This document shows positions 1-29,156 of a stretch of DNA of 29,156 nucleotides, piece after piece. The DNA lies in IMG/VR virus record IMGVR_UViG_2734482789_000006; one strand, written 5' to 3'. The notes beneath the pieces were generated by a model. That model was not told the origin of the DNA. It saw nothing but the letters and a program-made list of their open reading frames with translations, and made no database searches. Origin of the DNA: a virus (lineage: Duplodnaviria > Heunggongvirae > Uroviricota > Caudoviricetes). Made by a program: the position numbers and the translations under genes. Every line of letters starts with the position of its first letter. Positions within the stretch are counted from its first letter, which is position 1.

Positions 1-669
1 CTATATGCGTTTGATTACCACTAGATTCGACATAATCTTTGGCTCTTTCATCACTGGTACAGCCAGTTGAGGGGTAAATGATACATTGAACGGTAAGGAG
101 GGGCACCCGATGCCTTGTTCACGACTTCTTCTAATCATCCAATTCTCAGCTAGCCAACAAAAATTCCCATAAAATTTTATGTTAACACTCCGTCGCGCAG
201 TCAAGTATGGTTCAAATTCCTTAGCCAAAAAAATCACTGTAGAACCAAATACTTTGTACAGGAACATCTCATCATACAAACCATTTCTAATAGCATTTGC
301 ACATCGTTCCCATTCATTAAAAACTGTCATTAATGCTCGAGCTTCTTTCGTTTGCCTTACCTCATCACGCCCCCACATTTCAAGGGGAATTATTTTCCTA
401 AGCTTCAAAATGTTTAGCATCGTTTGCCAAGCATCTTCAACTTTATCGCTCCGCTTATATGATGATTCAAAATCAAGTGAGTTTTTTTCACGAGAGGTTT
501 GTCTCTGCTTTCCTATGCTTATAATCGCTATGGCCGCAGCAATGAGAGCAGCGATGATTGTACTATAAAATGTAGGATTGTCTTTCCAAAGGCGTGCCAA
601 CGTGCACAAGATTGTATGTAAGAAATCTTGATTCATTTCACTTAATCCATAAACAAAAGAGGTGGGCAT
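1..669 (-). CDS. Accessory membrane protein of unknown function (222 aa, one predicted transmembrane helix); candidate prophage moron, possibly superinfection exclusion or defence
   Basis: Complete ORF whose TAG stop is window bases 1-3. The protein has a hydrophobic stretch (TFYSTIIAALIAAAIAIISIG) followed by a charged soluble domain. The region is visibly AT-rich compared with the phage body. A GAGGTGGG Shine-Dalgarno-like sequence lies about 7 nt upstream of the ATG at 667-669. I recognise no family; function is inferred from position and composition only. Confidence 0.55.
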   Translation of the reverse strand: MPTSFVYGLSEMNQDFLHTILCTLARLWKDNPTFYSTIIAALIAAAIAIISIGKQRQTSREKNSLDFESSYKRSDKVEDAWQTMLNILKLRKIIPLEMWGRDEVRQTKEARALMTVFNEWERCANAIRNGLYDEMFLYKVFGSTVIFLAKEFEPYLTARRSVNIKFYGNFCWLAENWMIRRSREQGIGCPSLPFNVSFTPQLAVPVMKEPKIMSNLVVIKRI

Positions 670-681
670 ACGCCCACCTCT
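658..681 (-). promoter_or_regulatory. Perfect 10-bp stem / 4-nt loop hairpin enclosing the SD and start codon of the 1..669 gene
   Basis: Plus strand AGAGGTGGGC-ATAC-GCCCACCTCT at 658-681. On the minus-strand RNA the 5' arm is the SD-like AGAGGUGGG, the AUG sits at the loop/stem junction, and the 3' arm (CCCACCUCU) is codons 2-4. A TTTGTTTAT run follows on the minus strand, so it could also act as a terminator for upstream transcripts. Confidence 0.45.
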
Positions 682-1325
682 GAAAATCTATAAAATGAGT
701 AACTATTTACTTGGAAGTAAAGACACCCCAATCCTCTTCGCGATAGATTTTTTTCATAGTTCATACCTCTCTGGTTGTCTCATTTTTTGGCTAAAAACCT
801 TTGGACATACTTTATACACATTCGACAAAAGAACTACAAGTAAGTTCATCCGATTTCAGTTTCTTCCATCATAATCATTCAACTATAAAGCAATGTTATC
901 AACTTCTTATGTGTTACCTACATAATAGCAAAACAATAGCAAAAAGTAGAATCGTCACATGTAAAACCATGTAAACATAATATTTTCAAATGGATACATA
1001 ACACACACTGTGCTCCCTCCTCCTAAGCAGACTGAAAAAAAATGAAATTTCTTTCAATCATTTCAGTTTCTCTCCTCCGCCAAGCCGCCAGTAATGGTGT
1101 GGTCTAGCACTCAGTTTTGTAGAAAAATAAAACTGAAAAATTTTTATGATCCAAAAACCGCAGGCGGGTGCGGTGTAGCGCCGTTTTTGTCTGCGAAAGA
1201 TTTATTTTGTCGGTGCATCGCTGCGCCAGCGCAGCGCCATGCGCACGATCTTTTATATGTGTTGCATTGGGTTAATTTGTTGTTTTAAGTGCTGAGAACG
1301 CGTTCTGCTGCGTCTGAGGATGGGT

Positions 1326-1350
1326 ATAAAAAAGCCCGCATTATGCGGGC
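1326..1350 (-). terminator. Intrinsic terminator closing the tail operon
   Basis: GCCCGCA-TTA-TGCGGGC hairpin at 1334-1350, followed on the minus strand by a T run (plus-strand A run at 1328-1333), 13 nt after the TGA stop of the 1363..3066 gene. Confidence 0.6.
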
Positions 1351-1362
1351 GTGTGGTCATGG

Positions 1363-3066
1363 TCAGGCAATTATATTCTGATACTTGCTCCGGGTCTGCC
1401 CGGCTTTCGTCGCCGTCTGGGTGAACGCGTCGGCATTAGTTGGCGTCCCAACGGTGGGGTGCGAATGGCTCGCGCATTGCTGTGCCAGTTCTGCCAGTAA
1501 ATCAATGGTATCCAACATCATGGTCAGGGCGTTGATACTCTCACTGCCAATATGGACAGTTGCCCCCATGACCTGCTGACCGCCAGCGGCCACTGATTTA
1601 CGCAGTGCGGCAATTTTCTCTGTCAGGCTTTCGCCAACCTCCACGGCTACAGCACCGCCCACTTTAGTGGACTGCTGTCCTGCTATGTCCGTTTCTTCGT
1701 TTCCTTCAATACTGGCCAGCCTGTTACCTTTCACCGCCTGGCTATAATCACCGGCACTTACCTGCTGGATGGCTCCGGCCAGCAATGTGGTGGTTCCCAG
1801 TACCGTGGTTTTATCCGTGGCTTTCACCGTGGTTTCACGGCTGACCAGTTCGCGCTGTTCCGTATCGGCTTTTACGGTTCGCGCCATCGATGTTTCACTG
1901 ATGGTCTGATCGGTCTGTCTTACCCAGTCTCCTGCCTGAGTCACCCGCTGGGAAACTTCTTCCCGCTGCTGCTGCAATTGCTCACCGGGTTTAACGTCCG
2001 GCAGGCTGGTACCATCCGGCAGCGTCTGCCTGATAAAGGGTTTATCCGGTCTGCCTCCCGTGAATGCAACCTCAACCAGCGTCCCTTCTGGCGGAAACTG
2101 AAACATACCTGAATCATTCCCGGCCATTGGCACCGGCAGCTGCACCGCTGAGTAAACAGGCGTCTGATTGTCCGGGTTTCCGTCTGCGTCAAGCAGCTGA
2201 ACGTCCACGGCGTAACGTGGCCGGAAGGGATCGGCAAAATTACCGCTTTTTACCGGCTCTGAATGCGCCACGACTCTGGCCATCTTTGGCAAATGAAGCC
2301 CGGATGCCAGTTCCGGGTAATGGCTTTCAATCTGCCGTTGTGCTGGTGTTTTCTGCAAAGGTTTACCCGTTGCGCGGTTTCTCGGCGTCCATGTGATCGC
2401 CATCGTGTCATTAGTCAGGTGAACTTTAGTCACGCGTTCACCGTTCATCTCCACCCCTGGCCGCATAGTCTGGATCATTGGTAATGTCACAGAGTTACCA
2501 CCAGCAGCCCCCTGGCTGAACTCTGAAGGGATTTCTACGGAACGACCGGCAAACAATGATTTTTCTGCGCCTCCGACGTAAAGCGAACCATCAGGCAACT
2601 GGTACCAGATGTAATCCTGGATACTGAACGCCCTGCCCAGATTGTTCAGCAACTGATAGCCGGTACCGTTATGGGTAAAATGTGGGATAGGGGTATCGCT
2701 GTACTCTGCATCAGGCACACTGACCGTGATCCCGCTGTTTTCTTCCAGCCAGCTGGCAACCTCGCGTAAAGTTGGATGTTGAAACGAACATGGCCACATC
2801 CTTTCAAACACACCTACCAGCTCACGAATGAACAGACGCTGAAAACCGTTTTCAGCGGGCTGCGATCGCTCCACATACCCCGTAAACCAGCGCAAAAGCA
2901 GATCGGTATACCCCACATCCAGCCGCACCAGTTTTCCGGTGTAATCGGTTGTTGTCTCTGCGGTGATGAAGCCCCGGCCGCAGCTGTTCAGCTCCAGTAC
3001 CAGACTAGCATCCACGAGGTGAACTTCATCCGTTGAAAGGTAAAGGCGTTTTACTGGTTTCATCAT
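1363..3066 (-). CDS. Large tail-operon protein, function unassigned (possibly baseplate hub/spike-like)
   Basis: 567-aa ORF, last gene of the tail operon, start overlapping the stop of the upstream gene. The C-terminal third is rich in Thr/Gln/Gly/Ala, as in spike or fibre proteins. GC content resembles the phage body. No motif I can name with confidence. Confidence 0.45.
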   Translation of the reverse strand: MMKPVKRLYLSTDEVHLVDASLVLELNSCGRGFITAETTTDYTGKLVRLDVGYTDLLLRWFTGYVERSQPAENGFQRLFIRELVGVFERMWPCSFQHPTLREVASWLEENSGITVSVPDAEYSDTPIPHFTHNGTGYQLLNNLGRAFSIQDYIWYQLPDGSLYVGGAEKSLFAGRSVEIPSEFSQGAAGGNSVTLPMIQTMRPGVEMNGERVTKVHLTNDTMAITWTPRNRATGKPLQKTPAQRQIESHYPELASGLHLPKMARVVAHSEPVKSGNFADPFRPRYAVDVQLLDADGNPDNQTPVYSAVQLPVPMAGNDSGMFQFPPEGTLVEVAFTGGRPDKPFIRQTLPDGTSLPDVKPGEQLQQQREEVSQRVTQAGDWVRQTDQTISETSMARTVKADTEQRELVSRETTVKATDKTTVLGTTTLLAGAIQQVSAGDYSQAVKGNRLASIEGNEETDIAGQQSTKVGGAVAVEVGESLTEKIAALRKSVAAGGQQVMGATVHIGSESINALTMMLDTIDLLAELAQQCASHSHPTVGTPTNADAFTQTATKAGQTRSKYQNIIA

Positions 3067-3611
3067 TAACCCAAAGCATCATTGACGGGCTTCAGCACCT
3101 TGCGTTCAAACCACGTCAGTTTTTCTTCATCCTCTCCGGCAGACTGGCCACCGGACTGTACCGCACTACCGGCAGTCTGTTTTTTTGCGGTCGTCTTACC
3201 TGTTGCCCTGGCCTCTCGCTTTTCCTGCACGCTGATATGTTCCGCCAGTGTGAATGTCACCAGCCAGGACATTTTCCCGTCCTGCTGGGGCGCATCCAGC
3301 ATTCCGCTGAACGTTGCTTCACGAAAATTAACAGCACGGGCAACTTCATGCGCCACGCGGTACTTCTGACGATTACCACTGGCATCGGTAGCACTGGCCA
3401 GCTCAAAAATACGCTTCAGTATTTCAGGCTGTTTAAAAGGTATTTCACCGCTGATCCGCAGTTCCTTTCCCTTTGCTCCCTGCTCTGATTTTGTTGTGGC
3501 GCTGGTCTGGCCGGACTGATCTTTATCCTGAAACTGCTGTGAAACGGTCACCCGCATGTTTTTCAGCTGGATGGCCTCGCCATTAAGCGCCAGTGTCGGG
3601 ATCGAAGTCAT
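3066..3611 (-). CDS. Hypothetical tail-operon protein (181 aa)
   Basis: ATG at 3609-3611 with an AGGGAA SD-like sequence upstream; overlaps the upstream gene by 29 nt and the downstream gene start by 1 nt. No recognisable domain. Confidence 0.45.
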   Translation of the reverse strand: MTSIPTLALNGEAIQLKNMRVTVSQQFQDKDQSGQTSATTKSEQGAKGKELRISGEIPFKQPEILKRIFELASATDASGNRQKYRVAHEVARAVNFREATFSGMLDAPQQDGKMSWLVTFTLAEHISVQEKREARATGKTTAKKQTAGSAVQSGGQSAGEDEEKLTWFERKVLKPVNDALG

Positions 3612-4308
3612 GAATCATTCCCTTTATTCCATCAAGATTATCACCAACCAGCATCATGGCTGCGGTGTAAACGGCAGACTGCTGCGGAATGTCCTTCATC
3701 AGTTCCAGTAACGTGGTGCCGGTGTCTCCGCTGGCAGTAAAAACCCACGCTCTGGCACTTTTTCCCTGTAAATCATTCAGGCCGCTGACCACGTCACTGA
3801 TAAGCTGGTCACGCAGCTGCGTGAACTCGCCCAGCTGTTTTTTCAGCCCTTCGATATCAAACCCGGCCCCCGCCGCCTTTTGTGCCTGGCTGATTGCCGC
3901 AGCAGATAAAGCAGCCCTGCTGGTTGGTACAGACAGCGGTATGGGCGCAGGTAACGCAGCGGCGGTTTTCGCAGGGATCTGCATCTTTTCAATAGCCAGC
4001 GCTGCGGCAGATTGCGCCAGCCGTTTGACCTGCGTGAATGCCGGGGCGGGGAATATCCCGACCAGGTTATTCAGGCTGACCATAAAGTTTTCCTGCGTCT
4101 GTCCGGTGACCATCATAATCACCACGTCCGCATTCCCTCCAGTTCCGGCCAAGCGTTCAGCAAGATAGCGAACGGCATTAACCGGACTGAGATATGCCCC
4201 GTTCGCTGTCTGCTGTCCCAGCCCATAAATCCACGGATGCGCAGGGACGATCGAACAGTTCAGCGCAGCAACAGAATCCGTAAAGGCCAGACGTGCTTCA
4301 CGCCACAT
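3583..4308 (-). CDS. Hypothetical tail-operon protein (about 241 aa)
   Basis: The ORF runs to 4344, but the ATG at 4306-4308 (MWREARL...) has a GGAGGTG SD 9 nt upstream and overlaps the tail-fibre-assembly stop by 11 nt, so I take that as the start. Function unknown. Confidence 0.45.
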   Translation of the reverse strand: MWREARLAFTDSVAALNCSIVPAHPWIYGLGQQTANGAYLSPVNAVRYLAERLAGTGGNADVVIMMVTGQTQENFMVSLNNLVGIFPAPAFTQVKRLAQSAAALAIEKMQIPAKTAAALPAPIPLSVPTSRAALSAAAISQAQKAAGAGFDIEGLKKQLGEFTQLRDQLISDVVSGLNDLQGKSARAWVFTASGDTGTTLLELMKDIPQQSAVYTAAMMLVGDNLDGIKGMIHDFDPDTGA

Positions 4309-4885
4309 TTCCAGGCACCTCCGGCCACACAATTTCCGGCGCATCTTCCGGTTGAATACGATTCAGTAAAACGCGGTATTTTTTCCATGCGGTAAGCAGC
4401 AGTGCTTCTTCTTCGGTTGCCATGTCTAAATCAACGGCATCCTGCAATGTGGCAATGGCGTCATTGGCCTGTTTAAGCAGGCTTTTCTTTTCGACGTCTG
4501 CCTCGCTGACTAATACAATTCGCATGGCCTCCGCATCATCCACCCACGCCTTACCATTCCATTTTTGCCAGGCATTAGCCGGTGCTAACGTGGTTGTCCC
4601 TTCCGGGTACCCCCCTGGCTCGGTGATCACCACTTCATTACCGTTTTCTGTATCAAACACCACCTCACCACGATGATCCTCACGGGAAATCCATCTTTGC
4701 TTCTCTGAATCAAAAATTGCCACAAACCCCACTTTGATTACCGGTGGTTTTATTGTTGTGCAGTTGGCTGGCAGTCCAGTATGCGCAGGAATAAAAGCAT
4801 CACCCGAACCAATAAATTCATTCGTGTCGGAACGCAGGTTATAAACAGTAACTGTTTGATCGGTTTCACTCATTTTAAAAGTCAT
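4298..4885 (-). CDS. Tail fibre assembly chaperone
   Basis: 195-aa protein immediately after the fibre gene with a 1-nt stop/start overlap; size and position match tail fibre assembly proteins of P2 gpG type. Confidence 0.7.
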   Translation of the reverse strand: MTFKMSETDQTVTVYNLRSDTNEFIGSGDAFIPAHTGLPANCTTIKPPVIKVGFVAIFDSEKQRWISREDHRGEVVFDTENGNEVVITEPGGYPEGTTTLAPANAWQKWNGKAWVDDAEAMRIVLVSEADVEKKSLLKQANDAIATLQDAVDLDMATEEEALLLTAWKKYRVLLNRIQPEDAPEIVWPEVPGNVA

Positions 4886-6459
4886 TATGCGAGTCTCACT
4901 ATGTAGTTAAATGCAATATTCTTAACGGTCGTTTCTGCGTTGCCCGACGCGGCGATGGTAATGGTGTGACTGTGTGCGCCAATTGCTACGGTATGAGAGT
5001 GAGCGCCAATACCTACGGTGTGATTGTGTGCGCCAATAGCTACGGTGTGTGCATGGTTTCCCGCCGAACTTGTAGTAGTCGCACCCTTATCCTGTCTGGG
5101 TACACCATAATCCGAACCGCCAGACTGCACACTAACGGCAAACCCGACAGTGTGCGTATGCGCCCCCGTTGTATTTGTCGTTTTCGTGCCATAGTCAAAC
5201 GTACTCGCCGTTTTAGTACCGTAATCAAACGAGGATGTTGATTTCGTCCCCAAATCGGTACTGGATGCACTGGCTGTGTGTGAGTGGGATTTATTGCCAT
5301 CATCTTCATAGGACAAAACTTCGCGGCCGTCTGGTTTCCCTTTGATTGTTCGGCGGCGCATGTCAGGAATAACACCCGACGGATACGCGATGGCCAGTAA
5401 AGGATATGCAGCCTTATCAAAAAATTGTCCCTGCATAATTGCCCACCCTGCAGGCGGGATATCCGTTGACCACGGAAGCGGCACACCAACCGGCAGAACA
5501 TCACTACGACTTAAAACCGCCAGTTCACCCAGTTCCAGACTTTTTCTGGCTTTCGCTTTGTCGTTAACATCAGCAAGGTTTGCATCCTTACGCAAAAAAT
5601 CGCTGCTGGCCTGCTGTTCTCCCAGGCTACCTTTTGGCCGTAGATCCGTGATGTTGCCATCCACATCAATGCTGGCCACAGCAAACACATAATGCTGAAC
5701 TCCGTTCTGAACGTAATCAGCAAGGTTTGCAGCCACCGTGATTTTGCTCTGCACATTCCAGACACTGGTCAGCGTCCCTGTCCAGCACACATCCAGCCAG
5801 ACTTTTACCGGCTTTGTCGTCACCGTAATATTCTGATTCGCAGCCAGTGACGTACGAAGTCCAGCCACATACCCCGTGCCTTTCGTGACAAAAAACTGAT
5901 TGCCGGTTTTGGCTACCAGATACCCGTTACCCAAAAACGCAGCCGCACCATAGATATCCATATTTTCAAGGCGCTGGCGCTCATCCATTCCGGCCATACG
6001 CGCGGTGAAATCAATCTGCCAGGTCTCAGCGGGCGTATTAATCCCGGTTTCCGTTTGTGCGCCGTTGTACTCCATCAGAAACGAGCGGGTCAGCACGTTC
6101 CCCTGTTGCCCTTCTTTTGTTTTCAGTTTCTGCTGTGATGGTGCATGGACAATCATTGCCAGCGTACCGCTGGCCTTATTGAGCAGACCGATCCAGTTAA
6201 AACTGAAATCACCCACATCTGCGCCCAGCACTACGGAATAAACCACCCCGTTTTCATTCACCACACCGGTGCGGGTAACAGATTGCCGGTGAACAATCTG
6301 TGCTGTCGGGGGCAACGCTTCATCGCGGTCAACAGGTGTATCCGGGTTTAAATCCGGCACACTGGCAAAAACAAATTCGTCCAGTAGTACCGGTTCACCC
6401 GTTGCACCCTGCTGTGCTTTCCAGTTTTCAAACGCCAGTGTGATGGCTGTCTGTGACAT
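4885..6459 (-). CDS. Tail fibre protein
   Basis: 524-aa protein with C-terminal tandem repeats of G-A-H-x-H-T-V-x-I and (S/T)FDYGTKT, sitting between the baseplate I-like gene and the assembly chaperone. Confidence 0.8.
4949..5056 (-). repeat. 27-bp imperfect tandem repeats (3-4 copies) inside the tail fibre gene
   Basis: Units gcgccaattgctacggtatgagagtga / gcgccaatacctacggtgtgattgtgt / gcgccaatagctacggtgtgtgcatgg at 4976-5056 plus a degenerate copy upstream; they encode the A-H-x-H-T-V-x-I-G repeats. Confidence 0.6.
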
Positions 6460-6469
6460 AAAAACCTCC

Positions 6470-7063
6470 TTACAAACTCGCGCTGAATGTTGCGCTGCGG
6501 GCTTCCGTCCCTGCTAACGTCGCCGGGTAAACCACATATTCCCCCTGATCCCACCCGGCCCTGATAACCAGGCTTTCAGACGTGATCACCTCAAACTGAT
6601 AACGGCGGCATGTTCGCCCGTACTGGCGGATTATCTGGATCAGCAGCTGCGTGTTGTCTGCAATCTGGCTGTCTGTAACCCGAACAAGAATTACATCCCA
6701 GTCGATATCCGGTTGCCGTTCTAACAGCTCCACATAACCAATTCCCAGCCGTTCAAAGATATTGATAAACCCCTCTACTGAACCGGCATCCCGCGCATTC
6801 ACGAAGGCAAAAGCCACGCGTTTGCGGAACAGGGTCAACGGTTCACCATCAAAGCGGGTAATATCCCGGTCATAAGCCAGCAGGTTCAGTAATGCCGGTG
6901 TACACGTCAGCGGATCAAACTGATTCATTGGCCAGGTAACCCAGCCGTAAACCTCAGCCCAGAACCGCCGCGCCGTTTTCAGCAATTTCCCCGGTTCGCC
7001 TTTATTCATCCAGGAAGGCAAGACCATCCCGGCCAGCTTTTTCATGAACTCATTCATTCTCAA
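6470..7063 (-). CDS. Baseplate/tail protein, gpI-like by position
   Basis: 197-aa ORF between the baseplate J-like gene and the fibre gene, the position of P2 gpI. Start uncertain (ATG candidates at 7063, 7057, 7045). Confidence 0.5.
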
Positions 7064-8288
7064 TATTCACCGTCAGTGATTTCAGACGCGGCACGCTCAG
7101 TTCACTGGTAATGTCTCCCAGCGAAAATGTCAGTGATTCCGTCTGCGCAAAGGTTTTATGAATTTCCCGCCCCAGTTGCGAAAAGGAAAACCGTGAATAT
7201 GGCCACGTCTTTCTGACGTCATAATCAGCATTTTCACGAAAGGCACAGCGGATCATGTTTTCAATGCCGCCCTTCAGCGTTTTCACTTCTTCGTCACTGA
7301 AGTTGTTCAGATTTTTGACATAGACCGTGACGACCAGATTGTGAAGCGTTTCCGGCATGGGATAGCACTGCATATCATCACCATGCCCGTGGTGTCCCTG
7401 CGTGTTGATATAGTCATTCACTGCATCCACGAAAGGCGCTGATGCCACCCCACTGTCCAGTAATAAAAAGGCGTTGGCTGTTCCTGGCCCCCTCGGTGCT
7501 TCATGCTCAAAGAAAATCCGATCGATACTCAACCCGGCAACACTGGCGATCATTGAGCGATAAACCGCATCAGTGTGGTAATTCCCCACCAGATTGAACT
7601 GATTGCGGCAACGCTCGCGCAGTTCATCATCACTTTCCTCGTCAGCCCCCGGCACGGTCAGCCAGTTTTCCTCACTGGCCACATGGCTGATACCACTGAC
7701 CGCCACCGGCAGAATGCGGTAATATCCGGGCGCAAGGTTATACGCACCCCCGGTGCCGGTGGCTTTCACCGGTAGTAATGCGCTGGCCGCACCAGAAGCG
7801 ATCACCACATCCTCAGTGGTCGCCAGCTCATAAACTCGCCCGTTAATGCGTTCTGTCTGGATAACCGTCCCGGCTTTCACCGTCACAACGGCCTTTGCAT
7901 CTTCTTTGAAGAAGCGGATCACCCCCTGTGCAGCGCTCGCCGGTTTTGCCGTGACGTTCACCGCCCAGGCCAGCAAACGCAACATGCTCCCGCTGGCTGT
8001 GGCCACAAACATATTGGCCAGCACGGTTAACACCAGAACGTCTTTAAGCCACATCACCGGGGCGGTCACAATGGCGGTGATTAATCGCCAGAACGGTGAC
8101 ATTCGGGATGTATTGGTGATAATTCCCTCATCCGCTGCAATCGCATTGAAGCGTTCCCGCACTTCGGCTTCCGTTACCGGCATACCGCTGTCCTTCACCA
8201 CTTCTTCAAAATCAACCTGCGGTTTTTCCGTCATAAATCCACCTGCGCAGAGATCCCGCCAAAATCGTATGTACTCGCGGTTACCCAC
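7050..8288 (-). CDS. Baseplate J-like protein
   Basis: 412-aa ORF (probable start MTEKPQ at about 8237) between a small baseplate protein and the gpI-like gene; size and order match the baseplate wedge protein (gpJ / gp6 family). Confidence 0.6.
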   Translation of the reverse strand: MGNREYIRFWRDLCAGGFMTEKPQVDFEEVVKDSGMPVTEAEVRERFNAIAADEGIITNTSRMSPFWRLITAIVTAPVMWLKDVLVLTVLANMFVATASGSMLRLLAWAVNVTAKPASAAQGVIRFFKEDAKAVVTVKAGTVIQTERINGRVYELATTEDVVIASGAASALLPVKATGTGGAYNLAPGYYRILPVAVSGISHVASEENWLTVPGADEESDDELRERCRNQFNLVGNYHTDAVYRSMIASVAGLSIDRIFFEHEAPRGPGTANAFLLLDSGVASAPFVDAVNDYINTQGHHGHGDDMQCYPMPETLHNLVVTVYVKNLNNFSDEEVKTLKGGIENMIRCAFRENADYDVRKTWPYSRFSFSQLGREIHKTFAQTESLTFSLGDITSELSVPRLKSLTVNIENE

Positions 8289-8560
8289 AGCCGCTTCTGA
8301 CTTTCTTCACTGATTTCCACCGTACCCGGCACAATGCGTTCATCATCTTCAATCAGTAATTCCATGCTGGTAAAAATATCCGCTCTCATTGTCGGGCTAC
8401 GTTCGGCAATTAATTCCGTCGCTAACCCACTTTCAATAATGGAATGAATAATGTCCTGCCCGATACTTTTTCGGTTATTACATAATTCAGGTTCATTACC
8501 GGTATTCAGAACAAAGTCACCGCCCTGAATCAGCAAATCGATATAAAGAACATCACTCAT
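8231..8560 (-). CDS. Small tail/baseplate protein (gpW/gp25-like position)
   Basis: About 109 aa from MSDVLYIDL, starting directly after the tape-measure stop and overlapping the J-like gene start. Assignment is by position only. Confidence 0.4.
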   Translation of the reverse strand: MSDVLYIDLLIQGGDFVLNTGNEPELCNNRKSIGQDIIHSIIESGLATELIAERSPTMRADIFTSMELLIEDDERIVPGTVEISEESQKRLWVTASTYDFGGISAQVDL

Positions 8561-10524
8561 GCGCCAAGCTCCTGCCATTCCATAAGCTGGGATGGAGAAA
8601 GTGCTTCTTTGGTATGGAAATGCACTTCACCAATTTTCCGGCTGTTATCGGTTACGGATTTACTGTTGCTGCTGATTGTTTTGCTGATACCACCTTTATC
8701 CACACCTTTTAAATCACCACCCGTTGACAGTGTATTTCCGGTTAATGGCTGCGTGGTTTCACTGACCAGTGAAATATCCACGCCGGGAATTTTATTCAGT
8801 TTCTGAACAATCCAGTTCCACGACTTAAGAAATCCCCCTTTGATTGACTTCCAGACATTATCAAACAGCGACATAATGCCGGAGGCCATCCCCTTTAATG
8901 CTTCAGACGGTGAAAATCCTGTCAGCAAAGAAATAAAGCTGTTCCATCCTTCACTGATATATTGCCAGGCTGAAACAAAGATCCCCGCCAGCCATTTCAC
9001 CACGGCGGCACATGTCTGGAAGGCTCCAGTATTCATCACCGCTGCTTTTATTGTGTCCCAGTGCTTAACCAGCAGATAACAACCGGCAACCAGTAGCGCA
9101 ATGGCACCAATCACAAGCAGGATCGGCCAGCTCATCAGGTTGATACCAATTCCGGCCATTATTGCGGCCATGCGTACCGCCAGTAACGCACCGCGCAAAA
9201 ACTTCAGCGTGGTATTCCAGGCGATTACCGCCATTTGCGCCAGCCAGACAGTGACAGTGTAGATTTTCGTAACCGCCGTTAACGCCACCCAGATCCCGCG
9301 CAATCCCATCATGATGAATCTGGATACCCCCATCACGATATTGGCCACCGCACCCACGGCGGCAAAGCTCAGGAGTGCCATCGACGCATAACCAATCACA
9401 CGGGCAATGTTAGGAAATAACTGCATCCAGCGGGCAAAGGTCTGCCCCATATCGGCCAGGCGATTCAGAACCGGATACAGCACCGGGATCAGCGTCAGCC
9501 CGATCACGGTCTGAATGGCTTTCAGGATTTGCACAAAGCGATCCCACGGCTTAACCATTTTTTGTGCCATTTCCTGGGTACGCTTCAGACCGTCCGCGCC
9601 GCCCAGTTCGGTGATGTTCCGCTGAAGTAACGCGACATTGCCGTAAAGCTGTTTAACCACTGCCGAACTGTCACCAAAGGCTGCATCCAGTTCCGCCTGG
9701 GCTTTCAGGTTCCCTTCAAGGCTTTTGCCATATTTGCCCTGCAACTTGATCAGCATTTCAGGCATGGACAGCATTTTGCCGGTGGAGTCAGTAAAGGACA
9801 GCCCCAGCTTTTTAGCGCCATCAATCGCACCGGTCATAAACCCTTCATAGGCGCTGCTGGCTTCCGTTCCCAGTGTCCGCTGAAGTTGCCCCAGAACGGC
9901 CAGCTGTTCATCCAGTCCCACGCCGTAGTTAGTCCCTACGCCGCGCGCACCTTCCATCAAATCCTTGATAGTGGCCATTTCTGTGCCAAAGGTTTTGCGC
10001 ATATAAACCATCTTGCCCGCCAGCTGCTCGGCAAATTCAACCTTGCCCAGTCTGGCGGCATCGGCGGAAAAGTTACCGAACATCTGCCCCATAAATTCCG
10101 CCGTGTCCGCCGCTGTGGACTTGAGCGCAAAAGCCAGGGTATTGGCGATTTTCGTCACCTTCGGCAGTTCATTACCCGTCAGTCCGGCAATGGAAGCGTT
10201 AATATTTTCCGTGGATTTAACGAACTCCACCGCGCTGGCACCATAGGTTGTACTAAAGCGCAAGGCATCACGCTGAACGGTCTTAAGCGCGGAATCATCA
10301 ATCCCTTTTGCGGCGGCATCATTCAGCGCGTCATACATTTCAATTGCTGGTGATAACGCGCCCTTGATCGCCATCCCGATACCTGCCAGCGCCACTGCAC
10401 CGCCGCCAATCTGCATAAAGGCCGCTTTTGATTTTTCCGCAAAGCCGGTGACGTTACCCTGCACCTGTTTTAACGGGCGGGATAATTTATCAATCAGGCT
10501 TAATGTAAAATCTAATTGTTTCAT
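8557..10524 (-). CDS. Tail tape measure protein
   Basis: 655 aa; helical N-terminal half, several hydrophobic segments in the C-terminal half; directly downstream of the chaperone frameshift cassette. Confidence 0.85.
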   Translation of the reverse strand: MKQLDFTLSLIDKLSRPLKQVQGNVTGFAEKSKAAFMQIGGGAVALAGIGMAIKGALSPAIEMYDALNDAAAKGIDDSALKTVQRDALRFSTTYGASAVEFVKSTENINASIAGLTGNELPKVTKIANTLAFALKSTAADTAEFMGQMFGNFSADAARLGKVEFAEQLAGKMVYMRKTFGTEMATIKDLMEGARGVGTNYGVGLDEQLAVLGQLQRTLGTEASSAYEGFMTGAIDGAKKLGLSFTDSTGKMLSMPEMLIKLQGKYGKSLEGNLKAQAELDAAFGDSSAVVKQLYGNVALLQRNITELGGADGLKRTQEMAQKMVKPWDRFVQILKAIQTVIGLTLIPVLYPVLNRLADMGQTFARWMQLFPNIARVIGYASMALLSFAAVGAVANIVMGVSRFIMMGLRGIWVALTAVTKIYTVTVWLAQMAVIAWNTTLKFLRGALLAVRMAAIMAGIGINLMSWPILLVIGAIALLVAGCYLLVKHWDTIKAAVMNTGAFQTCAAVVKWLAGIFVSAWQYISEGWNSFISLLTGFSPSEALKGMASGIMSLFDNVWKSIKGGFLKSWNWIVQKLNKIPGVDISLVSETTQPLTGNTLSTGGDLKGVDKGGISKTISSNSKSVTDNSRKIGEVHFHTKEALSPSQLMEWQELGA

Positions 10525-10721
10525 TCAGTGCCTTTAAATGCTTTTGCCACACCATTGGCCACGGCTATTCCCGTATATTCCCAGTGACGATTATCCAGCC
10601 AGATAGCGGCGGCGATATCATCAACGGAATCCTGACCATGCGGCAAATAATGACGGCGAAGAATTAAATATTGTTCGAGTCCATTTCTTTCGATTTCATG
10701 GACTCGCTTTGTCAGTTTTTT
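10521..10721 (-). other. Programmed -1 frameshift extension of the tail chaperone
   Basis: Slippery heptamer A-AAA-AAC (plus coordinates 10715-10721) is in the correct zero-frame register immediately before the chaperone stop. The -1 frame is then open for 65 codons and ends at a TGA (10521-10523) that overlaps the tape-measure ATG (10522-10524). Confidence 0.6.
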
Positions 10722-10972
10722 ACTTCAATTTCCAGTTCAGGCGCATAAATATCATTTACTTTGCCAACCAGTTGAAGTGCAGCCCCCGGACGCTTTAATA
10801 CTTCTGCCAGTGCTTCTTTACTTTCCGTTGCCACAATTCGCGTCAGATAGTTATGTGCCGGGGCAACTTTATTATCCATCGCCATTTCATTAATAAATTT
10901 GTTGTAGGCAGTCTGATTTGGCTCAAAAACAATATCAACACCACAAACACACAGTTTAATTTGTTCCATCAC
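10712..10972 (-). CDS. Tail assembly chaperone (zero-frame product)
   Basis: 86-aa ORF directly upstream of the tape measure gene, ending ...EIEVKN-stop on the slippery site. Confidence 0.65.
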   Translation of the reverse strand: MMEQIKLCVCGVDIVFEPNQTAYNKFINEMAMDNKVAPAHNYLTRIVATESKEALAEVLKRPGAALQLVGKVNDIYAPELEIEVKN

Positions 10973-11255
10973 TCATACTCTCTCTTAAATTAATTTCGTC
11001 CACTAACTGATTATGACGCGCAGCACACTGCCCATAAATTTCAGGATAAATTGTCAGTAATTCTGCTGCGTCTTTTCCTGTCGTACCGTTCAGGCGCGGC
11101 AGCTGCGTGGTGCATTTAGTTTTCAGGTTTTCCTGATAACGCACGTTCGGTACCGGCTGCGGCGCTGTTGTACATGCTGACAAACTCATCAGACAGACAA
11201 CGATTGGTAAAAACGGGCTTAAGTATTTCCGTGCGTATCTCTCGCGGTGCCACAT
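10956..11255 (-). CDS. o-spanin (Rz1-like outer-membrane lipoprotein)
   Basis: Basic n-region, hydrophobic core, LSAC lipobox, then a proline-rich mature part (CTTAPQPVPNV); starts inside the Rz-like gene in another frame and runs past its end. Confidence 0.6.
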   Translation of the reverse strand: MWHRERYARKYLSPFLPIVVCLMSLSACTTAPQPVPNVRYQENLKTKCTTQLPRLNGTTGKDAAELLTIYPEIYGQCAARHNQLVDEINLRESMSDGTN

Positions 11256-11454
11256 TTTTTAACGCCTCCAGTTTATCTTCCAGCACTCTGGCCGAATCAC
11301 TGGCAATACCCTGCATTGCTTTTCGCGATTCATTACCGGCCACCTGCGCCGCTGTATTGATTGCCAGCTCTAAGCTGTCACGCCGCCAGTCAGCGGTCAG
11401 CCAGCCCCAGACAAACGCCAGCGCCACCACAACCAGCCACTGCCCGCTGCTCAT
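11116..11454 (-). CDS. i-spanin (Rz-like)
   Basis: 112 aa with an N-terminal transmembrane segment (WLVVVALAFVWGWL) and a helical periplasmic part; start overlaps the endolysin stop by 1 nt. Confidence 0.65.
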   Translation of the reverse strand: MSSGQWLVVVALAFVWGWLTADWRRDSLELAINTAAQVAGNESRKAMQGIASDSARVLEDKLEALKNVAPREIRTEILKPVFTNRCLSDEFVSMYNSAAAGTERALSGKPEN

Positions 11455-11795
11455 CAGCGCACCCCGTTATGTTCCAGACTGAAATGATTGCCATCCGGTC
11501 TGGATTTGAAGCGTCCGCCCCAGGCACCACCCAGTGATTCCCAGTATTCCCCCAGAGGCAGATAATCTTCTGTGCGGGTTTTGTACTGACCGTTCACGAA
11601 CAGATTGAAATCCACCGCCAACCGCTGGGTGTGCAGACTGTTAGAAATGCCGCTGCCTTTCTTCGCATTCAGCGCGGCCTGTTCTGGTGTACGGTACGCT
11701 TCACCAAACGTCAGCCACATGCCATTTGCATTGGCATATTGAATTAACAACGCAATCATTGATGTAAACCGTTGCTGTTTTTCACTCAGGGTCAT
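11454..11795 (-). CDS. Endolysin, zinc metallopeptidase (peptidase M15 / LAS type)
   Basis: SLHTQRLAVD (H-x6-D) and DGNHF motifs typical of L-alanyl-D-glutamate peptidase endolysins. Start taken at MTLSEKQQ (ATG 11793-11795); the listed ORF extends upstream to 11912. Confidence 0.7.
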   Translation of the reverse strand: MTLSEKQQRFTSMIALLIQYANANGMWLTFGEAYRTPEQAALNAKKGSGISNSLHTQRLAVDFNLFVNGQYKTRTEDYLPLGEYWESLGGAWGGRFKSRPDGNHFSLEHNGVR

Positions 11796-12084
11796 TTGTC
11801 TTGCTCCCGTTCTGCTTTTCCGCTGCACGTCTGCGCAGCCACACTTCCACCGCTTGATAACCGGCAATCCCCAGCGCCGCCCCCAGCCCCTGAATGGCCA
11901 GCGGGCTGGCATCCGGGATCTGAATCAGCACCGCCCCGGCCACCACTGAAACCAGACTGCCCAGGATCACGCGACCGGCAAACAGGCGCGGCGTGATGGG
12001 GTCATTACTGGTCAGCACATTGCCGATGGCAATCAGTGCGCCAATGATCAGCAGTGAATAAAGGCTCTTTTCATGCTCCTGCAT
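11782..12084 (-). CDS. Holin (putative)
   Basis: 100 aa, two hydrophobic transmembrane segments and a charged C-terminus (RRRAAEKQNGSKTNDPE), immediately upstream of the endolysin. Confidence 0.6.
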   Translation of the reverse strand: MQEHEKSLYSLLIIGALIAIGNVLTSNDPITPRLFAGRVILGSLVSVVAGAVLIQIPDASPLAIQGLGAALGIAGYQAVEVWLRRRAAEKQNGSKTNDPE

Positions 12085-12093
12085 CCCTGCCCC

Positions 12094-12549
12094 TTATCCG
12101 ATCAGGTTTTCTGTGGCTTCCGCTTCCAGATACGGCACACCGTTGATGTTGACGAATTTCGGACTGGTCACGAAATATTTGATTTTGTGCGTGGTCACAC
12201 CGCCACCTTTCGGATCAATATCCAGCAGGTTGCTGACCTGCAATTTATTGCCGAACGTCTCCACCTTCATTTCTTCGCTACTGGCTTTGGCATAGAAAAG
12301 AAAATCAAGTGGGGGAAGCCCACGCCATGAACCCGCTGCACGGGCTTTGGCTGTCAGCACCTGAAGTGTTTTTGAACTGACTTCAATTTCCCCCTCAGCA
12401 GCAACATCGCCATCCACATACCCGTCAGGGACGCCACGCGTCTGGGCGGCAGCGCTGTTATCCGTAATATCGAGCGTGATTTTCTCGATATGGATCAGAT
12501 CGCCGTCCATATAGGTGTCAAACGACATACCCGAAATACGTTTAGTCAT
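12094..12549 (-). CDS. Tail tube protein (putative)
   Basis: 151 aa directly downstream of the sheath gene with overlapping stop/start; canonical sheath-tube order. Confidence 0.55.
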   Translation of the reverse strand: MTKRISGMSFDTYMDGDLIHIEKITLDITDNSAAAQTRGVPDGYVDGDVAAEGEIEVSSKTLQVLTAKARAAGSWRGLPPLDFLFYAKASSEEMKVETFGNKLQVSNLLDIDPKGGGVTTHKIKYFVTSPKFVNINGVPYLEAEATENLIG

Positions 12550-13673
12550 GCTGTGGCCTCCAGACTCGCATCCAGTAACAGACTGATGGTGATTTGCAGC
12601 GGCACTTCCCAGGTGCGTACCACAATGTAAATATCCACCGCCTTTTTGTTTTTCCAGACAATGGTCACATCACCATCCTGCGGCGGCTTCACCTCACCCG
12701 GAAATGACACACCGTTAATGCTGGCCGCAGTGGACATTTCACGCAGTGGACGGGCAAACAGTGTCTGATGTGCGGCGATACTTCCCGGCGTACTGTTCAG
12801 CGAGCGATCCGCGATTTTGCTGATAGCCAGCAGACGAACACGGCGGGCAGCTTTATCCGCAACGCGCAGGGTTTCAATCGACTGGTAATCGCCGCCCTCA
12901 ACATCCAGCGTGCGGCCATCTGCCCAGTAAAAGCCGTCATAATCCGGGTACCACATCGGCACACTGAAACGCTGTGCTTCAAGCGCCTGAAGTGTGGCCA
13001 GTTCCAGCACTTCTCCAGTGCCATCAACCGGCATTTCATCACTGCCCAGATTCATCAGAGCACCGGTTTTAACCCGCGCCGGACTGTCAGCAATGGTTAC
13101 CGCACGGCTACACAGGCGACCAGCCAGCACGCCCGGTTCATTTCCCCACAGGCGGGGAACCAGCTGCACCGCCTTTTCTGCAATGCCATCCTGAAGGGTG
13201 GCCATGCGTACCAGATAATCCGCCTGGGCTTCTTCGTCCTGCATTCCCTGCGCAGCCAGGATGAACCACACCCAGCGGCCATACTTTGAAATCAGGGTGG
13301 ATCGTAACGTCACGGCCTGATTTACCTGCGCTTTAGCGGTCACATCGTCAGACAGCACCACGCCTTCCACAGAGCACACTACCTGCGCGGCCAGAACCGC
13401 TTTCACCCAGGCATCTGCCTCCGCGTCAGCTGGCAGGACGTGAATGAATCCCCACCAGTTCTGGCCAGCGTTCGCCAGCGCAGCCAGAACATCATTTTTC
13501 AGCGGACTGGCTTCCTCACCCAGCAGTGAATCAAAATCACTCTGGGCATTCACCGCCAGCGTTTTCCCCACATTTTTGGTACCCGTACCGATAAACAGCA
13601 GTGTGCGTTCCACCTCATTGGTTTCACCCAGCAGCTGATTTACCTGGTTTACGGTCACAATTGGCCAGGTCAT
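12546..13673 (-). CDS. Tail sheath protein (putative, not P2 FI-like)
   Basis: 375 aa, first large gene of the tail module, followed by the tube gene; no visible resemblance to P2 FI as I recall it. Confidence 0.6.
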   Translation of the reverse strand: MTWPIVTVNQVNQLLGETNEVERTLLFIGTGTKNVGKTLAVNAQSDFDSLLGEEASPLKNDVLAALANAGQNWWGFIHVLPADAEADAWVKAVLAAQVVCSVEGVVLSDDVTAKAQVNQAVTLRSTLISKYGRWVWFILAAQGMQDEEAQADYLVRMATLQDGIAEKAVQLVPRLWGNEPGVLAGRLCSRAVTIADSPARVKTGALMNLGSDEMPVDGTGEVLELATLQALEAQRFSVPMWYPDYDGFYWADGRTLDVEGGDYQSIETLRVADKAARRVRLLAISKIADRSLNSTPGSIAAHQTLFARPLREMSTAASINGVSFPGEVKPPQDGDVTIVWKNKKAVDIYIVVRTWEVPLQITISLLLDASLEATA

Positions 13674-14377
13674 GCTTTCCCCTTAATATCCTGCGCTTTA
13701 ACGTCCCAGCCAAAGCCGATGGCCTGAAGCTGACGCGCCAGCGCCTTGTCAAATTCATCATCATTCATGCCCAGAAACACACGGGCAGGAAGATCCACTG
13801 TCCAGCTGGTTTTCACGGCTTTACCGCTGAGTTTTCGAATCAGCAGCCCCGCCTGGCTGTACGGCATCGTTTTGGTGATTTCGCCCAGTGTGGGCTTTTT
13901 CCATCTCTTACCGGTTTTCACCCGGTATCCCAGCGCCCGTAATTTTTTGGCCTGGGCAGGCGTCGCCATTTTCCCGGCCTCTGCCTTCCGTGGCTGATTA
14001 CTGCGGCTGACCTTTACGCGCATTCCGTTTTGTTGCGCGTAACCCACCGTTCCGGCTGGTACCGGCGTTTCCCCGTTCCGGTATCCGCCGCCCTGTAAAT
14101 AGATCCGCACAGTCTGAATTTCTGGCATTTCACGGATATGCAGCAGCTTTGGCAGGTTGCGCAGCATCTTCCCTTTGCGTTTTGTCTTACGTCCCGGCCA
14201 CTTCTGGCCATCCGGAGATTCCTGATTGCGCACATGTCGTTTTGCCGCAGCAATCACGCCATATTTGGCCAGACGCCAGATCAGACGCTGTCGTTTTCTC
14301 GGCGGCAGCTCCATGCTGGCCAGTGCCTTGCGCAATTCGGCCAGCTGTTTTTTATTCAGCTCGCCACCGGCAATCAT
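13670..14377 (-). CDS. Virion morphogenesis / tail completion protein (putative)
   Basis: 235 aa with a strongly basic central region, between the head-completion region and the sheath gene; coupled to both neighbours. Confidence 0.45.
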   Translation of the reverse strand: MIAGGELNKKQLAELRKALASMELPPRKRQRLIWRLAKYGVIAAAKRHVRNQESPDGQKWPGRKTKRKGKMLRNLPKLLHIREMPEIQTVRIYLQGGGYRNGETPVPAGTVGYAQQNGMRVKVSRSNQPRKAEAGKMATPAQAKKLRALGYRVKTGKRWKKPTLGEITKTMPYSQAGLLIRKLSGKAVKTSWTVDLPARVFLGMNDDEFDKALARQLQAIGFGWDVKAQDIKGKA

Positions 14378-14880
14378 TCGCTATCCCCCACCGGCGCCCC
14401 GGCCTCATCCACGCTGTAAATACTGGCGGTCAGTGCCGTCCAGATTTCAGGCTCAACCAGTGACCAGCGCTCACCCCGCCACGGAATAGCCCCGTTTTCG
14501 TCCTGCCTGATCACCAGTTCTTCCACCATCGGAACAGTCAGCACCACAGTGGCCACTTCCTCATCCTCCACCGACACATCCCAGTCCGGTTCGGCTTCAC
14601 TCAGCCCCACTTCATCCAGTAGTTCCCTGTCAGCATCATCCAGCCATGCCGCCAGTAAGGACATAAGCAACTGCGGCGGGCACAGGCGATACGGGAAACG
14701 CTCCCAGCTCAGAACCGCGTCATATCGGATCACCGCCTGGCGATATTGTCCCAGCCCGTAATCCTTCGCCGCAGGAATGAACTTCATCTCATCCAGCACA
14801 CTGTCAAATGACTTCATTGCGCGGGGCGGGACGTTCTCTTTAAAAAATGCGGTCAGGCTCTGGATCTGCGTCTGGCTCAT
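14374..14880 (-). CDS. Head-tail joining / tail completion protein (putative)
   Basis: 168-aa acidic protein, ATGA overlap with the gpL-like stop; assigned by position only. Confidence 0.4.
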   Translation of the reverse strand: MSQTQIQSLTAFFKENVPPRAMKSFDSVLDEMKFIPAAKDYGLGQYRQAVIRYDAVLSWERFPYRLCPPQLLMSLLAAWLDDADRELLDEVGLSEAEPDWDVSVEDEEVATVVLTVPMVEELVIRQDENGAIPWRGERWSLVEPEIWTALTASIYSVDEAGAPVGDSE

Positions 14881-15329
14881 ACTTTTTTCACCGTTGCCCG
14901 TTTCAACCCTTTCATACGGCGGATAACCACCGATGCTTCAGCCAGTAACCCGGCGCGGGTTTCCATGCTTTCCTGTCCCGGATGGGTATCACGCCGCCCG
15001 ATGGTGGCGAACTCACCCAGCAGATCCGCTTTTGCCCTGGCAAAAACGGCCTTCATGTACTGGGCACACAGGCTGTTCAGTCCGCCCATTTTTACGCCTG
15101 GTACCTCTGCCGCCAGCGTGTGGCCTTTCGCTTTCCAGCTGGCTTCCACGTTTTCCAGCTCCGCATTCACCTCCGCCACTGCCGCAAGCAACGCCTGGCT
15201 GATGGTGTCAGCGTCAATATCTGGCGGTAGTGACCGCTGCGCCTGAAAATCCTTCAGATTCAGGTCTGGCCAGAATCCGTTATTGGTCAGCGGTTCATCC
15301 TGATAATCCAGCGGCTTTCCGCTAAACAT
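14877..15329 (-). CDS. Head completion/stabilisation protein (P2 gpL-like)
   Basis: Position after the small terminase subunit, as for P2 gpL. Start taken at MFSGKPLDYQ (ATG 15327-15329) with GGGGGA SD 4 nt upstream; the listed ORF extends to 15380. Confidence 0.6.
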   Translation of the reverse strand: MFSGKPLDYQDEPLTNNGFWPDLNLKDFQAQRSLPPDIDADTISQALLAAVAEVNAELENVEASWKAKGHTLAAEVPGVKMGGLNSLCAQYMKAVFARAKADLLGEFATIGRRDTHPGQESMETRAGLLAEASVVIRRMKGLKRATVKKV

Positions 15330-15425
15330 AAATCCCCCGAAAAAGGCGGACTGGCCGGTTTCCACGGCGCAGTTACACACAATGTGTTCTGCCCTCCACC
15401 GCGTCCGCCTGGCTTGCGGTAGTCT

Positions 15426-15623
15426 TTAAAGCTGAACTGGGGTCAGTTCACCCTCATCAAACCAGGCATCTACAGCCCGGCCATCAGCAGCCAGATAGTG
15501 GATCAGGTATTGATTAGTGCAGTTGGTATACTCTGCACGGGCTTTCACATGCCCTTCTTCACCACTGATAGTAACTGCCACTACCTGCCCCAATTCATGT
15601 TTGAATTTGATACGTGTTGCCAT
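15426..15623 (-). CDS. Small hypothetical protein (65 aa) between small terminase and head completion genes
   Basis: ATG 2 nt after the TAA stop of the gpM-like gene; P2 has no gene at this position. Confidence 0.4.
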   Translation of the reverse strand: MATRIKFKHELGQVVAVTISGEEGHVKARAEYTNCTNQYLIHYLAADGRAVDAWFDEGELTPVQL

Positions 15624-15625
15624 TT

Positions 15626-16330
15626 TTAAACTCCGTTTTCGAGGCGTCGAATACGGGCGGCAATCGTCTGCCGTGTAGTCTTTACGCCAATTTTTAAGTA
15701 GTGTTTTTCTGCAATGGCCAACAGTTGATCGGCCTTTTTCAGCGTTTCAATATCATCCACGCCCGCCGCCGTTTTCTGGCCATCGTCATTGCGTAGCAAC
15801 TCCAGACCGGCAAACTTGAACCATTTGGCCGTCACCTGCTCATGCAGTCGCCAGGTGTTTGCCACCCGCTCAAACGTGCGGGTGAAATAAGGCTCAACAC
15901 TTTCCCCGCGCCCTGCGGTTTCCTGCGCCCATTCCAGCATCGTATCCGCCACAAACGTGGGGAAATTGCTGCGCAACCGATCCGGGGTTGCCTGCTGCTG
16001 ACTGATTGCAATGTCAGCCCAGTCCAGCGCCTTATCCAGATCGCCCACGTCAAACAGCCAGATAACACACCAGGCGAAAACCGGATTTGCATACACCTGG
16101 CCGCTCTCCAGATAGGCTTCCACAGTAGGAACCCAGCGCGGCAACAGCACATCGCGTTTATATTCGACGCGATCGGCGATGGTAGGCAGACTTCGAACGT
16201 GTTCCACATCCGTTTCCAGCGCCCTGATCAGCAGATGCATACTTTCTGTGGTTTCCAGTGCCTGGCTGCGCTTCAGCTTTTGTTCCATTGCAATACGCTG
16301 GCTGTGACGCTGCGCGGGGGAAAGTGCCAT
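15626..16330 (-). CDS. Terminase small subunit (P2 gpM-like)
   Basis: 234 aa directly after the major capsid gene, in P2 O-N-M-L order. Confidence 0.7.
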   Translation of the reverse strand: MALSPAQRHSQRIAMEQKLKRSQALETTESMHLLIRALETDVEHVRSLPTIADRVEYKRDVLLPRWVPTVEAYLESGQVYANPVFAWCVIWLFDVGDLDKALDWADIAISQQQATPDRLRSNFPTFVADTMLEWAQETAGRGESVEPYFTRTFERVANTWRLHEQVTAKWFKFAGLELLRNDDGQKTAAGVDDIETLKKADQLLAIAEKHYLKIGVKTTRQTIAARIRRLENGV

Positions 16331-16333
16331 TTA

Positions 16334-17371
16334 TCAGCCCTCCACCGGTTCGGAGACTTTGCCGATTGTCACAGCGGATTCATCAATGGCCGCATACAGC
16401 TCCGGCACTTCCACCGCGTAACCTTCATTGCGCAGGTATTTGTTTTCGAACTGCTTACGATCTTCAACAAACTCCGCCTTACGCATACGGGTATTGCGCT
16501 GGGTGTAGATGTGCAGATTAGAAAGCGGCGTCACTACCATGCGTTTACCCGGCATAAACGGCGGGATAATGGCCTGACGGCCAGCAATGGTGCTTCCCAG
16601 CATCTGCGCAGCAATTTTTTCAGTCGGACGGTCTGCTGCCTGATACAGTCGGTACTGTTCAGCAGCGACCAGATCGGCACCGACCAGGACAACCAGACGC
16701 GGGTCATTGCGGAACTGCGCCGGGATTTTGGCGTTAATCAGATCGGACGCCATTGCATCCAGTGACTTGTAATCCCCGGCCTCATCGAGCACCACGGGAT
16801 CGGTCATAATCTGATTGCCACCCAGCAGCGTTTTCATTCGCTCATGCCAGCCGACGTTCACATCTTCGCCGTTCGGGTTAGCTTCTGGATCAGTGGTTTT
16901 TGCGCGGCTTTTACCGTTAAAACCAATACGCAGCATATCCAGTGCAAAAGCCTGCGTGGTGAATGCCTGGACAAGGTTGAAAAACTCGTTTTCATCCTTA
17001 CCCGCATTTGCCCAGACCGAAAGCAGATCCCAGCGCAACGCGGCGCAGCTGTCTGTCTCAACCAGCGAATAGTCATTACCGTCAACACCCACACGACGAA
17101 TAAAACGGCCATTTTCGCTGCGGCCGGTATGCAGCACGGAAGAACCGACAGAGATCACCTGACCACTCAACTGGTCAACATCCAGACAGGTGATCATGTT
17201 CAGGAACTCGACGGACTCCAGCAACGCAAGACGCAGCGCATTTTCCTGCGGGTCATTCAGGGAAAAATAACGACTGGTATCACGGGCGCCAAAATGCTGC
17301 GCCATCCCCGCCGAATATTTATCCAGTAAATCCCGCGCACGATTATTAAGGTGCATAAAACTCCCTCGCAA
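16334..17371 (-). CDS. Major capsid protein (P2 gpN-like)
   Basis: 345 aa with segments resembling P2 gpN as I recall it (GFNG, VGW, DPRLVVLVG); follows the scaffold gene. Confidence 0.85.
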   Translation of the reverse strand: MRGSFMHLNNRARDLLDKYSAGMAQHFGARDTSRYFSLNDPQENALRLALLESVEFLNMITCLDVDQLSGQVISVGSSVLHTGRSENGRFIRRVGVDGNDYSLVETDSCAALRWDLLSVWANAGKDENEFFNLVQAFTTQAFALDMLRIGFNGKSRAKTTDPEANPNGEDVNVGWHERMKTLLGGNQIMTDPVVLDEAGDYKSLDAMASDLINAKIPAQFRNDPRLVVLVGADLVAAEQYRLYQAADRPTEKIAAQMLGSTIAGRQAIIPPFMPGKRMVVTPLSNLHIYTQRNTRMRKAEFVEDRKQFENKYLRNEGYAVEVPELYAAIDESAVTIGKVSEPVEG

Positions 17372-17419
17372 TTAAGCGATATATAAAATTTATTCTGGGC
17401 TAATCAGCGTTAAAGCGAA

Positions 17420-18220
17420 TTACAGAAAATTATATTTCCCGGCTTTTTCTGAAATTTTACGCCCCGGTGAGCGGGTATTCTTATTACCCAGATCGTTAAA
17501 GCGGGTTACGATTTCTTTCGCATTATCACGAATGGCCGCAAACTCTTCCGTGTCCACAACTTCAACAATAGTATCCACATCTTCCTGAACAGTGCTCAGT
17601 TGTGTTTCAATTGCCCCCACTCGCGCTTCCAGATCGTTAACAGCATTCGCAAGCGCCTGCAATTTATCATCACCCTGCTGCGTATCATCCTGCTGACCTT
17701 CGCTTTCAAACTTTGGCTTAATGCCAAATAAATGGTGCCAGGTTTTTTTCATCAGTTCTTCCTGCTTAATTTTTCCGTCACGGGAAATTACGCAACTGTA
17801 ATATCCCTGTTTTGATAGTCTGCGCCGACTAAAGCGCAACCGTGTAGTGCCCACACTGGCGGGATTGTCCGTTACGGCCAGTCCGCCCAGATACGTTCGC
17901 TCACCTCCGCGCCAGTTATGTTCTGGCTCAACAGAGAAATAAAGCAACTGCCCTTCATCATTGGCATACAACAGGCGCTTGTTAGGACACAGGCTCACAT
18001 ATAATCGTGCCAGCCCATCTTCCCCGTCCTGCCACATCGCCTTTAGCACTTCGCCAAAATTACCGGCATATCGTTCATGTTCAGGCCAGATTAGTGCGGC
18101 GTAATGGGTGACATCATAGGTTTCCCCCATGTCAATAATCCATTGCCGTTCCATGACCCTGCCATCAACCGTATCGCCTTCTGTGGCAACACACAGCCAG
18201 TCAGTTTTTAAATGCGACAT
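17420..18220 (-). CDS. Capsid scaffolding protein (P2 gpO-like)
   Basis: 266 aa, first gene of the minus-strand late operon, divergent from the terminase gene; acidic helical C-terminal half. Confidence 0.8.
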   Translation of the reverse strand: MSHLKTDWLCVATEGDTVDGRVMERQWIIDMGETYDVTHYAALIWPEHERYAGNFGEVLKAMWQDGEDGLARLYVSLCPNKRLLYANDEGQLLYFSVEPEHNWRGGERTYLGGLAVTDNPASVGTTRLRFSRRRLSKQGYYSCVISRDGKIKQEELMKKTWHHLFGIKPKFESEGQQDDTQQGDDKLQALANAVNDLEARVGAIETQLSTVQEDVDTIVEVVDTEEFAAIRDNAKEIVTRFNDLGNKNTRSPGRKISEKAGKYNFL

Positions 18221-18382
18221 ATCCCCCCTGATTTATTCACTGACCCTGCGAACTCAATTATTGCCAAATAAAACCGCCGCTGCATTACGCTTTATTCTGA
18301 ACAGTTCGGTTATAACGCTTTACCGAACAGAGACGAATTAACACCACCGTTTTTTCATCACAGCCACGGCATAATTATCCGC
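18221..18382. promoter_or_regulatory. Divergent late-promoter region between scaffold and terminase operons, with a dyad that may bind the late activator
   Basis: 162-bp gap between divergent late operons. Dyad GTTCGGT-N11-ACCGAAC at 18304-18328, about 55-80 nt upstream of the terminase ATG. It does not match the P2 TGT-N12-ACA spacing exactly. Confidence 0.45.
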
Positions 18383-20158
18383 ATGGCTAAATACTCTGAA
18401 GAATTAAAAGGCGTTGTTCGCGCACTTTATCTGCGACGCTATACGCCAAAGGAAATCGCATCTGAATTAAATCTGCCGAATGCGCGGATCGTTTACTACT
18501 GGGCGGAGAAATACAGCTGGGCGGATTTGCTCAGTTTTGAAAGCACAGAGGAAGCGATTGAACGCCGTTACCAGCTGCTGGCCAGCCGCGATAACAAAAC
18601 CGATCTAGACCTGAAAGAAATGGACATGCTCATTGCTCATGCCACAAAACTGCGTGCGCAGAGTAATAAACACAAAGAGAAAATGGCCAGCGGTCAGAGT
18701 TCCGGGCAAGCAGCTGCGCGGGACAACAATGACGACGAACCGCGCAGCAAACGGAAGTACAAGAAAAACGATATTACCTCGCTGACGCAGGAGGACTTTG
18801 ACGCATGGGCTGAGGAACATCTTTTTGAATATCAGAAACACCTGCGCAATAACATTGGCCAGCTTGTCAGGAACATCCTGAAAAGCCGCCAGATCGGTGC
18901 GACCTGGTATTTTGCGTTTGAAGCGTTTGAAAACGCGGTGATGACCGGCGATCCGCAAATCTTTCTGTCAGCGTCAAAGGCTCAGGCTGAAGTGTTCCGG
19001 TCTTACATCGTGAATATTGCAGAGCAGTATTTCGGTATTACGCTGACCGGTAACCCGATCCGCTTAAGCAACGGCGCAGAACTGCGTTTTCTCTCCACCA
19101 ACAAAAACACCGCCCAGTCCTACAGTGGCCACCTGTACTGTGACGAATATTTCTGGGTACCAAACTTTGCAAAACTTAACGAAGTGGCCAGCGCAATGGC
19201 CACGCATGACAAGTGGCGTACCACCTATTTTTCAACGCCATCGGCAAAAACGCACCAGGCGTACCCGTTCTGGACGGGCGATGAGTGGAAACAGGGCAGT
19301 AAAAAACGTGCGGCCATTAAGTTTCCTTCCTTTAACGAAATGCGTGACGGCGGGCGACTATGCCCGGATGGGCAATGGCGCTATGTCATTACGATGGAAG
19401 ATGCCATTGCGGGTGGTTTCAACCTGGCGAACATCGAGAAACTTCGCAACCGCTACAACGACGCCACTTTTAACATGCTCTATATGTGCGTGTTCGTTGA
19501 CAGCAAAGATTCCGTTTTCAGTTTTTCCGACCTGGAAGCCTGCGGCGTTGAAACCGACACCTGGCAGGATCACAACCCTGATGCAGCGCGTCCATTCGGT
19601 GACAGGCCAGTGTGGGGCGGCTTTGACCCGGCTCGCAGCGGGGATTTGTCCTGTTTTGTCATCATCGCCCCACCGATGCTCGCCGTGGAGAAGTTCCGCG
19701 TTCTGAAGGTGATTTACTGGAAAGGCATGAACTTCCGGTACCAGGCAAAACAGATCGAGCAGTTGTTCAAAAAATACAACTTCACTTATCTGGGGGTGGA
19801 CGTTACCGGCATTGGCCAGGGTGTTTTTGACAACATTCAGCATTTTGCCATGCGCGTGGCCGTCCCTATTCGTTACGACCTGAACACCAAAAATAAGCTG
19901 GTACTGAAAGCGGTGGACGTGGTGGAAAGCCAGCGTATTGAGTGGGATAAAAACCTGAAAGAGATCGCCGCCAGCTTTATGTCTGTGCGCCGAACCACCA
20001 CACAAAGCGGCAACGCCATGACGTTTGTCGCTGACCGCAGCCAGGATACCGGCCACGCGGAGGCGTTCTGGGCGATTACCCACGGTCTGCATAACGAACC
20101 CCTTAACTATGAAAACAAACCTAAATCCCGCTGGGGTGTAAGGAAAGAGGCAGCATGA
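18383..20158 (+). CDS. Terminase large (ATPase) subunit (P2 gpP-like)
   Basis: 591 aa, very close to the size of P2 gpP; GGAG-type SD; ATGA overlap with the portal gene. Confidence 0.85.
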   Translation: MAKYSEELKGVVRALYLRRYTPKEIASELNLPNARIVYYWAEKYSWADLLSFESTEEAIERRYQLLASRDNKTDLDLKEMDMLIAHATKLRAQSNKHKEKMASGQSSGQAAARDNNDDEPRSKRKYKKNDITSLTQEDFDAWAEEHLFEYQKHLRNNIGQLVRNILKSRQIGATWYFAFEAFENAVMTGDPQIFLSASKAQAEVFRSYIVNIAEQYFGITLTGNPIRLSNGAELRFLSTNKNTAQSYSGHLYCDEYFWVPNFAKLNEVASAMATHDKWRTTYFSTPSAKTHQAYPFWTGDEWKQGSKKRAAIKFPSFNEMRDGGRLCPDGQWRYVITMEDAIAGGFNLANIEKLRNRYNDATFNMLYMCVFVDSKDSVFSFSDLEACGVETDTWQDHNPDAARPFGDRPVWGGFDPARSGDLSCFVIIAPPMLAVEKFRVLKVIYWKGMNFRYQAKQIEQLFKKYNFTYLGVDVTGIGQGVFDNIQHFAMRVAVPIRYDLNTKNKLVLKAVDVVESQRIEWDKNLKEIAASFMSVRRTTTQSGNAMTFVADRSQDTGHAEAFWAITHGLHNEPLNYENKPKSRWGVRKEAA

Positions 20159-21216
20159 GTAAAAAGAAACGCTTTGTTAAGCGCGACCAGCGCGGCGACA
20201 AATCAAAAAAGATGAGCATTATCACATTCGGCAAACCTGAACCAGTTCTGACTACCGGCACAGATTACCGTGATATCTGGTACGACAATGCCGCCGATCA
20301 CTTCACCCAGCCGATTGACCGGCTGGCACTCGCGCAACTGATTAATCTTAACGGTCAGCACGGCGGCATCATTCACGCCCGTAAAAACATGATTGTTTCA
20401 GACTACCAGGGTGGCGGGCTTATTCACGACCAGCTGGAAGCGGCAGCGTTTGACTATATAACCTTTGGGGATATTGCGATTGCCAAAATTCGTAACGGCT
20501 GGGGTGACGTGATCGCACTTGAACCCTTGCCCGGTCTGTATATTCGCCGCCGCAAAGTCAGAGATAACGCCCTGGATAAGCCCGGTGACTACGTGGTGTT
20601 ACAGGAAGGAGAACCGCAGGTATGGCCAGAAGAAGATATTATCTTCATCAAAATGTATGACCCGCAACAGCATATCTACGGACTACCGGACTACATCGGC
20701 GGTGTGCATTCCGCGTTACTTAACAGTGAAGCGGTCATTTTCCGACGCCGCTATTACCACAACGGTGCGCACACTGGCGGTATTCTTTATACTCGCGATC
20801 CCAGCATGACGGACGAAATGGAGGAAGAAATTGAACAGCAGCTGCGGGACAGCAAAGGGATCGGTAACTTCTCCACCATCCTTGTAAACATTCCCGGTGG
20901 AGACGGCGACGCCATCAAATTCATTGAAATGGGGGATATTTCCGCGAAGGATGAATTTGCCAACATCAAAAACATCAGCGCCCAGGACATTCTGAACGCG
21001 CACCGTTTCCCTGCCGGCCTCGCCGGTATTGTCCCGCAGAACACTGCCGGACTGGGGGATGTTGAAAAGGCTGAACGCATTTACAAGAAAAGCGAAATTG
21101 CCCCCATCCAGCGCCGTTTCATGCTTGCCGTTAACAACGATCCCGAAATACCGGAAAGGCTACACCTTAACTTTGATTTAAGTTACACAGAATCAACGGA
21201 TAAGGGTGCGGCATGA
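20155..21216 (+). CDS. Portal protein (P2 gpQ-like)
   Basis: 353 aa following the terminase with overlapping stop/start; size and order match P2 gpQ. Confidence 0.8.
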   Translation: MSKKKRFVKRDQRGDKSKKMSIITFGKPEPVLTTGTDYRDIWYDNAADHFTQPIDRLALAQLINLNGQHGGIIHARKNMIVSDYQGGGLIHDQLEAAAFDYITFGDIAIAKIRNGWGDVIALEPLPGLYIRRRKVRDNALDKPGDYVVLQEGEPQVWPEEDIIFIKMYDPQQHIYGLPDYIGGVHSALLNSEAVIFRRRYYHNGAHTGGILYTRDPSMTDEMEEEIEQQLRDSKGIGNFSTILVNIPGGDGDAIKFIEMGDISAKDEFANIKNISAQDILNAHRFPAGLAGIVPQNTAGLGDVEKAERIYKKSEIAPIQRRFMLAVNNDPEIPERLHLNFDLSYTESTDKGAA

Positions 21217-21266
21217 GGCGAAACAGGCTAAAATCCAGGCATCATTTAACAGCTGGAGCATGGAAT

Positions 21267-21536
21267 ATGCGAGTTCTGAAAATCGAATGCCCGGAATGCG
21301 GCTCAAAGGCTGTTATTCGTAAAACGAACAGAAAGCACCGGCAGATTGCGGATATTTACTGCGCCTGTTCAGATGTTGAGTGTGGCCATACGTTTGTTAT
21401 GAATCTGACGTTCTCCCACACTCTCAGCCCCAGCGCTAAAACGGGTGATGCGATGGTGCAAAAAATACTGAATGCACTTTCACCCGATCAGCGCCAGATG
21501 GCATTAGACCTACTGAAAGCGACTCCCGCCGCCTGA
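21267..21536 (+). CDS. ogr: Ogr/Delta-family zinc-finger late transcription activator
   Basis: MRVLKIECPECGSKA...YCACSDVECGHTF gives the C-x2-C ... C-x-C-x4-C pattern of the P2 Ogr / 186 B family. ATG at 21267 with GGAG upstream; the listed ORF extends in frame back to 21213. Confidence 0.75.
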   Translation: MRVLKIECPECGSKAVIRKTNRKHRQIADIYCACSDVECGHTFVMNLTFSHTLSPSAKTGDAMVQKILNALSPDQRQMALDLLKATPAA

Positions 21537-21716
21537 AACGCCCCCACTCTGGGGGCGTTGCCCTTCCTTTTTAACCATTTCGCGAACCTCTCCCGCAAGC
21601 TCTCCAATCCAGGCCAAAGCGATTGTTTTTTCTCTCTGGTTACTTTCGTAAACATGGGCAATTTTTGCCAATAACTCAATGCGTTCCAGCTGTGCCGACG
21701 CCTCCAAAAGATCCAT
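21510..21716 (-). CDS. Small ORF (68 aa) downstream of a LexA box; candidate SOS-inducible antirepressor (186 Tum-like role)
   Basis: ATG at 21714-21716, preceded on the minus strand by a LexA-like box that overlaps a TTCACA-17-TACTGT promoter-like element. The 3' end reads through the terminator hairpin and overlaps the ogr-like gene, so the true extent is uncertain. Confidence 0.4.
   Translation of the reverse strand: MDLLEASAQLERIELLAKIAHVYESNQREKTIALAWIGELAGEVREMVKKEGQRPQSGGVSGGGSRFQ
21539..21572. terminator. Stem-loop with T-rich tail after the late-activator gene, possibly bidirectional
   Basis: CGCCCCC-ACTCT-GGGGGCG at 21539-21557, followed by TTGCCCTTCCTTTTT on the plus strand and a short T run on the minus strand. 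Confidence 0.4.
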
Positions 21717-21738
21717 TTAGCCCCCACAAGCAATAAAT

Positions 21739-21758
21739 AACTGGATATACATACAGTA
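21739..21758. promoter_or_regulatory. LexA (SOS) box
   Basis: AACTGGATATACATACAGTA: CTG-N10-CAG with an AT-rich centre, 17/20 matches to the E. coli consensus TACTGTATATATATACAGTA. Confidence 0.6.
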
Positions 21759-21835
21759 TACCTTAAAGCACTAATTGTGAAATTTAATTTCCTGCCATCT
21801 ACTGACAAATGAATGCCTTTCACATACTTACACCA

Positions 21836-23857
21836 CTACAACCACCCCGGCCACAGCTCCTGCAATGGCTCGTTTTGAGTCTCTTTAAGCCGCCCGTTAC
21901 GGTAAATCAGTGCCCCCTGACCAAATATCAAACCACTCCCCCGCAGGAGAATGGCTATTTCTTCATCGGAACCATCAAAACCCCGACTGCGTAATTCCAG
22001 TTTTAACCGTCTGCGGGTTCCCCCCTCCGTACAGTTATTGACAGAACTCCAAGGGGCGGCGCTGCCGCCAGAAAAACCCGCCTCCGCTGGCGCTTCGGCC
22101 AACTTCGCAACCTTTTGCCACTTAACCAGACGGGTGCAAACTTCTGAATCAGGAACCAAAGGAGAATAAACACCTTGTACGCGCTGCACGTCCTCCGCGT
22201 ATTCGTTGCCCTGTTCCGTAATTTCATAGGCCAGACGAACAACCAGATCACGGCGGGCAACCAGTGCACCTCCCTGCGCCTGGGTATATGCAGCCCAGTC
22301 CCCGACATCAGCAGCGACCAGAACCGCATCCATTCTGCGATCTGTCAGTACCTGATCCCGCAACCGACGCAGCTCACGCCAGACGGTTACCGGCGCACCA
22401 CCAATTTGCTGAAACTGGCGAATACGCCAGCGTGAAGCCCACGCGGAAACGGACTTAGCCATATCACGCAGGTTTTCGCCGGTTTCTTCGTCCTGCTCAC
22501 CATCCAGCGCAAAACCATCAATATTTTTTGAAATGTATTTCGCGATGTAGCCCGTGGCCGAACCTTTGGCGGGATCGATAGCTTCAACATGAAAACGCGC
22601 CTTCAGCGCCTTTTCAGATTGCAGTTCTTCAGAATCGGTAATTCTGGCGTGATAGCAAAGAATATCGCGCACCGTGTCCACGTCCTGCGGACGCATAAAA
22701 AGCAACATATGCCAGTGCGGTGTCCCGTCATGGTGAGGCTCAACAACCCGAAACCCAAATACATGAATACCCGCACGCGAGATCGCTGCGCGTGCTTTTG
22801 CCCATACGCCGCATAAATAGCGCTGGGTATCCTGCGGCGTACTTCCATCCCATTGCGATACAAAGCCCCCTTTGCTGTGAACCGCATGGAAACGTGATGG
22901 CGCGGTGATAGTGTAAAACTCACCGGCCAGCCCTTCTTCATTGGCCATATCTTCAAACCCTCGCATTCTTACCATTAGTTCACATCGACGGATCGCCGGA
23001 TTTGCAACGCTGCGGTGCACCATGCTGTCCAGTGCAATGCGCAGCCCCTCATCATTCAGCAGATCAAACTTTTTAAAGAACTCCAGATTCCGCCTTTTCT
23101 GGTCTATCCATTCGCCCAGTGTTTTGCGGGATACATAAGCGCTGGCCGCTTTTTGCACCTGTCCCACCGCAATGGCCATGTGCTCGCGCTGCGTATCACG
23201 CGCACGTTTAAGACGCAGGTACCACCATTCCGGTGCCATCATGCGCAGTATCCCGGATTCCGCCTTACGCATTTCCAGTTGACCTTCATTGGCCTCATGT
23301 TCAGCCCAGTACGGCGGCTGGTTATTCAGCATCAGGCAACAGGCACAAAGATGGCGGTAAGATTCCAGGGTGCGGCGATGCAGCTCTCTGGCGTCGTCAG
23401 TGCCGGAATCAAACTGTTCGGTGAAGTCATAAAGTGACTGGGAAATCCAGCCAGATACCTGACCAGCCAGTTTTTTAAGATCAGGACGGTCTAGTGACGG
23501 CAAGCGCTCCAGCGACTTACCAAAAGGAAGATCAGCAGCATCAGCGGCCAGTGAGTAACGCGCAGCCACTTTACGCAGACGTGGCAATACACTCCCGCCG
23601 ATGGTCTTGCGCAGGAATGTATTGGCAAGGCGACGCCCGTCACGACGAGCAAAAAGCTTTTCATAGCGACGGCCAAAATACCCGGCTAACCAGTCGGGTA
23701 TCTCATGCAGGTACCGGGATCGCCATTCATAATCCTGCGGGTTTACAGCCCACAGGCGGCGTTCTGTGATAGTCGCGTCTGCCGGTATGCCTGGTGCGAA
23801 AGTTTCCCGCCTCCAGGCATCAACGGCATAGCATTGTTCGTTTATTGCCAGCGTCAT
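21836..23857 (-). CDS. Rolling-circle replication initiator (P2 gpA-like)
   Basis: 673 aa; contains a histidine-hydrophobic-histidine segment (HHDGTPHWHMLLF); last large early gene, as for P2/186 A. Confidence 0.85.
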   Translation of the reverse strand: MTLAINEQCYAVDAWRRETFAPGIPADATITERRLWAVNPQDYEWRSRYLHEIPDWLAGYFGRRYEKLFARRDGRRLANTFLRKTIGGSVLPRLRKVAARYSLAADAADLPFGKSLERLPSLDRPDLKKLAGQVSGWISQSLYDFTEQFDSGTDDARELHRRTLESYRHLCACCLMLNNQPPYWAEHEANEGQLEMRKAESGILRMMAPEWWYLRLKRARDTQREHMAIAVGQVQKAASAYVSRKTLGEWIDQKRRNLEFFKKFDLLNDEGLRIALDSMVHRSVANPAIRRCELMVRMRGFEDMANEEGLAGEFYTITAPSRFHAVHSKGGFVSQWDGSTPQDTQRYLCGVWAKARAAISRAGIHVFGFRVVEPHHDGTPHWHMLLFMRPQDVDTVRDILCYHARITDSEELQSEKALKARFHVEAIDPAKGSATGYIAKYISKNIDGFALDGEQDEETGENLRDMAKSVSAWASRWRIRQFQQIGGAPVTVWRELRRLRDQVLTDRRMDAVLVAADVGDWAAYTQAQGGALVARRDLVVRLAYEITEQGNEYAEDVQRVQGVYSPLVPDSEVCTRLVKWQKVAKLAEAPAEAGFSGGSAAPWSSVNNCTEGGTRRRLKLELRSRGFDGSDEEIAILLRGSGLIFGQGALIYRNGRLKETQNEPLQELWPGWL

Positions 23858-24729
23858 GCGCTGGCCTCACAAGTCGCCGGTAAAGGCCATTTAAGAATCA
23901 GCTCTGCCGCCGTTTTCGGGCTTGCAGCTGCCGCACCGACACTACGCGGCGCATTAACCTTTACGGCGTCAAACCCTGCATACAGGTAATGCACCATTTC
24001 CAGATCGCTGTTTGACGCGACAACGGGAATCCCACGTTCCGCCAGACGGCGCAGTTTACGCGCCAGCCGCCCCTGATCCATATGCGAAAAACCGCGCTCA
24101 TGGTAAGCGGTGAAATTGTCGGCATCAGTCAGATAAGGCGGATCACAGTAAACAACGTCACTCCCGCCCCGAACCAAATCAAGCGTTTCTGAATAGTGGG
24201 CAGTAATGAACGTTGCGCGTTTTGCTTTTTCAGCAAAGGCGCGGATTTCATTAGCGGGGAAATAAGGCTTTTTGTACTTACCGAACGGGACGTTGAACTG
24301 GCCTCGACGGTTATACCGACACAGACCATTGAAGCAGTGCCGGTTCAGGTACAGGAAACGCGCAGCATTTTCAACAGATTCAGAACCGGCCTTACCACCA
24401 GAAAGATTGAAAGCATCACGCACTGCGTAATAGAAAACGGCACGGCTTTCTACATCACCTAACGAACCGGCAGAAAACAGGATCTCCAGCTCATTCAGCA
24501 GCGCATCAGTGTGATACGCCATCGCCTTATAAAGATTAACCAGGTCAGGATTCACATCTGCGATCAGATACTCGTCATAATCCGTATTCATCATGACAGC
24601 GCAGGAACCTGCGAACGGTTCAACCAGGCGTTTACCTTCTGGGAGGTGCGGACGCAGCTTAGGCATGAGGCGGGCTTTGCTGCCCACCCATTTAAGCGGA
24701 GTTTTAACGGCCATATTGACCTCCGCCAA
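23854..24729 (-). CDS. dam: DNA adenine (N6) methyltransferase, Dam family
   Basis: AdoMet-binding motif PFAGS and catalytic DPPY (VYCDPPYL); stop overlaps the gpA-like start (ATGA). Confidence 0.85.
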
Positions 24730-25054
24730 CTAACGACTCTGTTACACCGTTTGAAATGATGTATTCCAGCACTTCAAGCGGTGACAGCGAACGGATAGAT
24801 AAAACCACCCAATTTTCGGTATCAGCGATAATTTCATTCACCGGCAAAACATGGGTGATAACTGCCGCCCACTCTCGCCCGGTGTATTTCCCGTGCTTCC
24901 ACTCGCACAATGAAAGAACATCACCGGTTTTATACCCGCGATCGTTTTTTCGCAGCTCGGCCTTTTTCTGACCAGCCACTACTGCATCAAGATATTTTGG
25001 CGCAATTTTTACCGCATGAATTTTTACTGCCATGCCACACCGCCTTTGCTGCAA
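24704..25054 (-). CDS. Small early protein, possibly ASCH/PUA-like (tentative)
   Basis: 116-aa ORF (likely start [10 protein letters not shown]) overlapping the dam start; the domain guess rests on a recalled pattern and is weak. Confidence 0.35.
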
Positions 25055-25257
25055 ATCGCTGCGGCTTCTTCGCGGATTAACTCAACGATTTCCGTTGCGC
25101 TTAAACCTTCATTGGCCGCATGAGTGGCCAGCTTATCCAGACGGGTGGGACACAGATCAGCAGCTGCGGCTTTACCTTCCTGCGTGGCTTTGGTGAGCAT
25201 GGCCAGCAGGTCGGTGCCTGATTTTGTTGCGGGTAAATCCTGACGTGTCATGTGCAT
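25024..25257 (-). CDS. Small hypothetical early protein (77 aa)
   Basis: ORF in the early operon between the 133-aa gene and the ASCH-like gene; no recognisable motif. Confidence 0.35.
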
Positions 25258-25324
25258 TTTGGTTTCCTTAAGGCAAAAGAATCCCCGGCCACTTGAACCG
25301 TGGCCAAAAAATTCAGGCTGTTAA

Positions 25325-25726
25325 TTAGTGAAAAGAGGGTTGTACTGTGGCGGCTGAGTAGTTCGGAGCCGGAATCAGGTGCAGCTCATAGGTTGTCCGC
25401 CACCACTCCTGGATCAGCGCTTTTATCTCGCCAACTCCCAATGCCCCGGCTGTATAGAAAATTGCACGAATCCCCGCCAGCGCTTCTATCTGGGCTTCTT
25501 TGCTTTCCGCTTCGCGATACACGCAGCACCAGAAAGCAGCATTGATCGCCAGCCAGTGACGCGGATTTGTCATGTGTTCAGTGTCATTGAAGAAGAACGG
25601 ATGCAAAGCGATACGCCCATTTTTACTGGTGCTTTTCTCTGCAAACGCTAATGCGTAGTTATGCGGGACGCCCCACACAGCCAGCTCTGCCCCCAACGAT
25701 TTGCCCTCAACGGAAATAATGGTCAT
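25325..25726 (-). CDS. Hypothetical early protein (133 aa)
   Basis: ORF coupled to the upstream gene, in the slot occupied by fil/dhr-type host-takeover genes in phage 186. Confidence 0.4.
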   Translation of the reverse strand: MTIISVEGKSLGAELAVWGVPHNYALAFAEKSTSKNGRIALHPFFFNDTEHMTNPRHWLAINAAFWCCVYREAESKEAQIEALAGIRAIFYTAGALGVGEIKALIQEWWRTTYELHLIPAPNYSAATVQPSFH

Positions 25727-26349
25727 TAGTGATTCCCCTGTTGCTGGAACTTATGGACAATATGCGGCGCGATCACCATCTGCACCCCGCCACTGCTATA
25801 AATGGGATGTACTTTTTTGATCGGGCGGTTCGCGGTGCGCTTCGAAAAATCGCTGTCACGTAAACTGCCGAAACCTTCAAACGTTAACCGCGCCCGTGAA
25901 ATGCCCTGGCGCAGTTGAATCATGTCCCGATAGCCCAGGCGGTCATAAAGCTCCCGCCAGCAGCACTTACTTAAATGGGCTTTAAATGCCCCGGTACCAG
26001 ATGTAACCGCAGCAGCATGAAGCACTACGCCGCGCCACTCCGGTGTTAAGTTGTCCCACCATTCAGCGGCCTCGCTGCTTTCGCTGAAGTATTTGCGGCG
26101 GATCTGTTTTAAATGCTCCAGTCCGCGCTTTTGCTGTTCCTGGCTAATCGCCATAACGCCTCCTATAGCCCCATCAGACGACGCCACCACGGGCGGCGCG
26201 GCTGCTGGCCATTGAATTTGTACATGTGGCTTGGGTTCCAGCGCTGACCGTTCGGCAGTTCTATCCAGCCCGTTGAACCACTCGGCAACTGCATGGCTGG
26301 TGATTCTTTTTTCAGGTAAGTGACAAACGCTTTCATAGTGTTCCCTCAC
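25726..26349 (-). CDS. Hypothetical early protein (up to 207 aa; start uncertain)
   Basis: The ORF begins with a GTG overlapping the CII-like stop; internal ATG starts are possible. No recognisable motif. Confidence 0.4.
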   Translation of the reverse strand: MREHYESVCHLPEKRITSHAVAEWFNGLDRTAERSALEPKPHVQIQWPAAAPPVVASSDGAIGGVMAISQEQQKRGLEHLKQIRRKYFSESSEAAEWWDNLTPEWRGVVLHAAAVTSGTGAFKAHLSKCCWRELYDRLGYRDMIQLRQGISRARLTFEGFGSLRDSDFSKRTANRPIKKVHPIYSSGGVQMVIAPHIVHKFQQQGNH

Positions 26350-26849
26350 ATCAGGCCGGTGGCGTTGGTTGTGACCAGATCCACCGCAGCAGCCAGAACC
26401 GGCGCAGAGTGAATACGGCTTTCAACGGTATAAGCCAGCACGGATAAGCTACGGATTGCATCGCGGGCGCGATCCAAAATTTGAGTACGGCGGGCGGCGG
26501 TCATATTGCCAGTTGATACGGCTTCCCCAGCAATCGCTCCCACACACGCAGTGGCGCTAAGCGCACACAGTTGCATGTTGGCTTCAGTGGCATTGTTCAC
26601 CGGCACGGATGGAAGGCAGTTAATCTGACCTAACATCCCATCAAGTAAACGTGCATCTTCGGTGTAATCCGTGATAGCCAAAAGCTCATCACAGGTTAGG
26701 CGGTGCGGTTGCGCTGGGTTCAGTTTGTTGCGCAGGATCTGTGGCCTCATACCAACAGCAGCGGCCACATCTTCAAGATTGTGCTCAGTTGCAAATGCTC
26801 GGCAAGCCGCATCAAAGTGCGCATGTTTAGAGGTCTGGTAATCAAACAT
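26346..26849 (-). CDS. CII-like lysogeny-establishment regulator (phage 186 type)
   Basis: 167 aa beginning MFDYQTSKHAHFDAACRAFA...LRNKLNP, resembling 186 CII as I recall it; second gene of the lytic operon after the Apl/Cox-like gene. Confidence 0.7.
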   Translation of the reverse strand: MFDYQTSKHAHFDAACRAFATEHNLEDVAAAVGMRPQILRNKLNPAQPHRLTCDELLAITDYTEDARLLDGMLGQINCLPSVPVNNATEANMQLCALSATACVGAIAGEAVSTGNMTAARRTQILDRARDAIRSLSVLAYTVESRIHSAPVLAAAVDLVTTNATGLM

Positions 26850-26879
26850 TGTTTGCCTCTCCCTAATCCGTAGGATGGA

Positions 26880-27101
26880 TTACGCGTTAAGCGAAATGTC
26901 ACATTCACTTAAAGCCTGAATAGTGAGCGCGGCCATGTTGACTTCGACCAAGCCTTTCTTCTGCTTACCCTTCGGCTTAATAGGTAATTTTCCGTATTCG
27001 ATCAGGTTCCTGGCGGTTTCTTTGTTGGTGCCAGTACGGCGGCAATACTCGTCTAAAGGCAGGTATGGTTCTGGGATGATGATTGTAATGTTCGGACGCA
27101 T
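26880..27101 (-). CDS. Apl/Cox-like excisionase and lytic-operon repressor
   Basis: First gene leftward of the switch region. Start taken at MRPNITII (ATG 27099-27101, GGAG upstream); the listed ORF starts at a TTG at 27134. Confidence 0.55.
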   Translation of the reverse strand: MRPNITIIIPEPYLPLDEYCRRTGTNKETARNLIEYGKLPIKPKGKQKKGLVEVNMAALTIQALSECDISLNA

Positions 27102-27236
27102 AAGGCAAACTCCACAAGTTAACCTGTACGGCAATACAGGGTTATATAAGGCAACATTCGAAATATGGAGCCAGATTAATTCGCGTTTCGAGAAGTGTCA
27201 ATTGTAATTTCTCGAATCGAGACTTATGGATTCGCT
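27102..27236. promoter_or_regulatory. Lysis-lysogeny switch region with putative operators
   Basis: Minus-strand promoter TTGACA (27201-27196) -17- TAATCT (27178-27173), bracketed by inverted repeat TTCGAGAA (27187-27194) / TTCTCGAA (27209-27216) with a third TCGAGA copy at 27217-27222. A CTGT-N8-ACAG dyad at 27124-27139 lies in the leader, and a weaker plus-strand promoter candidate TTAACC-18-TATATA is at 27119-27148. Confidence 0.5.
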
Positions 27237-27818
27237 ATGAGCACATTTAAAATCGACCTAAACGTAGATAGCACACCGATTCTTGACAGGGTGATCGAGG
27301 CTTACGGATTTACGCAGAAGTTACAGCTCGCGGAACATCTGGACATGGCAGCCAGTTCTCTTTCTTCACGCTACAAGCGTGGAGTTTTCCCGGCAGATAT
27401 TGTCGTGAAATGCGTAGCCGAAACAGGCGCTAATCTGGAGTGGCTGGCGACAGGACAGGGACGTAAATTTAATGATGATGAATTAGACATACTCAAAATA
27501 CCGCGCAGCAAGATTGTTGATGGCCAACTCTATGACGCTGGCACACTTATGCTTGATAAAGTCATCTTCCTGCCTGGCAAGCCCTTACCGCAACAACCGA
27601 TTTGTGTTCTGGATGGCCTTGTTCAGTACATTGTTGACCAGTCTTATTCTGAAGTTTATGACGATGATTGGTTGGTTGAAGTTGAAGGAAAAACAAGCGT
27701 CCGCACTCTTACACGGATTCCGGTACGAAAAGTCAGAGTTAGCGGTGTTGGTATGGCATTTGATTGCGGAATTGACGACATAAAAATCATAGGCCGCGTT
27801 GTTCTGACGATAAAATAA
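27237..27818 (+). CDS. CI-like immunity repressor (phage 186 type)
   Basis: From MSTFKIDLNV the product is 193 aa, and the C-terminus FDCGIDDIKIIGRVV resembles 186 CI as I recall it. Translationally coupled to the integrase (TAA then A then ATG). Confidence 0.75.
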   Translation: MSTFKIDLNVDSTPILDRVIEAYGFTQKLQLAEHLDMAASSLSSRYKRGVFPADIVVKCVAETGANLEWLATGQGRKFNDDELDILKIPRSKIVDGQLYDAGTLMLDKVIFLPGKPLPQQPICVLDGLVQYIVDQSYSEVYDDDWLVEVEGKTSVRTLTRIPVRKVRVSGVGMAFDCGIDDIKIIGRVVLTIK

Positions 27819-27819
27819 A

Positions 27820-28860
27820 ATGAGCGTTCGTAAACTTCCTACAGGCGAATGGATCGCCGACTTCTACACCGTCAACCGCAGTAATGGCAAGAACGGGAAG
27901 CGTATACGTAAAAAATTTGCCACGAAAGGGGAAGCCCTGGCATTCGAAAACCATACACTTCAGAAAGTAGACGCAGCTCCGTGGCTGGGTGAAGGGAAGG
28001 ACAAGCGAACTTTAATAGATCTGATAACAATGTGGTATGAACGCCACGGCGTAGCTTTGAGCAATGGCGAAAAGCGTAAAGATGCTATGACCTGGGCGGC
28101 GGAATGCATGGGATTCCCGCTGGCCACAGAATTTAATGCCCAGTTGTTCACAGCCTACCGCGCTAAAAGGCTGGATGGGCATTATGCCCGCACCAACAGA
28201 GTATCTAAGGTTTCCCCGAAAACTATGAACCTTGAACATGCTTACTTTCTAGCGATGTTCAATGAACTGAAACGGATTGGTGAATGGTCAGCACCCAACC
28301 CACTGGAAAACGTCAGACAGTATCGTACTGATGAAACCGAAATGGCTTTCCTCACTACCGAAGAAATTGATCGGCTTTTACTGGAATGCAAACGAAGCAA
28401 AGTTAAGTACCTAGAATTAGTTGTAAAAATCTGCCTTGCTACCGGCGCAAGGTGGAATGAGGCGGCAACGCTGAAAAGCTCCCAGATCGCCGGGGGTAAA
28501 GTCACGTTCGTCAAAACCAAAGGGAAGCGCAACAGAACAATTCCCCTTGATGATGAACTTCTGTCCGAATTACCTGAAACAAAAGGCGCTCTGTTCCCCA
28601 AGCCCTGCTACAACGCTTTCCGCTCTGCTCTGGAACGCGCAGGCATTGAACTCCCCTCCGGCCAGCTTACCCATGTACTGCGCCATACATTTGCCAGCCA
28701 CTTTATGATGAACGGCGGAAACATTCTGGTTTTGCAAAAAATTCTCGGCCACGCTGACATAACTATGACAATGCGTTATGCCCACTTCGCCCCAAGCCAC
28801 CTTGAAGATGCTGTGCGACTTAACCCCCTAAAATGTCGCAAAAATGTCGCGACAGCTTAG
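27820..28860 (+). CDS. int: Tyrosine integrase (P2/186 family)
   Basis: 346 aa with C-terminal catalytic-box residues (HVLRHTFASH, MRYAHF); directly downstream of the repressor. Confidence 0.9.
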   Translation: MSVRKLPTGEWIADFYTVNRSNGKNGKRIRKKFATKGEALAFENHTLQKVDAAPWLGEGKDKRTLIDLITMWYERHGVALSNGEKRKDAMTWAAECMGFPLATEFNAQLFTAYRAKRLDGHYARTNRVSKVSPKTMNLEHAYFLAMFNELKRIGEWSAPNPLENVRQYRTDETEMAFLTTEEIDRLLLECKRSKVKYLELVVKICLATGARWNEAATLKSSQIAGGKVTFVKTKGKRNRTIPLDDELLSELPETKGALFPKPCYNAFRSALERAGIELPSGQLTHVLRHTFASHFMMNGGNILVLQKILGHADITMTMRYAHFAPSHLEDAVRLNPLKCRKNVATA

Positions 28861-29027
28861 AAATACTGCCGAATACTCACAGATATTAACTAACGTAACT
28901 TATTGATAACACTGTAAGTTATTGTTTTTCGTAGATAGTTGATGCTTTATAATATAGCCTGTGCTATATCTGTATGTAATGCAATCATCCCTCAAGGATC
29001 GACGGGATTAGCAAGTCAGGAGGTCTT

Positions 29028-29156
29028 ATGAATGAGTTCAAGAGGTGTATGCGCGTGTTTAGTCATTCTCCCTTTAAAGTACGGTTAATGCTGCTCTCTA
29101 TGTTGTGCGATATGGTCAACAACAAACCGCAGCAAGATAAACCTTCCGATAAATAG
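29028..29156 (+). CDS. Small ORF (42 aa) in the right flank
   Basis: ATG at 29028 with CAGGAGG SD 7 nt upstream; the stop is the last three bases of the window. Below the ORF-track size cutoff; unclear whether it is phage or host. Confidence 0.3.
   Translation: MNEFKRCMRVFSHSPFKVRLMLLSMLCDMVNNKPQQDKPSDK

Follow-up and report, generated by a model that had tools for sequence, protein, structure and literature searches.

A conserved micro-ORF and a DUF4760 membrane protein gene form a probable anti-phage cassette in an att-adjacent hotspot of a P2-like prophage

What is carried by the AT-rich end of a P2-like E. coli prophage, and what might its gene product do? The window, i.e., the whole stretch of 29,156 nucleotides that was analysed and to which all positions refer, begins exactly at the stop codon of an ORF on the minus strand (1..669), as had been seen in a preliminary description made from the letters alone. 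In that description, bases 1-1362 were taken as an AT-rich island beyond the terminator of the tail operon, holding one convincing gene for a 222-aa protein of no assignable family, while any partner genes were expected further to the left.

The P2-like nature of the prophage was borne out. Over 99 % of 24.6 kb, its core shares 96-97 % identity with the Quadragintavirus phages ESSI2_ev015, ev040, and ev129, which places it in the Peduoviridae (Quadragintavirus), and the mapped attachment site locates the integration between mntS and mntR. The att core was mapped in a three-way alignment, in which the window and L001 were compared with the empty site of K-12; a second copy is present to the left of the window, between an acetyltransferase gene and mntR. 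In the free phages ev015, ev040, and ev129 the gene order is int, then the acetyltransferase gene plus cargo, then the baseplate gene. The att mapping and these free phage genomes rule out that the island is host DNA outside the prophage. The borders of the slot are as follows:

28948..28958, plus strand: core TATAATATAGC of the attachment site at the end that carries the integrase gene, between mntS and mntR, placed by the three-way alignment and the K-12 annotation
1363..3066, minus strand: last core gene of the tail operon, encoding a 567-aa baseplate/spike protein (phrog_2258 baseplate protein, E = 2.4e-275; baseplate annotation in NC_049395)
1031..1362, minus strand: conserved non-coding backbone with two terminators (1334-1350 and 1157-1174), matched in 58 E. 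coli genomes and in ESSI2 phages
670..1030, minus strand: AT-rich 5' region of the cassette (34 % GC), which together with 1-669 makes up the segment missing from all complete E. coli genomes

Only part of the island is foreign. Bases 1-1030 have a GC content of 37.5 % (39.3 % for the ORF and 34.1 % for 670-1030) against a mean of 51.9 % (sd 2.9 %) outside this segment, where the lowest value for any 1030-bp stretch is 45.0 %. Such a deviant base composition is that of a moron, and the segment was found in 0 of the 5,426 complete E. coli genomes. Its right end lies at approximately 1030. The remainder, 1031-1362, has 44.9 % GC and, being shared with the genomes listed above, is assigned to the conserved phage backbone rather than to the foreign cargo. 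The tail-operon terminator was recovered at 1334-1350 on the minus strand, immediately after the 567-aa baseplate/spike gene that forms the right border of the slot, and the two terminators upstream of the cassette separate it from the tail operon. The search for partners to the left led nowhere: on this side there is first a convergent serine-acetyltransferase-like gene and then the att site and mntR, and a leftward operon partner was thus rejected. The conserved partner is found on the right-hand side, within the window. The cargo itself reads as a self-contained minus-strand cassette of four elements:

811..839, minus strand: candidate sigma-70 promoter of the cassette, inferred from a -35 sequence TTGTAG (834-839), a 17-nt spacer, and a -10 sequence TATAAA (811-816)
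707..757, minus strand: micro-ORF of 16 codons, encoding MKKIYREEDWGVFTSK up to its stop codon, with a strong Shine-Dalgarno sequence GAGAGG at 766-771
648..681, minus strand: intrinsic terminator between the micro-ORF and the DUF4760 gene, with stem AGAGGTGGGC/GCCCACCTCT, loop GTAT, and then a T-run
1..636, minus strand: DUF4760 gene, with a probable true CDS of 211 aa from M12 (MNQDF...); the longest ORF extends to 669 (222 aa)

Profile searches, as proposed earlier for the seemingly unassignable protein, gave it a family. It matches Pfam DUF4760 (PF15956) with 89.1 bits against a gathering cut-off of 25 (E = 3.8e-25), residues 39-177 being aligned with positions 2-141 of the 141-position profile, and phrog_2284 with E = 9.7e-13. 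These matches assign the product of ORF 1..669 to a family that has been described yet is uncharacterised. No match was obtained with NCBIfam or, at E up to 10, with the PADLOC-DB profiles, and an Rfam search returned nothing meaningful. The 222-aa ORF exists as described, but its start codon is probably a different one. The ATG at 667-669 is located inside the loop of the terminator hairpin and is missing from close relatives, whereas the starts of homologues coincide with M12 (ATG 634-636), which argues for a protein of 211 aa. An antisense ORF of 129 aa (179..568, plus strand) lies entirely within the conserved DUF4760 frame and was therefore treated as a shadow ORF.

The single transmembrane helix and soluble domain noted previously were found again. 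There is one hydrophobic segment (residues 34-53 in the 222-aa numbering; KD19 maximum 2.38), and AF2 models and hydropathy give a layout of a short N-terminal segment, one transmembrane helix, an all-helical domain (approximately 55-190), and a disordered tail. Lysine and arginine residues flanking the helix number 3.5 on the C-terminal side and 0.6-1.4 on the N-terminal side; the protein is predicted to be a single-pass inner-membrane protein with its C-terminal helical domain in the cytoplasm. The invariant polar residues of the family are grouped in the motifs REKNSLDF and NxWERxAN, and the domain could, given this clustering, bind a ligand. One of the 185 family proteins is a tandem duplication of DUF4760, which suggests a dimeric unit.

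The comparison with related prophages, a check put forward in the preliminary description, showed that the slot is variable: ev015, ev040, and ev129 carry other cargo in it. Among near-identical phages (cores of 96-97 %), the occupants are an Abi protein, three hypothetical proteins, a retron-type RT, an AAA ATPase (HEC-04-like, 3e-33), PDC-S64 (5e-42), a PIN protein, and an AbiJ-like protein; the Abi/AbiJ, RT, ATPase, and PDC-S64 occupants match defence families. As the cargo differs among phages with cores that are 96-97 % identical, the slot is considered a defence hotspot. The cargo is present or absent among close phages at the boundary between conserved genes, as is typical of a moron, and it shares its slot with, and is replaced by, known defence genes, as is typical of hotspot cargo. 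Composition and slot swapping both agree with the earlier view that the distal end of the tail operon carries foreign accessory cargo, and bases 1-1030 are assigned on these grounds to the cargo of an att-adjacent defence hotspot in a Quadragintavirus (P2-like) prophage. A minor P2 hotspot between the integrase gene and att has been described (Loubat et al. 2026, PMC13586616).

DUF4760 genes are also found in this slot of prophages integrated at smpB and ybjL, and they occur in the classic P2 A-Q hotspot and in Klebsiella lambdoid prophages, both at the prophage end and between Q and holin. These contexts mark DUF4760 as mobile prophage cargo; no conserved protein partner was found in those examined. 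Its distribution is rare and patchy, with any relative in 11 of 5,426 complete E. coli genomes. A GTDB scan of one genome per species gave four loci. DUF4760 is listed 197 times as P2-hotspot cargo in one supplementary table, is absent from the other supplementary files, and stands outside the validated systems of that study, in which the micro-ORF is not described (Rousset et al. 2022, PMC9122126). The supplements of Vassallo (2022) make no mention of it, and a literature search returned one passing mention; the family is functionally uncharacterised so far.

A hotspot location is an association and not a function, which counts against a defence reading. The cassette could be a moron of another kind, serving lysogenic conversion of the envelope, the timing of lysis and lysogeny of the phage, or host fitness. 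Morons that are not anti-phage are common, examples being bor, lom, and toxin genes. In the Klebsiella lambdoid prophages, the cassette between the antiterminator gene Q and holin would be read in the late lytic programme, and the defence library that was searched (PADLOC-DB) does not recognise it. The other occupants of DUF4760 slots are, however, overwhelmingly of defence type, and rarity, patchiness, and swapping between near-identical phages are the pattern of defence cargo. A non-defence moron is therefore regarded as unlikely, and the cassette is probably an anti-phage module, the defence or exclusion role being read from its location.

The island does not hold one gene but two. A short ORF ending 1-7 residues after a [DE][DE][DN..]W motif was taken as a micro-ORF, and in 53 of 56 distinct family loci such an ORF, ending in E-E-[D/N]-W-x, precedes the DUF4760 gene; none was obtained in 2,800 shuffled controls. 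The pairing persists down to approximately 25-30 % identity of the DUF4760 proteins. The encoded peptides are 10-21 residues long and have an invariant Trp. Their motif is written in 18 nucleotide versions with synonymous changes, and codons that vary while the peptide is fixed show that selection acts on the peptide. In Halomonadaceae the motif occurs twice within one peptide, and unrelated large phages without DUF4760 have small ORFs in which an E-E-[D/N]-W-G motif stands in tandem. No natural fusion of the motif to DUF4760 was seen among the 185 family proteins; elsewhere in the present prophage only loose, chance-like matches were found, in CI and baseplate J, and the motif string had no meaningful match in the literature. 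The conserved micro-ORF ahead of DUF4760 thus appears to be new to description. As part of the best explanation, we infer that the peptide is a partner of DUF4760 and not an incidental leader. Against its being a ligand counts that it is unusual for peptides as short as 10-21 residues to be stable ligands.

In 52 of the 56 distinct loci the micro-ORF is accompanied by an intrinsic terminator, a hairpin and T-run kept at this place with 29 different complementary stems. The arrangement TTGTRG-N17-TATAAA of the candidate promoter is also present in the alignment of L014 and L010; it is weak by consensus and was not listed in a consensus scan. The micro-ORF has a strong Shine-Dalgarno sequence, whereas the translation signals of the DUF4760 gene are poor, with a weak or absent one. 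By inspection of the sequence, no obvious terminator follows the DUF4760 stop codon. The genes are co-oriented and adjacent, with the small one upstream and predicted to be the more highly expressed, as in toxin-antitoxin operons.

Cis-acting attenuators show the same textbook order of a leader ORF and then an intrinsic terminator, and this counts against any reading in which the peptide gates the protein. In an attenuator, the nascent E-E-D-W would stall the ribosome, either intrinsically or under the influence of a metabolite or of translation stress, and the ensuing read-through of the terminator would switch DUF4760 on, leaving the released peptide without a function. The classical order of Shine-Dalgarno sequence, short ORF, terminator, and gene is kept throughout the family, acidic clusters and Trp are typical of the arrest peptides MifM, SecM, and TnaC, and in several loci the E-E-N codons are able to pair with a pyrimidine tract right after the stop codon. 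In contrast, folding of 24 leaders, with and without the 3' arm of the terminator, revealed no conserved pairing with the terminator 5' arm, and thus no mutually exclusive antiterminator to be selected by the position of the ribosome, nor a conserved structure that sequesters the ribosome-binding site. Across loci, 27 to 57 nt separate the Trp codon from the hairpin, which leaves the ribosome without a fixed geometry relative to the hairpin. The stop codon precedes the hairpin by 8-36 nt (mostly 19-36), and a terminating ribosome would therefore, in most loci, remain short of it. Most leaders have a single Trp codon, and the tandem motif in micro-ORFs of other phages stands there without a downstream terminator or DUF4760. 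Attenuation is, on balance, a somewhat unlikely explanation.

The order of peptide gene, terminator, and partner gene is typical of precursor-enzyme operons as well. The micro-ORF might encode a precursor peptide, made abundant by a leaky terminator as for pqqA or lantibiotic genes, and DUF4760 might modify or process it; the invariant Trp would suit such a peptide. This is most improbable, given a DUF4760 domain of 130 helical residues with no enzyme-like fold match, peptides of merely 10-21 residues that do not divide into leader and core, and no linked exporter or further biosynthetic genes.

The predicted structure adds a further resemblance. In the models, the soluble domain resembles in its fold the EP domain that plant EDS1, PAD4, and SAG101 have in common, and on that basis it can be allied to these proteins. 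It is not allied to them in sequence: Pfam gave no match other than DUF4760 at E up to 1, no EDS1, PAD4, or SAG101 chain came up when PDB sequences were searched by profile, and identity to the EP domains is only 5-11 %. Foldseek gave no significant match in the PDB. Unlike the EDS1 family, DUF4760 has no N-terminal lipase-like domain, consisting of a transmembrane helix and a single domain of 130 residues, and it is membrane-anchored with no linked TIR partner. The resemblance may be convergent. If taken at face value, the helical domain would bind a nucleotide-derived immune signal (a TIR/NADase product), as in plant EDS1/PAD4, and DUF4760 would be a triggered membrane effector or a phage-encoded sponge. 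A transmembrane helix joined to a ligand-binding domain resembles the transmembrane effectors of CBASS, Pycsar, and type II Thoeris. Such a receptor is nevertheless quite improbable, since the contexts examined show no linked TIR or cyclase gene, nor any other that would make a signal, sequence similarity to EP domains is lacking, and the family-wide micro-ORF would be left unexplained.

The reading preferred here, to which we tentatively give a probability of about 40 %, is that of a peptide-gated membrane effector, a toxin-antitoxin-like module for phage exclusion or abortive infection in the att-adjacent hotspot. The peptide and the membrane protein would work as a pair. The peptide would be in large excess over DUF4760, because the micro-ORF precedes the terminator and its ribosome-binding site is strong, while DUF4760 would be made solely by read-through. 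The acidic-Trp C-terminus of the peptide would dock in the pocket of conserved polar residues in the EP-like domain, keeping DUF4760 inactive. An infecting phage that stops gene expression of the host or displaces the peptide would bring about the loss of this short-lived molecule, and the freed, membrane-anchored DUF4760 would act at the inner membrane, such that infection is blocked or aborted.

The real unit appears to be a conserved mini-peptide gene, a terminator, and a membrane protein gene, a hypothesis that applies to the approximately 900 clusters at 50 % identity that make up the family; annotation pipelines overlook its partner gene and place the start codon wrongly. A peptide that gates the effector would be unusually small for an antitoxin or ligand, and in that case the acidic-Trp micro-ORF arrays of lytic phages would be suggested as counter-defences. 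If the EP-like fold reflects shared ancestry or ligand logic, it would link bacterial and phage immunity with that of plants. A more far-reaching proposal, which we consider unlikely, is that the cassette represents an unrecognised class of phage-borne immunity, in which an acidic-Trp mini-peptide (E-E-[D/N]-W-G) gates a membrane effector, the sensor is the prokaryotic counterpart of the EP domain of EDS1/PAD4, and the tandem micro-ORFs of large lytic phages are decoys that keep the effectors off.

With respect to known systems, the slot is similar to the P2 hotspots in being a variable site between conserved core genes and in its alternates, which are Abi, RT, ATPase, and PDC genes (Rousset et al. 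2022, PMC9122126; Loubat et al. 2026, PMC13586616). It differs from the classic P2 old/tin locus in its position in Quadragintavirus, with attP/integrase on one side and the tail operon's end on the other. With the superinfection-exclusion morons HK97 gp15, T4 Imm, and P22 SieA, the cassette shares a small inner-membrane protein and an AT-rich moron at a module boundary near tail genes, independently transcribed if the candidate promoter is used. These proteins have no sequence or profile similarity to DUF4760, the bulk of which is predicted to be cytoplasmic and not periplasmic, and which has a conserved micro-ORF partner. In its proposed logic, the cassette is closer to Bacillus SpoIISA/SpoIISB and type II toxin-antitoxin operons, where the product of a small upstream gene is in excess over a membrane-anchored protein with a cytoplasmic domain. 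It differs from SpoIISA/SpoIISB in lacking homology, in a putative antitoxin of 10-21 residues, and in a ratio that would be set by a terminator and not by translational coupling. The leader-peptide attenuators trpL and tnaC likewise have a short ORF with a conserved Trp just upstream of a terminator and gene. The DUF4760 leaders differ from these in having no alternative antiterminator hairpin and a variable geometry, and in that the leader peptide itself, and not the codons alone, is conserved over great distances.

With a probability of about 0.9, the left end of the window can be described as a mobile cassette of three parts, a micro-ORF, a terminator, and a minus-strand gene of the DUF4760 family, which occupies a defence hotspot of the prophage. 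DNA beyond the window was recovered through an exact-protein look-up; to the left of the DUF4760 gene it carries a convergent 208-aa hexapeptide-repeat gene (serine acetyltransferase-like), followed by mntR, ybiR, ldtB, and ybiT, while mntS forms the right end of the window. Aligning both junctions to the intergenic region that separates mntS from mntR in K-12 mapped an 11-bp attachment core, TATAATATAGC, at 28948-28958, with a second copy between the acetyltransferase gene and mntR, and the island thus lies inside the prophage. The core is flanked by a 17-bp direct repeat, TGTCGCAAAAATGTCGC (28834-28850 and about 11525-11541 in L001, the matching locus that extends leftward), of which one copy overlaps the integrase gene at its 3' end; in attP, both copies plausibly serve the integrase as arm-type binding sites. 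The insertion point is an AT-rich palindromic stretch adjoining ATAGC...GCTAT-type repeats, within the 185 bp of regulatory DNA between the divergent genes mntS and mntR (28860-29030; K-12 852,990-853,190). Integration sets mntS and mntR some 30 kb apart and may alter manganese regulation.

The preliminary description had placed an AT-rich foreign island at 1-1362. Its composition is indeed deviant, with a GC content of 37.5 % in bases 1-1030 versus a mean of 51.9 % (sd 2.9 %) for the rest of the window, where the lowest value of any equal-sized window is 45.0 %. The foreign part is shorter, however, reaching to about 1030: in a megablast search of 5,426 complete E. coli genomes, bases 1031-1400 were found in 58 and bases 1-1030 in none. 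For the latter, even blastn gave only a 149-bp stretch of 69 % identity, in 11 of these genomes. The following features were mapped:

1-669, minus strand, ORF of 222 aa, with its stop codon at the very start of the window
707-757, micro-ORF MKKIYREEDWGVFTSK of 16 codons, upstream of a hairpin, with a good Shine-Dalgarno sequence
1157-1174, second terminator
1334-1350, terminator after the baseplate/spike gene
1363-3066, baseplate/spike gene, 567 aa, phrog_2258

The ORF and the tail-operon terminator between it and the baseplate/spike gene had been correctly recognized. Overlapping terminator-like hairpins occur on both strands of the conserved non-coding backbone at 1031-1230. The deposited linear records of Escherichia phages ESSI2_ev015 and ev129 begin within it, at about 1127-1131, unlike that of ev040, which starts elsewhere; the genome ends (cos) might lie in this region.

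The start codon of the ORF did not hold. The ATG at 667-669 sits in the loop of a strong terminator hairpin (658-681) and is not kept in close relatives, the proteins of which begin at the position of M12; the true coding sequence is therefore likely 1-636 (211 aa). A three-codon mini-ORF, ATG GAT TAA (634-650, minus strand), stands between the T-run of the terminator and this likely start, 5 nt ahead of the ATG, and is kept in the closest relatives (L014, L025, L033, and L035). From genomes, metagenomes, and IMG/VR, 56 distinct sequences preceding DUF4760 genes were collected; 53 of them contain a short ORF ending 1-7 residues past a [DE][DE][DN..]W motif, and in 52 of those 53 a hairpin with T-run follows within 95 nt, with 29 different complementary stems. 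Both features were found together in 0 of 2,800 shuffled controls. On these sequence comparisons, the arrangement is family-wide. Encoded peptides include MKTFREEDWGLS, MKNRFNEENWDV, MTKFVKIFNEENWGF, MYREEDWGDLG, and MNHNFQTKNEELWD; a close variant, SEQDWGVDH, occurs upstream in locus L186, and the motif is doubled within the peptide in Halomonadaceae (MSYHIYLDEDWGVYDEDWGVY). The motif codons exist in 18 nucleotide versions with synonymous differences, so that the peptide sequence is under selection. No matching family was present in Rfam.

The micro-ORF ahead of a hairpin might be read as a cis-acting (nascent-peptide) attenuator. When 24 leaders were folded, both complete and lacking the terminator's 3' arm, neither an antiterminator nor pairing to the 5' arm was conserved among them. 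Distances to the hairpin vary from 8 to 36 nt (mostly 19-36) for the stop codon of the micro-ORF and from 27 to 57 nt for the Trp codon, so that there is no fixed geometry for ribosome control of the hairpin. Searching IMG/VR with the motif as a pattern returned 25 short in-frame ORFs, of which 16 immediately precede DUF4760. Two or three tandem motif copies (e.g., MFEENWGFISEEDWGLDEENWGV) occur in several small ORFs, drawn from these and from slightly longer matches; several lie on contigs of 165-185 kb, and none of the tandem-motif ORFs precedes DUF4760. These observations lead us to favour a trans-acting peptide, whose large excess would be set by the terminator together with the weak ribosome-binding site of DUF4760, over a nascent-peptide attenuator, which is the less probable reading. 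A RiPP-like pair is a further rival reading. Tandem-motif ORFs (E-E-[D/N]-W-G-[V/F/L]; MFEENWGFISEEDWGLDEENWGV and MVGFGEGIRSEEDWGLFGGSNECREEDWGVFEENWGV) were seen in unrelated phage contigs with DUF4760 absent nearby (L095 8111-8250, L097 2480-2740, L120, L127, L091, L063, and L089); in L097, three stand in a row between structural genes, adjoining a 706-aa ORF.

The protein, which the first inspection could not assign to a family, matches Pfam DUF4760 (89.1 bits, cut-off 25) and phrog_2284, a group without known function, in profile searches; PADLOC and NCBIfam gave no match. Among 1.84 billion representatives, a profile search picked out 896 clusters (E up to 1e-3), nearly all stand-alone proteins of 150-300 aa. 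Hydropathy revealed a single transmembrane segment (residues 34-53), and AlphaFold2 (AF2) models were all-helical (full length, pLDDT 78; residues 55-192, pLDDT 90.4 and pTM 0.82), in agreement with the helix plus soluble domain proposed before. The positive-inside count (3.5 vs 0.6-1.4 K+R) puts the domain in the cytoplasm. Invariant residues cluster in REKNSLDF, directly past the helix, and in NxWERxAN. Structural likeness was found to the EP-domain proteins of plants:

8zf0_C, PAD4, 10.2 (121 residues, 3.3 A)
7xey_B, PAD4, 9.4
4nfu_A, EDS1, 8.9 (130/138 residues, 3.1 A)
4nfu_B, SAG101, 8.7

Foldseek gave no significant match for the model and no sequence-level link to EP domains was found; the modelled likeness is a resemblance of fold, which need not mean homology. 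The protein is thus predicted to be membrane-anchored with an EP-like cytoplasmic domain, for which a nucleotide-signal receptor or sponge is an alternative role. A 425-aa family member (P0040) carries the whole unit, helix and domain, twice in head-to-tail order, which hints at function as a dimer.

Over 99 % of 24.6 kb, the prophage core shares 96-97 % identity with ev015, ev040, and ev129 (Peduoviridae, Quadragintavirus), in which the integrase is followed by the acetyltransferase gene with variable cargo and then the baseplate gene. Despite near-identical cores, the cargo of this slot differs from phage to phage, as expected of the accessory site at a P2-like module boundary that had been proposed:

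present window: acetyltransferase and DUF4760 cassette
ev040: abortive-infection family protein and acetyltransferase
ev015: acetyltransferase and three hypothetical proteins
ev129: acetyltransferase and one hypothetical protein
other E. coli prophages at mntS/mntR: reverse transcriptase (RT; PADLOC retron RT_VI, 5e-18) and acetyltransferase; AAA ATPase (HEC-04, 3e-33) and acetyltransferase; PDC-S64 (5e-42); PIN-domain protein; acetyltransferase and nothing else
Serratia: DUF4760, then an Abi_C/AbiJ-like gene

The slot is a defence hotspot, and a minor P2 hotspot between integrase and att has been listed (Loubat et al. 2026, PMC13586616). The hexapeptide-repeat gene adjoins attP in almost every variant (L001 10806-11432, minus strand in locus orientation; L009 28696-29322; also L006, L007, L192, and L195), alone or beside RT, AAA ATPase, Abi protein, or DUF4760. 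It is not recognized by PADLOC and may be a conserved accessory/lysogenic-conversion gene or a component shared by several two-gene systems. In some genomes, prophages of this type survive as heavily deleted remnants, with gpR fused to a truncated baseplate gene (L004 8179-10669) or only portal and replication gene fragments (L006 6375-7490). Their slot cargo is intact (DUF4760 cassette and RT with acetyltransferase, respectively), which suggests that it is kept after phage decay.

In the contexts seen, relatives are always prophage cargo: in this same type of Quadragintavirus slot where the integration site is smpB or ybjL, in the classic P2 hotspot from replication gene A to the portal gene, past the tail fibres at a Klebsiella lambdoid prophage end, and between antiterminator Q and holin. 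No conserved protein neighbour appeared in any of these settings, and the partner genes suspected left of the window gave way to the convergent acetyltransferase-like gene and mntR. An anti-phage role of the cassette is somewhat more probable than not, with a non-defence moron as its rival. More tentatively, the peptide, produced in excess, would bind and restrain the membrane protein; once the peptide was lost or displaced in the course of infection, the protein would be free to act at the inner membrane, by exclusion or abortive infection.

Both the name of the family and this type of location had been catalogued before: DUF4760 is named 197 times among P2-hotspot contents in a supplementary table, and is not among the validated systems reported in that study (Rousset et al. 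2022, PMC9122126). A full-text literature search gave a sole, incidental mention. As far as searched in libraries and literature, the conserved micro-ORF with terminator, the corrected gene start, and the EP-like fold are undescribed. The DUF4760 cassette belongs with the known kind of prophage hotspot cargo, among which there is a modest chance that it constitutes a new class of defence system.

Follow-up and report, generated by a model that had tools for sequence, protein, structure and literature searches.

Leader regions in which a short translated ORF is followed within tens of nucleotides by an intrinsic terminator, and then by a gene reached through read-through, are typified by trpL, hisL, pheL, pyrL and the antibiotic-sensing leaders of erm/ABCF resistance genes. 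In the type III toxin-antitoxin system ToxIN, a Rho-independent terminator situated between the toxI repeats and toxN sets the ratio of antitoxin to toxin. The PR'-tR' late leader of phage lambda (6S RNA) is subject to antitermination by Q, and this is the position occupied by stx in Stx phages. Phage morons, as described by Hendrix and colleagues, are autonomous inserts consisting of promoter, gene and terminator. A further system, that of the leader peptide ToiL in the prophage toxin operon topAI-yjhQ of E. coli, was reportedly described by Baniulyte and Wade in 2019; it is said to combine Rho-dependent termination with structure-dependent occlusion of the ribosome-binding site and to sense ribosome-targeting antibiotics.

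The locus described here lies at one end of a 29,156-nucleotide stretch of viral DNA (IMG/VR record IMGVR_UViG_2734482789_000006; referred to as the window) and has the layout of the first of these groups, as a micro-ORF, a hairpin of terminator type and a gene of the DUF4760 family follow one another on the minus strand (Table 1). The hairpin is interpreted as a Rho-independent terminator within the operon of a mobile cassette, such that the DUF4760 gene would be reached by read-through alone; on the evidence of the sequence and its relatives, this reading is given a probability of roughly three in four. The cassette of micro-ORF, terminator and DUF4760 gene is conserved and apparently undescribed: no description of a micro-ORF/DUF4760 module was found in PADLOC, NCBIfam, Rfam or the literature searched, and a search of the literature on leader peptides with intrinsic terminators, prophages and toxins gave nothing relevant.

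Table 1. Features of the DUF4760 cassette, with their positions in the window
Feature	Position	Strand	Basis
DUF4760 gene, 211 aa (ATG 636-634, stop 3-1)	1-636	minus	Pfam PF15956; equivalent ATG used in homologues
U-rich tract UUUGUUUAUG, directly 3' of the stem	648-657	minus	Sequence; U-run after the hairpin in all loci
Putative terminator hairpin, 10-bp stem, GUAU loop	658-681	minus	Inverted repeat, folding, pairing in relatives
Loop ATG, public start of a 222-aa product, rejected here as the true start	667-669	minus	Not conserved
Micro-ORF, 16 codons + TAA, MKKIYREEDWGVFTSK	707-757	minus	Conserved upstream of every DUF4760 gene examined
SD GAGAGG of the micro-ORF	766-771	minus	8 nt before ATG 757-755
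-10 hexamer TATAAA in block GTGTATAAAG	811-816	minus	Invariant in 8/8 close-clade sequences
-35-like hexamer TTGTAG of the putative cassette promoter	834-839	minus	17 nt upstream of the -10 hexamer; close-clade alignment

The DUF4760 product matches PF15956 over model positions 2-141 of 141 (89.1 bits against a cut-off of 25, E = 3.8e-25). It possesses an N-terminal transmembrane helix followed by a helical domain, and its AF2 model is all-helical (pLDDT 83.6). The helical domain resembles the EP domain of plant EDS1/PAD4. DUF4760 had no match in defence databases and received one incidental mention in the literature searched. The remainder of the window is a P2-like prophage with genes for terminase, portal, P2 capsid, GpR, baseplate J, tail fibre, Ogr/Delta and GPA, and the end of this prophage adjoins mntR-ybiR-ldtB-ybiT in the source genomes. 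Positions 1-1030 are AT-rich (GC 0.29-0.40 versus 0.52-0.58 in the phage) and are absent from 5,426 complete E. coli genomes which share positions 1031-1400. This site is occupied in other strains by a reverse transcriptase together with a serine acetyltransferase, or by the acetyltransferase alone. As the DUF4760 region is AT-rich, absent from those genomes and replaced by other genes, it is regarded as a cargo cassette in a variable hotspot. It is moron-like in being AT-rich cargo found at varied insertion places, in having its own promoter-like site and in being missing from otherwise homologous prophages. It differs from morons in that its terminator is located upstream of the main gene, after the micro-ORF, rather than at the end only.

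The hairpin itself is as the preliminary description had it. On the plus strand, AGAGGTGGGC (658-667), ATAC (668-671) and GCCCACCTCT (672-681) form a perfect 10-bp inverted repeat with a 4-nt loop, and the corresponding minus-strand RNA reads AGAGGUGGGC-GUAU-GCCCACCUCU, followed directly by UUUGUUUAUG (657-648). Seven of the ten base pairs are GC pairs. The window contains two perfect stems of at least 10 bp with loops of 3-8 nt, whereas 200 dinucleotide shuffles contained 0.225 on average. RNA folding of the 5' region, which had been proposed as a check, gave a dG of -19.6 kcal/mol for the isolated hairpin and retained it in both the MFE and the centroid structure of a 181-nt context. The T-rich run reported after the hairpin is present on the minus-strand side only; what comes after it on the plus strand is GAAAATCT, and the lack of a T-run there rules out a role as a plus-strand terminator. 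A terminator/consensus scan of positions 1-1500 identified the hairpin, on the minus strand, as the strongest terminator-like site. It combines a short loop and a GC-rich stem within the range of about 5-14 bp typical of intrinsic terminators with a U-rich tract directly 3' on the transcribed strand and with a co-oriented unit upstream (micro-ORF, SD and promoter-like elements on the same strand), and its structure is kept in homologues while its sequence drifts. By every property that can be assessed from sequence, it is predicted to be an intrinsic terminator, although its efficiency could be modest as the U-run UUUGUUUAUG is interrupted.

Relatives were drawn from IMG/VR, GTDB genomes, metagenomes and assemblies, which gave 37 distinct DUF4760 loci. 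The same layout was found in all 37: an SD, a micro-ORF of 11-21 codons, a GC hairpin with U-run, and a DUF4760 start with a weak SD. The gap from micro-ORF stop to hairpin is 11-37 nt (median 24) and that from hairpin to DUF4760 start is 10-44 nt (median 21). These loci include members from Enterobacteriaceae, Vibrio, Halomonadaceae, Colwellia and Pseudoalteromonas, and the elements that carry them are P2-like, lambdoid, ParM-plasmid-like and relaxase-linked. The order of the parts holds down to 24-25% identity of the DUF4760 protein; a homologue search starting from the most distant member (P0039) returned P0039 itself alone.

Among 35 of these loci, 23 distinct stem sequences occur, all of which pair (dG -10.6 to -20.5, median -17.6). 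The versions differ between clades, examples being AGAGGTGGGC, AGAATGGGGGCT, AAGATGGGAGCC, AAAAAGAGGAGC, AAGATGGAGACC, AAGAGGGGCT, AAAAAGAAGAGC and AAGAGCACTC. RNAalifold analysis of 13 sequences of another clade predicted the terminator helix alone, with compensatory changes at 5 of its 12 pairs. Within the close clade of the window, 97.5% of cells are paired, the changes being G-U wobbles or one C-G to A-U swap, and pairing falls to 40-68% when the partner columns are slid. Since pairing is kept while the stems differ, an RNA structure with free sequence appears to be under selection. The 5' arm is purine-rich in most clades, with a mean of 0.82 versus about 0.5 in other terminator-like hairpins of the same loci.

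The micro-ORF possesses a far stronger ribosome-binding site than the gene downstream of it. In the window, the anti-SD duplex is -7.6 kcal/mol for the micro-ORF versus -3.1 kcal/mol for the DUF4760 start, whose ATG is located 21 nt after the stem with a weak SD. Over the 37 loci the means are -7.1 and -2.2 kcal/mol, respectively, and the micro-ORF has the stronger duplex in 36 of them; its SD is strong in all loci but one, the weakest being that of L078 (-3.9 kcal/mol). The stop codon of the micro-ORF lies 25 nt before the hairpin in the window. The encoded peptides share the core E-E-[D/N/E/L]-W, with F in place of W in one very distant member. Examples are MRNRFNEENWDV, MTKFVMIRNEENWGF and MKSIYREEDWGLS, as well as MKTVYREEDWF of Vibrio cholerae, MIKQFKSYQEEDWGLF of Pectobacterium (with a DUF4760 protein 25% identical), MSYGINRKSVREEDFALI (DUF4760 protein 24% identical) and MSYMIAFDEDWGVSDEDWGVS of Halomonadaceae, in which the motif is tandemly duplicated. 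When back-translated, this motif is found once in the window, where chance would give 0.01 occurrences. In the close clade, the core IYREEDWGVF contains seven variable codons, at which all changes are synonymous; this synonymous-only variation suggests selection on the peptide or on codon identity, and not on the RNA alone. Together with the SD, it makes the micro-ORF look translated.

Upstream of the micro-ORF, the block GTGTATAAAG with its -10 hexamer and the element TTGTAG/TTGTGG likely constitute the promoter of the cassette, judging from their conservation. The latter is conserved in seven of eight close-clade sequences, the exception being L019, which has no match at those columns. TTGTAG was missed by the promoter scan, as it matches the consensus at three of six positions. 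The more distant loci L020 and L022 have the -10 block too, in the form CAGTGTATAAAGG. Transcription from this site would start near 804 and, if it stopped at the hairpin, yield about 155 nt of RNA. The scan found no promoter-like site in the 21 nt between the stem and the DUF4760 ATG, an interval too short to hold a promoter, so the DUF4760 gene would be transcribed by read-through only.

The cassette, a piece of cargo at one end of a P2-like prophage, would therefore comprise a promoter, a micro-ORF, a terminator and the DUF4760 gene. Minus-strand transcription would produce an RNA with a strong SD and a 16-codon ORF, most transcripts being ended by the hairpin and U-run at about 650, which would leave a short and well-translated RNA. 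Read-through polymerases alone would transcribe DUF4760, which would be poorly translated from ATG 636-634. The terminator would in this way serve as a built-in attenuator, holding the membrane protein far below the micro-peptide at a fixed low ratio. That the promoter is used, that transcripts terminate here and that some of them read through are predictions at this point, as is the purpose of a low level of membrane protein; the idea that the level is low owing to harm done by DUF4760 is a guess. The preliminary description had put forward, as its second option, an intrinsic terminator insulating the gene from upstream read-through, with translation truly beginning at 634-636. The terminator is upheld, but the insulation is not: the upstream neighbour of the cassette in the window is a tail gene, whose operon has terminator-like sites of its own at 1350-1334 and 1174-1157 (terminator scan), and it is the short transcript of the cassette that would be stopped instead. 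The terminator is considered to belong to the cassette and not to the host element, because the same leader is found beside ParM and relaxase genes and because the phage of the window is without Q.

A passive attenuator leaves the strong conservation of E-E-x-W/F and the purine-rich 5' arm unexplained. The micro-peptide may also have a function of its own, acting in trans on the DUF4760 protein as an inhibitor, antitoxin or partner, with the terminator ensuring an excess of peptide. Such a two-component module is a real but not a favoured possibility, and it is compatible with an attenuating terminator, to which it adds a function for the peptide. It is suggested by the conservation of the motif with synonymous variation, by the pairing of a strong SD on the upstream gene with a weak one on the downstream gene, and by peptide variants (EENWDV, EENWGF, REEDWGLS and REEDWF) that track DUF4760 clades. 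Furthermore, a collection-wide scan for the YREEDWG coding pattern identified 13 sites, 11 of which are upstream of DUF4760 or DUF4760-like genes, while the remaining two are inside long unrelated ORFs. Peptides of 11-16 aa are, however, small for stable antitoxins, and no such system is contained in PADLOC or NCBIfam. With ToxIN the cassette would have in common an abundant small upstream product, an intrinsic terminator and a read-through gene, and both are phage-related and mobile. The upstream product of ToxIN is a tandem RNA repeat, whereas that of the cassette is a peptide-coding ORF. The only tandem repeat found is an 11-nt unit of 1.9 copies at 924-944, and DUF4760, which is helical and anchored in the membrane, does not resemble ToxN/AbiQ endoribonucleases. 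Having neither an RNA repeat antitoxin nor a ToxN-type toxin, the cassette is not of the ToxIN type.

Regulation in cis by the micro-ORF as a leader peptide is considered unlikely. Here, the behaviour of the ribosome on the E-E-x-W/F codons (arrest or slow termination, under stress or infection) would alter passage of the terminator, and DUF4760 would be induced conditionally. The positions of the parts are suited to this, as a short ORF with a strong SD precedes the terminator by 11-37 nt in 37 of 37 loci. Conservation is concentrated near the C-terminus of the peptide, a trait of known arrest peptides, and the N-terminal half varies freely; selection at the level of the peptide is evident, and the tandem duplication of the motif in Halomonadaceae points in the same direction. 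In the RNA, however, no antiterminating alternative to the hairpin was found. Duplexes between the post-stop spacer and the 5' arm have energies of -2 to -7 kcal/mol, the same as in shuffles, versus -13 to -20 kcal/mol for the terminator, and on this ground a classical 1:2/2:3/3:4 attenuator was rejected. The RNAalifold consensus contains the terminator helix only, and inspection of the leader of the window revealed no segment complementary to the 5' arm of the hairpin. From the geometry, a ribosome at the stop codon would be expected to remain short of the stem, and neither the stop codon (TAA, TAG or TGA) nor the distance from W to stop (0 to 6 residues) is constant.

Two other pairings were examined and rejected. 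A hairpin designated P1, formed by the E-(D/N)-W-G codons with the stop and post-stop region, was seen in several single-sequence MFE folds with one apparent covariation (L024 versus L025), but it is clade-specific, no more stable than shuffles (z from -2.1 to +1.0) and absent from the RNAalifold consensus. A 1:4 pairing of the motif region with the 3' arm modestly exceeds shuffles in some clades and not in others.

The short and probably translated ORF, identified as such by its SD and synonymous-only variation, is thus the feature that the cassette has in common with trp-type attenuators. Unlike these, it contains a single Trp codon and no runs of codons for a sensed amino acid, and no antiterminator helix mutually exclusive with the terminator through the 5' arm was detectable. 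Without an antiterminator and codon runs, the cassette is not of the trp type. Its ORF also ends 11-37 nt before the stem, unlike the leaders of that type, and its amino-acid sequence is conserved between distant taxa, as is seldom the case in leaders that sense amino acids. Comparable in outline is the ToiL system, in which a prophage gene is likewise held off by premature termination in a leader with a small translated ORF; in the cassette, by contrast, the terminator is intrinsic and no switch was found. A version in which the E-E-x-W/F micro-ORF is a cis sensor, such that ribosome arrest lets the polymerase pass the terminator without an RNA antiterminator and turns on the membrane effector, is held to be distinctly improbable.

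For the lambdoid relatives, the genomic position of the cassette invites comparison with the late leader of lambda. In L025, L033 and L036 it is located directly between Q and the holin/lysozyme genes (identified by Pfam), and in L025 no promoter-like site or terminator-like hairpin other than those of the cassette lies between Q and DUF4760. In such relatives the hairpin may have a second role as a tR'-like terminator overridden by Q-modified polymerase. A conserved micro-ORF, as is present in the cassette, is not a described feature of 6S RNA. As a general account, in which DUF4760 would stay off in the lysogen until a phage antiterminator activated it along with the late genes, a tR'-like terminator is very unlikely: the phage of the window is P2-like (Ogr/Delta, GPA, P2-type capsid and tail genes) with no Q gene among those called, its cassette is not placed downstream of Q and PR' and upstream of lysis genes, and the same leader occurs in ParM-type and relaxase-linked contexts.

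A terminator usually closes a transcription unit, and the hairpin might only end an independent small gene or sRNA, with DUF4760 expressed from a promoter of its own. A short RNA with a terminal hairpin and U-tail would be sRNA-like, and the Salmonella sRNA STnc390 gave a sub-threshold Rfam match covering the hairpin (19.5 bits versus a gathering score of 50). No leader of the window or of 17 related loci had an Rfam match above the gathering score, and nothing was found on STnc390 in the literature searched. Such a separation into two units is highly doubtful, as the gap between stem and DUF4760 measures 10-44 nt in all loci with no promoter-like site within it, a promoter further upstream would still have to send its polymerases across the terminator, and the micro-ORF and DUF4760 are strictly linked in every locus.

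In the model preferred by the preliminary description, the ribosome-binding site formed by the 5' arm and the start codon at 669-667, from which the product would measure 222 aa, stay sequestered until opening or processing of the hairpin. The arrangement on which this was founded does exist: the A and U of this AUG are in the loop and its G is the first base of the 3' arm, the remainder of which is made up of codons 2-4 (CCC ACC UCU). In the allele of the window, GAGGUGGG is well spaced from this in-frame AUG, and the 5' arm is SD-like in many clades. Public records contain the 222-aa product in 58 blocks but lack the 211-aa product; gene callers presumably choose the loop ATG owing to the SD-like appearance of the purine-rich 5' arm. 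In relatives, however, an ATG is present in the loop of five of 35 homologous hairpins. Within the close clade, where the loop is GTAT, TTAA, TTAT, CTAA, GAAA or CTTAGC, it is confined to the window and L015/L016; the equivalent position is AAG in L014, L017, L018 and L043, and in L013 the loop is 2 nt longer and an in-frame TGA separates the hairpin from the conserved ATG. The eleven extra residues, MPTSFVYGLSE, are the 3' arm, U-run and spacer read as codons. Homologous proteins are mostly annotated from MNQD/MNHD, which corresponds to ATG 636-634, and their alignment is conserved from there only, while the Pfam model begins well downstream of this codon. The comparison supports ATG 636-634 as the start of DUF4760, in agreement with the second option of the preliminary description, and the public 222-aa gene model is probably an artefact of an ATG chancing to sit in the loop. 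As a trap must preserve both SD and AUG, and this stem-loop does not hold the real, conserved start, a terminator fits and an SD/start-codon trap does not; a 10-bp stem is moreover too short for processing by RNase III, and the sequestration model is thus scarcely credible.

In isolation, the hairpin would count as an ordinary terminator of the intrinsic kind, and its interest lies in the conserved context in which it is found. The cassette moves as a unit among P2-like, lambdoid and plasmid-like elements of many gamma-proteobacteria, and it illustrates that short conserved ORFs upstream of phage cargo genes escape annotation. Its layout provides a testable handle on the DUF4760 family, either as a peptide/effector pair with a stoichiometry set by the terminator or as a leader-peptide switch without an antiterminator. 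If the micro-ORF were indeed a cis sensor, the cassette would represent a new type of leader-peptide switch controlling a new family of phage-borne effectors.

Public gene calls begin the DUF4760 protein at the ATG in the loop of the leader terminator, the hairpin lying between the micro-ORF and the DUF4760 gene, and give a product of 222 aa (58 blocks); no public record was found of the 211-aa form. This 222-aa start is probably a systematic mis-annotation brought about by the Shine-Dalgarno (SD)-like 5' arm of the hairpin. In most clades (the window and its equivalents in compared loci L008-L073) this arm is the purine-rich, SD-like strand, with a mean purine fraction of 0.82 (n = 35 loci), compared with approximately 0.5 for other terminator-like hairpins from the same loci, whose 5' arms are often C-rich. 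The bias is weaker in the leader terminators of Vibrio and Pectobacterium.

Rfam analysis of the minus strand gave a sub-threshold match to the Salmonella sRNA STnc390 (19.5 bits, gathering score 50), spanning the leader hairpin and its U-run. This hairpin and U-run resemble the STnc390 consensus (AAAGGUUGGUG...CACCAACCUUUUUUGUU) in type; a literature search for STnc390 found no paper. The other perfect 10-bp hairpin of the window (AACGCCCCCACTCTGGGGGCGTT, loop of 3 nt) begins directly past the stop of an Ogr/Delta-like ORF, also lies inside a listed ORF of the opposite strand and is probably a terminator.

The 12-nt sequence ATTTCAGTTTCT forms a perfect direct repeat upstream of the cassette promoter, its two copies lying 207 nt apart, and AATAGCAAAAC is present in 1.9 tandem copies. 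Within this tandem region is an extended -10-like element (TGCTATTAT), kept among relatives as TGCTATAAT, TGCTATGAT or TGCTATACT, and the region could be a second promoter or operator region. Among the micro-ORFs, those of Halomonadaceae carry the motif in two tandem copies (FDEDWGVSDEDWGVS, LDEDWGVYDEDWGVY).

Coordinates of cassette-associated features in the window and in compared loci
Feature	Sequence	Position	Strand
5' arm of leader terminator	window	658-667	minus
ATG in hairpin loop	window	667-669	minus
STnc390 match	window	649-698	minus
ATTTCAGTTTCT direct repeat	window	853-864; 1060-1071	
AATAGCAAAAC tandem copies (-10-like region)	window	922-944	
Extended -10-like element	window	930-922	minus
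Ogr/Delta-like ORF	window	21213-21536	plus
Second 10-bp hairpin	window	21537-21559	
Listed ORF containing this hairpin	window	21488-21823	minus
Prophage-end site	L006	1715-3809	
Prophage-end site	L007	3036-3809	
Region with cassette between Q and holin/lysozyme genes	L025	2920-6175	
Region with cassette between Q and holin/lysozyme genes	L033	2856-4585	
Region with cassette between Q and holin/lysozyme genes	L036	3072-4582	
Micro-ORF with doubled motif (Halomonadaceae)	L009	3849-3914	
Micro-ORF with doubled motif (Halomonadaceae)	L010	496-561	
Micro-ORF with doubled motif (Halomonadaceae)	L054		

The same prophage-end site, adjoining mntR, was identified in other E. coli (L006 and L007). In other E. 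coli strains this hotspot carries either a reverse-transcriptase-domain gene together with one for a serine O-acetyltransferase, or only the latter. In the window's source, the gene directly past position 1 encodes a hexapeptide-repeat protein of 208 aa and is convergent with DUF4760. In lambdoid-type contigs (L025, L033 and L036), the cassette follows the antiterminator Q gene and precedes the holin/lysozyme genes; in L025 the sole promoter-like site and sole hairpin between Q and DUF4760 are the cassette's own. In Stx phages, stx sits between Q and the holin/lysozyme genes, the same position as that of the cassette in these contigs. P2-like prophages of Vibrio cholerae (L075) and Aliivibrio fischeri (L078) carry the cassette between the portal gene and ogr, a different place within the P2-like genome from that in the window. 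The presence of the same cassette elsewhere in P2-like genomes therefore shows that it moves independently of the insertion site.

Follow-up and report, generated by a model that had tools for sequence, protein, structure and literature searches.

Three genes closing the late tail operon of an HP1-type phage, one of them a fused baseplate hub and spike by homology

We analysed a window of 29,156 nucleotides of phage DNA, in which three overlapping minus-strand open reading frames, encoding proteins of 241, 181 and 567 amino acids (g241, g181 and g567), are located 3' of the tail-fibre assembly gene. The three are regular virion genes rather than cargo. Very probably they form the conserved distal end of an HP1-type contractile-tail module, to which they supply the central baseplate parts that are otherwise missing there. 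Their assignment as hub and spike genes of the HP1 type is already in the literature. A first-pass annotation, made from the sequence alone, had called the trio unassigned, and this describes public annotation well, where the label is mostly 'hypothetical protein'. It does not describe the literature, in which HP1 orf35 had already been given as a gpD-gpV fusion (PMC10612066 Table S1, footnote d).

The layout reported in that annotation, with three overlapping genes following the tail-fibre assembly gene and a terminator closing the operon, was found again at the positions in Table 1. The product of the gene 5' of the trio matched the tail-fibre assembly family Caudo_TAP (E 4.7e-35). The stop of this gene and the ATG of g241 overlap by 11 nt, and a GGAGG precedes the ATG by 8 nt. 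An alternative start of g241 at 4344 would give a protein of 253 aa, whereas the homologues have 241 aa. The overlap between g181 and g241 is 29 nt and that between g567 and g181 is 1 nt (TAATG). At the 5' end of g567 there are two adjacent ATGs, the second of which is the start in most homologues. The terminator, a strong one with a stem of 7 bp including 6 GC pairs, follows 13 nt past the g567 stop, and an annotated terminator (T39) is found at the equivalent site in K139. The GC content is 0.51-0.55 over the trio, as in the remaining late region, and falls to 0.35-0.39 at 1-1000; the earlier view that composition and coupling mark these genes as operon members was thus correct. The overlapping stops and starts, together with the single terminator, suggest that the trio and the wedge and fibre genes are expressed together, at fixed ratios, from the late transcript.

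Table 1. Positions of the three genes, the domains assigned to g567 and the closing terminator in the window
Feature	Coordinates	Strand	Description
g241	3583..4308	(-)	HP1 orf33 homologue; 241 aa, 25.3 kDa, pI 5.35
g181	3066..3611	(-)	HP1 orf34 homologue; 181 aa, 19.8 kDa, pI 9.3
g567	1363..3066	(-)	HP1 orf35 homologue; 567 aa, 61.7 kDa
Hub-like N-terminal domain of g567	2383..3042	(-)	about aa 9-228; phrog_196 match and collinear with ACA1 gp48
Putative OB-fold of gpV/gp5/VgrG type in g567	2032..2145	(-)	aa 308-345; Phage_base_V
Triple-stranded beta-helix of g567	1543..1890	(-)	aa 393-508; T4 gp5 C-terminal beta-helix match
HxH motif at g567 spike tip	1459..1467	(-)	H534-S-H536
Intrinsic terminator, end of late tail operon	1334..1350	(-)	GC-rich hairpin GCCCGCATAATGCGGGC then TTTTTTAT

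The trio was found to be homologous to orf33-orf34-orf35 of Haemophilus phage HP1, based on tblastn and synteny. Its place and order were constant in all HP1-subgroup Peduoviridae phages examined, which belong to at least eight genera, and it occupies the same place in HP1, HP2, F108, K139/Kappa, SI7/SW3, ESSI-2, vB_YenM_324, ESSI2_ev015 and ACA1. The same families in the same order follow the tail-fibre assembly gene in HP1, HP2, F108, K139 (orf37-39), ESSI-2 and ESSI2_ev015 (gp03-gp01), and in the HP1-type relatives, as here, they close the late operon and are followed by a terminator. A synteny comparison had been proposed to see whether the trio is constant or swapped, and it is constant. 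The HP1 proteins share 25-42% identity with those of the trio, the K139-type orf33 proteins are longer than g241 at the N-terminus by about 55-70 aa, and members of the orf34 family occur in 75 phage records, spread over 12 host genera. At the DNA level the window shares 96-97% identity with four plaque-forming Escherichia phages (ESSI2_ev015, ev129, ev239 and ev040); the ESSI2_ev phages are infectious coliphages isolated from viromes (PMC6969025). Comparison of the trio family alignments with this phage's own tube, sheath, DUF2590, J, I, R, S and tape-measure proteins (hhalign) gave no match, and therefore no internal paralogy of the trio is seen. Against individual baseplate proteins of P2 and Mu, the three alignments likewise gave no significant match.

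By homology, g567 joins baseplate hub and central spike in a single chain. It matched phrog_2258 'baseplate protein' over residues 2-567 of 567 (E 2.4e-275), and the alignment was collinear with the homologues from HP1, K139, SI7, ESSI-2 and Yersinia. At residues 26-164 it was matched by phrog_196 'baseplate hub' (E 1.6e-6), which differs from the PHROGs of P2 gpD (phrog_52) and Mu gp44 (phrog_177). None of the 17 family members matched the Phage_GPD Pfam. With the family alignment, hhalign gave a weak match of the N-terminal domain to Mu gp44 (E 0.007, probability 5.5%) and a non-significant one to P2 gpD (probability 0.2%). We call this domain hub-like, as its putative hub role leans on the one PHROG match and on the published HHpred link of ACA1 gp48 to P2 gpD (P10312), at 10% identity (PMC10612066).

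The remaining part of g567 carries clear spike features. Phage_base_V matched 16 of the 17 family members (best E 4.5e-5) and g567 itself with E 9.6e-5 and 23.1 bits, just below the gathering cut-off of 23.8, and residues 292-480 of the g567 profile aligned to the OB and beta-prism region of VgrG. The C-terminal beta-helix of T4 gp5 matched with a profile E of 3.1e-9 (5.6e-7 with the single sequence), and Gp5_trimer_C and Gp5_C matched 10/17 and 6/17 members, respectively. The needle would be of the trimeric type, and g567 is predicted to be a trimer. At the tip, H534 and H536 were invariant in all 17 aligned homologues, and the Pfam 'GpV Apex motif' matched one family member (E 0.006). In P2 gpV and phi92 gp138 the iron ion at the tip is coordinated by HxH motifs, and the motif of g567 is a candidate metal-binding apex.

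The order of hub-like domain, putative OB fold and beta-helix in one chain is also that of the T6SS protein VgrG, whose chains align weakly to the OB and prism regions of g567. In comparison to T4 gp5/gp27 and VgrG, g567 has no lysozyme domain, and its hub part, of about 230 aa, falls well short of theirs. The VgrG model TIGR01646 gave 17.2 bits, far under its cut-off of 121.8, and TIGR03361 gave 15.7 bits against a cut-off of 186. By analogy, g567 is taken to work like VgrG without belonging to that family. Fused spikes of the Afp8/Pvc8 type are further comparators.

Hub and spike are encoded by two genes in Pseudoalteromonas phage ACA1 and by one gene in the phage analysed here. ACA1 gp46, gp47, gp48 and gp49 match g241, g181, and the N- and C-terminal halves of g567, respectively. 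Positions 9-228 of g567 aligned to gp48 (gpD-like) with E 3.3e-45 and positions 238-565 to gp49 (gpV-like, cell-puncturing device) with E 3.5e-36. For g181 and gp47 the E value was 4.6e-33, and gp46 is a distant orf33 homologue (E 2.9e-17 to the g241 family profile). ACA1 differs further in having a diversity-generating retroelement module inserted upstream. Mass spectrometry of ACA1 virions detected the orf33 homologue with 2 spectra (6% coverage), the gpD-like protein with 5 and the gpV-like protein with 2, whereas the orf34 homologue gp47 was not detected (PMC10612066 Table S2). Calculated from the same table, the spectra per kDa of the detected trio homologues were similar to those seen for gpW and gpJ of the baseplate. 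Virion proteomics had been proposed as a check, and through the ACA1 homologues it gave a positive answer for g241 and both halves of g567 and a negative one for g181.

g181 matched the curated Pfam family PF25759 (HP1_ORF34, 'baseplate complex protein') over residues 6-181 with E 1.3e-54 and 185 bits, compared to a cut-off of 27, and all 20 aligned family members matched as well. It also matched phrog_1398 (E 1.2e-74). The N-terminal part of the protein, about 130 aa long, is folded; a low-complexity linker then leads to a conserved segment at the C-terminus, KLTWFERKVLKPVNDALG. In the family alignment the core and this C-terminal segment were conserved, the segment being absent from K139 orf38. 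g181 is probably a tube initiator or hub adaptor. The ACA1 homologue gp47 has been linked to P2 gpU by HHpred at 15% identity, a link marked 'uncertain' by the authors (PMC10612066 Table S1). We did not reproduce it: hhalign of the g181 family against P2 gpU gave a probability of 0.1%, tblastn gave nothing, and none of the 20 family members matched PF06995 (gpU), even at E 10. Against PDB sequences, the best match of the g181 profile was a chance ribosomal one (E 2.3). The suggested profile searches against hub, spike and gpU families gave matches for the g567 spike and one, to phrog_196, for the hub, and nothing significant for gpU/PF06995 or, with hhalign, for P2 gpD.

g241 matched phrog_1677 (E 3.8e-75), which also takes in HP1 orf33 and K139 orf37, and it has no recognisable family outside HP1-type phages. 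An AF2 model built on 57 diverse sequences gave an alpha/beta fold with a pLDDT of 89.5; with only 42 sequences, all sharing at least 65% identity, the model had reached a pLDDT of 54 and could not be used. The predicted fold had no match among solved and viral structures, and was unlike the solved baseplate folds of gp25, gp27, gp48/54, gp53, gp6/7, LysM and TssE/F/G/K. We also considered g241 as the tube initiator and rejected this, because the alpha/beta model with its long helices lacks a tube-like beta-sandwich. g241 is taken to be a protein of low copy number in the virion or associated with the baseplate, and restricted to the HP1 subgroup.

In PHROG and Pfam scans, none of the other large open reading frames of the late region was identified as a hub, spike or tube-initiator gene. 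Searching the window with P2 X/U/D/V/W and Mu gp43-46 (tblastn) gave nothing below E 0.1, and a LysM 'glue' protein gpX is absent from this phage. The first-pass statement that no hub or spike is identifiable elsewhere in the tail module stands for the whole window. Its proposal that the trio might be relocated hub and spike components was right about the components, as seen from the g567 domains, the PF25759 match of g181, the constant position and the ACA1 virions. The word 'relocated' is misleading because the order is that of the native HP1-type tail module. The tail terminator, which the first-pass annotation had listed among the possibly relocated components, is present as a gpR-type gene at 14374..14880, seen in the PHROG and Pfam scans, and the expression 'tail terminator (gpU)' mixed lambda gpU with P2 gpU.

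The baseplate of P2 is made up of gpV, gpD, gpU, gpX, gpW, gpJ/gpI and gpH, with gpU being the tube initiator and not a terminator (preprint 10.64898/2026.09.14.750843). The functional set required at the core of a minimal contractile baseplate is shared with P2, where it consists of hub (gpD), spike (gpV), tube initiator (gpU) and LysM glue (gpX). The g567 spike, with its putative OB fold and HxH tip, resembles P2 gpV, and no sequence similarity between P2 and the trio was detectable with tblastn or hhalign. P2 hub and spike are separate proteins, whereas they are fused in g567, and the central baseplate genes of P2 lie in two separate operons, whereas the trio is placed after G. P2 has gpX, of which no equivalent with LysM is found here, and g241 has no P2 counterpart.

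It is hardly credible that the three genes are cargo or a moron, for instance a defence or lysogenic-conversion module, riding on late transcription in the slot of P2 Z/fun. Such a reading could draw on the position directly after the tail-fibre assembly gene, the site of the P2 accessory locus, and on g241, which lacks relatives of a recognisable family beyond these phages. However, content and order are invariant among the relatives, the genes share the strand and the GC content of the operon and overlap each other, and none of the three proteins matched any PADLOC family at E <=0.01. The clear spike domains of g567, the detection of homologues in ACA1 virions and the lack of an alternative hub or spike in the window also argue against it. 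P2 fun(Z) itself lies on the opposite strand, past the V-operon terminator. The truly variable slot here is 3' of the terminator, and it is this region, not the trio, that has the features of an accessory locus of the Z/fun type, namely variability among relatives, a transcription unit of its own and atypical composition. The cargo option of the first-pass annotation was given up on the basis of the PADLOC result, the invariance and the GC content, which is not atypical.

Within the baseplate reading, the roles of the two smaller proteins can be assigned differently. g181 could be a glue or adaptor like the LysM protein gpX, leaving tube initiation to the hub domain of g567 or to the end of the tape measure. 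We regard this as quite unlikely, although g181 has no sequence or profile link to gpU, PF06995 or this phage's own tube protein, is basic with a long low-complexity linker, and has the one homologue not detected in ACA1 virions. Published HHpred placed P2 gpU nearest to its homologue, and g181 (181 aa, compared to 159 aa for gpU) directly precedes the hub gene, mirroring the U-D order of P2, a small gene and then the hub gene. Its conserved C-terminal segment recalls the wedge-contacting C-terminal helix of gpU, and g241, with no tube-like fold, does not offer itself for the role. g241 alone might be a morphogenetic factor for folding or assembly of the hub-spike trimer or the fibre, mostly missing from finished virions. 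This would agree with the very weak virion signal of its homologue, with g241 being acidic and soluble and having an alpha/beta fold that no solved baseplate protein shares, and with the position of its gene directly 3' of the fibre assembly gene. It is nevertheless unlikely, since the spectra per kDa of the homologue (0.09) equal those of gpW (0.08), gpJ (0.05) and gpV (0.06), which are bona fide baseplate proteins. Only tentatively do we propose that g241 is a genuine baseplate component found in the HP1 subgroup only, with a fold new to solved contractile injection systems, placed at the hub-wedge interface that gpX fills in P2. If so, the HP1-type baseplate would be a distinct architectural solution and not merely a diverged P2 baseplate.

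With the trio as the centre of the baseplate, the N-terminal hub domain of g567 would sit beneath the tube, and its OB fold, gp5-like trimeric beta-helix and HxH tip would pierce the outer membrane upon sheath contraction. g181 would take the part of P2 gpU, as a small protein forming a ring between tube and hub, and its conserved C-terminal segment on the flexible linker may reach the wedge. g241 may replace the glue protein gpX.

The gain is mainly one for annotation, as a gap is closed and no new question is raised, and little changes for biology at large. What interest remains is limited: among solved baseplates there is none of the HP1 type, and orf33/g241, conserved and detected in virions, has a confidently predicted fold that, as modelled, is without a known relative or P2 counterpart. 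No trio protein scored above the cut-off in NCBIfam, and the basis of the label 'structural protein' in a Yersinia phage record was not traced in the literature. In RefSeq, two or all three of the genes are labelled 'hypothetical protein' in E. coli prophages. In some phage records the orf34 homologue is mislabelled as 'adenine glycosylase' or 'nucleoid DNA-binding protein'.

The three genes g241, g181 and g567 (the trio, named by protein length in amino acids) close the tail operon of a prophage of about 28 kb that belongs to the HP1 subgroup of the Peduoviridae, the relatives of P2. The head and replication module is of P2 type. The tail module is of HP1 type and comprises gpR/gpS-like completion genes, DUF2586 sheath, HP1_Orf24 tube, lysis genes, chaperone, tape measure, DUF2590, Baseplate_J, Tail_P2_I, fibre and fibre assembly gene. 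Over the trio region the DNA was 96-97% identical to that of the Escherichia phages ESSI2_ev015, ev129, ev239 and ev040, temperate coliphages that were isolated in infectious form from viromes of the infant gut (PMC6969025), and the phage is close kin of these already sequenced isolates. In size, and in the location of its gene between those for the tape measure and the J-like protein, the DUF2590 protein corresponds to the sheath initiator gpW, to which HHpred assigned it (PMC10612066 Table S1); in Pfam the family is still entered as "unknown function".

Features of the tail region and the adjoining slot
Feature	Coordinates	Strand	Details
g241	4308..3583	minus	241 aa
g181	3611..3066	minus	181 aa
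g567	3066..1363	minus	567 aa
DUF4760 gene	1..669	minus	222 aa; Pfam E 3.8e-25
Terminator-like hairpin, strong	658..681	minus	10-bp stem, 7 GC pairs
DUF2590 protein	8231..8578	minus	115 aa
Tail terminator, gpR type	14374..14880

An 11-nt overlap links the g241 start, preceded by GGAGG, to the stop of the fibre assembly gene, g181 overlaps g241 by 29 nt, and g181 and g567 are joined by a common TAATG. The g567 stop is followed after 13 nt by a GC-rich hairpin and its T-run. The GC content of the trio was 0.51-0.55, the same as in the remaining late region, and dropped to 0.35-0.39 past this terminator. The first-pass annotation, which had described three coupled, operon-like genes with a closing terminator and no separate hub or spike elsewhere, was accurate in these respects: PHROG and Pfam scans and tblastn with P2 and Mu baseplate proteins found no further hub, spike or tube-initiator gene in the window. 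The trio is real and was described correctly, but it is ordinary. At the g567 start two ATGs adjoin (window 3061-3066), and MKP is the N-terminus of most homologues; the second ATG may be the real start (566 aa), which would turn the stop/start overlap with g181 into a 2-nt gap.

Judged by sequence, the trio proteins are homologues of HP1 orf33, orf34 and orf35. g241 matched phrog_1677 and aligned with HP1/HP2 orf33 at 24-25% identity (E 3e-12), g181 is a member of Pfam PF25759, "Bacteriophage HP1 ORF34 baseplate complex protein" (185 bits against a cut-off of 27), and g567 matched phrog_2258, "baseplate protein", over its full length. Synteny comparison showed the trio in unchanged order between the fibre assembly gene and the operon end in HP1, HP2, Pasteurella F108, Vibrio K139 and Kappa, Salmonella SI7 and SW3, Cronobacter ESSI-2, Yersinia vB_YenM_324, ESSI2_ev015 and Pseudoalteromonas ACA1. 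The orf34 family extended over 75 phage records, which covered a dozen host genera. Of 5426 complete E. coli genomes, 51 (~1%) carried the trio, always as a single chromosomal copy and mostly annotated as "hypothetical protein"; an earlier survey found ESSI-2-like prophages to be very rare in E. coli (PMC6969025). In both E. coli chromosomes looked at (loci L089 and L090) the prophage adjoins mntR-ybiR.

The C-terminal two-thirds of g567 is predicted to be the central spike. It contains a probable OB fold of the gpV/gp5/VgrG type (Phage_base_V at 23.1 bits, slightly below the cut-off, with matches in 16 of 17 family members), a triple-stranded beta-helix matching the T4 gp5 needle (E 3e-9), and an HxH pair close to the C-terminus that was invariant in all 17 aligned homologues. 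The N-terminal ~230 residues significantly matched phrog_196, "baseplate hub" (E 1.6e-6), which differs from the PHROGs of P2 gpD and of Mu gp44; hhalign against these two single sequences gave no link. Comparison with ACA1 was decisive for the predicted function, as positions 9-228 of the family profile correspond to gp48 (E 3.3e-45) and positions 238-565 to gp49 (E 3.5e-36). These are separate genes, linked by HHpred to P2 gpD and to P2 gpV (PDB 3QR8), respectively, and both products were present in ACA1 virions by mass spectrometry (PMC10612066). The matches point to g567 as hub and spike fused in one protein. VgrG has a like build, yet g567 lies outside that family (TIGR01646, 17 bits against a cut-off of 121.8). 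That the trio is structural, and that gpD and gpV are fused, had already been published (PMC10612066). The hub-spike homologue Orf44 of F108 (locus L004, 5205-6386) has just 393 aa, and in the alignment its whole beta-helix region was absent with an HSH motif still at the end; it could be a true short spike, or else the record may contain a frameshift or a deletion.

We infer that g181 is the tube initiator because of its curated Pfam name and its size, because its gene immediately precedes that of the hub, mirroring the U-D order of P2, and because such a protein is needed and the window holds no other candidate. Its ACA1 homologue gp47 (E 4.6e-33) was closest to the P2 gpU family by HHpred at 15% identity, a homology its authors called uncertain, and was not detected in virions (PMC10612066). 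This link was not reproduced for g181: PF06995 (gpU) matched none of 20 family members, hhalign against gpU gave no signal, and PDB sequences gave no match. The alignment showed a conserved core of ~130 residues, a basic low-complexity linker and a conserved C-terminal segment. In P2 the C-terminal helix of gpU contacts the wedge, as seen by cryo-EM (preprint 10.64898/2026.09.14.750843), and the conserved segment could be analogous to it. The 181-aa family already has a curated Pfam entry. Several public phage records (L002, 8698-9243; PV94, SMHB1, 1.202.O, phi3, ValB1MD-2) label g181 homologues "adenine glycosylase", "nucleoid DNA-binding protein" or "DNA-binding protein", which are probably propagated misannotations.

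The least understood of the trio is g241, and the role and fold of this orf33-type protein are the sole remaining point of some interest. Its family is small, as 1.8 billion proteins yielded 107 representatives at 50% clustering, and g241 had no match in Pfam, NCBIfam or PDB sequences; as to its baseplate type, neither small protein (g241, g181) has a relative among the solved structures searched. An AlphaFold2 model from a diverse alignment was confident (pLDDT 89.5, pTM 0.76) and showed a mixed beta-sheet with packed helices and a long helical hairpin at 128-182. On this predicted fold, hub, spike, tube initiator, sheath initiator and LysM protein were therefore ruled out. P2 has no g241 counterpart (PMC10612066), and the window phage has none of gpX, the P2 LysM glue protein. 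In ACA1 virions, 2 spectra came from the homologue gp46 (E 2.9e-17, hhalign probability 96.8%), whose spectra per kDa lay within the gpW/gpJ/gpV range (PMC10612066). Most likely g241 is a low-copy baseplate-associated protein confined to the HP1 subgroup; the main alternative is an assembly factor carried along in virions merely as traces. Vibrio-type orf33 members, such as K139 orf37 (locus L003, 8782-9675) and representatives P0414 and P0424-P0428, are longer (285-300 aa) through an N-terminal extension of 55-70 residues, which is absent from the 241-aa proteins of enterobacterial origin.

The first-pass annotation had offered two readings of the trio, relocated hub, spike or terminator components or a cargo system riding on late transcription. 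The hub and spike part of the first is supported by g567. A tail terminator is not the missing part, as the window carries one of gpR type, and P2 gpU, named there as terminator, is a tube initiator (preprint 10.64898/2026.09.14.750843). For cargo we found no support, since none of the three proteins matched a PADLOC defence family, the composition and strand are those of the operon, and the trio was constant among relatives and never swapped. It is the slot downstream of the terminator, rather than the trio, that looks like a variable accessory (moron) locus similar to Z/fun of P2. Here this low-GC slot (window 1-1300) holds the DUF4760 gene, whose product matched nothing in PADLOC. Its content differs in other E. 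coli strains with the prophage beside mntR/ybiR, of which one has a serine acetyltransferase there and another a DUF6338 protein together with further hypothetical proteins. The terminator-like hairpin in this slot overlaps the start codon region of the DUF4760 gene.

Follow-up and report, generated by a model that had tools for sequence, protein, structure and literature searches.

The window, the whole 29,156-nucleotide stretch of DNA that was analysed, is an already described temperate phage of E. coli, from the HP1 branch within the P2 family. Its combination of a P2-like head with an HP1-type contractile tail is real but ordinary, offering nothing new in architecture, and the difference of this tail from that of P2 is a trait that the HP1 subgroup inherited as a whole; it did not arise in the window genome. 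Among enterobacterial HP1-type phages, nonetheless, the cassette running from the sheath to the hub has been exchanged. The window can be assigned with high confidence to the HP1 subgroup of the Peduoviridae, genus Quadragintavirus (ESSI-2-like phages of enterobacteria), as a temperate myovirus genome carrying head and tail as co-adapted blocks.

In a megablast search, the Escherichia phages ESSI2_ev015, ESSI2_ev040 and ESSI2_ev129 (NC_049395, NC_049393 and NC_049394; taxonomy line Peduoviridae; Quadragintavirus) matched the window with 96–97% nucleotide identity across 94% of the query (1-25000). This level holds over window positions 1175-25046, where the gene order of the late region and the replication genes is identical, and the sheath proteins are 99.7% identical. 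The three phages differ from the window in an early left region (25030-27813) that is merely 86% identical, and in an exonuclease gene missing from the window. Relative to ESSI2_ev015, the integrase gene has been replaced (128 nt match only), as has the int-to-cos cargo, a DUF4760 ORF in the window versus an acetyltransferase and three ORFs in ESSI2_ev015. The sequence would represent a prophage or a circular permutation with a putative cos; a search for att repeats in the window found none.

The first-pass annotation had drawn a non-P2 tail module from 1363 to 14880. Both positions are true gene ends on the minus strand, belonging to the HP1 orf35-like and gpR-like genes, respectively. The tail and lysis genes are as follows.

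1363-3066, minus strand: hub-spike fusion like HP1 orf35 (gpD and gpV equivalents in one polypeptide), 40% over 565 aa to HP1 orf35
3066-3611, minus strand: HP1 ORF34-family baseplate protein, Pfam HP1_ORF34 (E 1e-54), 40% to HP1 orf34
3583-4344, minus strand: HP1 orf33-like tail/baseplate protein, 27% to HP1 orf33 (E 8e-18), phrog_1677, function unassigned, no Pfam match
4298-4885, minus strand: tail fibre assembly protein (Tfa), C-terminus 44% to P2 G
4885-6459, minus strand: tail fibre, N-terminus 44% to HP1 orf31, C-terminal part matching other fibre PHROGs
6470-7063, minus strand: gpI-like wedge protein, 57% to HP1 orf30, weak Pfam Tail_P2_I
7050-8288, minus strand: Baseplate_J wedge protein (Pfam Baseplate_J), 51% to HP1 orf29
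8231-8578, minus strand: DUF2590 wedge protein (Pfam DUF2590), 60% to HP1 orf28
8557-10524, minus strand: tape measure, Pfam PhageMin_Tail, phrog_28, 32% to HP1 orf27
10521-10972, minus strand: tail assembly chaperone, Pfam Phage_TAC_10
10956-12084, minus strand: lysis cassette inside the tail operon (PHROG lysis families)
10956-11255, minus strand: o-spanin lipoprotein (PHROG lysis family)
11116-11454, minus strand: i-spanin (PHROG lysis family)
11454-11912, minus strand: M15 peptidase endolysin (Peptidase_M15_4)
11782-12084, minus strand: holin, 56% to P2 Y
12094-12549, minus strand: tail tube of the HP1 Orf24 family, Pfam Phage_HP1_Orf24 (E 8e-64), 59% to HP1 orf24
12546-13673, minus strand: contractile sheath of the DUF2586/HP1 orf23 family, Pfam DUF2586 (E 2e-135), phrog_907 ‘tail sheath’, 52% to HP1 orf23

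That this tail would not resemble P2 FI, FII, T and D had been anticipated, and alignment agrees. By tblastn the sheath has no match in P2 or Mu and the tube none in P2, and sequence similarity of sheath, tube, chaperone, baseplate and hub to P2 FI/FII/E/U/D/V/W is undetectable. PHROG assignments also separate the two systems (sheath phrog_907 versus phrog_23 for FI, tube phrog_1182 versus phrog_55 for FII), the chaperone is a Phage_TAC_10 protein as against phrog_103 for P2 E, and the tape measure shares with P2 T only the generic phrog_28 family (tblastn E 0.17). Neither PHROG, tblastn nor hhalign found counterparts of P2 U, D, V, W or X, the hhalign profiles being thin enough that the two J proteins were also left unlinked; Baseplate_J itself is common to the window and P2/186. 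An AlphaFold2 model of the sheath, of low confidence (pLDDT 62; TM 0.3–0.4), gave 24 top Foldseek PDB matches that all come from phage contractile tail, contractile injection system or diffocin entries, including the named sheath proteins DSY3957 and Lin1278.

At the baseplate, roles are suggested by position and by HHpred results reported by others. The DUF2590 protein is probably a gpW/gp25-like sheath initiator, HP1 orf28 having been aligned to P2 gpW by HHpred (PMC10612066 Table S1), and the ORF34-family protein is a possible gpU analogue, a link flagged as uncertain for HP1 orf34 in the same table. The hub-spike protein belongs to phrog_2258 (‘baseplate protein’), a match to the T4 gp5 beta-helix covers its residues 413-508 (E 6e-7), and its Phage_base_V OB domain falls slightly under the Pfam cutoff (23.1 versus 23.8 bits); the gpD and gpV homologues are likewise fused in HP1 (PMC10612066 Table S1). 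The chaperone gene carries a predicted programmed -1 frameshift, analogous to that of P2 E/E', at a slippery A_AAA_AAC (10715-10721), with an extension of ~64 codons that ends in a stop codon overlapping the ATG of the tape measure gene; heptamer and extension are both kept in HP1 (GTAAAAAAC; extension LTERVASIERNGL...). Within the fibre assembly gene and its border, window 4758-4934 is 94% identical in nucleotides to TfaE of Erwinia phage RF1.

Upstream of the sheath lie the neck and head genes.

13670-14377, minus strand: gpS-like neck protein, phrog_26 as P2 S, hhalign 95% to P2/186 S
14374-14880, minus strand: gpR-like tail terminator, Pfam P2_Phage_GpR (E 3e-23), phrog_65 as P2 R
14877-15380, minus strand: gpL-like head completion protein, Pfam Phage_GPL, phrog_71 as P2 L
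15626-16330, minus strand: TerS of the P2-family head, Pfam Phage_term_smal
16334-17371, minus strand: capsid, Pfam Phage_cap_P2 (E 1e-98)
17420-18220, minus strand: scaffold, Pfam Phage_GPO
18383-20158, plus strand: TerL, Pfam Terminase_6N/6C and gpP-like Terminase_5
20155-21216, plus strand: portal, Pfam Phage_portal
21213-21536, plus strand: Ogr/Delta zinc-finger late activator, Pfam Ogr_Delta (E 9e-20), phrog_603 as P2 Ogr

R and S are, by their families, P2-type neck proteins that group with the head genes, which limits the non-P2 block to 1363-13673: the proposed outer gene end was real, but the module stops short of it. The head block (Q, P / O, N, M, L) is shared with coliphages P2 (Peduovirus) and 186 (Eganvirus), with 27–43% identity to P2 Q, P, O, N, M and L by tblastn. 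The late gene order, L-R-S-sheath-tube-lysis-TAC-TMP-DUF2590-J-I-fibre-Tfa-orf33-orf34-orf35, differs from that of P2 (L-X-lysis-R-S / V-W-J-I-H-G / FI-FII-E-T-U-D-ogr), as the initial reading had it. Between O and the hub gene there are hardly any intergenic gaps, in contrast to the four late operons of P2, and the lysis genes lie within the tail operon, whereas in P2 they precede R and S. An Ogr/Delta activator is present as in P2/186; its ORF overlaps the portal stop codon directly downstream, unlike in P2, where ogr follows D. This placement next to the portal, also noticed early on, recurs across the subgroup: in all eight HP1-subgroup genomes examined the portal match has an Ogr-type ORF no more than ~670 bp away on the same strand, and none of seven P2-subgroup loci has one near the portal.

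The first interpretation, in which the tail cassette had been swapped into a P2/186 backbone, does not survive comparison with Haemophilus phage HP1 (Hpunavirus; Esposito et al. 1996, as cited in PMC2771037). The late region is colinear gene for gene with HP1 orf15 to orf35; its tail proteins are 27–60% identical to those of HP1, with no P2 matches by tblastn, and it matches the HP1-specific Pfam families Phage_HP1_Orf24, HP1_ORF34, DUF2586 and DUF2590. In both, hub and spike are fused, an Ogr-like ORF follows the portal, the repressor is of CI type and the replicase of A type, and a lysis cassette sits between tube and chaperone, a position also seen in YenM324 and Pmp5. HP1 differs in its low protein identity (27–60% only), in unrelated holin and endolysin, in lacking a CII match, and in lacking the window's 65-aa ORF between TerS and gpL. 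The head proteins are also nearer to HP1 than to P2 by tblastn (portal 49% versus 33%, TerL 51% versus 43%, TerS 40% versus 29%), and in portal similarity to the window every HP1-tail phage (39–65%) ranks over every P2-tail phage (at most 35%). Neighbour-joining trees on Kimura distances with 14 taxa (TerL plus portal; capsid; scaffold plus TerS plus L) each split HP1-tail from P2-tail carriers in 200/200 replicates, and inside the subgroup sheath and tube give a topology consistent with that of the head genes; head and tail have thus shared their descent from the base of the HP1 subgroup onwards.

It follows that a recent chimera, in which a P2/186-lineage phage retained its head and early genes but took its whole tail cassette from some unrelated phage with a contractile tail, such as a Mu-like one, is extremely improbable. 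The missing similarity to P2 FI, FII, E, U, D, V and W, the different order and the 186-like early genes would suit such an event, but the head genes themselves are of the HP1 branch, the tail is colinear with HP1 and has diverged from it to an extent comparable to the head, and Tfa is the sole match to Mu. A sheath homologue was found in 76 of 50,697 phage records; the 60 matches listed are all P2-family-type genomes or contigs (22–38 kb; ESSI-2, HP1, K139, phiO18P or phi3 type), the weakest of them at 39% identity (E 4e-66).

That phages of the HP1 branch join a P2-like head to a contractile tail quite unlike that of P2 has been recognised since 1996. HP1-like capsid genes have been described as arranged as in P2, with generally dissimilar tail genes (Lavigne 2009, PMC2771037); the ESSI-2 genus has been placed in the HP1 group (PMC10612066), and PMC3448106 lends further support to an HP1-type reading. 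In 2023 it was proposed that one of the two subgroups gained an ancient paralogous tail module (PMC10612066). That exchange never took place, even in deep time, and that the HP1-type tail descends vertically from the P2-family tail but has been rearranged and has diverged past the point of sequence recognition, is unlikely, though some points favour it: HHpred by others pairs HP1-subgroup tail proteins with P2 counterparts at ~13% identity, in most cases ranking these over T4 or Mu; R, S, J and, weakly, I belong to the same families as in P2; and the functional set is complete, bar gpX. Against it, heads keep 27–43% identity to P2 while tails keep none, and the published timetree puts the sheath split far deeper than the portal split. 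Within the subgroup, moreover, conservation of tails equals or exceeds that of heads (HP1 50% versus 41%; YenM324 68% versus 62%), so faster tail evolution fails to explain the lack of similarity to P2 tails, and the cassette demonstrably moves among relatives. The idea of modular tail exchange stands in senses other than the original one, as a published deep-time hypothesis and as an event among close relatives, not as a swap into this genome's backbone.

The evidence for movement comes from ESSI2_ev239 (Evevirus) and 15 IMG/VR loci, whose tail proteins are 72–94% identical to those of the window while neck and head proteins are 45–75% identical. With a breakpoint near 13,800, this means that the sheath-to-hub cassette has been exchanged.

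13700-13900, strand not applicable: tail/neck-head recombination junction seen in relatives

ESSI2_ev239 is organised alike, with sheath-to-hub proteins 81–99% identical (lysis genes aside) and neck and head proteins 46–74% identical; it has primase-type replication and a different repressor and integrase. Nucleotide identity to it drops from 76–92% to 50–65% at ~13,800, the megablast match ends at 13,805, and protein identity steps from 90% in the sheath to 61% in S; the module boundary is therefore the S/sheath junction, not 14,880. The first 123 nt of the ESSI2_ev239 record duplicate, at 100% identity, part of the fibre gene (window 6152-6274).

In these 16 genomes tail identity exceeds head identity by 16–28 points, against -7 to +10 in the remaining loci. 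The head tree places the ESSI2_ev239 type outside the window-type clade (200/200), whereas in the tail tree it nests within that clade at two separate places, with L060 grouping with L070 and L081 (170/200). The pattern indicates tail-cassette exchange between two head lineages. An artefact, whether from assembly chimeras in IMG/VR or the ESSI2_ev239 record or from stronger purifying selection on tails, is very improbable. The 123-nt fibre copy does suggest an assembly oddity in that one record, but the same step recurs in 15 independent contigs from different samples, the nucleotide-level change is abrupt, identity is uniform over the same genes in other relatives, and the tree conflict is well supported.

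Within the window genome itself, the demonstrable discordance is the lysogeny module.

21836-23857, minus strand: A replicase, 46% to 186 A
23854-24729, minus strand: Dam-class methylase (Pfam)
26346-26849, minus strand: CII, Phage_CP76, 44% to 186
26880-27134, minus strand: Apl/Cox-like protein of the 186-type module
27195-27818, plus strand: CI, Phage_CI_repr and Phage_CI_C, 43% to 186
27820-28860, plus strand: Int, 62% to 186

Pfam, tblastn and the Int, CI, CII and A families sustain the early description of P2-family head and early genes. The Int-CI / Apl-CII switch is shared with 186 but not P2, and the A replicase with both. Int, CI, CII and A are more identical to 186 than to HP1 or P2, and Int clusters with 186 at 199/200 in a neighbour-joining tree; the module looks to have been exchanged.

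Taken together, these assignments describe a phage whose early programme is run by an Int-CI / Apl-CII switch of 186 type and a rolling-circle replicase of A type, and whose late genes are presumably switched on by the Ogr/Delta activator encoded after the portal. The late genes comprise a P2-family head/neck block, with TerL and portal read one way and scaffold, capsid, TerS, gpL, gpR and gpS the opposite way, and directly downstream an HP1-type tail block with its DUF2586 sheath, Orf24 tube, embedded lysis cassette, frameshifted chaperone, tape measure, gpW-like/J/I wedge, fibre and Tfa, orf33, orf34 and fused gpD-gpV hub-spike. On recent timescales it is the sheath-to-hub cassette (junction S/sheath, ~13.8 kb) that moves, along with the sub-cassettes for lysis and fibre, the cargo and the lysogeny module. 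What is new beyond the published architecture is the demonstration of tail-cassette exchange among close relatives.

When positions 1-25000 were compared with 50,697 phage records by megablast, the Escherichia phages ESSI2_ev015, ESSI2_ev040 and ESSI2_ev129 matched at 96-97% over 94% of the query, and Cronobacter phage ESSI-2 at 76%. RefSeq assigns ev015 to the genus Quadragintavirus of the Peduoviridae, and its annotated genes and the window ORFs are colinear. The two align at 96% over 1175-25046 and at 86% over 25030-27813, giving identity times coverage of roughly 87%. The ICTV genus criterion is about 70% nucleotide identity over the genome; with at least 70% genome-wide nucleotide similarity to ev015 or ev040, the window belongs in Quadragintavirus. 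Since about 87% is below the 95% species line, the phage is probably a separate species or variant. GC content is ~52% across the window, save at the left end (37%), and no tRNAs were found in it.

The architecture, a P2-like head with an HP1-type tail, is already known, in a phage group already sequenced, and has been textbook material since the Haemophilus phage HP1 genome paper and the Peduovirinae classification. The HP1-like viruses were defined within the Peduovirinae by Lavigne et al. 2009, who noted that their six capsid genes keep the P2 arrangement, and that the other structural genes, mainly those of the tail, generally show no similarity (PMC2771037). In a 2023 analysis, every Peduoviridae genus was assigned by its tail proteins to an HP1 or a P2 group, with Seongnamvirus (ESSI-2) in the former (PMC10612066). 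Nilsson et al. 2011 had already described E. coli prophages with HP1-cluster late genes, and demonstrated the reassortment of regulatory modules (PMC3448106).

The first-pass annotation had proposed P2/186-type early and head modules joined to a non-P2 tail module. Its P2-family head was borne out: Pfam and PHROG scans assigned the portal, TerL, scaffold, capsid, TerS, gpL, gpR and gpS to P2 families, with head matches to Phage_cap_P2, Phage_GPO, Phage_term_smal, Phage_GPL, Terminase_5/6N/6C and Phage_portal. The window gpL, gpR and gpS share phrog_71, phrog_65 and phrog_26 with their P2 namesakes. A tblastn comparison of every window protein with P2 gave matches to Q, P, O, N, M and L, and to holin Y, the C-terminus of G, orf91, A and Int. 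The portal and TerL genes of this head block are transcribed divergently from the scaffold, capsid, TerS and gpL genes, as in the HP1 subgroup, and the head proteins are nearer to HP1 than to P2.

Identity of window head proteins to their counterparts in HP1 and P2
Portal: 49% to HP1, 33% to P2
TerL: 51% to HP1, 43% to P2
TerS: 40% to HP1, 29% to P2
gpL: 39% to HP1, 31% to P2

Between TerS and gpL lies a 65-aa ORF (15426-15623, minus strand; phrog_8618, no Pfam match), which is also found in ev015, under the name 'L33', and in Escherichia phage ESSI2_ev239 of the genus Evevirus (73% identity); HP1 and YenM324 lack it, and have only a short gap at the same place.

The tail was equally found to be unlike that of P2 and differently ordered, as had been proposed. 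The P2 order is R-S, V-W-J-I-H-G, FI-FII-E-T-U-D-ogr; in the window the order differs, hub and spike are fused rather than P2-type separate gpU, gpD, gpV, gpW and gpX being present, and no gpX was found. The sheath belongs to DUF2586/phrog_907 (P2 FI, phrog_23; Mu L, phrog_165), the tube to Phage_HP1_Orf24/phrog_1182 (P2 FII, phrog_55; Mu tube, phrog_185) and the chaperone to Phage_TAC_10 (P2 E, phrog_103), with further tail-gene matches to DUF2590, HP1_ORF34 and phrog_2258. Common to the window and P2 are gpR, gpS and Baseplate_J (phrog_65, phrog_26 and phrog_6; Pfam P2_Phage_GpR and Baseplate_J). No P2 tail protein was matched by any window protein in tblastn, so that the tail genes did not prove to be clear P2 homologues; the tape measure reached E 0.17 at best to P2 T. 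Sheath and tube showed no tblastn match to FI and FII and an hhalign probability of <2%, and alignment of thin HP1-type with thin P2-type profiles linked S (95%), R (43%) and I (14%) only; these hhalign negatives are weak evidence, because the thin profiles missed even J against J. In published work, P2 counterparts of HP1-group tail proteins were recognised by HHpred only, at about 13% identity (PMC10612066). A tail module of Mu type was rejected, as tblastn of all window proteins against Mu returned Tfa as the sole match, with no homologues of the Mu L sheath, M tube or gp43-48 baseplate proteins.

The late-gene order of HP1, in contrast to that of P2, is exactly the minus-strand order of the window. 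HP1 is annotated as Q, P, then, in the opposite orientation, O, N, M, orf20 (L), orf21 (R), orf22 (S), orf23 (sheath), orf24 (tube), hol, lys, orf25 (spanin), orf26 (chaperone), orf27 (tape measure), orf28, orf29 (J), orf30, orf31 (fibre), orf32 (Tfa), orf33, orf34 and orf35; in both genomes the tube and chaperone genes flank the lysis cassette, and the hub-spike gene comes last. By tblastn the counterparts of orf23, orf24, orf26-30 and orf33-35 match HP1 at 27-60%, and P2 not at all.

Identity of window tail proteins to their HP1 counterparts
Sheath: 52%
Tube: 59%
Chaperone: 44%
Tape measure: 32%
DUF2590 protein: 60%
J: 51%
I-like protein: 57%
Fibre N-terminus: 44%
orf33 counterpart: 27%
orf34 counterpart: 40%
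orf35 counterpart: 40%

The hub-spike protein combines an OB-fold domain with a T4 gp5-like beta-helix, which fits the published fusion of gpD and gpV homologues in HP1 (PMC10612066). An AF2 model of the sheath, built from a shallow alignment, was mediocre (pLDDT 62; TM 0.3-0.4 to its Foldseek matches). The best 24 PDB matches (E 5e-7 to 4e-4, probability 1.00) all came from phage contractile-tail, contractile injection system or diffocin entries, and included the sheath proteins DSY3957 and Lin1278; the predicted structure thus resembles solved sheath proteins, as expected of a contractile-tail sheath fold. An ESSI-2 protein 81% identical to the window sheath has been modelled as a one-domain sheath (PMC9230969), and the PDB contains no sequence relatives of sheath or tube.

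The apparent 188-nt gap that separates chaperone from tape measure holds a -1 frameshift extension of ~64 codons, whose stop overlaps the tape measure ATG:

10521-10721, minus strand: predicted programmed -1 frameshift of the chaperone, with an A_AAA_AAC slippery heptamer just 5' of the stop codon

Both heptamer and extension are kept in HP1, after orf26, and the arrangement parallels E/E' of P2. The frameshift is not annotated in ev015, and in ev239 part of the gap is named as a separate 'hypothetical protein'. The lysis cassette pairs a P2 Y-like holin (56%) with an M15 peptidase endolysin, neither of which has a match in HP1. Repeated HxH motifs occupy the fibre C-terminus (4885-5100, minus strand), reminiscent of the metal-binding HxH repeats of other phage fibre tips. 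Near the fibre end, 4758-4934 has 94% nucleotide identity to TfaE of Erwinia phage RF1, a near-match that points to exchange of a host-range cassette.

The late activator had been noted as sitting beside the portal, which is correct: the ORF at 21213-21536 encodes an Ogr/Delta zinc finger and its start overlaps the portal stop codon. An Ogr-like ORF adjoins the portal in all eight HP1-type genomes examined and is near it in none of seven P2-type loci, and this position is a trait of the HP1 subgroup. In HP1 itself, an unannotated Ogr/Delta-like ORF lies directly 3' of the portal gene (10447-10635, minus strand; 41% identity to the window Ogr, E 1e-13). The overlap of ogr and portal hints at co-transcription with a late operon. 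The genes from scaffold to hub (17371-1363, minus strand, and 18221-18382) follow one another with hardly any intergenic gap, a layout suggestive of a single late transcription unit of about 17 kb, as against the four late operons of P2. The P2 Ogr-box pattern TGT-N12-ACA occurs 6 times (7.4 expected) and is absent from the P/O intergenic region; no late-promoter motif was identified.

Whether the tail was placed onto a P2/186 head by exchange of the whole cassette, as the first-pass annotation had read the mosaic, was addressed by comparing head and tail histories. When all phages were ranked by portal tblastn, HP1-tail phages (YenM324, Pasteurella, Vibrio K139-like, C5a and Pseudomonas phi3-like) scored 39-65%, followed by a clear step to P2-tail phages at no more than 35%. 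Neighbour-joining trees were built from seven HP1-tail and seven P2-tail genomes, with tail type taken from the genes after gpS or from the sheath match list and, for one unannotated Ralstonia locus, from its genus. In each of three head data sets (TerL plus portal, 901 columns; capsid, 321; scaffold plus TerS plus L, 612), the bipartition by tail type was recovered in 200/200 bootstraps, and the window head genes cluster with those of other HP1-subgroup phages. A P2/186 head with a swapped tail is thus rejected, as the head genes too are nearer to HP1 than to P2 and belong to its branch. Within the HP1 subgroup, the tree of sheath plus tube has the topology of the head tree. The sheath family occurs in 76 of 50,697 cultured-phage records; among the 60 of these 76 matches that were listed (weakest E 4e-66), all carriers were small P2-family-type genomes or contigs. 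Together, the head split, the matching sheath topology and the confinement of the sheath among the matches listed argue that head and tail have stayed together from the base of the HP1 subgroup onward. Within the subgroup, tails are no less conserved than heads, and heads keep 27-43% identity to P2 where tails keep none, a relative-rate argument for replacement over simple divergence.

The same analyses move the edge of the module. The non-P2 block had been drawn to 14880; gpR and gpS are P2-family neck proteins, so that it ends at 13673, at the S/sheath junction and not past gpR.

Among closer relatives, tail exchange fares better. In the phage ev239, the replication module is of primase type and the switch differs; its proteins compare with those of the window as follows.

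Identity of ev239 proteins to those of the window
Tail, hub through J: 94-99%
Tail, DUF2590 protein, tape measure and chaperone: 81-85%
Tail, tube and sheath: 90%
Neck, gpS, gpR and gpL: 61%, 48% and 60%
Head, TerS, capsid, scaffold, TerL and portal: 52%, 71%, 46%, 74% and 64%

Nucleotide identity falls from 76-92% to 50-65% at about 13,800, a junction coinciding with the deep P2/HP1 boundary. In 15 of 80 IMG/VR relatives, tail identity exceeds head identity by 16-28 points (other loci, -7 to +10); having been found with the sheath, these are close relatives only (77-100% identity), suited to a survey of recombination and not to the family fringe. In head and neck trees, ev239-type phages make up a clade of their own, outside that of the window type (200/200), whereas in the sheath plus tube tree they nest inside it at two places, ev239 and the related loci L035 and L053 joining the window and L064, and L060 joining L070 and L081 (170/200). 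This conflict at two places argues for at least two sheath-to-hub cassette transfers between head lineages, and parsimony favours Evevirus-type heads as recipients. We consider it fairly probable that the sheath-to-hub cassette is a discrete unit, repeatedly exchanged among enterobacterial HP1-subgroup phages with its junction fixed at gpS/sheath, and that window-type tails were moved independently onto Evevirus-type heads at least twice. Exchange of the tail cassette is retained among relatives of the ev239 type; with per-gene comparisons and head and sheath phylogenies in hand, the original observation holds and its interpretation does so in part. The lysis cassette (10956-12084) is 57-83% identical to that of ev239 between tail genes at 81-90%, and looks like a nested sub-cassette that may be exchanged independently. 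The ev239 record opens with 123 nt that are 100% identical to a window fibre-gene segment (6152-6274), owing either to an assembly artefact or to an oddity at the end of the public record.

It is in the lysogeny module that deep-level mosaicism shows. Int groups with that of 186 at 199/200, against the split of the head trees, and CI, CII and A are nearest to 186, at 43-46%. Compared with ev015, the exonuclease gene is missing and the integrase gene (27820-28860) has been replaced, being essentially unrelated at the nucleotide level and 62% identical to 186 Int as a protein, which would imply a different attachment site; the switch region (25030-27813) is at 86%, lower than the 96% of the late region and the replication genes. 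No 12-mer that could be an att direct repeat is shared between the two window ends. The linear ev015 record begins and ends at window ~1172, just past the hub gene and far from the portal, which suggests a cos site at about this position; in HP1, cos is near attP and int, not beside the portal (PMC2771037). Positions 1-1030, of low GC (37%), fill a variable slot for cargo, bounded by the integrase side and the putative cos, in place of the acetyltransferase cargo of ev015. A megablast against 5,426 complete E. coli genomes gave no match to this segment, which is also absent from ev015 and carries one ORF:

1-669, minus strand: 222-aa DUF4760 ORF with an N-terminal hydrophobic segment, by eye a likely TM helix

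This ORF may be a moron or a candidate for defence; PADLOC gave no match for it or for two early ORFs.

With the genome so near to published coliphages, these results carry little weight as a discovery. The additions are modest: a corrected boundary, a chaperone frameshift that is conserved, a position of Ogr shared across the subgroup, and direct evidence for exchange of the tail cassette among enterobacterial HP1-type phages. They bear on a question raised by the 2023 analysis (PMC10612066), whether the HP1-type tail ever leaves P2-family heads; no such tail on a non-P2-family head was seen among the 60 listed of 76 sheath carriers. Neck and head travel together, and the mobile pieces are the tail cassette, lysis genes, fibre tip, integrase and cargo. 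If the proposed exchanges are real, gpR/gpS necks that share just 48-61% identity remain functional with a common sheath and tube. The S/sheath boundary marks a natural junction at which P2-family hybrids of changed tail or host range could be built.

Follow-up and report, generated by a model that had tools for sequence, protein, structure and literature searches.

Frameshifts in described tail chaperone genes

The G/GT arrangement of phage lambda (Levin, Hendrix & Casjens 1993; Xu, Hendrix & Duda 2004, as summarised in PMC5009743) comprises two overlapping ORFs just 5' of the tape-measure gene, the second of which lies in the −1 frame and lacks a start of its own; a short chaperone and a C-terminally extended form are produced, neither of which is expected in virions. 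The locus analysed here appears to have the same organization; it lies in a 29,156-nt stretch of viral DNA that is called the window throughout. The lambda heptamer is G_GGA_AAG, whereas that of the window is A_AAA_AAC. The window also differs from lambda in that its proteins belong to the families Phage_TAC_10 and DUF6890, its phage is contractile-tailed and its 0-frame stop abuts the heptamer; moreover, the ESSI-2 clade carries a conserved downstream hairpin. Such downstream structures have been reported to be rare for phage tail frameshifts (PMC3091744).

Like the window phage, P2 belongs to the Peduoviridae. Its chaperone genes occupy the same position relative to the tape-measure gene (T in P2), encode products that are similar in size (91 and 142 aa in P2 against 85 and 149 aa in the window), and have an extension whose end overlaps the start of the tape-measure gene and which constitutes a Pfam family of its own, Phage_P2_GpE in P2. 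A frameshift yielding P2 gpE and gpE+E' has been reported by Christie et al. (2002), and P2-like phages are reportedly discussed there and by Xu et al. (2004). In the P2 RefSeq record (NC_001895) the two reading frames of E/E+E' are joined into one CDS, and the site is labelled '−1 translational frameshift'. On the other hand, the P2 slip site is T_TTT_TTG (GGTTTTTTG) and is followed by 6 more 0-frame codons before the stop, and the P2 chaperone gene stands directly after the tube gene FII whereas the window has a lysis cassette in between. BLASTP between P2 E/E' and the window proteins gave no match at E<=100, hhalign assigned probabilities of 0.1% to the chaperone part and 0.4% to the extension, and the window proteins did not match Phage_TAC_7 or Phage_P2_GpE at E<=0.01, both of which are matched by P2 E+E'. 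A preliminary description of this locus had likened it to lambda G/GT and to P2 E/E+E'; the likeness holds for architecture and mechanism, but not for a sequence relation to P2, against which stand the other Pfam families, the T_TTT_TTG site and the lack of detectable similarity.

True homologues are found in HP1, where orf26 and its −1 ORF match Phage_TAC_10 and DUF6890, and also in HP2, K139, phiO18P, F108 and Pseudoalteromonas phage ACA2; in the last of these, gp36/gp36a were deposited as a 'tail assembly chaperone with programmed frameshift', a joined CDS at the homologous A-run. HP1, K139 and phiO18P share the GTA/CTA-AAA-AAC-stop junction, and HP1, phiO18P and phi3 share the gene order tube, lysis genes, chaperone, tape measure. 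The HP1-type relatives differ from the window in protein sequence (35-60% identity), HP1 and the other distant members lack the hairpin of the ESSI-2 clade, and ACA2 and phi3 carry A_AAA_AAA and A_AAA_AAG with the 0-frame stop 7-8 codons downstream.

Outside phage tails, the sites of E. coli dnaX (A_AAA_AAG) and IS1 insA-insB' (A_AAA_AAC) likewise consist of an A-rich heptamer of lysine codons, read in E. coli by a single tRNA-Lys. The dnaX frameshift combines A_AAA_AAG with an upstream SD-like element and a downstream hairpin (PMC5009743). The ESSI-2 clade resembles dnaX in having a downstream stem-loop at typical spacing, but the window lineage lacks a conserved upstream SD-like stimulator and the Z base of its heptamer is C, not G. 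The purpose of the shift differs as well: it would set a chaperone ratio in the window, whereas it yields the gamma subunit in dnaX and serves transposase expression in IS1.

The chaperone–tape-measure junction in the window

All elements of the junction lie on the minus strand, and coordinates are positions of the whole window:

12546..13673, minus strand: tail sheath gene (DUF2586)
12094..12549, minus strand: tail tube gene (Phage_HP1_Orf24)
10956..12084, minus strand: lysis cassette of holin, M15 endolysin, i-spanin and o-spanin (Phage_holin_3_2 and Peptidase_M15_4 by Pfam; Rz-like spanin by PHROG)
10712..10969, minus strand: tail assembly chaperone gene (0 frame; short 'G-like' product), 85 aa from the ATG at 10969
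10721..10715, minus strand: slippery heptamer AAAAAAC in X_XXY_YYZ register, immediately 5' of the 0-frame stop
10714..10712, minus strand: chaperone stop TGA
10521..10715, minus strand: −1 frame extension ('T-like' part), 64 sense codons plus TGA
10676..10706, minus strand: candidate stimulatory RNA hairpin, CGAGUCCAU-(13 nt loop)-AUGGACUCG, beginning 8 nt 3' of the heptamer
8557..10524, minus strand: tape measure protein gene, 655 aa (PhageMin_Tail, E=4.8e-22; phrog_28 'tail length tape measure protein', E=6e-100)

The gene order is sheath, tube, four-gene lysis cassette, chaperone, −1 ORF and tape measure, and RefSeq phage records label the sheath and tube homologues as tail sheath and 'tail protein'. 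The overlapping pair of chaperone and −1 ORF is located between the tube gene and the tape-measure gene, as in the G/GT type; the lysis cassette is context and lies outside the recoding signal. The chaperone 3' end reads ...GAA GTA AAA AAC TGA, as the preliminary description had it from GTA onward, and the heptamer begins on the third base of GTA, which gives A_AAA_AAC in the 0 frame. The −1 frame, entered at C10715, is indeed open, although over 64 sense codons and not the 65 first counted, a figure that is reached only by including the stop. It closes at TGA 10523..10521, which shares bases with the tape-measure ATG at 10524..10522 (ATGA, read from the sequence), an overlap that had been correctly noted. 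Counted from a GTG at 10972, one codon upstream of the ATG at 10969, the chaperone ORF spans 10712..10972, but the ATG is the likely start and gives 85 aa. The predicted fusion has 149 aa with the ATG as start and 150 aa with the GTG, which agrees with the earlier estimate of roughly 150 aa.

The identity of the upstream ORF as a tail assembly chaperone, already proposed from the sequence, is supported by its Pfam family, the matches of its predicted fold and its position directly upstream of the tape-measure gene. It matches PF10963 Phage_TAC_10 (E=6.3e-37, 126.1 bits, cut-off 25.7) as well as phrog_1214, and the 258-nt CDS appears in RefSeq as 'putative phage tail assembly chaperone'. The chaperone part and the extension were modelled separately with AlphaFold (AF2). 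The chaperone model reached a pLDDT of 92.7 and has the uncharacterised structure 3FGX as its best PDB match (TM 0.74), while its top BFVD matches are annotated tail assembly chaperones, with probabilities of 0.97-1.0, TMq of 0.56-0.68 and weak E-values of 0.01-0.1. NCBIfam has no model for either the chaperone or the extension.

Taken alone, this one sequence could show a heptamer and an open −1 frame by chance. The window contains 12 copies of AAAAAAC where 7.9 are expected, a count that 14 of 100 shuffles reach; an open run of 64 codons has a probability of about 0.09 from the stop-codon frequency, and 32% of the −1 frames after ORF ends in the window run for at least 64 codons. These single-sequence statistics were not used as evidence for a frameshift, and the significance of the pattern lies entirely in the comparison with related sequences.

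Conservation of the slippery heptamer

The comparison indicates that the chaperone gene of this ESSI-2/HP1-type prophage (Peduoviridae) undergoes programmed −1 ribosomal frameshifting, a reading to which a probability of about 0.9 is given. Related loci (n=126) were located by tblastn; a strict peptide motif (AYN.F[IV]N) had missed 38 loci. AAAAAAC stands directly 5' of the stop in 124 of the 126, and in 125 the −1 frame runs on for 62-64 codons before a stop, which bears out the conservation of both elements in relatives that had been suggested as a check. A Kistimonas locus, 41% identical, has AAAAAAA in place of AAAAAAC. The site is spelt as GTA, CTA or ATA followed by AAA and AAC, whereas elsewhere in the chaperone gene GTA accounts for 16% of Val, CTA for 1% of Leu, ATA for 2% of Ile and AAC for 42% of Asn codons. 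The Asn codon of the site is AAC in 112 of 113 distinct versions, although AAT is commoner in the rest of the gene. The base before AAAAAC remains A even where Val is replaced by Leu or Ile, and it is because this base is held as A that the rare codons GTA, CTA and ATA occur at the site.

The pattern extends well beyond close relatives. With the fusion as query, tblastn found 59 phage records in which at least 80% of the query was covered, the matches lying in two frames, and the heptamer and open −1 frame persist in HP1-type phages down to about 35-40% identity. An in-register A_AAA_AAN is retained in six distant phages (HP1, K139, phiO18P, yong1, ACA2 and phi3). Among these, ACA2 and phi3 keep GTA AAA AAA/G in register although their 0-frame stop comes later, and the slip site therefore appears to be pinned to the heptamer.

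The site is also homopolymeric, with A6 in the window and A7 in ACA2, yong1 and Kistimonas, and RNA polymerase might instead add one A within the A6 run and fuse the two ORFs in some of the mRNAs. Bacterial runs known to slip productively mostly have 8-9 nt or more, and six A's are short for this purpose. Transcriptional slippage would, moreover, impose neither the X_XXY_YYZ register, which is always kept, nor the C after the run, present in 112 of 113 versions, and the conserved hairpin lies 8 nt downstream, at a spacing typical of a ribosomal stimulator. Slippage of this kind at A/T runs is an established route in bacteria and IS elements (a topic of PMC5009743), but it is considered very unlikely here.

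The −1 extension

The extension matches Pfam PF21830 DUF6890 (E=1.8e-23 on the fusion, 82.4 bits, cut-off 23.6) and phrog_7050; the adjoining 0 and −1 frames score above the gathering thresholds of Phage_TAC_10 and DUF6890, respectively. Column entropies at codon positions 1, 2 and 3 of the −1 frame are 0.38, 0.28 and 1.03 from the first codon on, the third-position wobble starts at the first codon past the heptamer, and the product has invariant Trp, Leu, Asp and Asn residues; nucleotide divergence reaches 29% within the ESSI-2 clade alone. Third-position wobble and invariant residues together indicate purifying selection on the extension protein. The −1 frame shows protein-coding selection starting at the junction and lacks an initiation signal of its own: 48 of the 124 AAAAAAC-bearing loci have the non-start codon CTA at the junction, no start codon is conserved in the −1 frame (the first ATG, GTG or TTG ranges from codon 3 to codon 56 or is absent, and lies beyond the conserved domain in most versions), and no SD-like motif was found before the candidate starts of the window's −1 ORF.

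With these observations it becomes extremely unlikely that DUF6890 is an independent small gene that starts at the CTG overlapping the chaperone stop (CTGA) or at a TTG or GTG further in, with termination-reinitiation as a conceivable route and neither frameshift nor fusion. Such a gene is what current annotation describes: PGAP calls a 64-aa 'DUF6890 family protein' CDS beginning at the junction CTG, the protein database holds 37 clusters of stand-alone DUF6890, and the window's −1 ORF has a TTG at codon 24. However, coding periodicity is present from codon 1, upstream of every candidate start, and an independent gene leaves unexplained both the synonymous-site conservation of the heptamer and the in-register heptamer of ACA2 and phi3, where the −1 ORF overlaps the chaperone 3' end. 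The annotated DUF6890 lengths (45-71 aa) are also inconsistent, which suggests ad hoc start calls. On the sequence evidence, DUF6890 is the frameshift extension of Phage_TAC_10 chaperones rather than a stand-alone protein initiated at CTG. A chance pattern or non-functional remnant, in which the heptamer simply encodes a conserved C-terminal Val-Lys-Asn and the −1 frame is untranslated spacer, would fit the statistically unexceptional heptamer count and open frame of the window by itself, but it is effectively refuted by the conservation of the open −1 frame in 125 of 126 loci with its wobble and invariant residues, by a heptamer codon choice that opposes the gene's own usage, by the −1 coding periodicity and by the Pfam match of the −1 ORF.

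The AF2 model of the extension consists of three helices (pLDDT 84). A fold search with it gave no meaningful match (best E 0.86), and for this reason the extension lacks structural support for a tube-binding role.

Downstream hairpin and other candidate stimulators

In the ESSI-2 clade the heptamer is followed by a hairpin with a stem of 8-9 bp, scored as a 9-bp stem after an 8-nt spacer. It has a dG of −14 kcal/mol and a z-score of −3.25, none of 200 shuffles was equally stable, and no other 40-nt window of the region is as stable in this clade (−13.9 versus a mean of −5.7). Across 44 distinct clade sequences, 92.7% of cells are paired, and sliding the partners leaves no more than 39%; pair 23-39, which is AU in 26 of the sequences, GC in 17 and GU in one, requires at least 5 state changes on the NJ tree, a sign of independent compensatory switches. 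Both pairing and covariation exceed the two controls, and the compensatory substitutions couple a synonymous with a non-synonymous position. In its arms the hairpin uses rare codons (CGA 8.6%, GGA 15%, CTC 3.5%). The conservation could be partly protein-level, as the stem sits in coding sequence.

The covarying stem-loop 8 nt downstream is a property of the ESSI-2 clade only. A family-wide downstream structure was considered and rejected: z-scores and a positional scan of the distant lineages show no consistent enrichment, and a GC hairpin, at 4-5 nt, is only sometimes present there. Since it is confined to one clade, the hairpin is not essential to the family-wide mechanism; within the ESSI-2 clade the predicted structure probably pauses the ribosome and raises slippage. 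As to other stimulators, 79 of 90 distinct versions contain no GGAG, GAGG or AGGA within −22..−4 that could act as an upstream SD-like element, and Rfam has no family at the junction or the hairpin, its best match (E 0.26) being an unrelated sRNA on the other strand.

A more elaborate and doubtful possibility is that the ESSI-2 clade evolved a composite stimulator, atypical for phage tail chaperone frameshifts, made of the covarying hairpin at +8 nt and the stop abutting the heptamer. For ribosomes that had not slipped in tandem decoding and were pausing at the stop, second-chance E/P-site slippage would then compete with the release factor, the ratio would be tuned by termination efficiency and RNA stability, perhaps also by host physiology, and DUF6890 would be the tube-recruiting 'T domain' of HP1-type myophages.

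Proposed mechanism

In the programmed −1 frameshift proposed here, the majority of ribosomes would make the 85-aa chaperone and stop at TGA, and a minority would slip back one nucleotide with tRNA-Lys and tRNA-Asn on AAA-AAC, both of which would re-pair on AAA-AAA. Reading would continue as CTG-ACA-... in the −1 frame for 64 further codons, giving a long form of 149 aa with the DUF6890 domain as its C-terminal part, and would terminate at the TGA overlapping the tape-measure start. If the two forms act as lambda gpG/gpGT do, the N-terminal chaperone domain common to both would coat the tape-measure protein, the tail tube protein would be brought in by the extension, and the efficiency of frameshifting would determine a fixed ratio of short to long form. 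The stop codon adjoining the heptamer may add to slippage. We infer the occurrence of slippage, its efficiency, the roles of both protein parts and the stimulation by hairpin and stop; a literature search found no report of a fusion product by mass spectrometry, reporter assay or western blot for any Phage_TAC_10 phage. Atkins et al. (2016, PMC5009743) describe the function of lambda G/GT and A_AAA_AAC as a known −1 shift heptamer. According to the same source, E. coli shifts far less readily on A_AAA_AAC than on A_AAA_AAG, and the efficiency may for this reason be low here, although tail chaperones do use low efficiency.

Annotation and significance

The extension is treated inconsistently in the databases. 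In RefSeq Enterobacterales genomes it is either unannotated or called as a stand-alone 'DUF6890 family protein' with an invented start, at CTG or internal, and the database entries have arbitrary lengths. Among six distant records inspected, the frameshift is annotated only in that of ACA2; in the records of HP1, K139, phi3, phiO18P and yong1 the −1 ORF is unannotated or given as a separate small CDS, and GenBank record U24159 of HP1 has an unannotated 190-nt 'gap' at this position.

The main value of the analysis is the correction of this annotation. Once DUF6890 is recognised as the −1 extension of Phage_TAC_10 chaperones, a role is assigned to what had been a domain of unknown function and an inconsistently called gene is corrected, and the A_AAA_AAC heptamer followed directly by a stop offers a well-conserved training case for frameshift predictors. 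The clade-specific hairpin provides a compact natural system for the contribution of a downstream structure to a low-efficiency bacterial frameshift and, if the composite stimulator were real, the ratio of short to long chaperone might respond to host physiology. As far as sequence can tell, the window site is confirmed as a genuine but ordinary case of the known tailed-phage chaperone frameshift, and its biology is the expected one: nearly all long-tailed phages make a chaperone together with a frameshift-extended chaperone.

Anatomy of the Predicted Frameshift Junction

The minus strand carries the genes of the chaperone region. The tail assembly chaperone ORF opens with a GTG and ends GAA-GTA-AAA-AAC-TGA; an ATG at 10969, one codon inside, gives the 85-aa protein as annotated by RefSeq. 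The slippery heptamer starts at the third base of GTA and is read A_AAA_AAC, i.e., in the X_XXY_YYZ register that tandem -1 slippage requires, directly before the chaperone stop as the preliminary description had claimed. The -1 frame begins at C10715 with CTG-ACA-AAG and stays open for 64 sense codons (the 65 counted earlier for this open frame include the stop) up to a TGA at 10523..10521, which, as also described, overlaps the tape-measure ATG (10524..10522) as ATGA (10524..10521). The fusion predicted from the sequence is 149 aa long, agreeing with the roughly 150 aa anticipated.

Features of the chaperone region in the window
10712..10972, minus strand, chaperone ORF with GTG start
10712..10969, minus strand, tail assembly chaperone, Pfam Phage_TAC_10 (E 6e-37)
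10721..10715, minus strand, heptamer AAAAAAC
10521..10715, minus strand, -1 extension, Pfam DUF6890 / phrog_7050 (E 1.8e-23)
8557..10524, minus strand, tape-measure protein, PhageMin_Tail; phrog_28 (E 6e-100)
10956..12084, minus strand, lysis cassette (holin, M15 endolysin, i-spanin, o-spanin)
12094..12549, minus strand, tube, Phage_HP1_Orf24
12546..13673, minus strand, sheath, DUF2586
10706..10676, minus strand, 9-bp hairpin CGAGUCCAU-13 nt-AUGGACUCG, beginning 8 nt 3' of the heptamer

The remaining genes comprise P2-type capsid, scaffold, terminase and portal, gpR and gpS homologues, the gpA replication protein and an integrase; the window is a complete Peduoviridae prophage, 97–98% identical to Escherichia phages ESSI2_ev129, ev040 and ev015, and prophages 97–98% identical to it occur in 39 of 5,426 complete E. 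coli genomes. A complete lysis cassette between the tube and chaperone genes splits the usual tube-chaperone-tape-measure block, an arrangement shared with HP1, phiO18P and phi3 and not with P2. Within it the i- and o-spanin genes overlap, and the o-spanin ORF (10956..11255, minus strand, 99 aa) encodes a charged n-region, a hydrophobic stretch and a lipobox (LSAC, residues 25–28). The RefSeq o-spanin CDS of a 98%-identical prophage (2057..2245 of the locus from NZ_CP043414.1) opens only at Val38 (GTG), past the lipobox, and its start is probably mis-called. In Yersinia phage vB_YenM_324 (4755..5894 of its locus) and Salmonella phage SI7 the gene at the DUF2586 sheath position is labeled 'topoisomerase' or 'topoisomerase IA', evidently a propagated mis-annotation.

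AlphaFold modeled the chaperone with high confidence (pLDDT 92.7), and most of the top viral fold matches carry the annotation tail assembly chaperone (probability 0.97–1.0, TMq 0.56–0.68); several are long forms of 170–220 aa, which we infer to be frameshift-extended products. Among PDB entries the uncharacterised 3FGX (TM 0.74) matches best. The extension is modeled as three helices (pLDDT 84), and a fold search with this model returned no informative match.

Conservation of the Heptamer and the -1 Frame

In the window sequence by itself, neither the heptamer nor the open frame exceeds chance: AAAAAAC occurs 12 times against 7.9 expected (at least 12 in 14 of 100 shuffles), a 64-codon open run has P of about 0.09 from stop-codon frequency, and about a third of the -1 frames after ORF ends are as long or longer. 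The other 11 copies lie at 481, 3179, 3837, 14347, 17742, 18349, 21625, 23470 and 24944 (minus strand, where most genes lie; 9 of 11) and at 5890 and 19301 (plus strand). The case for frameshifting depends on comparison with relatives, for which 126 loci were collected (the window, 41 bacterial-genome loci, 80 viral contigs and 4 annotated records). AAAAAAC directly precedes the stop in 124 of them (TGA 76, TAA 42, TAG 6) and the -1 frame spans 62–64 codons in 125, so that the conservation proposed earlier as a check is borne out and coincidence becomes extremely unlikely. The Kistimonas locus, the most distant (41% identity), has AAAAAAA-TAA. The single broken chaperone frame is that of Enterobacter sp. 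EA-1 (CP025776.1; tblastn match 256 nt), with no heptamer before the stop and a -1 run of 25 codons; prophage decay or a sequencing indel may account for it. The chaperone on a Bacillota-binned MAG contig (JAEWTL010000126.1, 20 kb) is 99% identical to that of the window's enterobacterial prophage, and the contig is most likely mis-binned or contaminating.

Across 113 distinct nucleotide versions the site codons are GTA, CTA or ATA, then AAA, then AAC (AAA in one), while elsewhere in the chaperone gene Val is encoded by GTA in 16% of cases, Leu by CTA in 1%, Ile by ATA in 2% and Asn by AAC in 42%. Since the A before AAAAAC is retained despite the amino-acid change, the constraint acts at the nucleotide level. 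Transcriptional slippage in the A6 run would also join the two frames and would leave VKK-LTK at the junction instead of the VKN-LTK of ribosomal slippage; we regard it as quite unlikely.

Independent initiation of DUF6890 is less likely still. Column entropy along the -1 frame (74 distinct 64-codon versions) is 0.38 bits at the first codon position, 0.28 at the second and 1.03 at the third, a periodicity that starts at the first codon after the heptamer. The position of the first ATG, GTG or TTG varies between codons 3 and 56, some versions have none, and in most versions it lies at codon 48 or later, beyond the conserved domain. No Shine-Dalgarno motif precedes the window's candidate starts. 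PGAP (1622..1816 of the locus from NZ_CP043414.1) does annotate a separate 64-aa 'DUF6890 family protein' starting at the junction CTG; this codon is CTA, which cannot initiate, in 48 loci. Phage RefSeq records leave a gap of roughly 190 nt where the extension is, and all 37 protein-database clusters of DUF6890 (P0121–P0157) are stand-alone, their inconsistent lengths (45–71 aa) reflecting ad hoc start calls.

Relation to HP1-Type Phages and Known Systems

With the fusion as tblastn query, 59 phage records matched along 80% or more of it, each time in two pieces lying in two frames. In each of six distant homologues among these, a -1 ORF of 67–75 codons ends just before the tape-measure start.

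Junctions in HP1-type phages
HP1, GTA-AAA-AAC-TAA, 0-frame stop adjacent
K139, CTA-AAA-AAC-TAA, 0-frame stop adjacent
phiO18P, GTA-AAA-AAC-TGA, 0-frame stop adjacent
yong1, GTA-AAA-AAA-TAG, 0-frame stop adjacent
ACA2, GTA-AAA-AAA-TCG..., 0-frame stop 8 codons further downstream
phi3, GTA-AAA-AAG-CGC..., 0-frame stop 7 codons further downstream

The displaced stops of ACA2 and phi3 show that the heptamer is kept as a slip site and not for the adjoining stop; the ACA2 GenBank record already has a joined CDS, 'tail assembly chaperone with programmed frameshift'. By its sequence, the pair belongs to the HP1-type Phage_TAC_10 + DUF6890 pair. The likeness to lambda G/GT and P2 E/E+E' drawn in the preliminary description holds for the way the pair works and does not extend to the P2 sequence family: P2 E+E' is Phage_TAC_7 + Phage_P2_GpE, its slip site is T_TTT_TTG instead of A_AAA_AAC, and BLASTP and hhalign found no similarity to E/E'.

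Candidate Stimulators

The hairpin downstream of the heptamer (ΔG = −14 kcal/mol, z −3.25) was matched in stability by 0 of 200 shuffles, and in a positional scan of the ESSI-2 clade the whole region folds most stably in windows beginning 2–6 nt past the heptamer (−13.9 vs. a mean of −5.7 kcal/mol). In 44 distinct sequences of the ESSI-2 clade, the close relatives (chaperone at least 77% identical), 92.7% of hairpin cells are paired vs. at most 39% with slid partners, and the covariation score is above 500 of 500 shuffles, a control that overstates significance as the sequences are related. One partner of pair 23-39 (A-U 26, G-C 17, G-U 1) is the middle base of -1 codon 6 (His/Gln vs. Arg) and the other is the wobble position of Asn codon 11, a pairing thus not explained by protein constraint; an NJ tree from which the stem columns had been left out requires at least five state changes at this pair, a count of independent changes that phage recombination could inflate. 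At a second pair G-C gives way to A-U as Val is replaced by Ile and Leu by Phe. Where only one side of a pair in the 8-bp core has changed, the result is G·U in all but one instance across 84 sequences, and the arms hold almost fixed rare codons (CGA 8.6% of Arg, GTC 14% of Val, GGA 15% of Gly, CTC 3.5% of Leu). The hairpin probably stimulates slippage in this clade, and the adjacent stop may, speculatively, add a pause.

Lineages below about 72% identity lack this hairpin; some have a different short GC-rich one 4–5 nt after the heptamer (+4..+20 nt in Ewingella, Buttiauxella and related loci L020, L021, L023 and L029), e.g., GGCGCG-GGUU-CGCGCC, or GCCGUG-GUCA-CACGGC in Kistimonas (L045). These are suggestive of convergent stimulators, a reading unsupported by z-scores and the positional scan, which gave no consistent enrichment in the distant Phage_TAC_10 lineages. 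No conserved SD-like element was found upstream of the heptamer, and an Rfam search at the junction and hairpin returned no family.

Proposed Mechanism and Significance

The observation of the frameshift site is confirmed and its interpretation supported. In the best-supported mechanism, tRNA-Lys and tRNA-Asn slip back in tandem by one nucleotide on A_AAA_AAC, which would yield a minority long form beside the 85-aa chaperone. With lambda gpG/gpGT as the model for the roles of the parts (PMC5009743), both forms would bind the tape-measure protein through their common N-terminal domain, the long form would use its DUF6890 extension to recruit the tube protein, and the short-to-long ratio would be fixed by how efficiently ribosomes shift frame. 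The searchable literature does not mention DUF6890 or the frameshift site of this lineage. The recoding site is a textbook case that annotation of this lineage misses or gets wrong, and its analysis yields, as by-products, a putative function of DUF6890 and a covarying hairpin, specific to one clade, as candidate stimulator.

Follow-up and report, generated by a model that had tools for sequence, protein, structure and literature searches.

The segment at positions 21510-21758 of the 29,156-nt stretch of viral DNA analyzed here (the window) probably constitutes the SOS induction switch of a 186-type prophage, with an antirepressor of the TumA type. The original prediction had placed here a LexA-repressed promoter resembling p95 of phage 186, with an antirepressor-type factor at the position of tum. 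This proposal is supported by the strength of the LexA box and the promoter layout, and also by the retention of the box upstream of homologues whose flanking sequences cannot be aligned and by a CI/CII/Apl switch of the 186 type.

The element that carries the module is a P2/186-like prophage, ESSI-2-like, of the Peduoviridae. Its nearest sequenced phages are the Escherichia phages ESSI2_ev040/ev015/ev129 (87% nucleotide identity over 21200-22100), and the nearest E. coli chromosomes reach 98% identity. On the plus strand, the genes for the terminase large subunit (18383-20158) and the portal (20155-21216) are followed by that for an Ogr/Delta-type zinc-finger activator of late genes (21267-21536, stop codon at 21534-21536; Pfam Ogr_Delta, 9e-20), which converges with the 68-aa ORF on the minus strand (21716->21510 in the ORF listing, with an ATG start and a stop codon at 21510-21512). 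The start of the Ogr/Delta gene is ambiguous between 21213 and 21267, giving 107 aa (overlapping the portal stop codon) or 89 aa from MRVLKIECPECG, and either form is used in other records. Between the start codon of the small ORF and the stop codon of gpA, the rolling-circle replication endonuclease (21836..23857, minus strand; Pfam Phage_GPA, 5e-105), lies a 119-nt intergenic stretch that holds the LexA-like box. The replication gene is immediately upstream of the module, as in 186, and the 119-nt distance agrees with the earlier view that the module occupies the same relative position as p95-tum, after gene A. Farther along the minus strand are genes for a Dam methylase (24729-23854) and CII (26849-26346; Pfam Phage_CP76). 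An Apl/Cox-like gene lies in the same switch region, near CII and the 186-type CI immunity repressor (27237..27818, plus strand; Pfam Phage_CI_repr and Phage_CI_C), which is followed by the integrase gene. Two early-operon ORFs on the minus strand (25325-25726 and 25726-26349; 133 and 207 aa) had no Pfam match, and related loci carry ORFs of ~133 and 141-146 aa at these positions. The cos sites of P2 and 186 are located downstream of the portal and ogr genes. Similarity searches gave no convincing match to a P2/186-type cos near the module (21500-21840) or in the whole window, and since the small ORF and ogr overlap convergently, there is no intergenic space downstream of the portal and ogr genes.

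The LexA (SOS) box AACTGGATATACATACAGTA occupies 21739..21758 and reads TACTGTATGTATATCCAGTT in the sense of the ORF. As originally described in sequence and coordinates, it matches the E. coli consensus TACTGTATATATATACAGTA at 17 of 20 positions (three mismatches), with the arrangement CTGG-N8-ACAG. It is the sole site with three or fewer mismatches on either strand of the 29-kb window, and sites of this quality arose by chance in 0 of 100 dinucleotide-preserving shuffles. Weight-matrix scoring, which had been suggested as a check on the site, came out in its favor. We used a Lewis-type heterology index (HI) with an approximate matrix derived from a set of 30 E. coli LexA boxes; its absolute values are therefore approximate. 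On this approximate scale, the window box had an HI of 2.1-2.2, on a par with 2.07 for the 186 p95 box (TACTGTATGTTTATACAGTA in the sense of the ORF). With the same matrix, the median for known boxes was 5.7 and the runner-up site in the window had an HI of 9.8. That runner-up (17309-17328; CGCCGAATATTTATCCAGTA) lies within the major capsid gene, lacks one CTG half, and is probably a chance occurrence. At the sequence level, the 21739-21758 site thus has what characterizes an E. coli-type LexA operator, namely, a CTG-N10-CAG palindrome, a low HI, and a promoter-occluding position. We infer LexA occupancy of the site from its strength, position, and conservation.

The promoter-like element that had been seen to overlap the box on the minus strand, upstream of the 68-aa ORF, proved to be a candidate sigma-70 promoter with the layout of p95 (21753..21781, minus strand). 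It consists of a -35 element, TTCACA (21781-21776), a 17-nt spacer, and a -10 element, TACTGT (21758-21753), that falls within the LexA box; TATACT at 21760-21755 (minus strand) is an alternative -10. The annotated p95 promoter of 186, which has been defined by experiment, is TTCACA-18-TACTGT, with the same hexamers as the window promoter and one more nucleotide in the spacer, and its LexA box begins at the -10. Since the -10 lies in the box in the window as well, bound LexA would cover both the -10 and the start site. The p95-like promoter, with its weak -10, was missed by a generic promoter scanner, whose sole call was TTGTCA-16-TAAATT (21808->21781, minus strand), upstream of the LexA box; this candidate is conserved in close relatives only, and LexA would sit downstream of its start point. 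Translation of the ORF would be served by a Shine-Dalgarno-like GGGGG (21721..21725, minus strand) 4 nt before the ATG, recovered as a conserved gggGG in an alignment of upstream regions.

That alignment comprised 21 loci, including 186, PSP3, ESSI-2, ESSI2_ev040, and two Yersinia phages, and its sole conserved blocks were the -35 (TT.acA), the box (TACTGTaT...taTACAGT), and the ribosome-binding site. The box was present at the same place in all 21 loci (34-48 nt upstream of the homologous gene over these and the viral loci below), and the other upstream sequence of the distant members could not be aligned. In all eight genome loci with homologues 56-94% identical to the window protein, the start codon was preceded, at 34-45 nt, by a CTG-N10-CAG box. 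In IMG/VR, we collected 80 related contigs, 78 of them with enough upstream sequence, and in 76 of these 78 a box with an HI of <8 lay 38-47 nt upstream of the homologous start codon; none of 1,949 random 90-nt windows from the same contigs reached an HI of <8. The two exceptions (L035, upstream of 9001, and L104, upstream of 8389) have half-boxes, AACTGGATATACATGGGTCT and CACTGTATGATGGCCGGTCA, respectively, which could be constitutive or rearranged variants or assembly artifacts. Another contig, L019, encodes a CI 100% identical to that of the window and carries a different LexA box, TACTGGATACTTATCCAGTC (~7940-8000). The same box in L051 has an HI of ~6.4, and a short duplication, ggtgtacggtatactgg, adjoins the box in L019.

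The 68-aa ORF (21716-21510) is protein coding and is under purifying selection. It matches PHROG 698 (phrog_698; labelled "unknown function") over its full length with an E value of 4e-22. We found 67 homologues of ~68 aa in E. coli, Salmonella, Citrobacter, Raoultella, Pluralibacter, and Cronobacter, and a profile search of 1.8 billion cluster representatives returned 78 clusters, nearly all of 45-112 aa. The gene occurs in 23 of 5,426 complete E. coli genomes, and for one of its alleles the index of the assemblies searched lists ~7,000 blocks, which bear Salmonella names. For the first 45 codons, pooled over 15 loci, pN/pS was 0.22 in the frame of the ORF versus 1.0 and 1.47 in the other two frames. 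Conservation is concentrated in residues 1-45 (LERIELLAK ... EKTIALxWIGE), and the C-terminal tail is variable. AlphaFold2, run with the family alignment, placed helices at residues 3-20 and 27-52 with a pLDDT of >90 and gave low confidence to the tail (residues 53-68); the predicted two-helix hairpin comprises residues 1-52 (21561-21716, minus strand). Foldseek comparison of this model with the PDB returned generic helical hairpins only, all with E values of >1, and a profile search against PDB sequences returned nothing. Neither Pfam nor NCBIfam has a model matching the ORF. In RefSeq, the gene is a "hypothetical protein" or is omitted (5 of 14 full-length rows listed). A longer, overlapping 111-aa ORF in another frame (21823-21488) was rejected, having no meaningful family match and a pN/pS of at least 1 in the alternative frames. 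In the ESSI2_ev040 record (L001, 3311-3571; NC_049393 gp27, "FIG01046174 hypothetical protein"), the gene is annotated as an 86-aa coding sequence whose ATG falls inside the promoter/LexA box (ATGTATACTGTG...); its true start likely follows a GGGAGG site and lies ~17 codons farther into the annotated frame. With flanking genes that are 97-100% identical, the allele nevertheless shares only 31-40% identity with the window protein.

The protein is related to the N-terminal half of 186 Tum. With a 19-sequence profile, residues 5-42 of the ORF aligned to residues 6-43 of Tum (E value, 2.7e-5), and hhalign of a 64-sequence family profile against 186 Tum gave an alignment between residues 1-43 of the ORF and 2-44 of Tum (probability, 97.5%; E value, 7e-12); sequence identity is only ~30%. 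Similarity to TumA of PSP3 was weak (76% probability). Searches against PHROGs connected these proteins reciprocally, with families 698, 8554, and 1993 common to the window ORF, the N-terminal half of 186 Tum, PSP3 TumA, and a 60-aa "tum protein" of a Yersinia phage. Residues 1-61 of 186 Tum matched phrog_1993 (1e-22), phrog_8554 (1e-11), and phrog_698 (2e-5); the window ORF matched the same three at 8e-4, 3e-11, and 4e-22, respectively; PSP3 TumA matched phrog_1993 (3e-32); and the Yersinia protein matched phrog_8554 (3e-28). The C-terminal half of 186 Tum is a DinI domain according to Pfam. A search for DinI-like sequences was negative in the window (best tblastn E value, 0.6) and in the 80 related viral contigs, and the ORF itself, a predicted two-helix hairpin, had no match to the DinI family (PF06183) in Pfam or NCBIfam. 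The proposed alignment of the ORF with Tum and DinI-like proteins was therefore positive for Tum and negative for DinI. Because it is homologous to the N-terminal half of Tum and no DinI is present in the window, the ORF is, judged by sequence, a TumA-type, DinI-less member of the Tum family. The suspicion, raised by its length, that it encodes a different small SOS-induced factor does not hold; it corresponds to the Tum N-terminal half without the DinI half. In the account of Lemire et al., Tum joins an antirepressor half to a DinI half, and the two are split in Fels-2 and PSP3 (PMC3121763). The antirepressor activity is attributed to the upstream split gene of PSP3 in a second-hand report of a personal communication (PMC3121763), and the PSP3 record annotates tumA with "UV induction of prophage."

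The repressor encoded in the window is of a kind that calls for such a factor. The window CI matched the sequence of the 186 CI crystal structure (PDB 2FJR) over its full length with an E value of 1.4e-39, and Pfam detected no S24/LexA-like peptidase (autocleavage) domain in it, so that the lysis-lysogeny switch is of the 186 type. Switches of this type require an antirepressor for SOS induction (PMC7708051; PMC3121763); with a CI that lacks an autocleavage domain, SOS induction therefore needs an antirepressor-type factor. A 186-type CI was present in all loci examined.

At its 3' end, the small ORF runs into ogr. Its last 27 nt overlap the convergent Ogr/Delta gene, and a 10-bp GC-rich hairpin (AACGCCCCCA-ctc-TGGGGGCGTT; 21537..21559), which folds on both strands, lies directly after the ogr stop codon and within the tail codons of the ORF. 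The convergent overlap with a terminator and an ogr-like 3' end had thus been described correctly. The hairpin is the probable ogr terminator and possibly also the end of the SOS transcript. The Gly-rich ORF tail (residues 53-68; 21513-21560) is the reverse reading of the hairpin that follows ogr. The ORF stop codon (21510-21512) lies beyond the hairpin; an SOS transcript terminated there, at the hairpin, would be an mRNA without a stop codon. In L022, where a gene is inserted, the hairpin 3' arm and the ogr 3' end adjoin ogr and not the small ORF, and the small protein has a different end. Of 66 viral loci, 58 have the small ORF abutting or overlapping ogr, and an insert of 0.6-1.3 kb separates the two in the other 8; several genome loci have such inserts as well. 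The insert is a DUF2806 gene in L015 (8286-9323), L016 (8300-9340), and L022 (8298-9332), with a weak Abi_alpha match in L015 only. Further loci with inserts are L056, L057, L072, L084, L086, L088, L090, and L091, and the interval between the small gene and ogr looks like an insertion hot spot for morons or defense genes.

We considered three other explanations for these observations. A palindrome arisen by chance, in place of a LexA site, and a spurious ORF might be suggested by the small size of the ORF, by its lack of a Pfam or NCBIfam match, and by the several RefSeq genomes that leave it uncalled. However, the absence of comparable sites from the shuffles, the conservation of the box across related loci compared with its absence from the background windows (76/78 versus 0/1,949), the in-frame pN/pS of 0.22, and the highly significant family profile speak against this explanation, and together the shuffles, pN/pS, and locus conservation effectively refute it. 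We also regard as very unlikely the idea that the main output of the locus is RNA, with the SOS transcript acting in antisense or by transcriptional interference on ogr and the portal/terminase late genes and the ORF being secondary. The 27-nt overlap and the adjacency of the ORF to ogr in most viral loci are what such an arrangement would look like, and the poor U-tract (UUUCAGG) after the minus-strand hairpin makes read-through into ogr antisense conceivable. Purifying selection is strong, however, and is confined to the frame of the ORF; the eight loci with an insert keep both the ORF and the LexA box; the homologues in 186, PSP3, and the Yersinia phage do not adjoin ogr; and an Rfam scan of 21000-22300 gave no match.

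The third explanation accepts LexA control and coding and concerns the target, which would be not CI but Apl, CII, or a host factor, with induction proceeding via a different step. It draws on the way in which the small proteins (TumN) vary among phages. Between ESSI2_ev040 and the window, gpA is 97% identical, Ogr is 100% identical, and CII is within 97-100%; TumN, CI, and Apl are 31%, 45%, and 43% identical, respectively. Across 13 phages, the Mantel rho was 0.80 for the small protein and CI versus 0.32 for the small protein and the adjacent gpA. Across 67 distinct phage combinations, TumN correlated with CI (rho, 0.70) no better than with gpA (0.76) or CII (0.82), and we dropped TumN-CI covariation as evidence of partnership. 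Moreover, identical or 96%-identical TumN proteins occur with CIs that are only 35-48% identical (L095, L099, and L106; also L098/L107), which argues against one-to-one specificity between antirepressor and repressor. All 21 pairs with gpA identity of at least 90% and TumN identity of <50% had a CI identity of 47% or less. What remains is a coarse, class-level co-replacement of TumN and CI. The TumN comparisons as a whole fit an antirepressor of broad specificity, docking on a CI surface that is conserved, and equally a non-CI target, which is the less likely of the two. On the other hand, the homology of the protein covers a segment of Tum present only in the full-length antirepressor form, 186-type CIs accompany the protein in all loci examined, these CIs share conserved motifs that could serve as a docking surface, and broad-range antirepressors that act in trans are documented (PMC3121763). 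Taken together, these considerations make a target other than CI unlikely. We raise only tentatively the possibility that the ~48-52-residue two-helix hairpin is a minimal, self-sufficient antirepressor that recognizes a CI surface common to many immunity types. If so, one SOS-induced copy could induce co-resident, heteroimmune P2/186-like prophages in trans, and the protein would be a broad-range "master key" instead of one member of a cognate pair.

For the favored reading, that of an SOS induction switch with a TumA-type antirepressor, we propose the following sequence of events. In a lysogen, host LexA at 21739-21758 would cover the -10 of the p95-like promoter and keep the promoter shut. 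DNA damage would lead to LexA cleavage and, by analogy with p95 (PMC7708051), the promoter would fire. The 68-aa two-helix protein, whose coding nature is supported by selection and whose expression is predicted, would then be translated. From its homology to the N-terminal half of Tum and the literature on Tum (PMC3121763), it would be expected to bind the 186-type CI (27237-27818) and block operator binding; the early lytic promoter would open, and the prophage would be induced. Once LexA returns, synthesis of the 68-aa protein would stop. We infer LexA binding and SOS induction of the transcript from sequence and analogy, and we extend this to CI binding and inactivation because the ORF is homologous to the N-terminal half of a protein for which these activities are described (PMC3121763): Tum, an antirepressor under LexA control, binds CI and keeps it from its operators, with the activity in the N-terminal half (PMC3121763; PMC7708051). 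Mitomycin induction of another P2-like E. coli prophage is abolished by deletion of tum or by a lexA(Ind-) allele (noncleavable LexA) (PMC12055606), which shows that the LexA-Tum logic is general in the group.

Comparison with known systems places the module closest to those of 186 and PSP3. It shares with 186 p95-tum a LexA box overlapping the -10 of a TTCACA/TACTGT promoter, homology over the N-terminal ~45 residues of the protein, and a 186-type CI as the cognate repressor, and it shares with both 186 and PSP3 a location directly downstream of replication gene A. It differs in that the 146-aa Tum of 186 ends in a DinI domain and has internal starts that yield DinI-only products, whereas the window is without any DinI; the DinI-mediated SOS modulation annotated for the shorter 186 products is accordingly absent from the window module. 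In addition, 186 has orf97 downstream and cos nearby, whereas the window gene runs into the convergent ogr. PSP3 tumA is likewise a stand-alone Tum N-terminal half of ~60 aa that follows a LexA box after gene A; in PSP3, however, a separate DinI gene (tumB), which the window lacks, lies immediately downstream, and PSP3 TumA belongs to phrog_1993 and the window ORF to phrog_698, with weak cross-matches. Salmonella Fels-2 has a split tum like the tumA/tumB of PSP3. Yersinia phage vB_YenM_06.16-2, which has a 186-type switch, encodes a 60-aa "tum protein" (phrog_8554) that is also a short, DinI-less homologue of the Tum N-terminal half. This protein has a LexA box 48 nt upstream and shares 43% identity with that of the window across the N-terminal 48 residues; the downstream genes differ, and its function has been annotated by similarity only. 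In general logic, the module resembles GfoA/GftA of the Gifsy phages and AntC of N15, in which a LexA-repressed small protein inactivates a noncleavable repressor, sometimes in trans (PMC3121763), but we detected no sequence relationship to these proteins (no Pfam antirepressor domains), and the repressor families differ.

The resulting annotation is ordinary and well supported. Stand-alone Tum halves are already known from PSP3 tumA, Fels-2, and the Yersinia phage "tum protein," and only the functional assignment is new here, phrog_698 being of "unknown function" and RefSeq listing the gene as "hypothetical" or omitting it. A widespread gene that now goes uncalled or is labelled "hypothetical" would thereby gain a putative function, and ESSI-2-like prophages are predicted to be SOS inducible via LexA. 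The comparisons may also confine the functional antirepressor portion of Tum to a ~50-residue hairpin, of which many natural variants exist. Pfam and NCBIfam are without a model for the Tum N-terminal domain, and one built from the small-ORF family would improve prophage annotation. Our understanding of how 186-type phages are induced is unchanged. Among the related contigs, L003 (JAEWTL010000126.1) is labelled "MAG: Bacillota bacterium" and carries an enterobacterial prophage module in which the small protein is 94% identical to that of the window and the upstream 140 nt differ at few positions; the label likely reflects misbinning or contamination.
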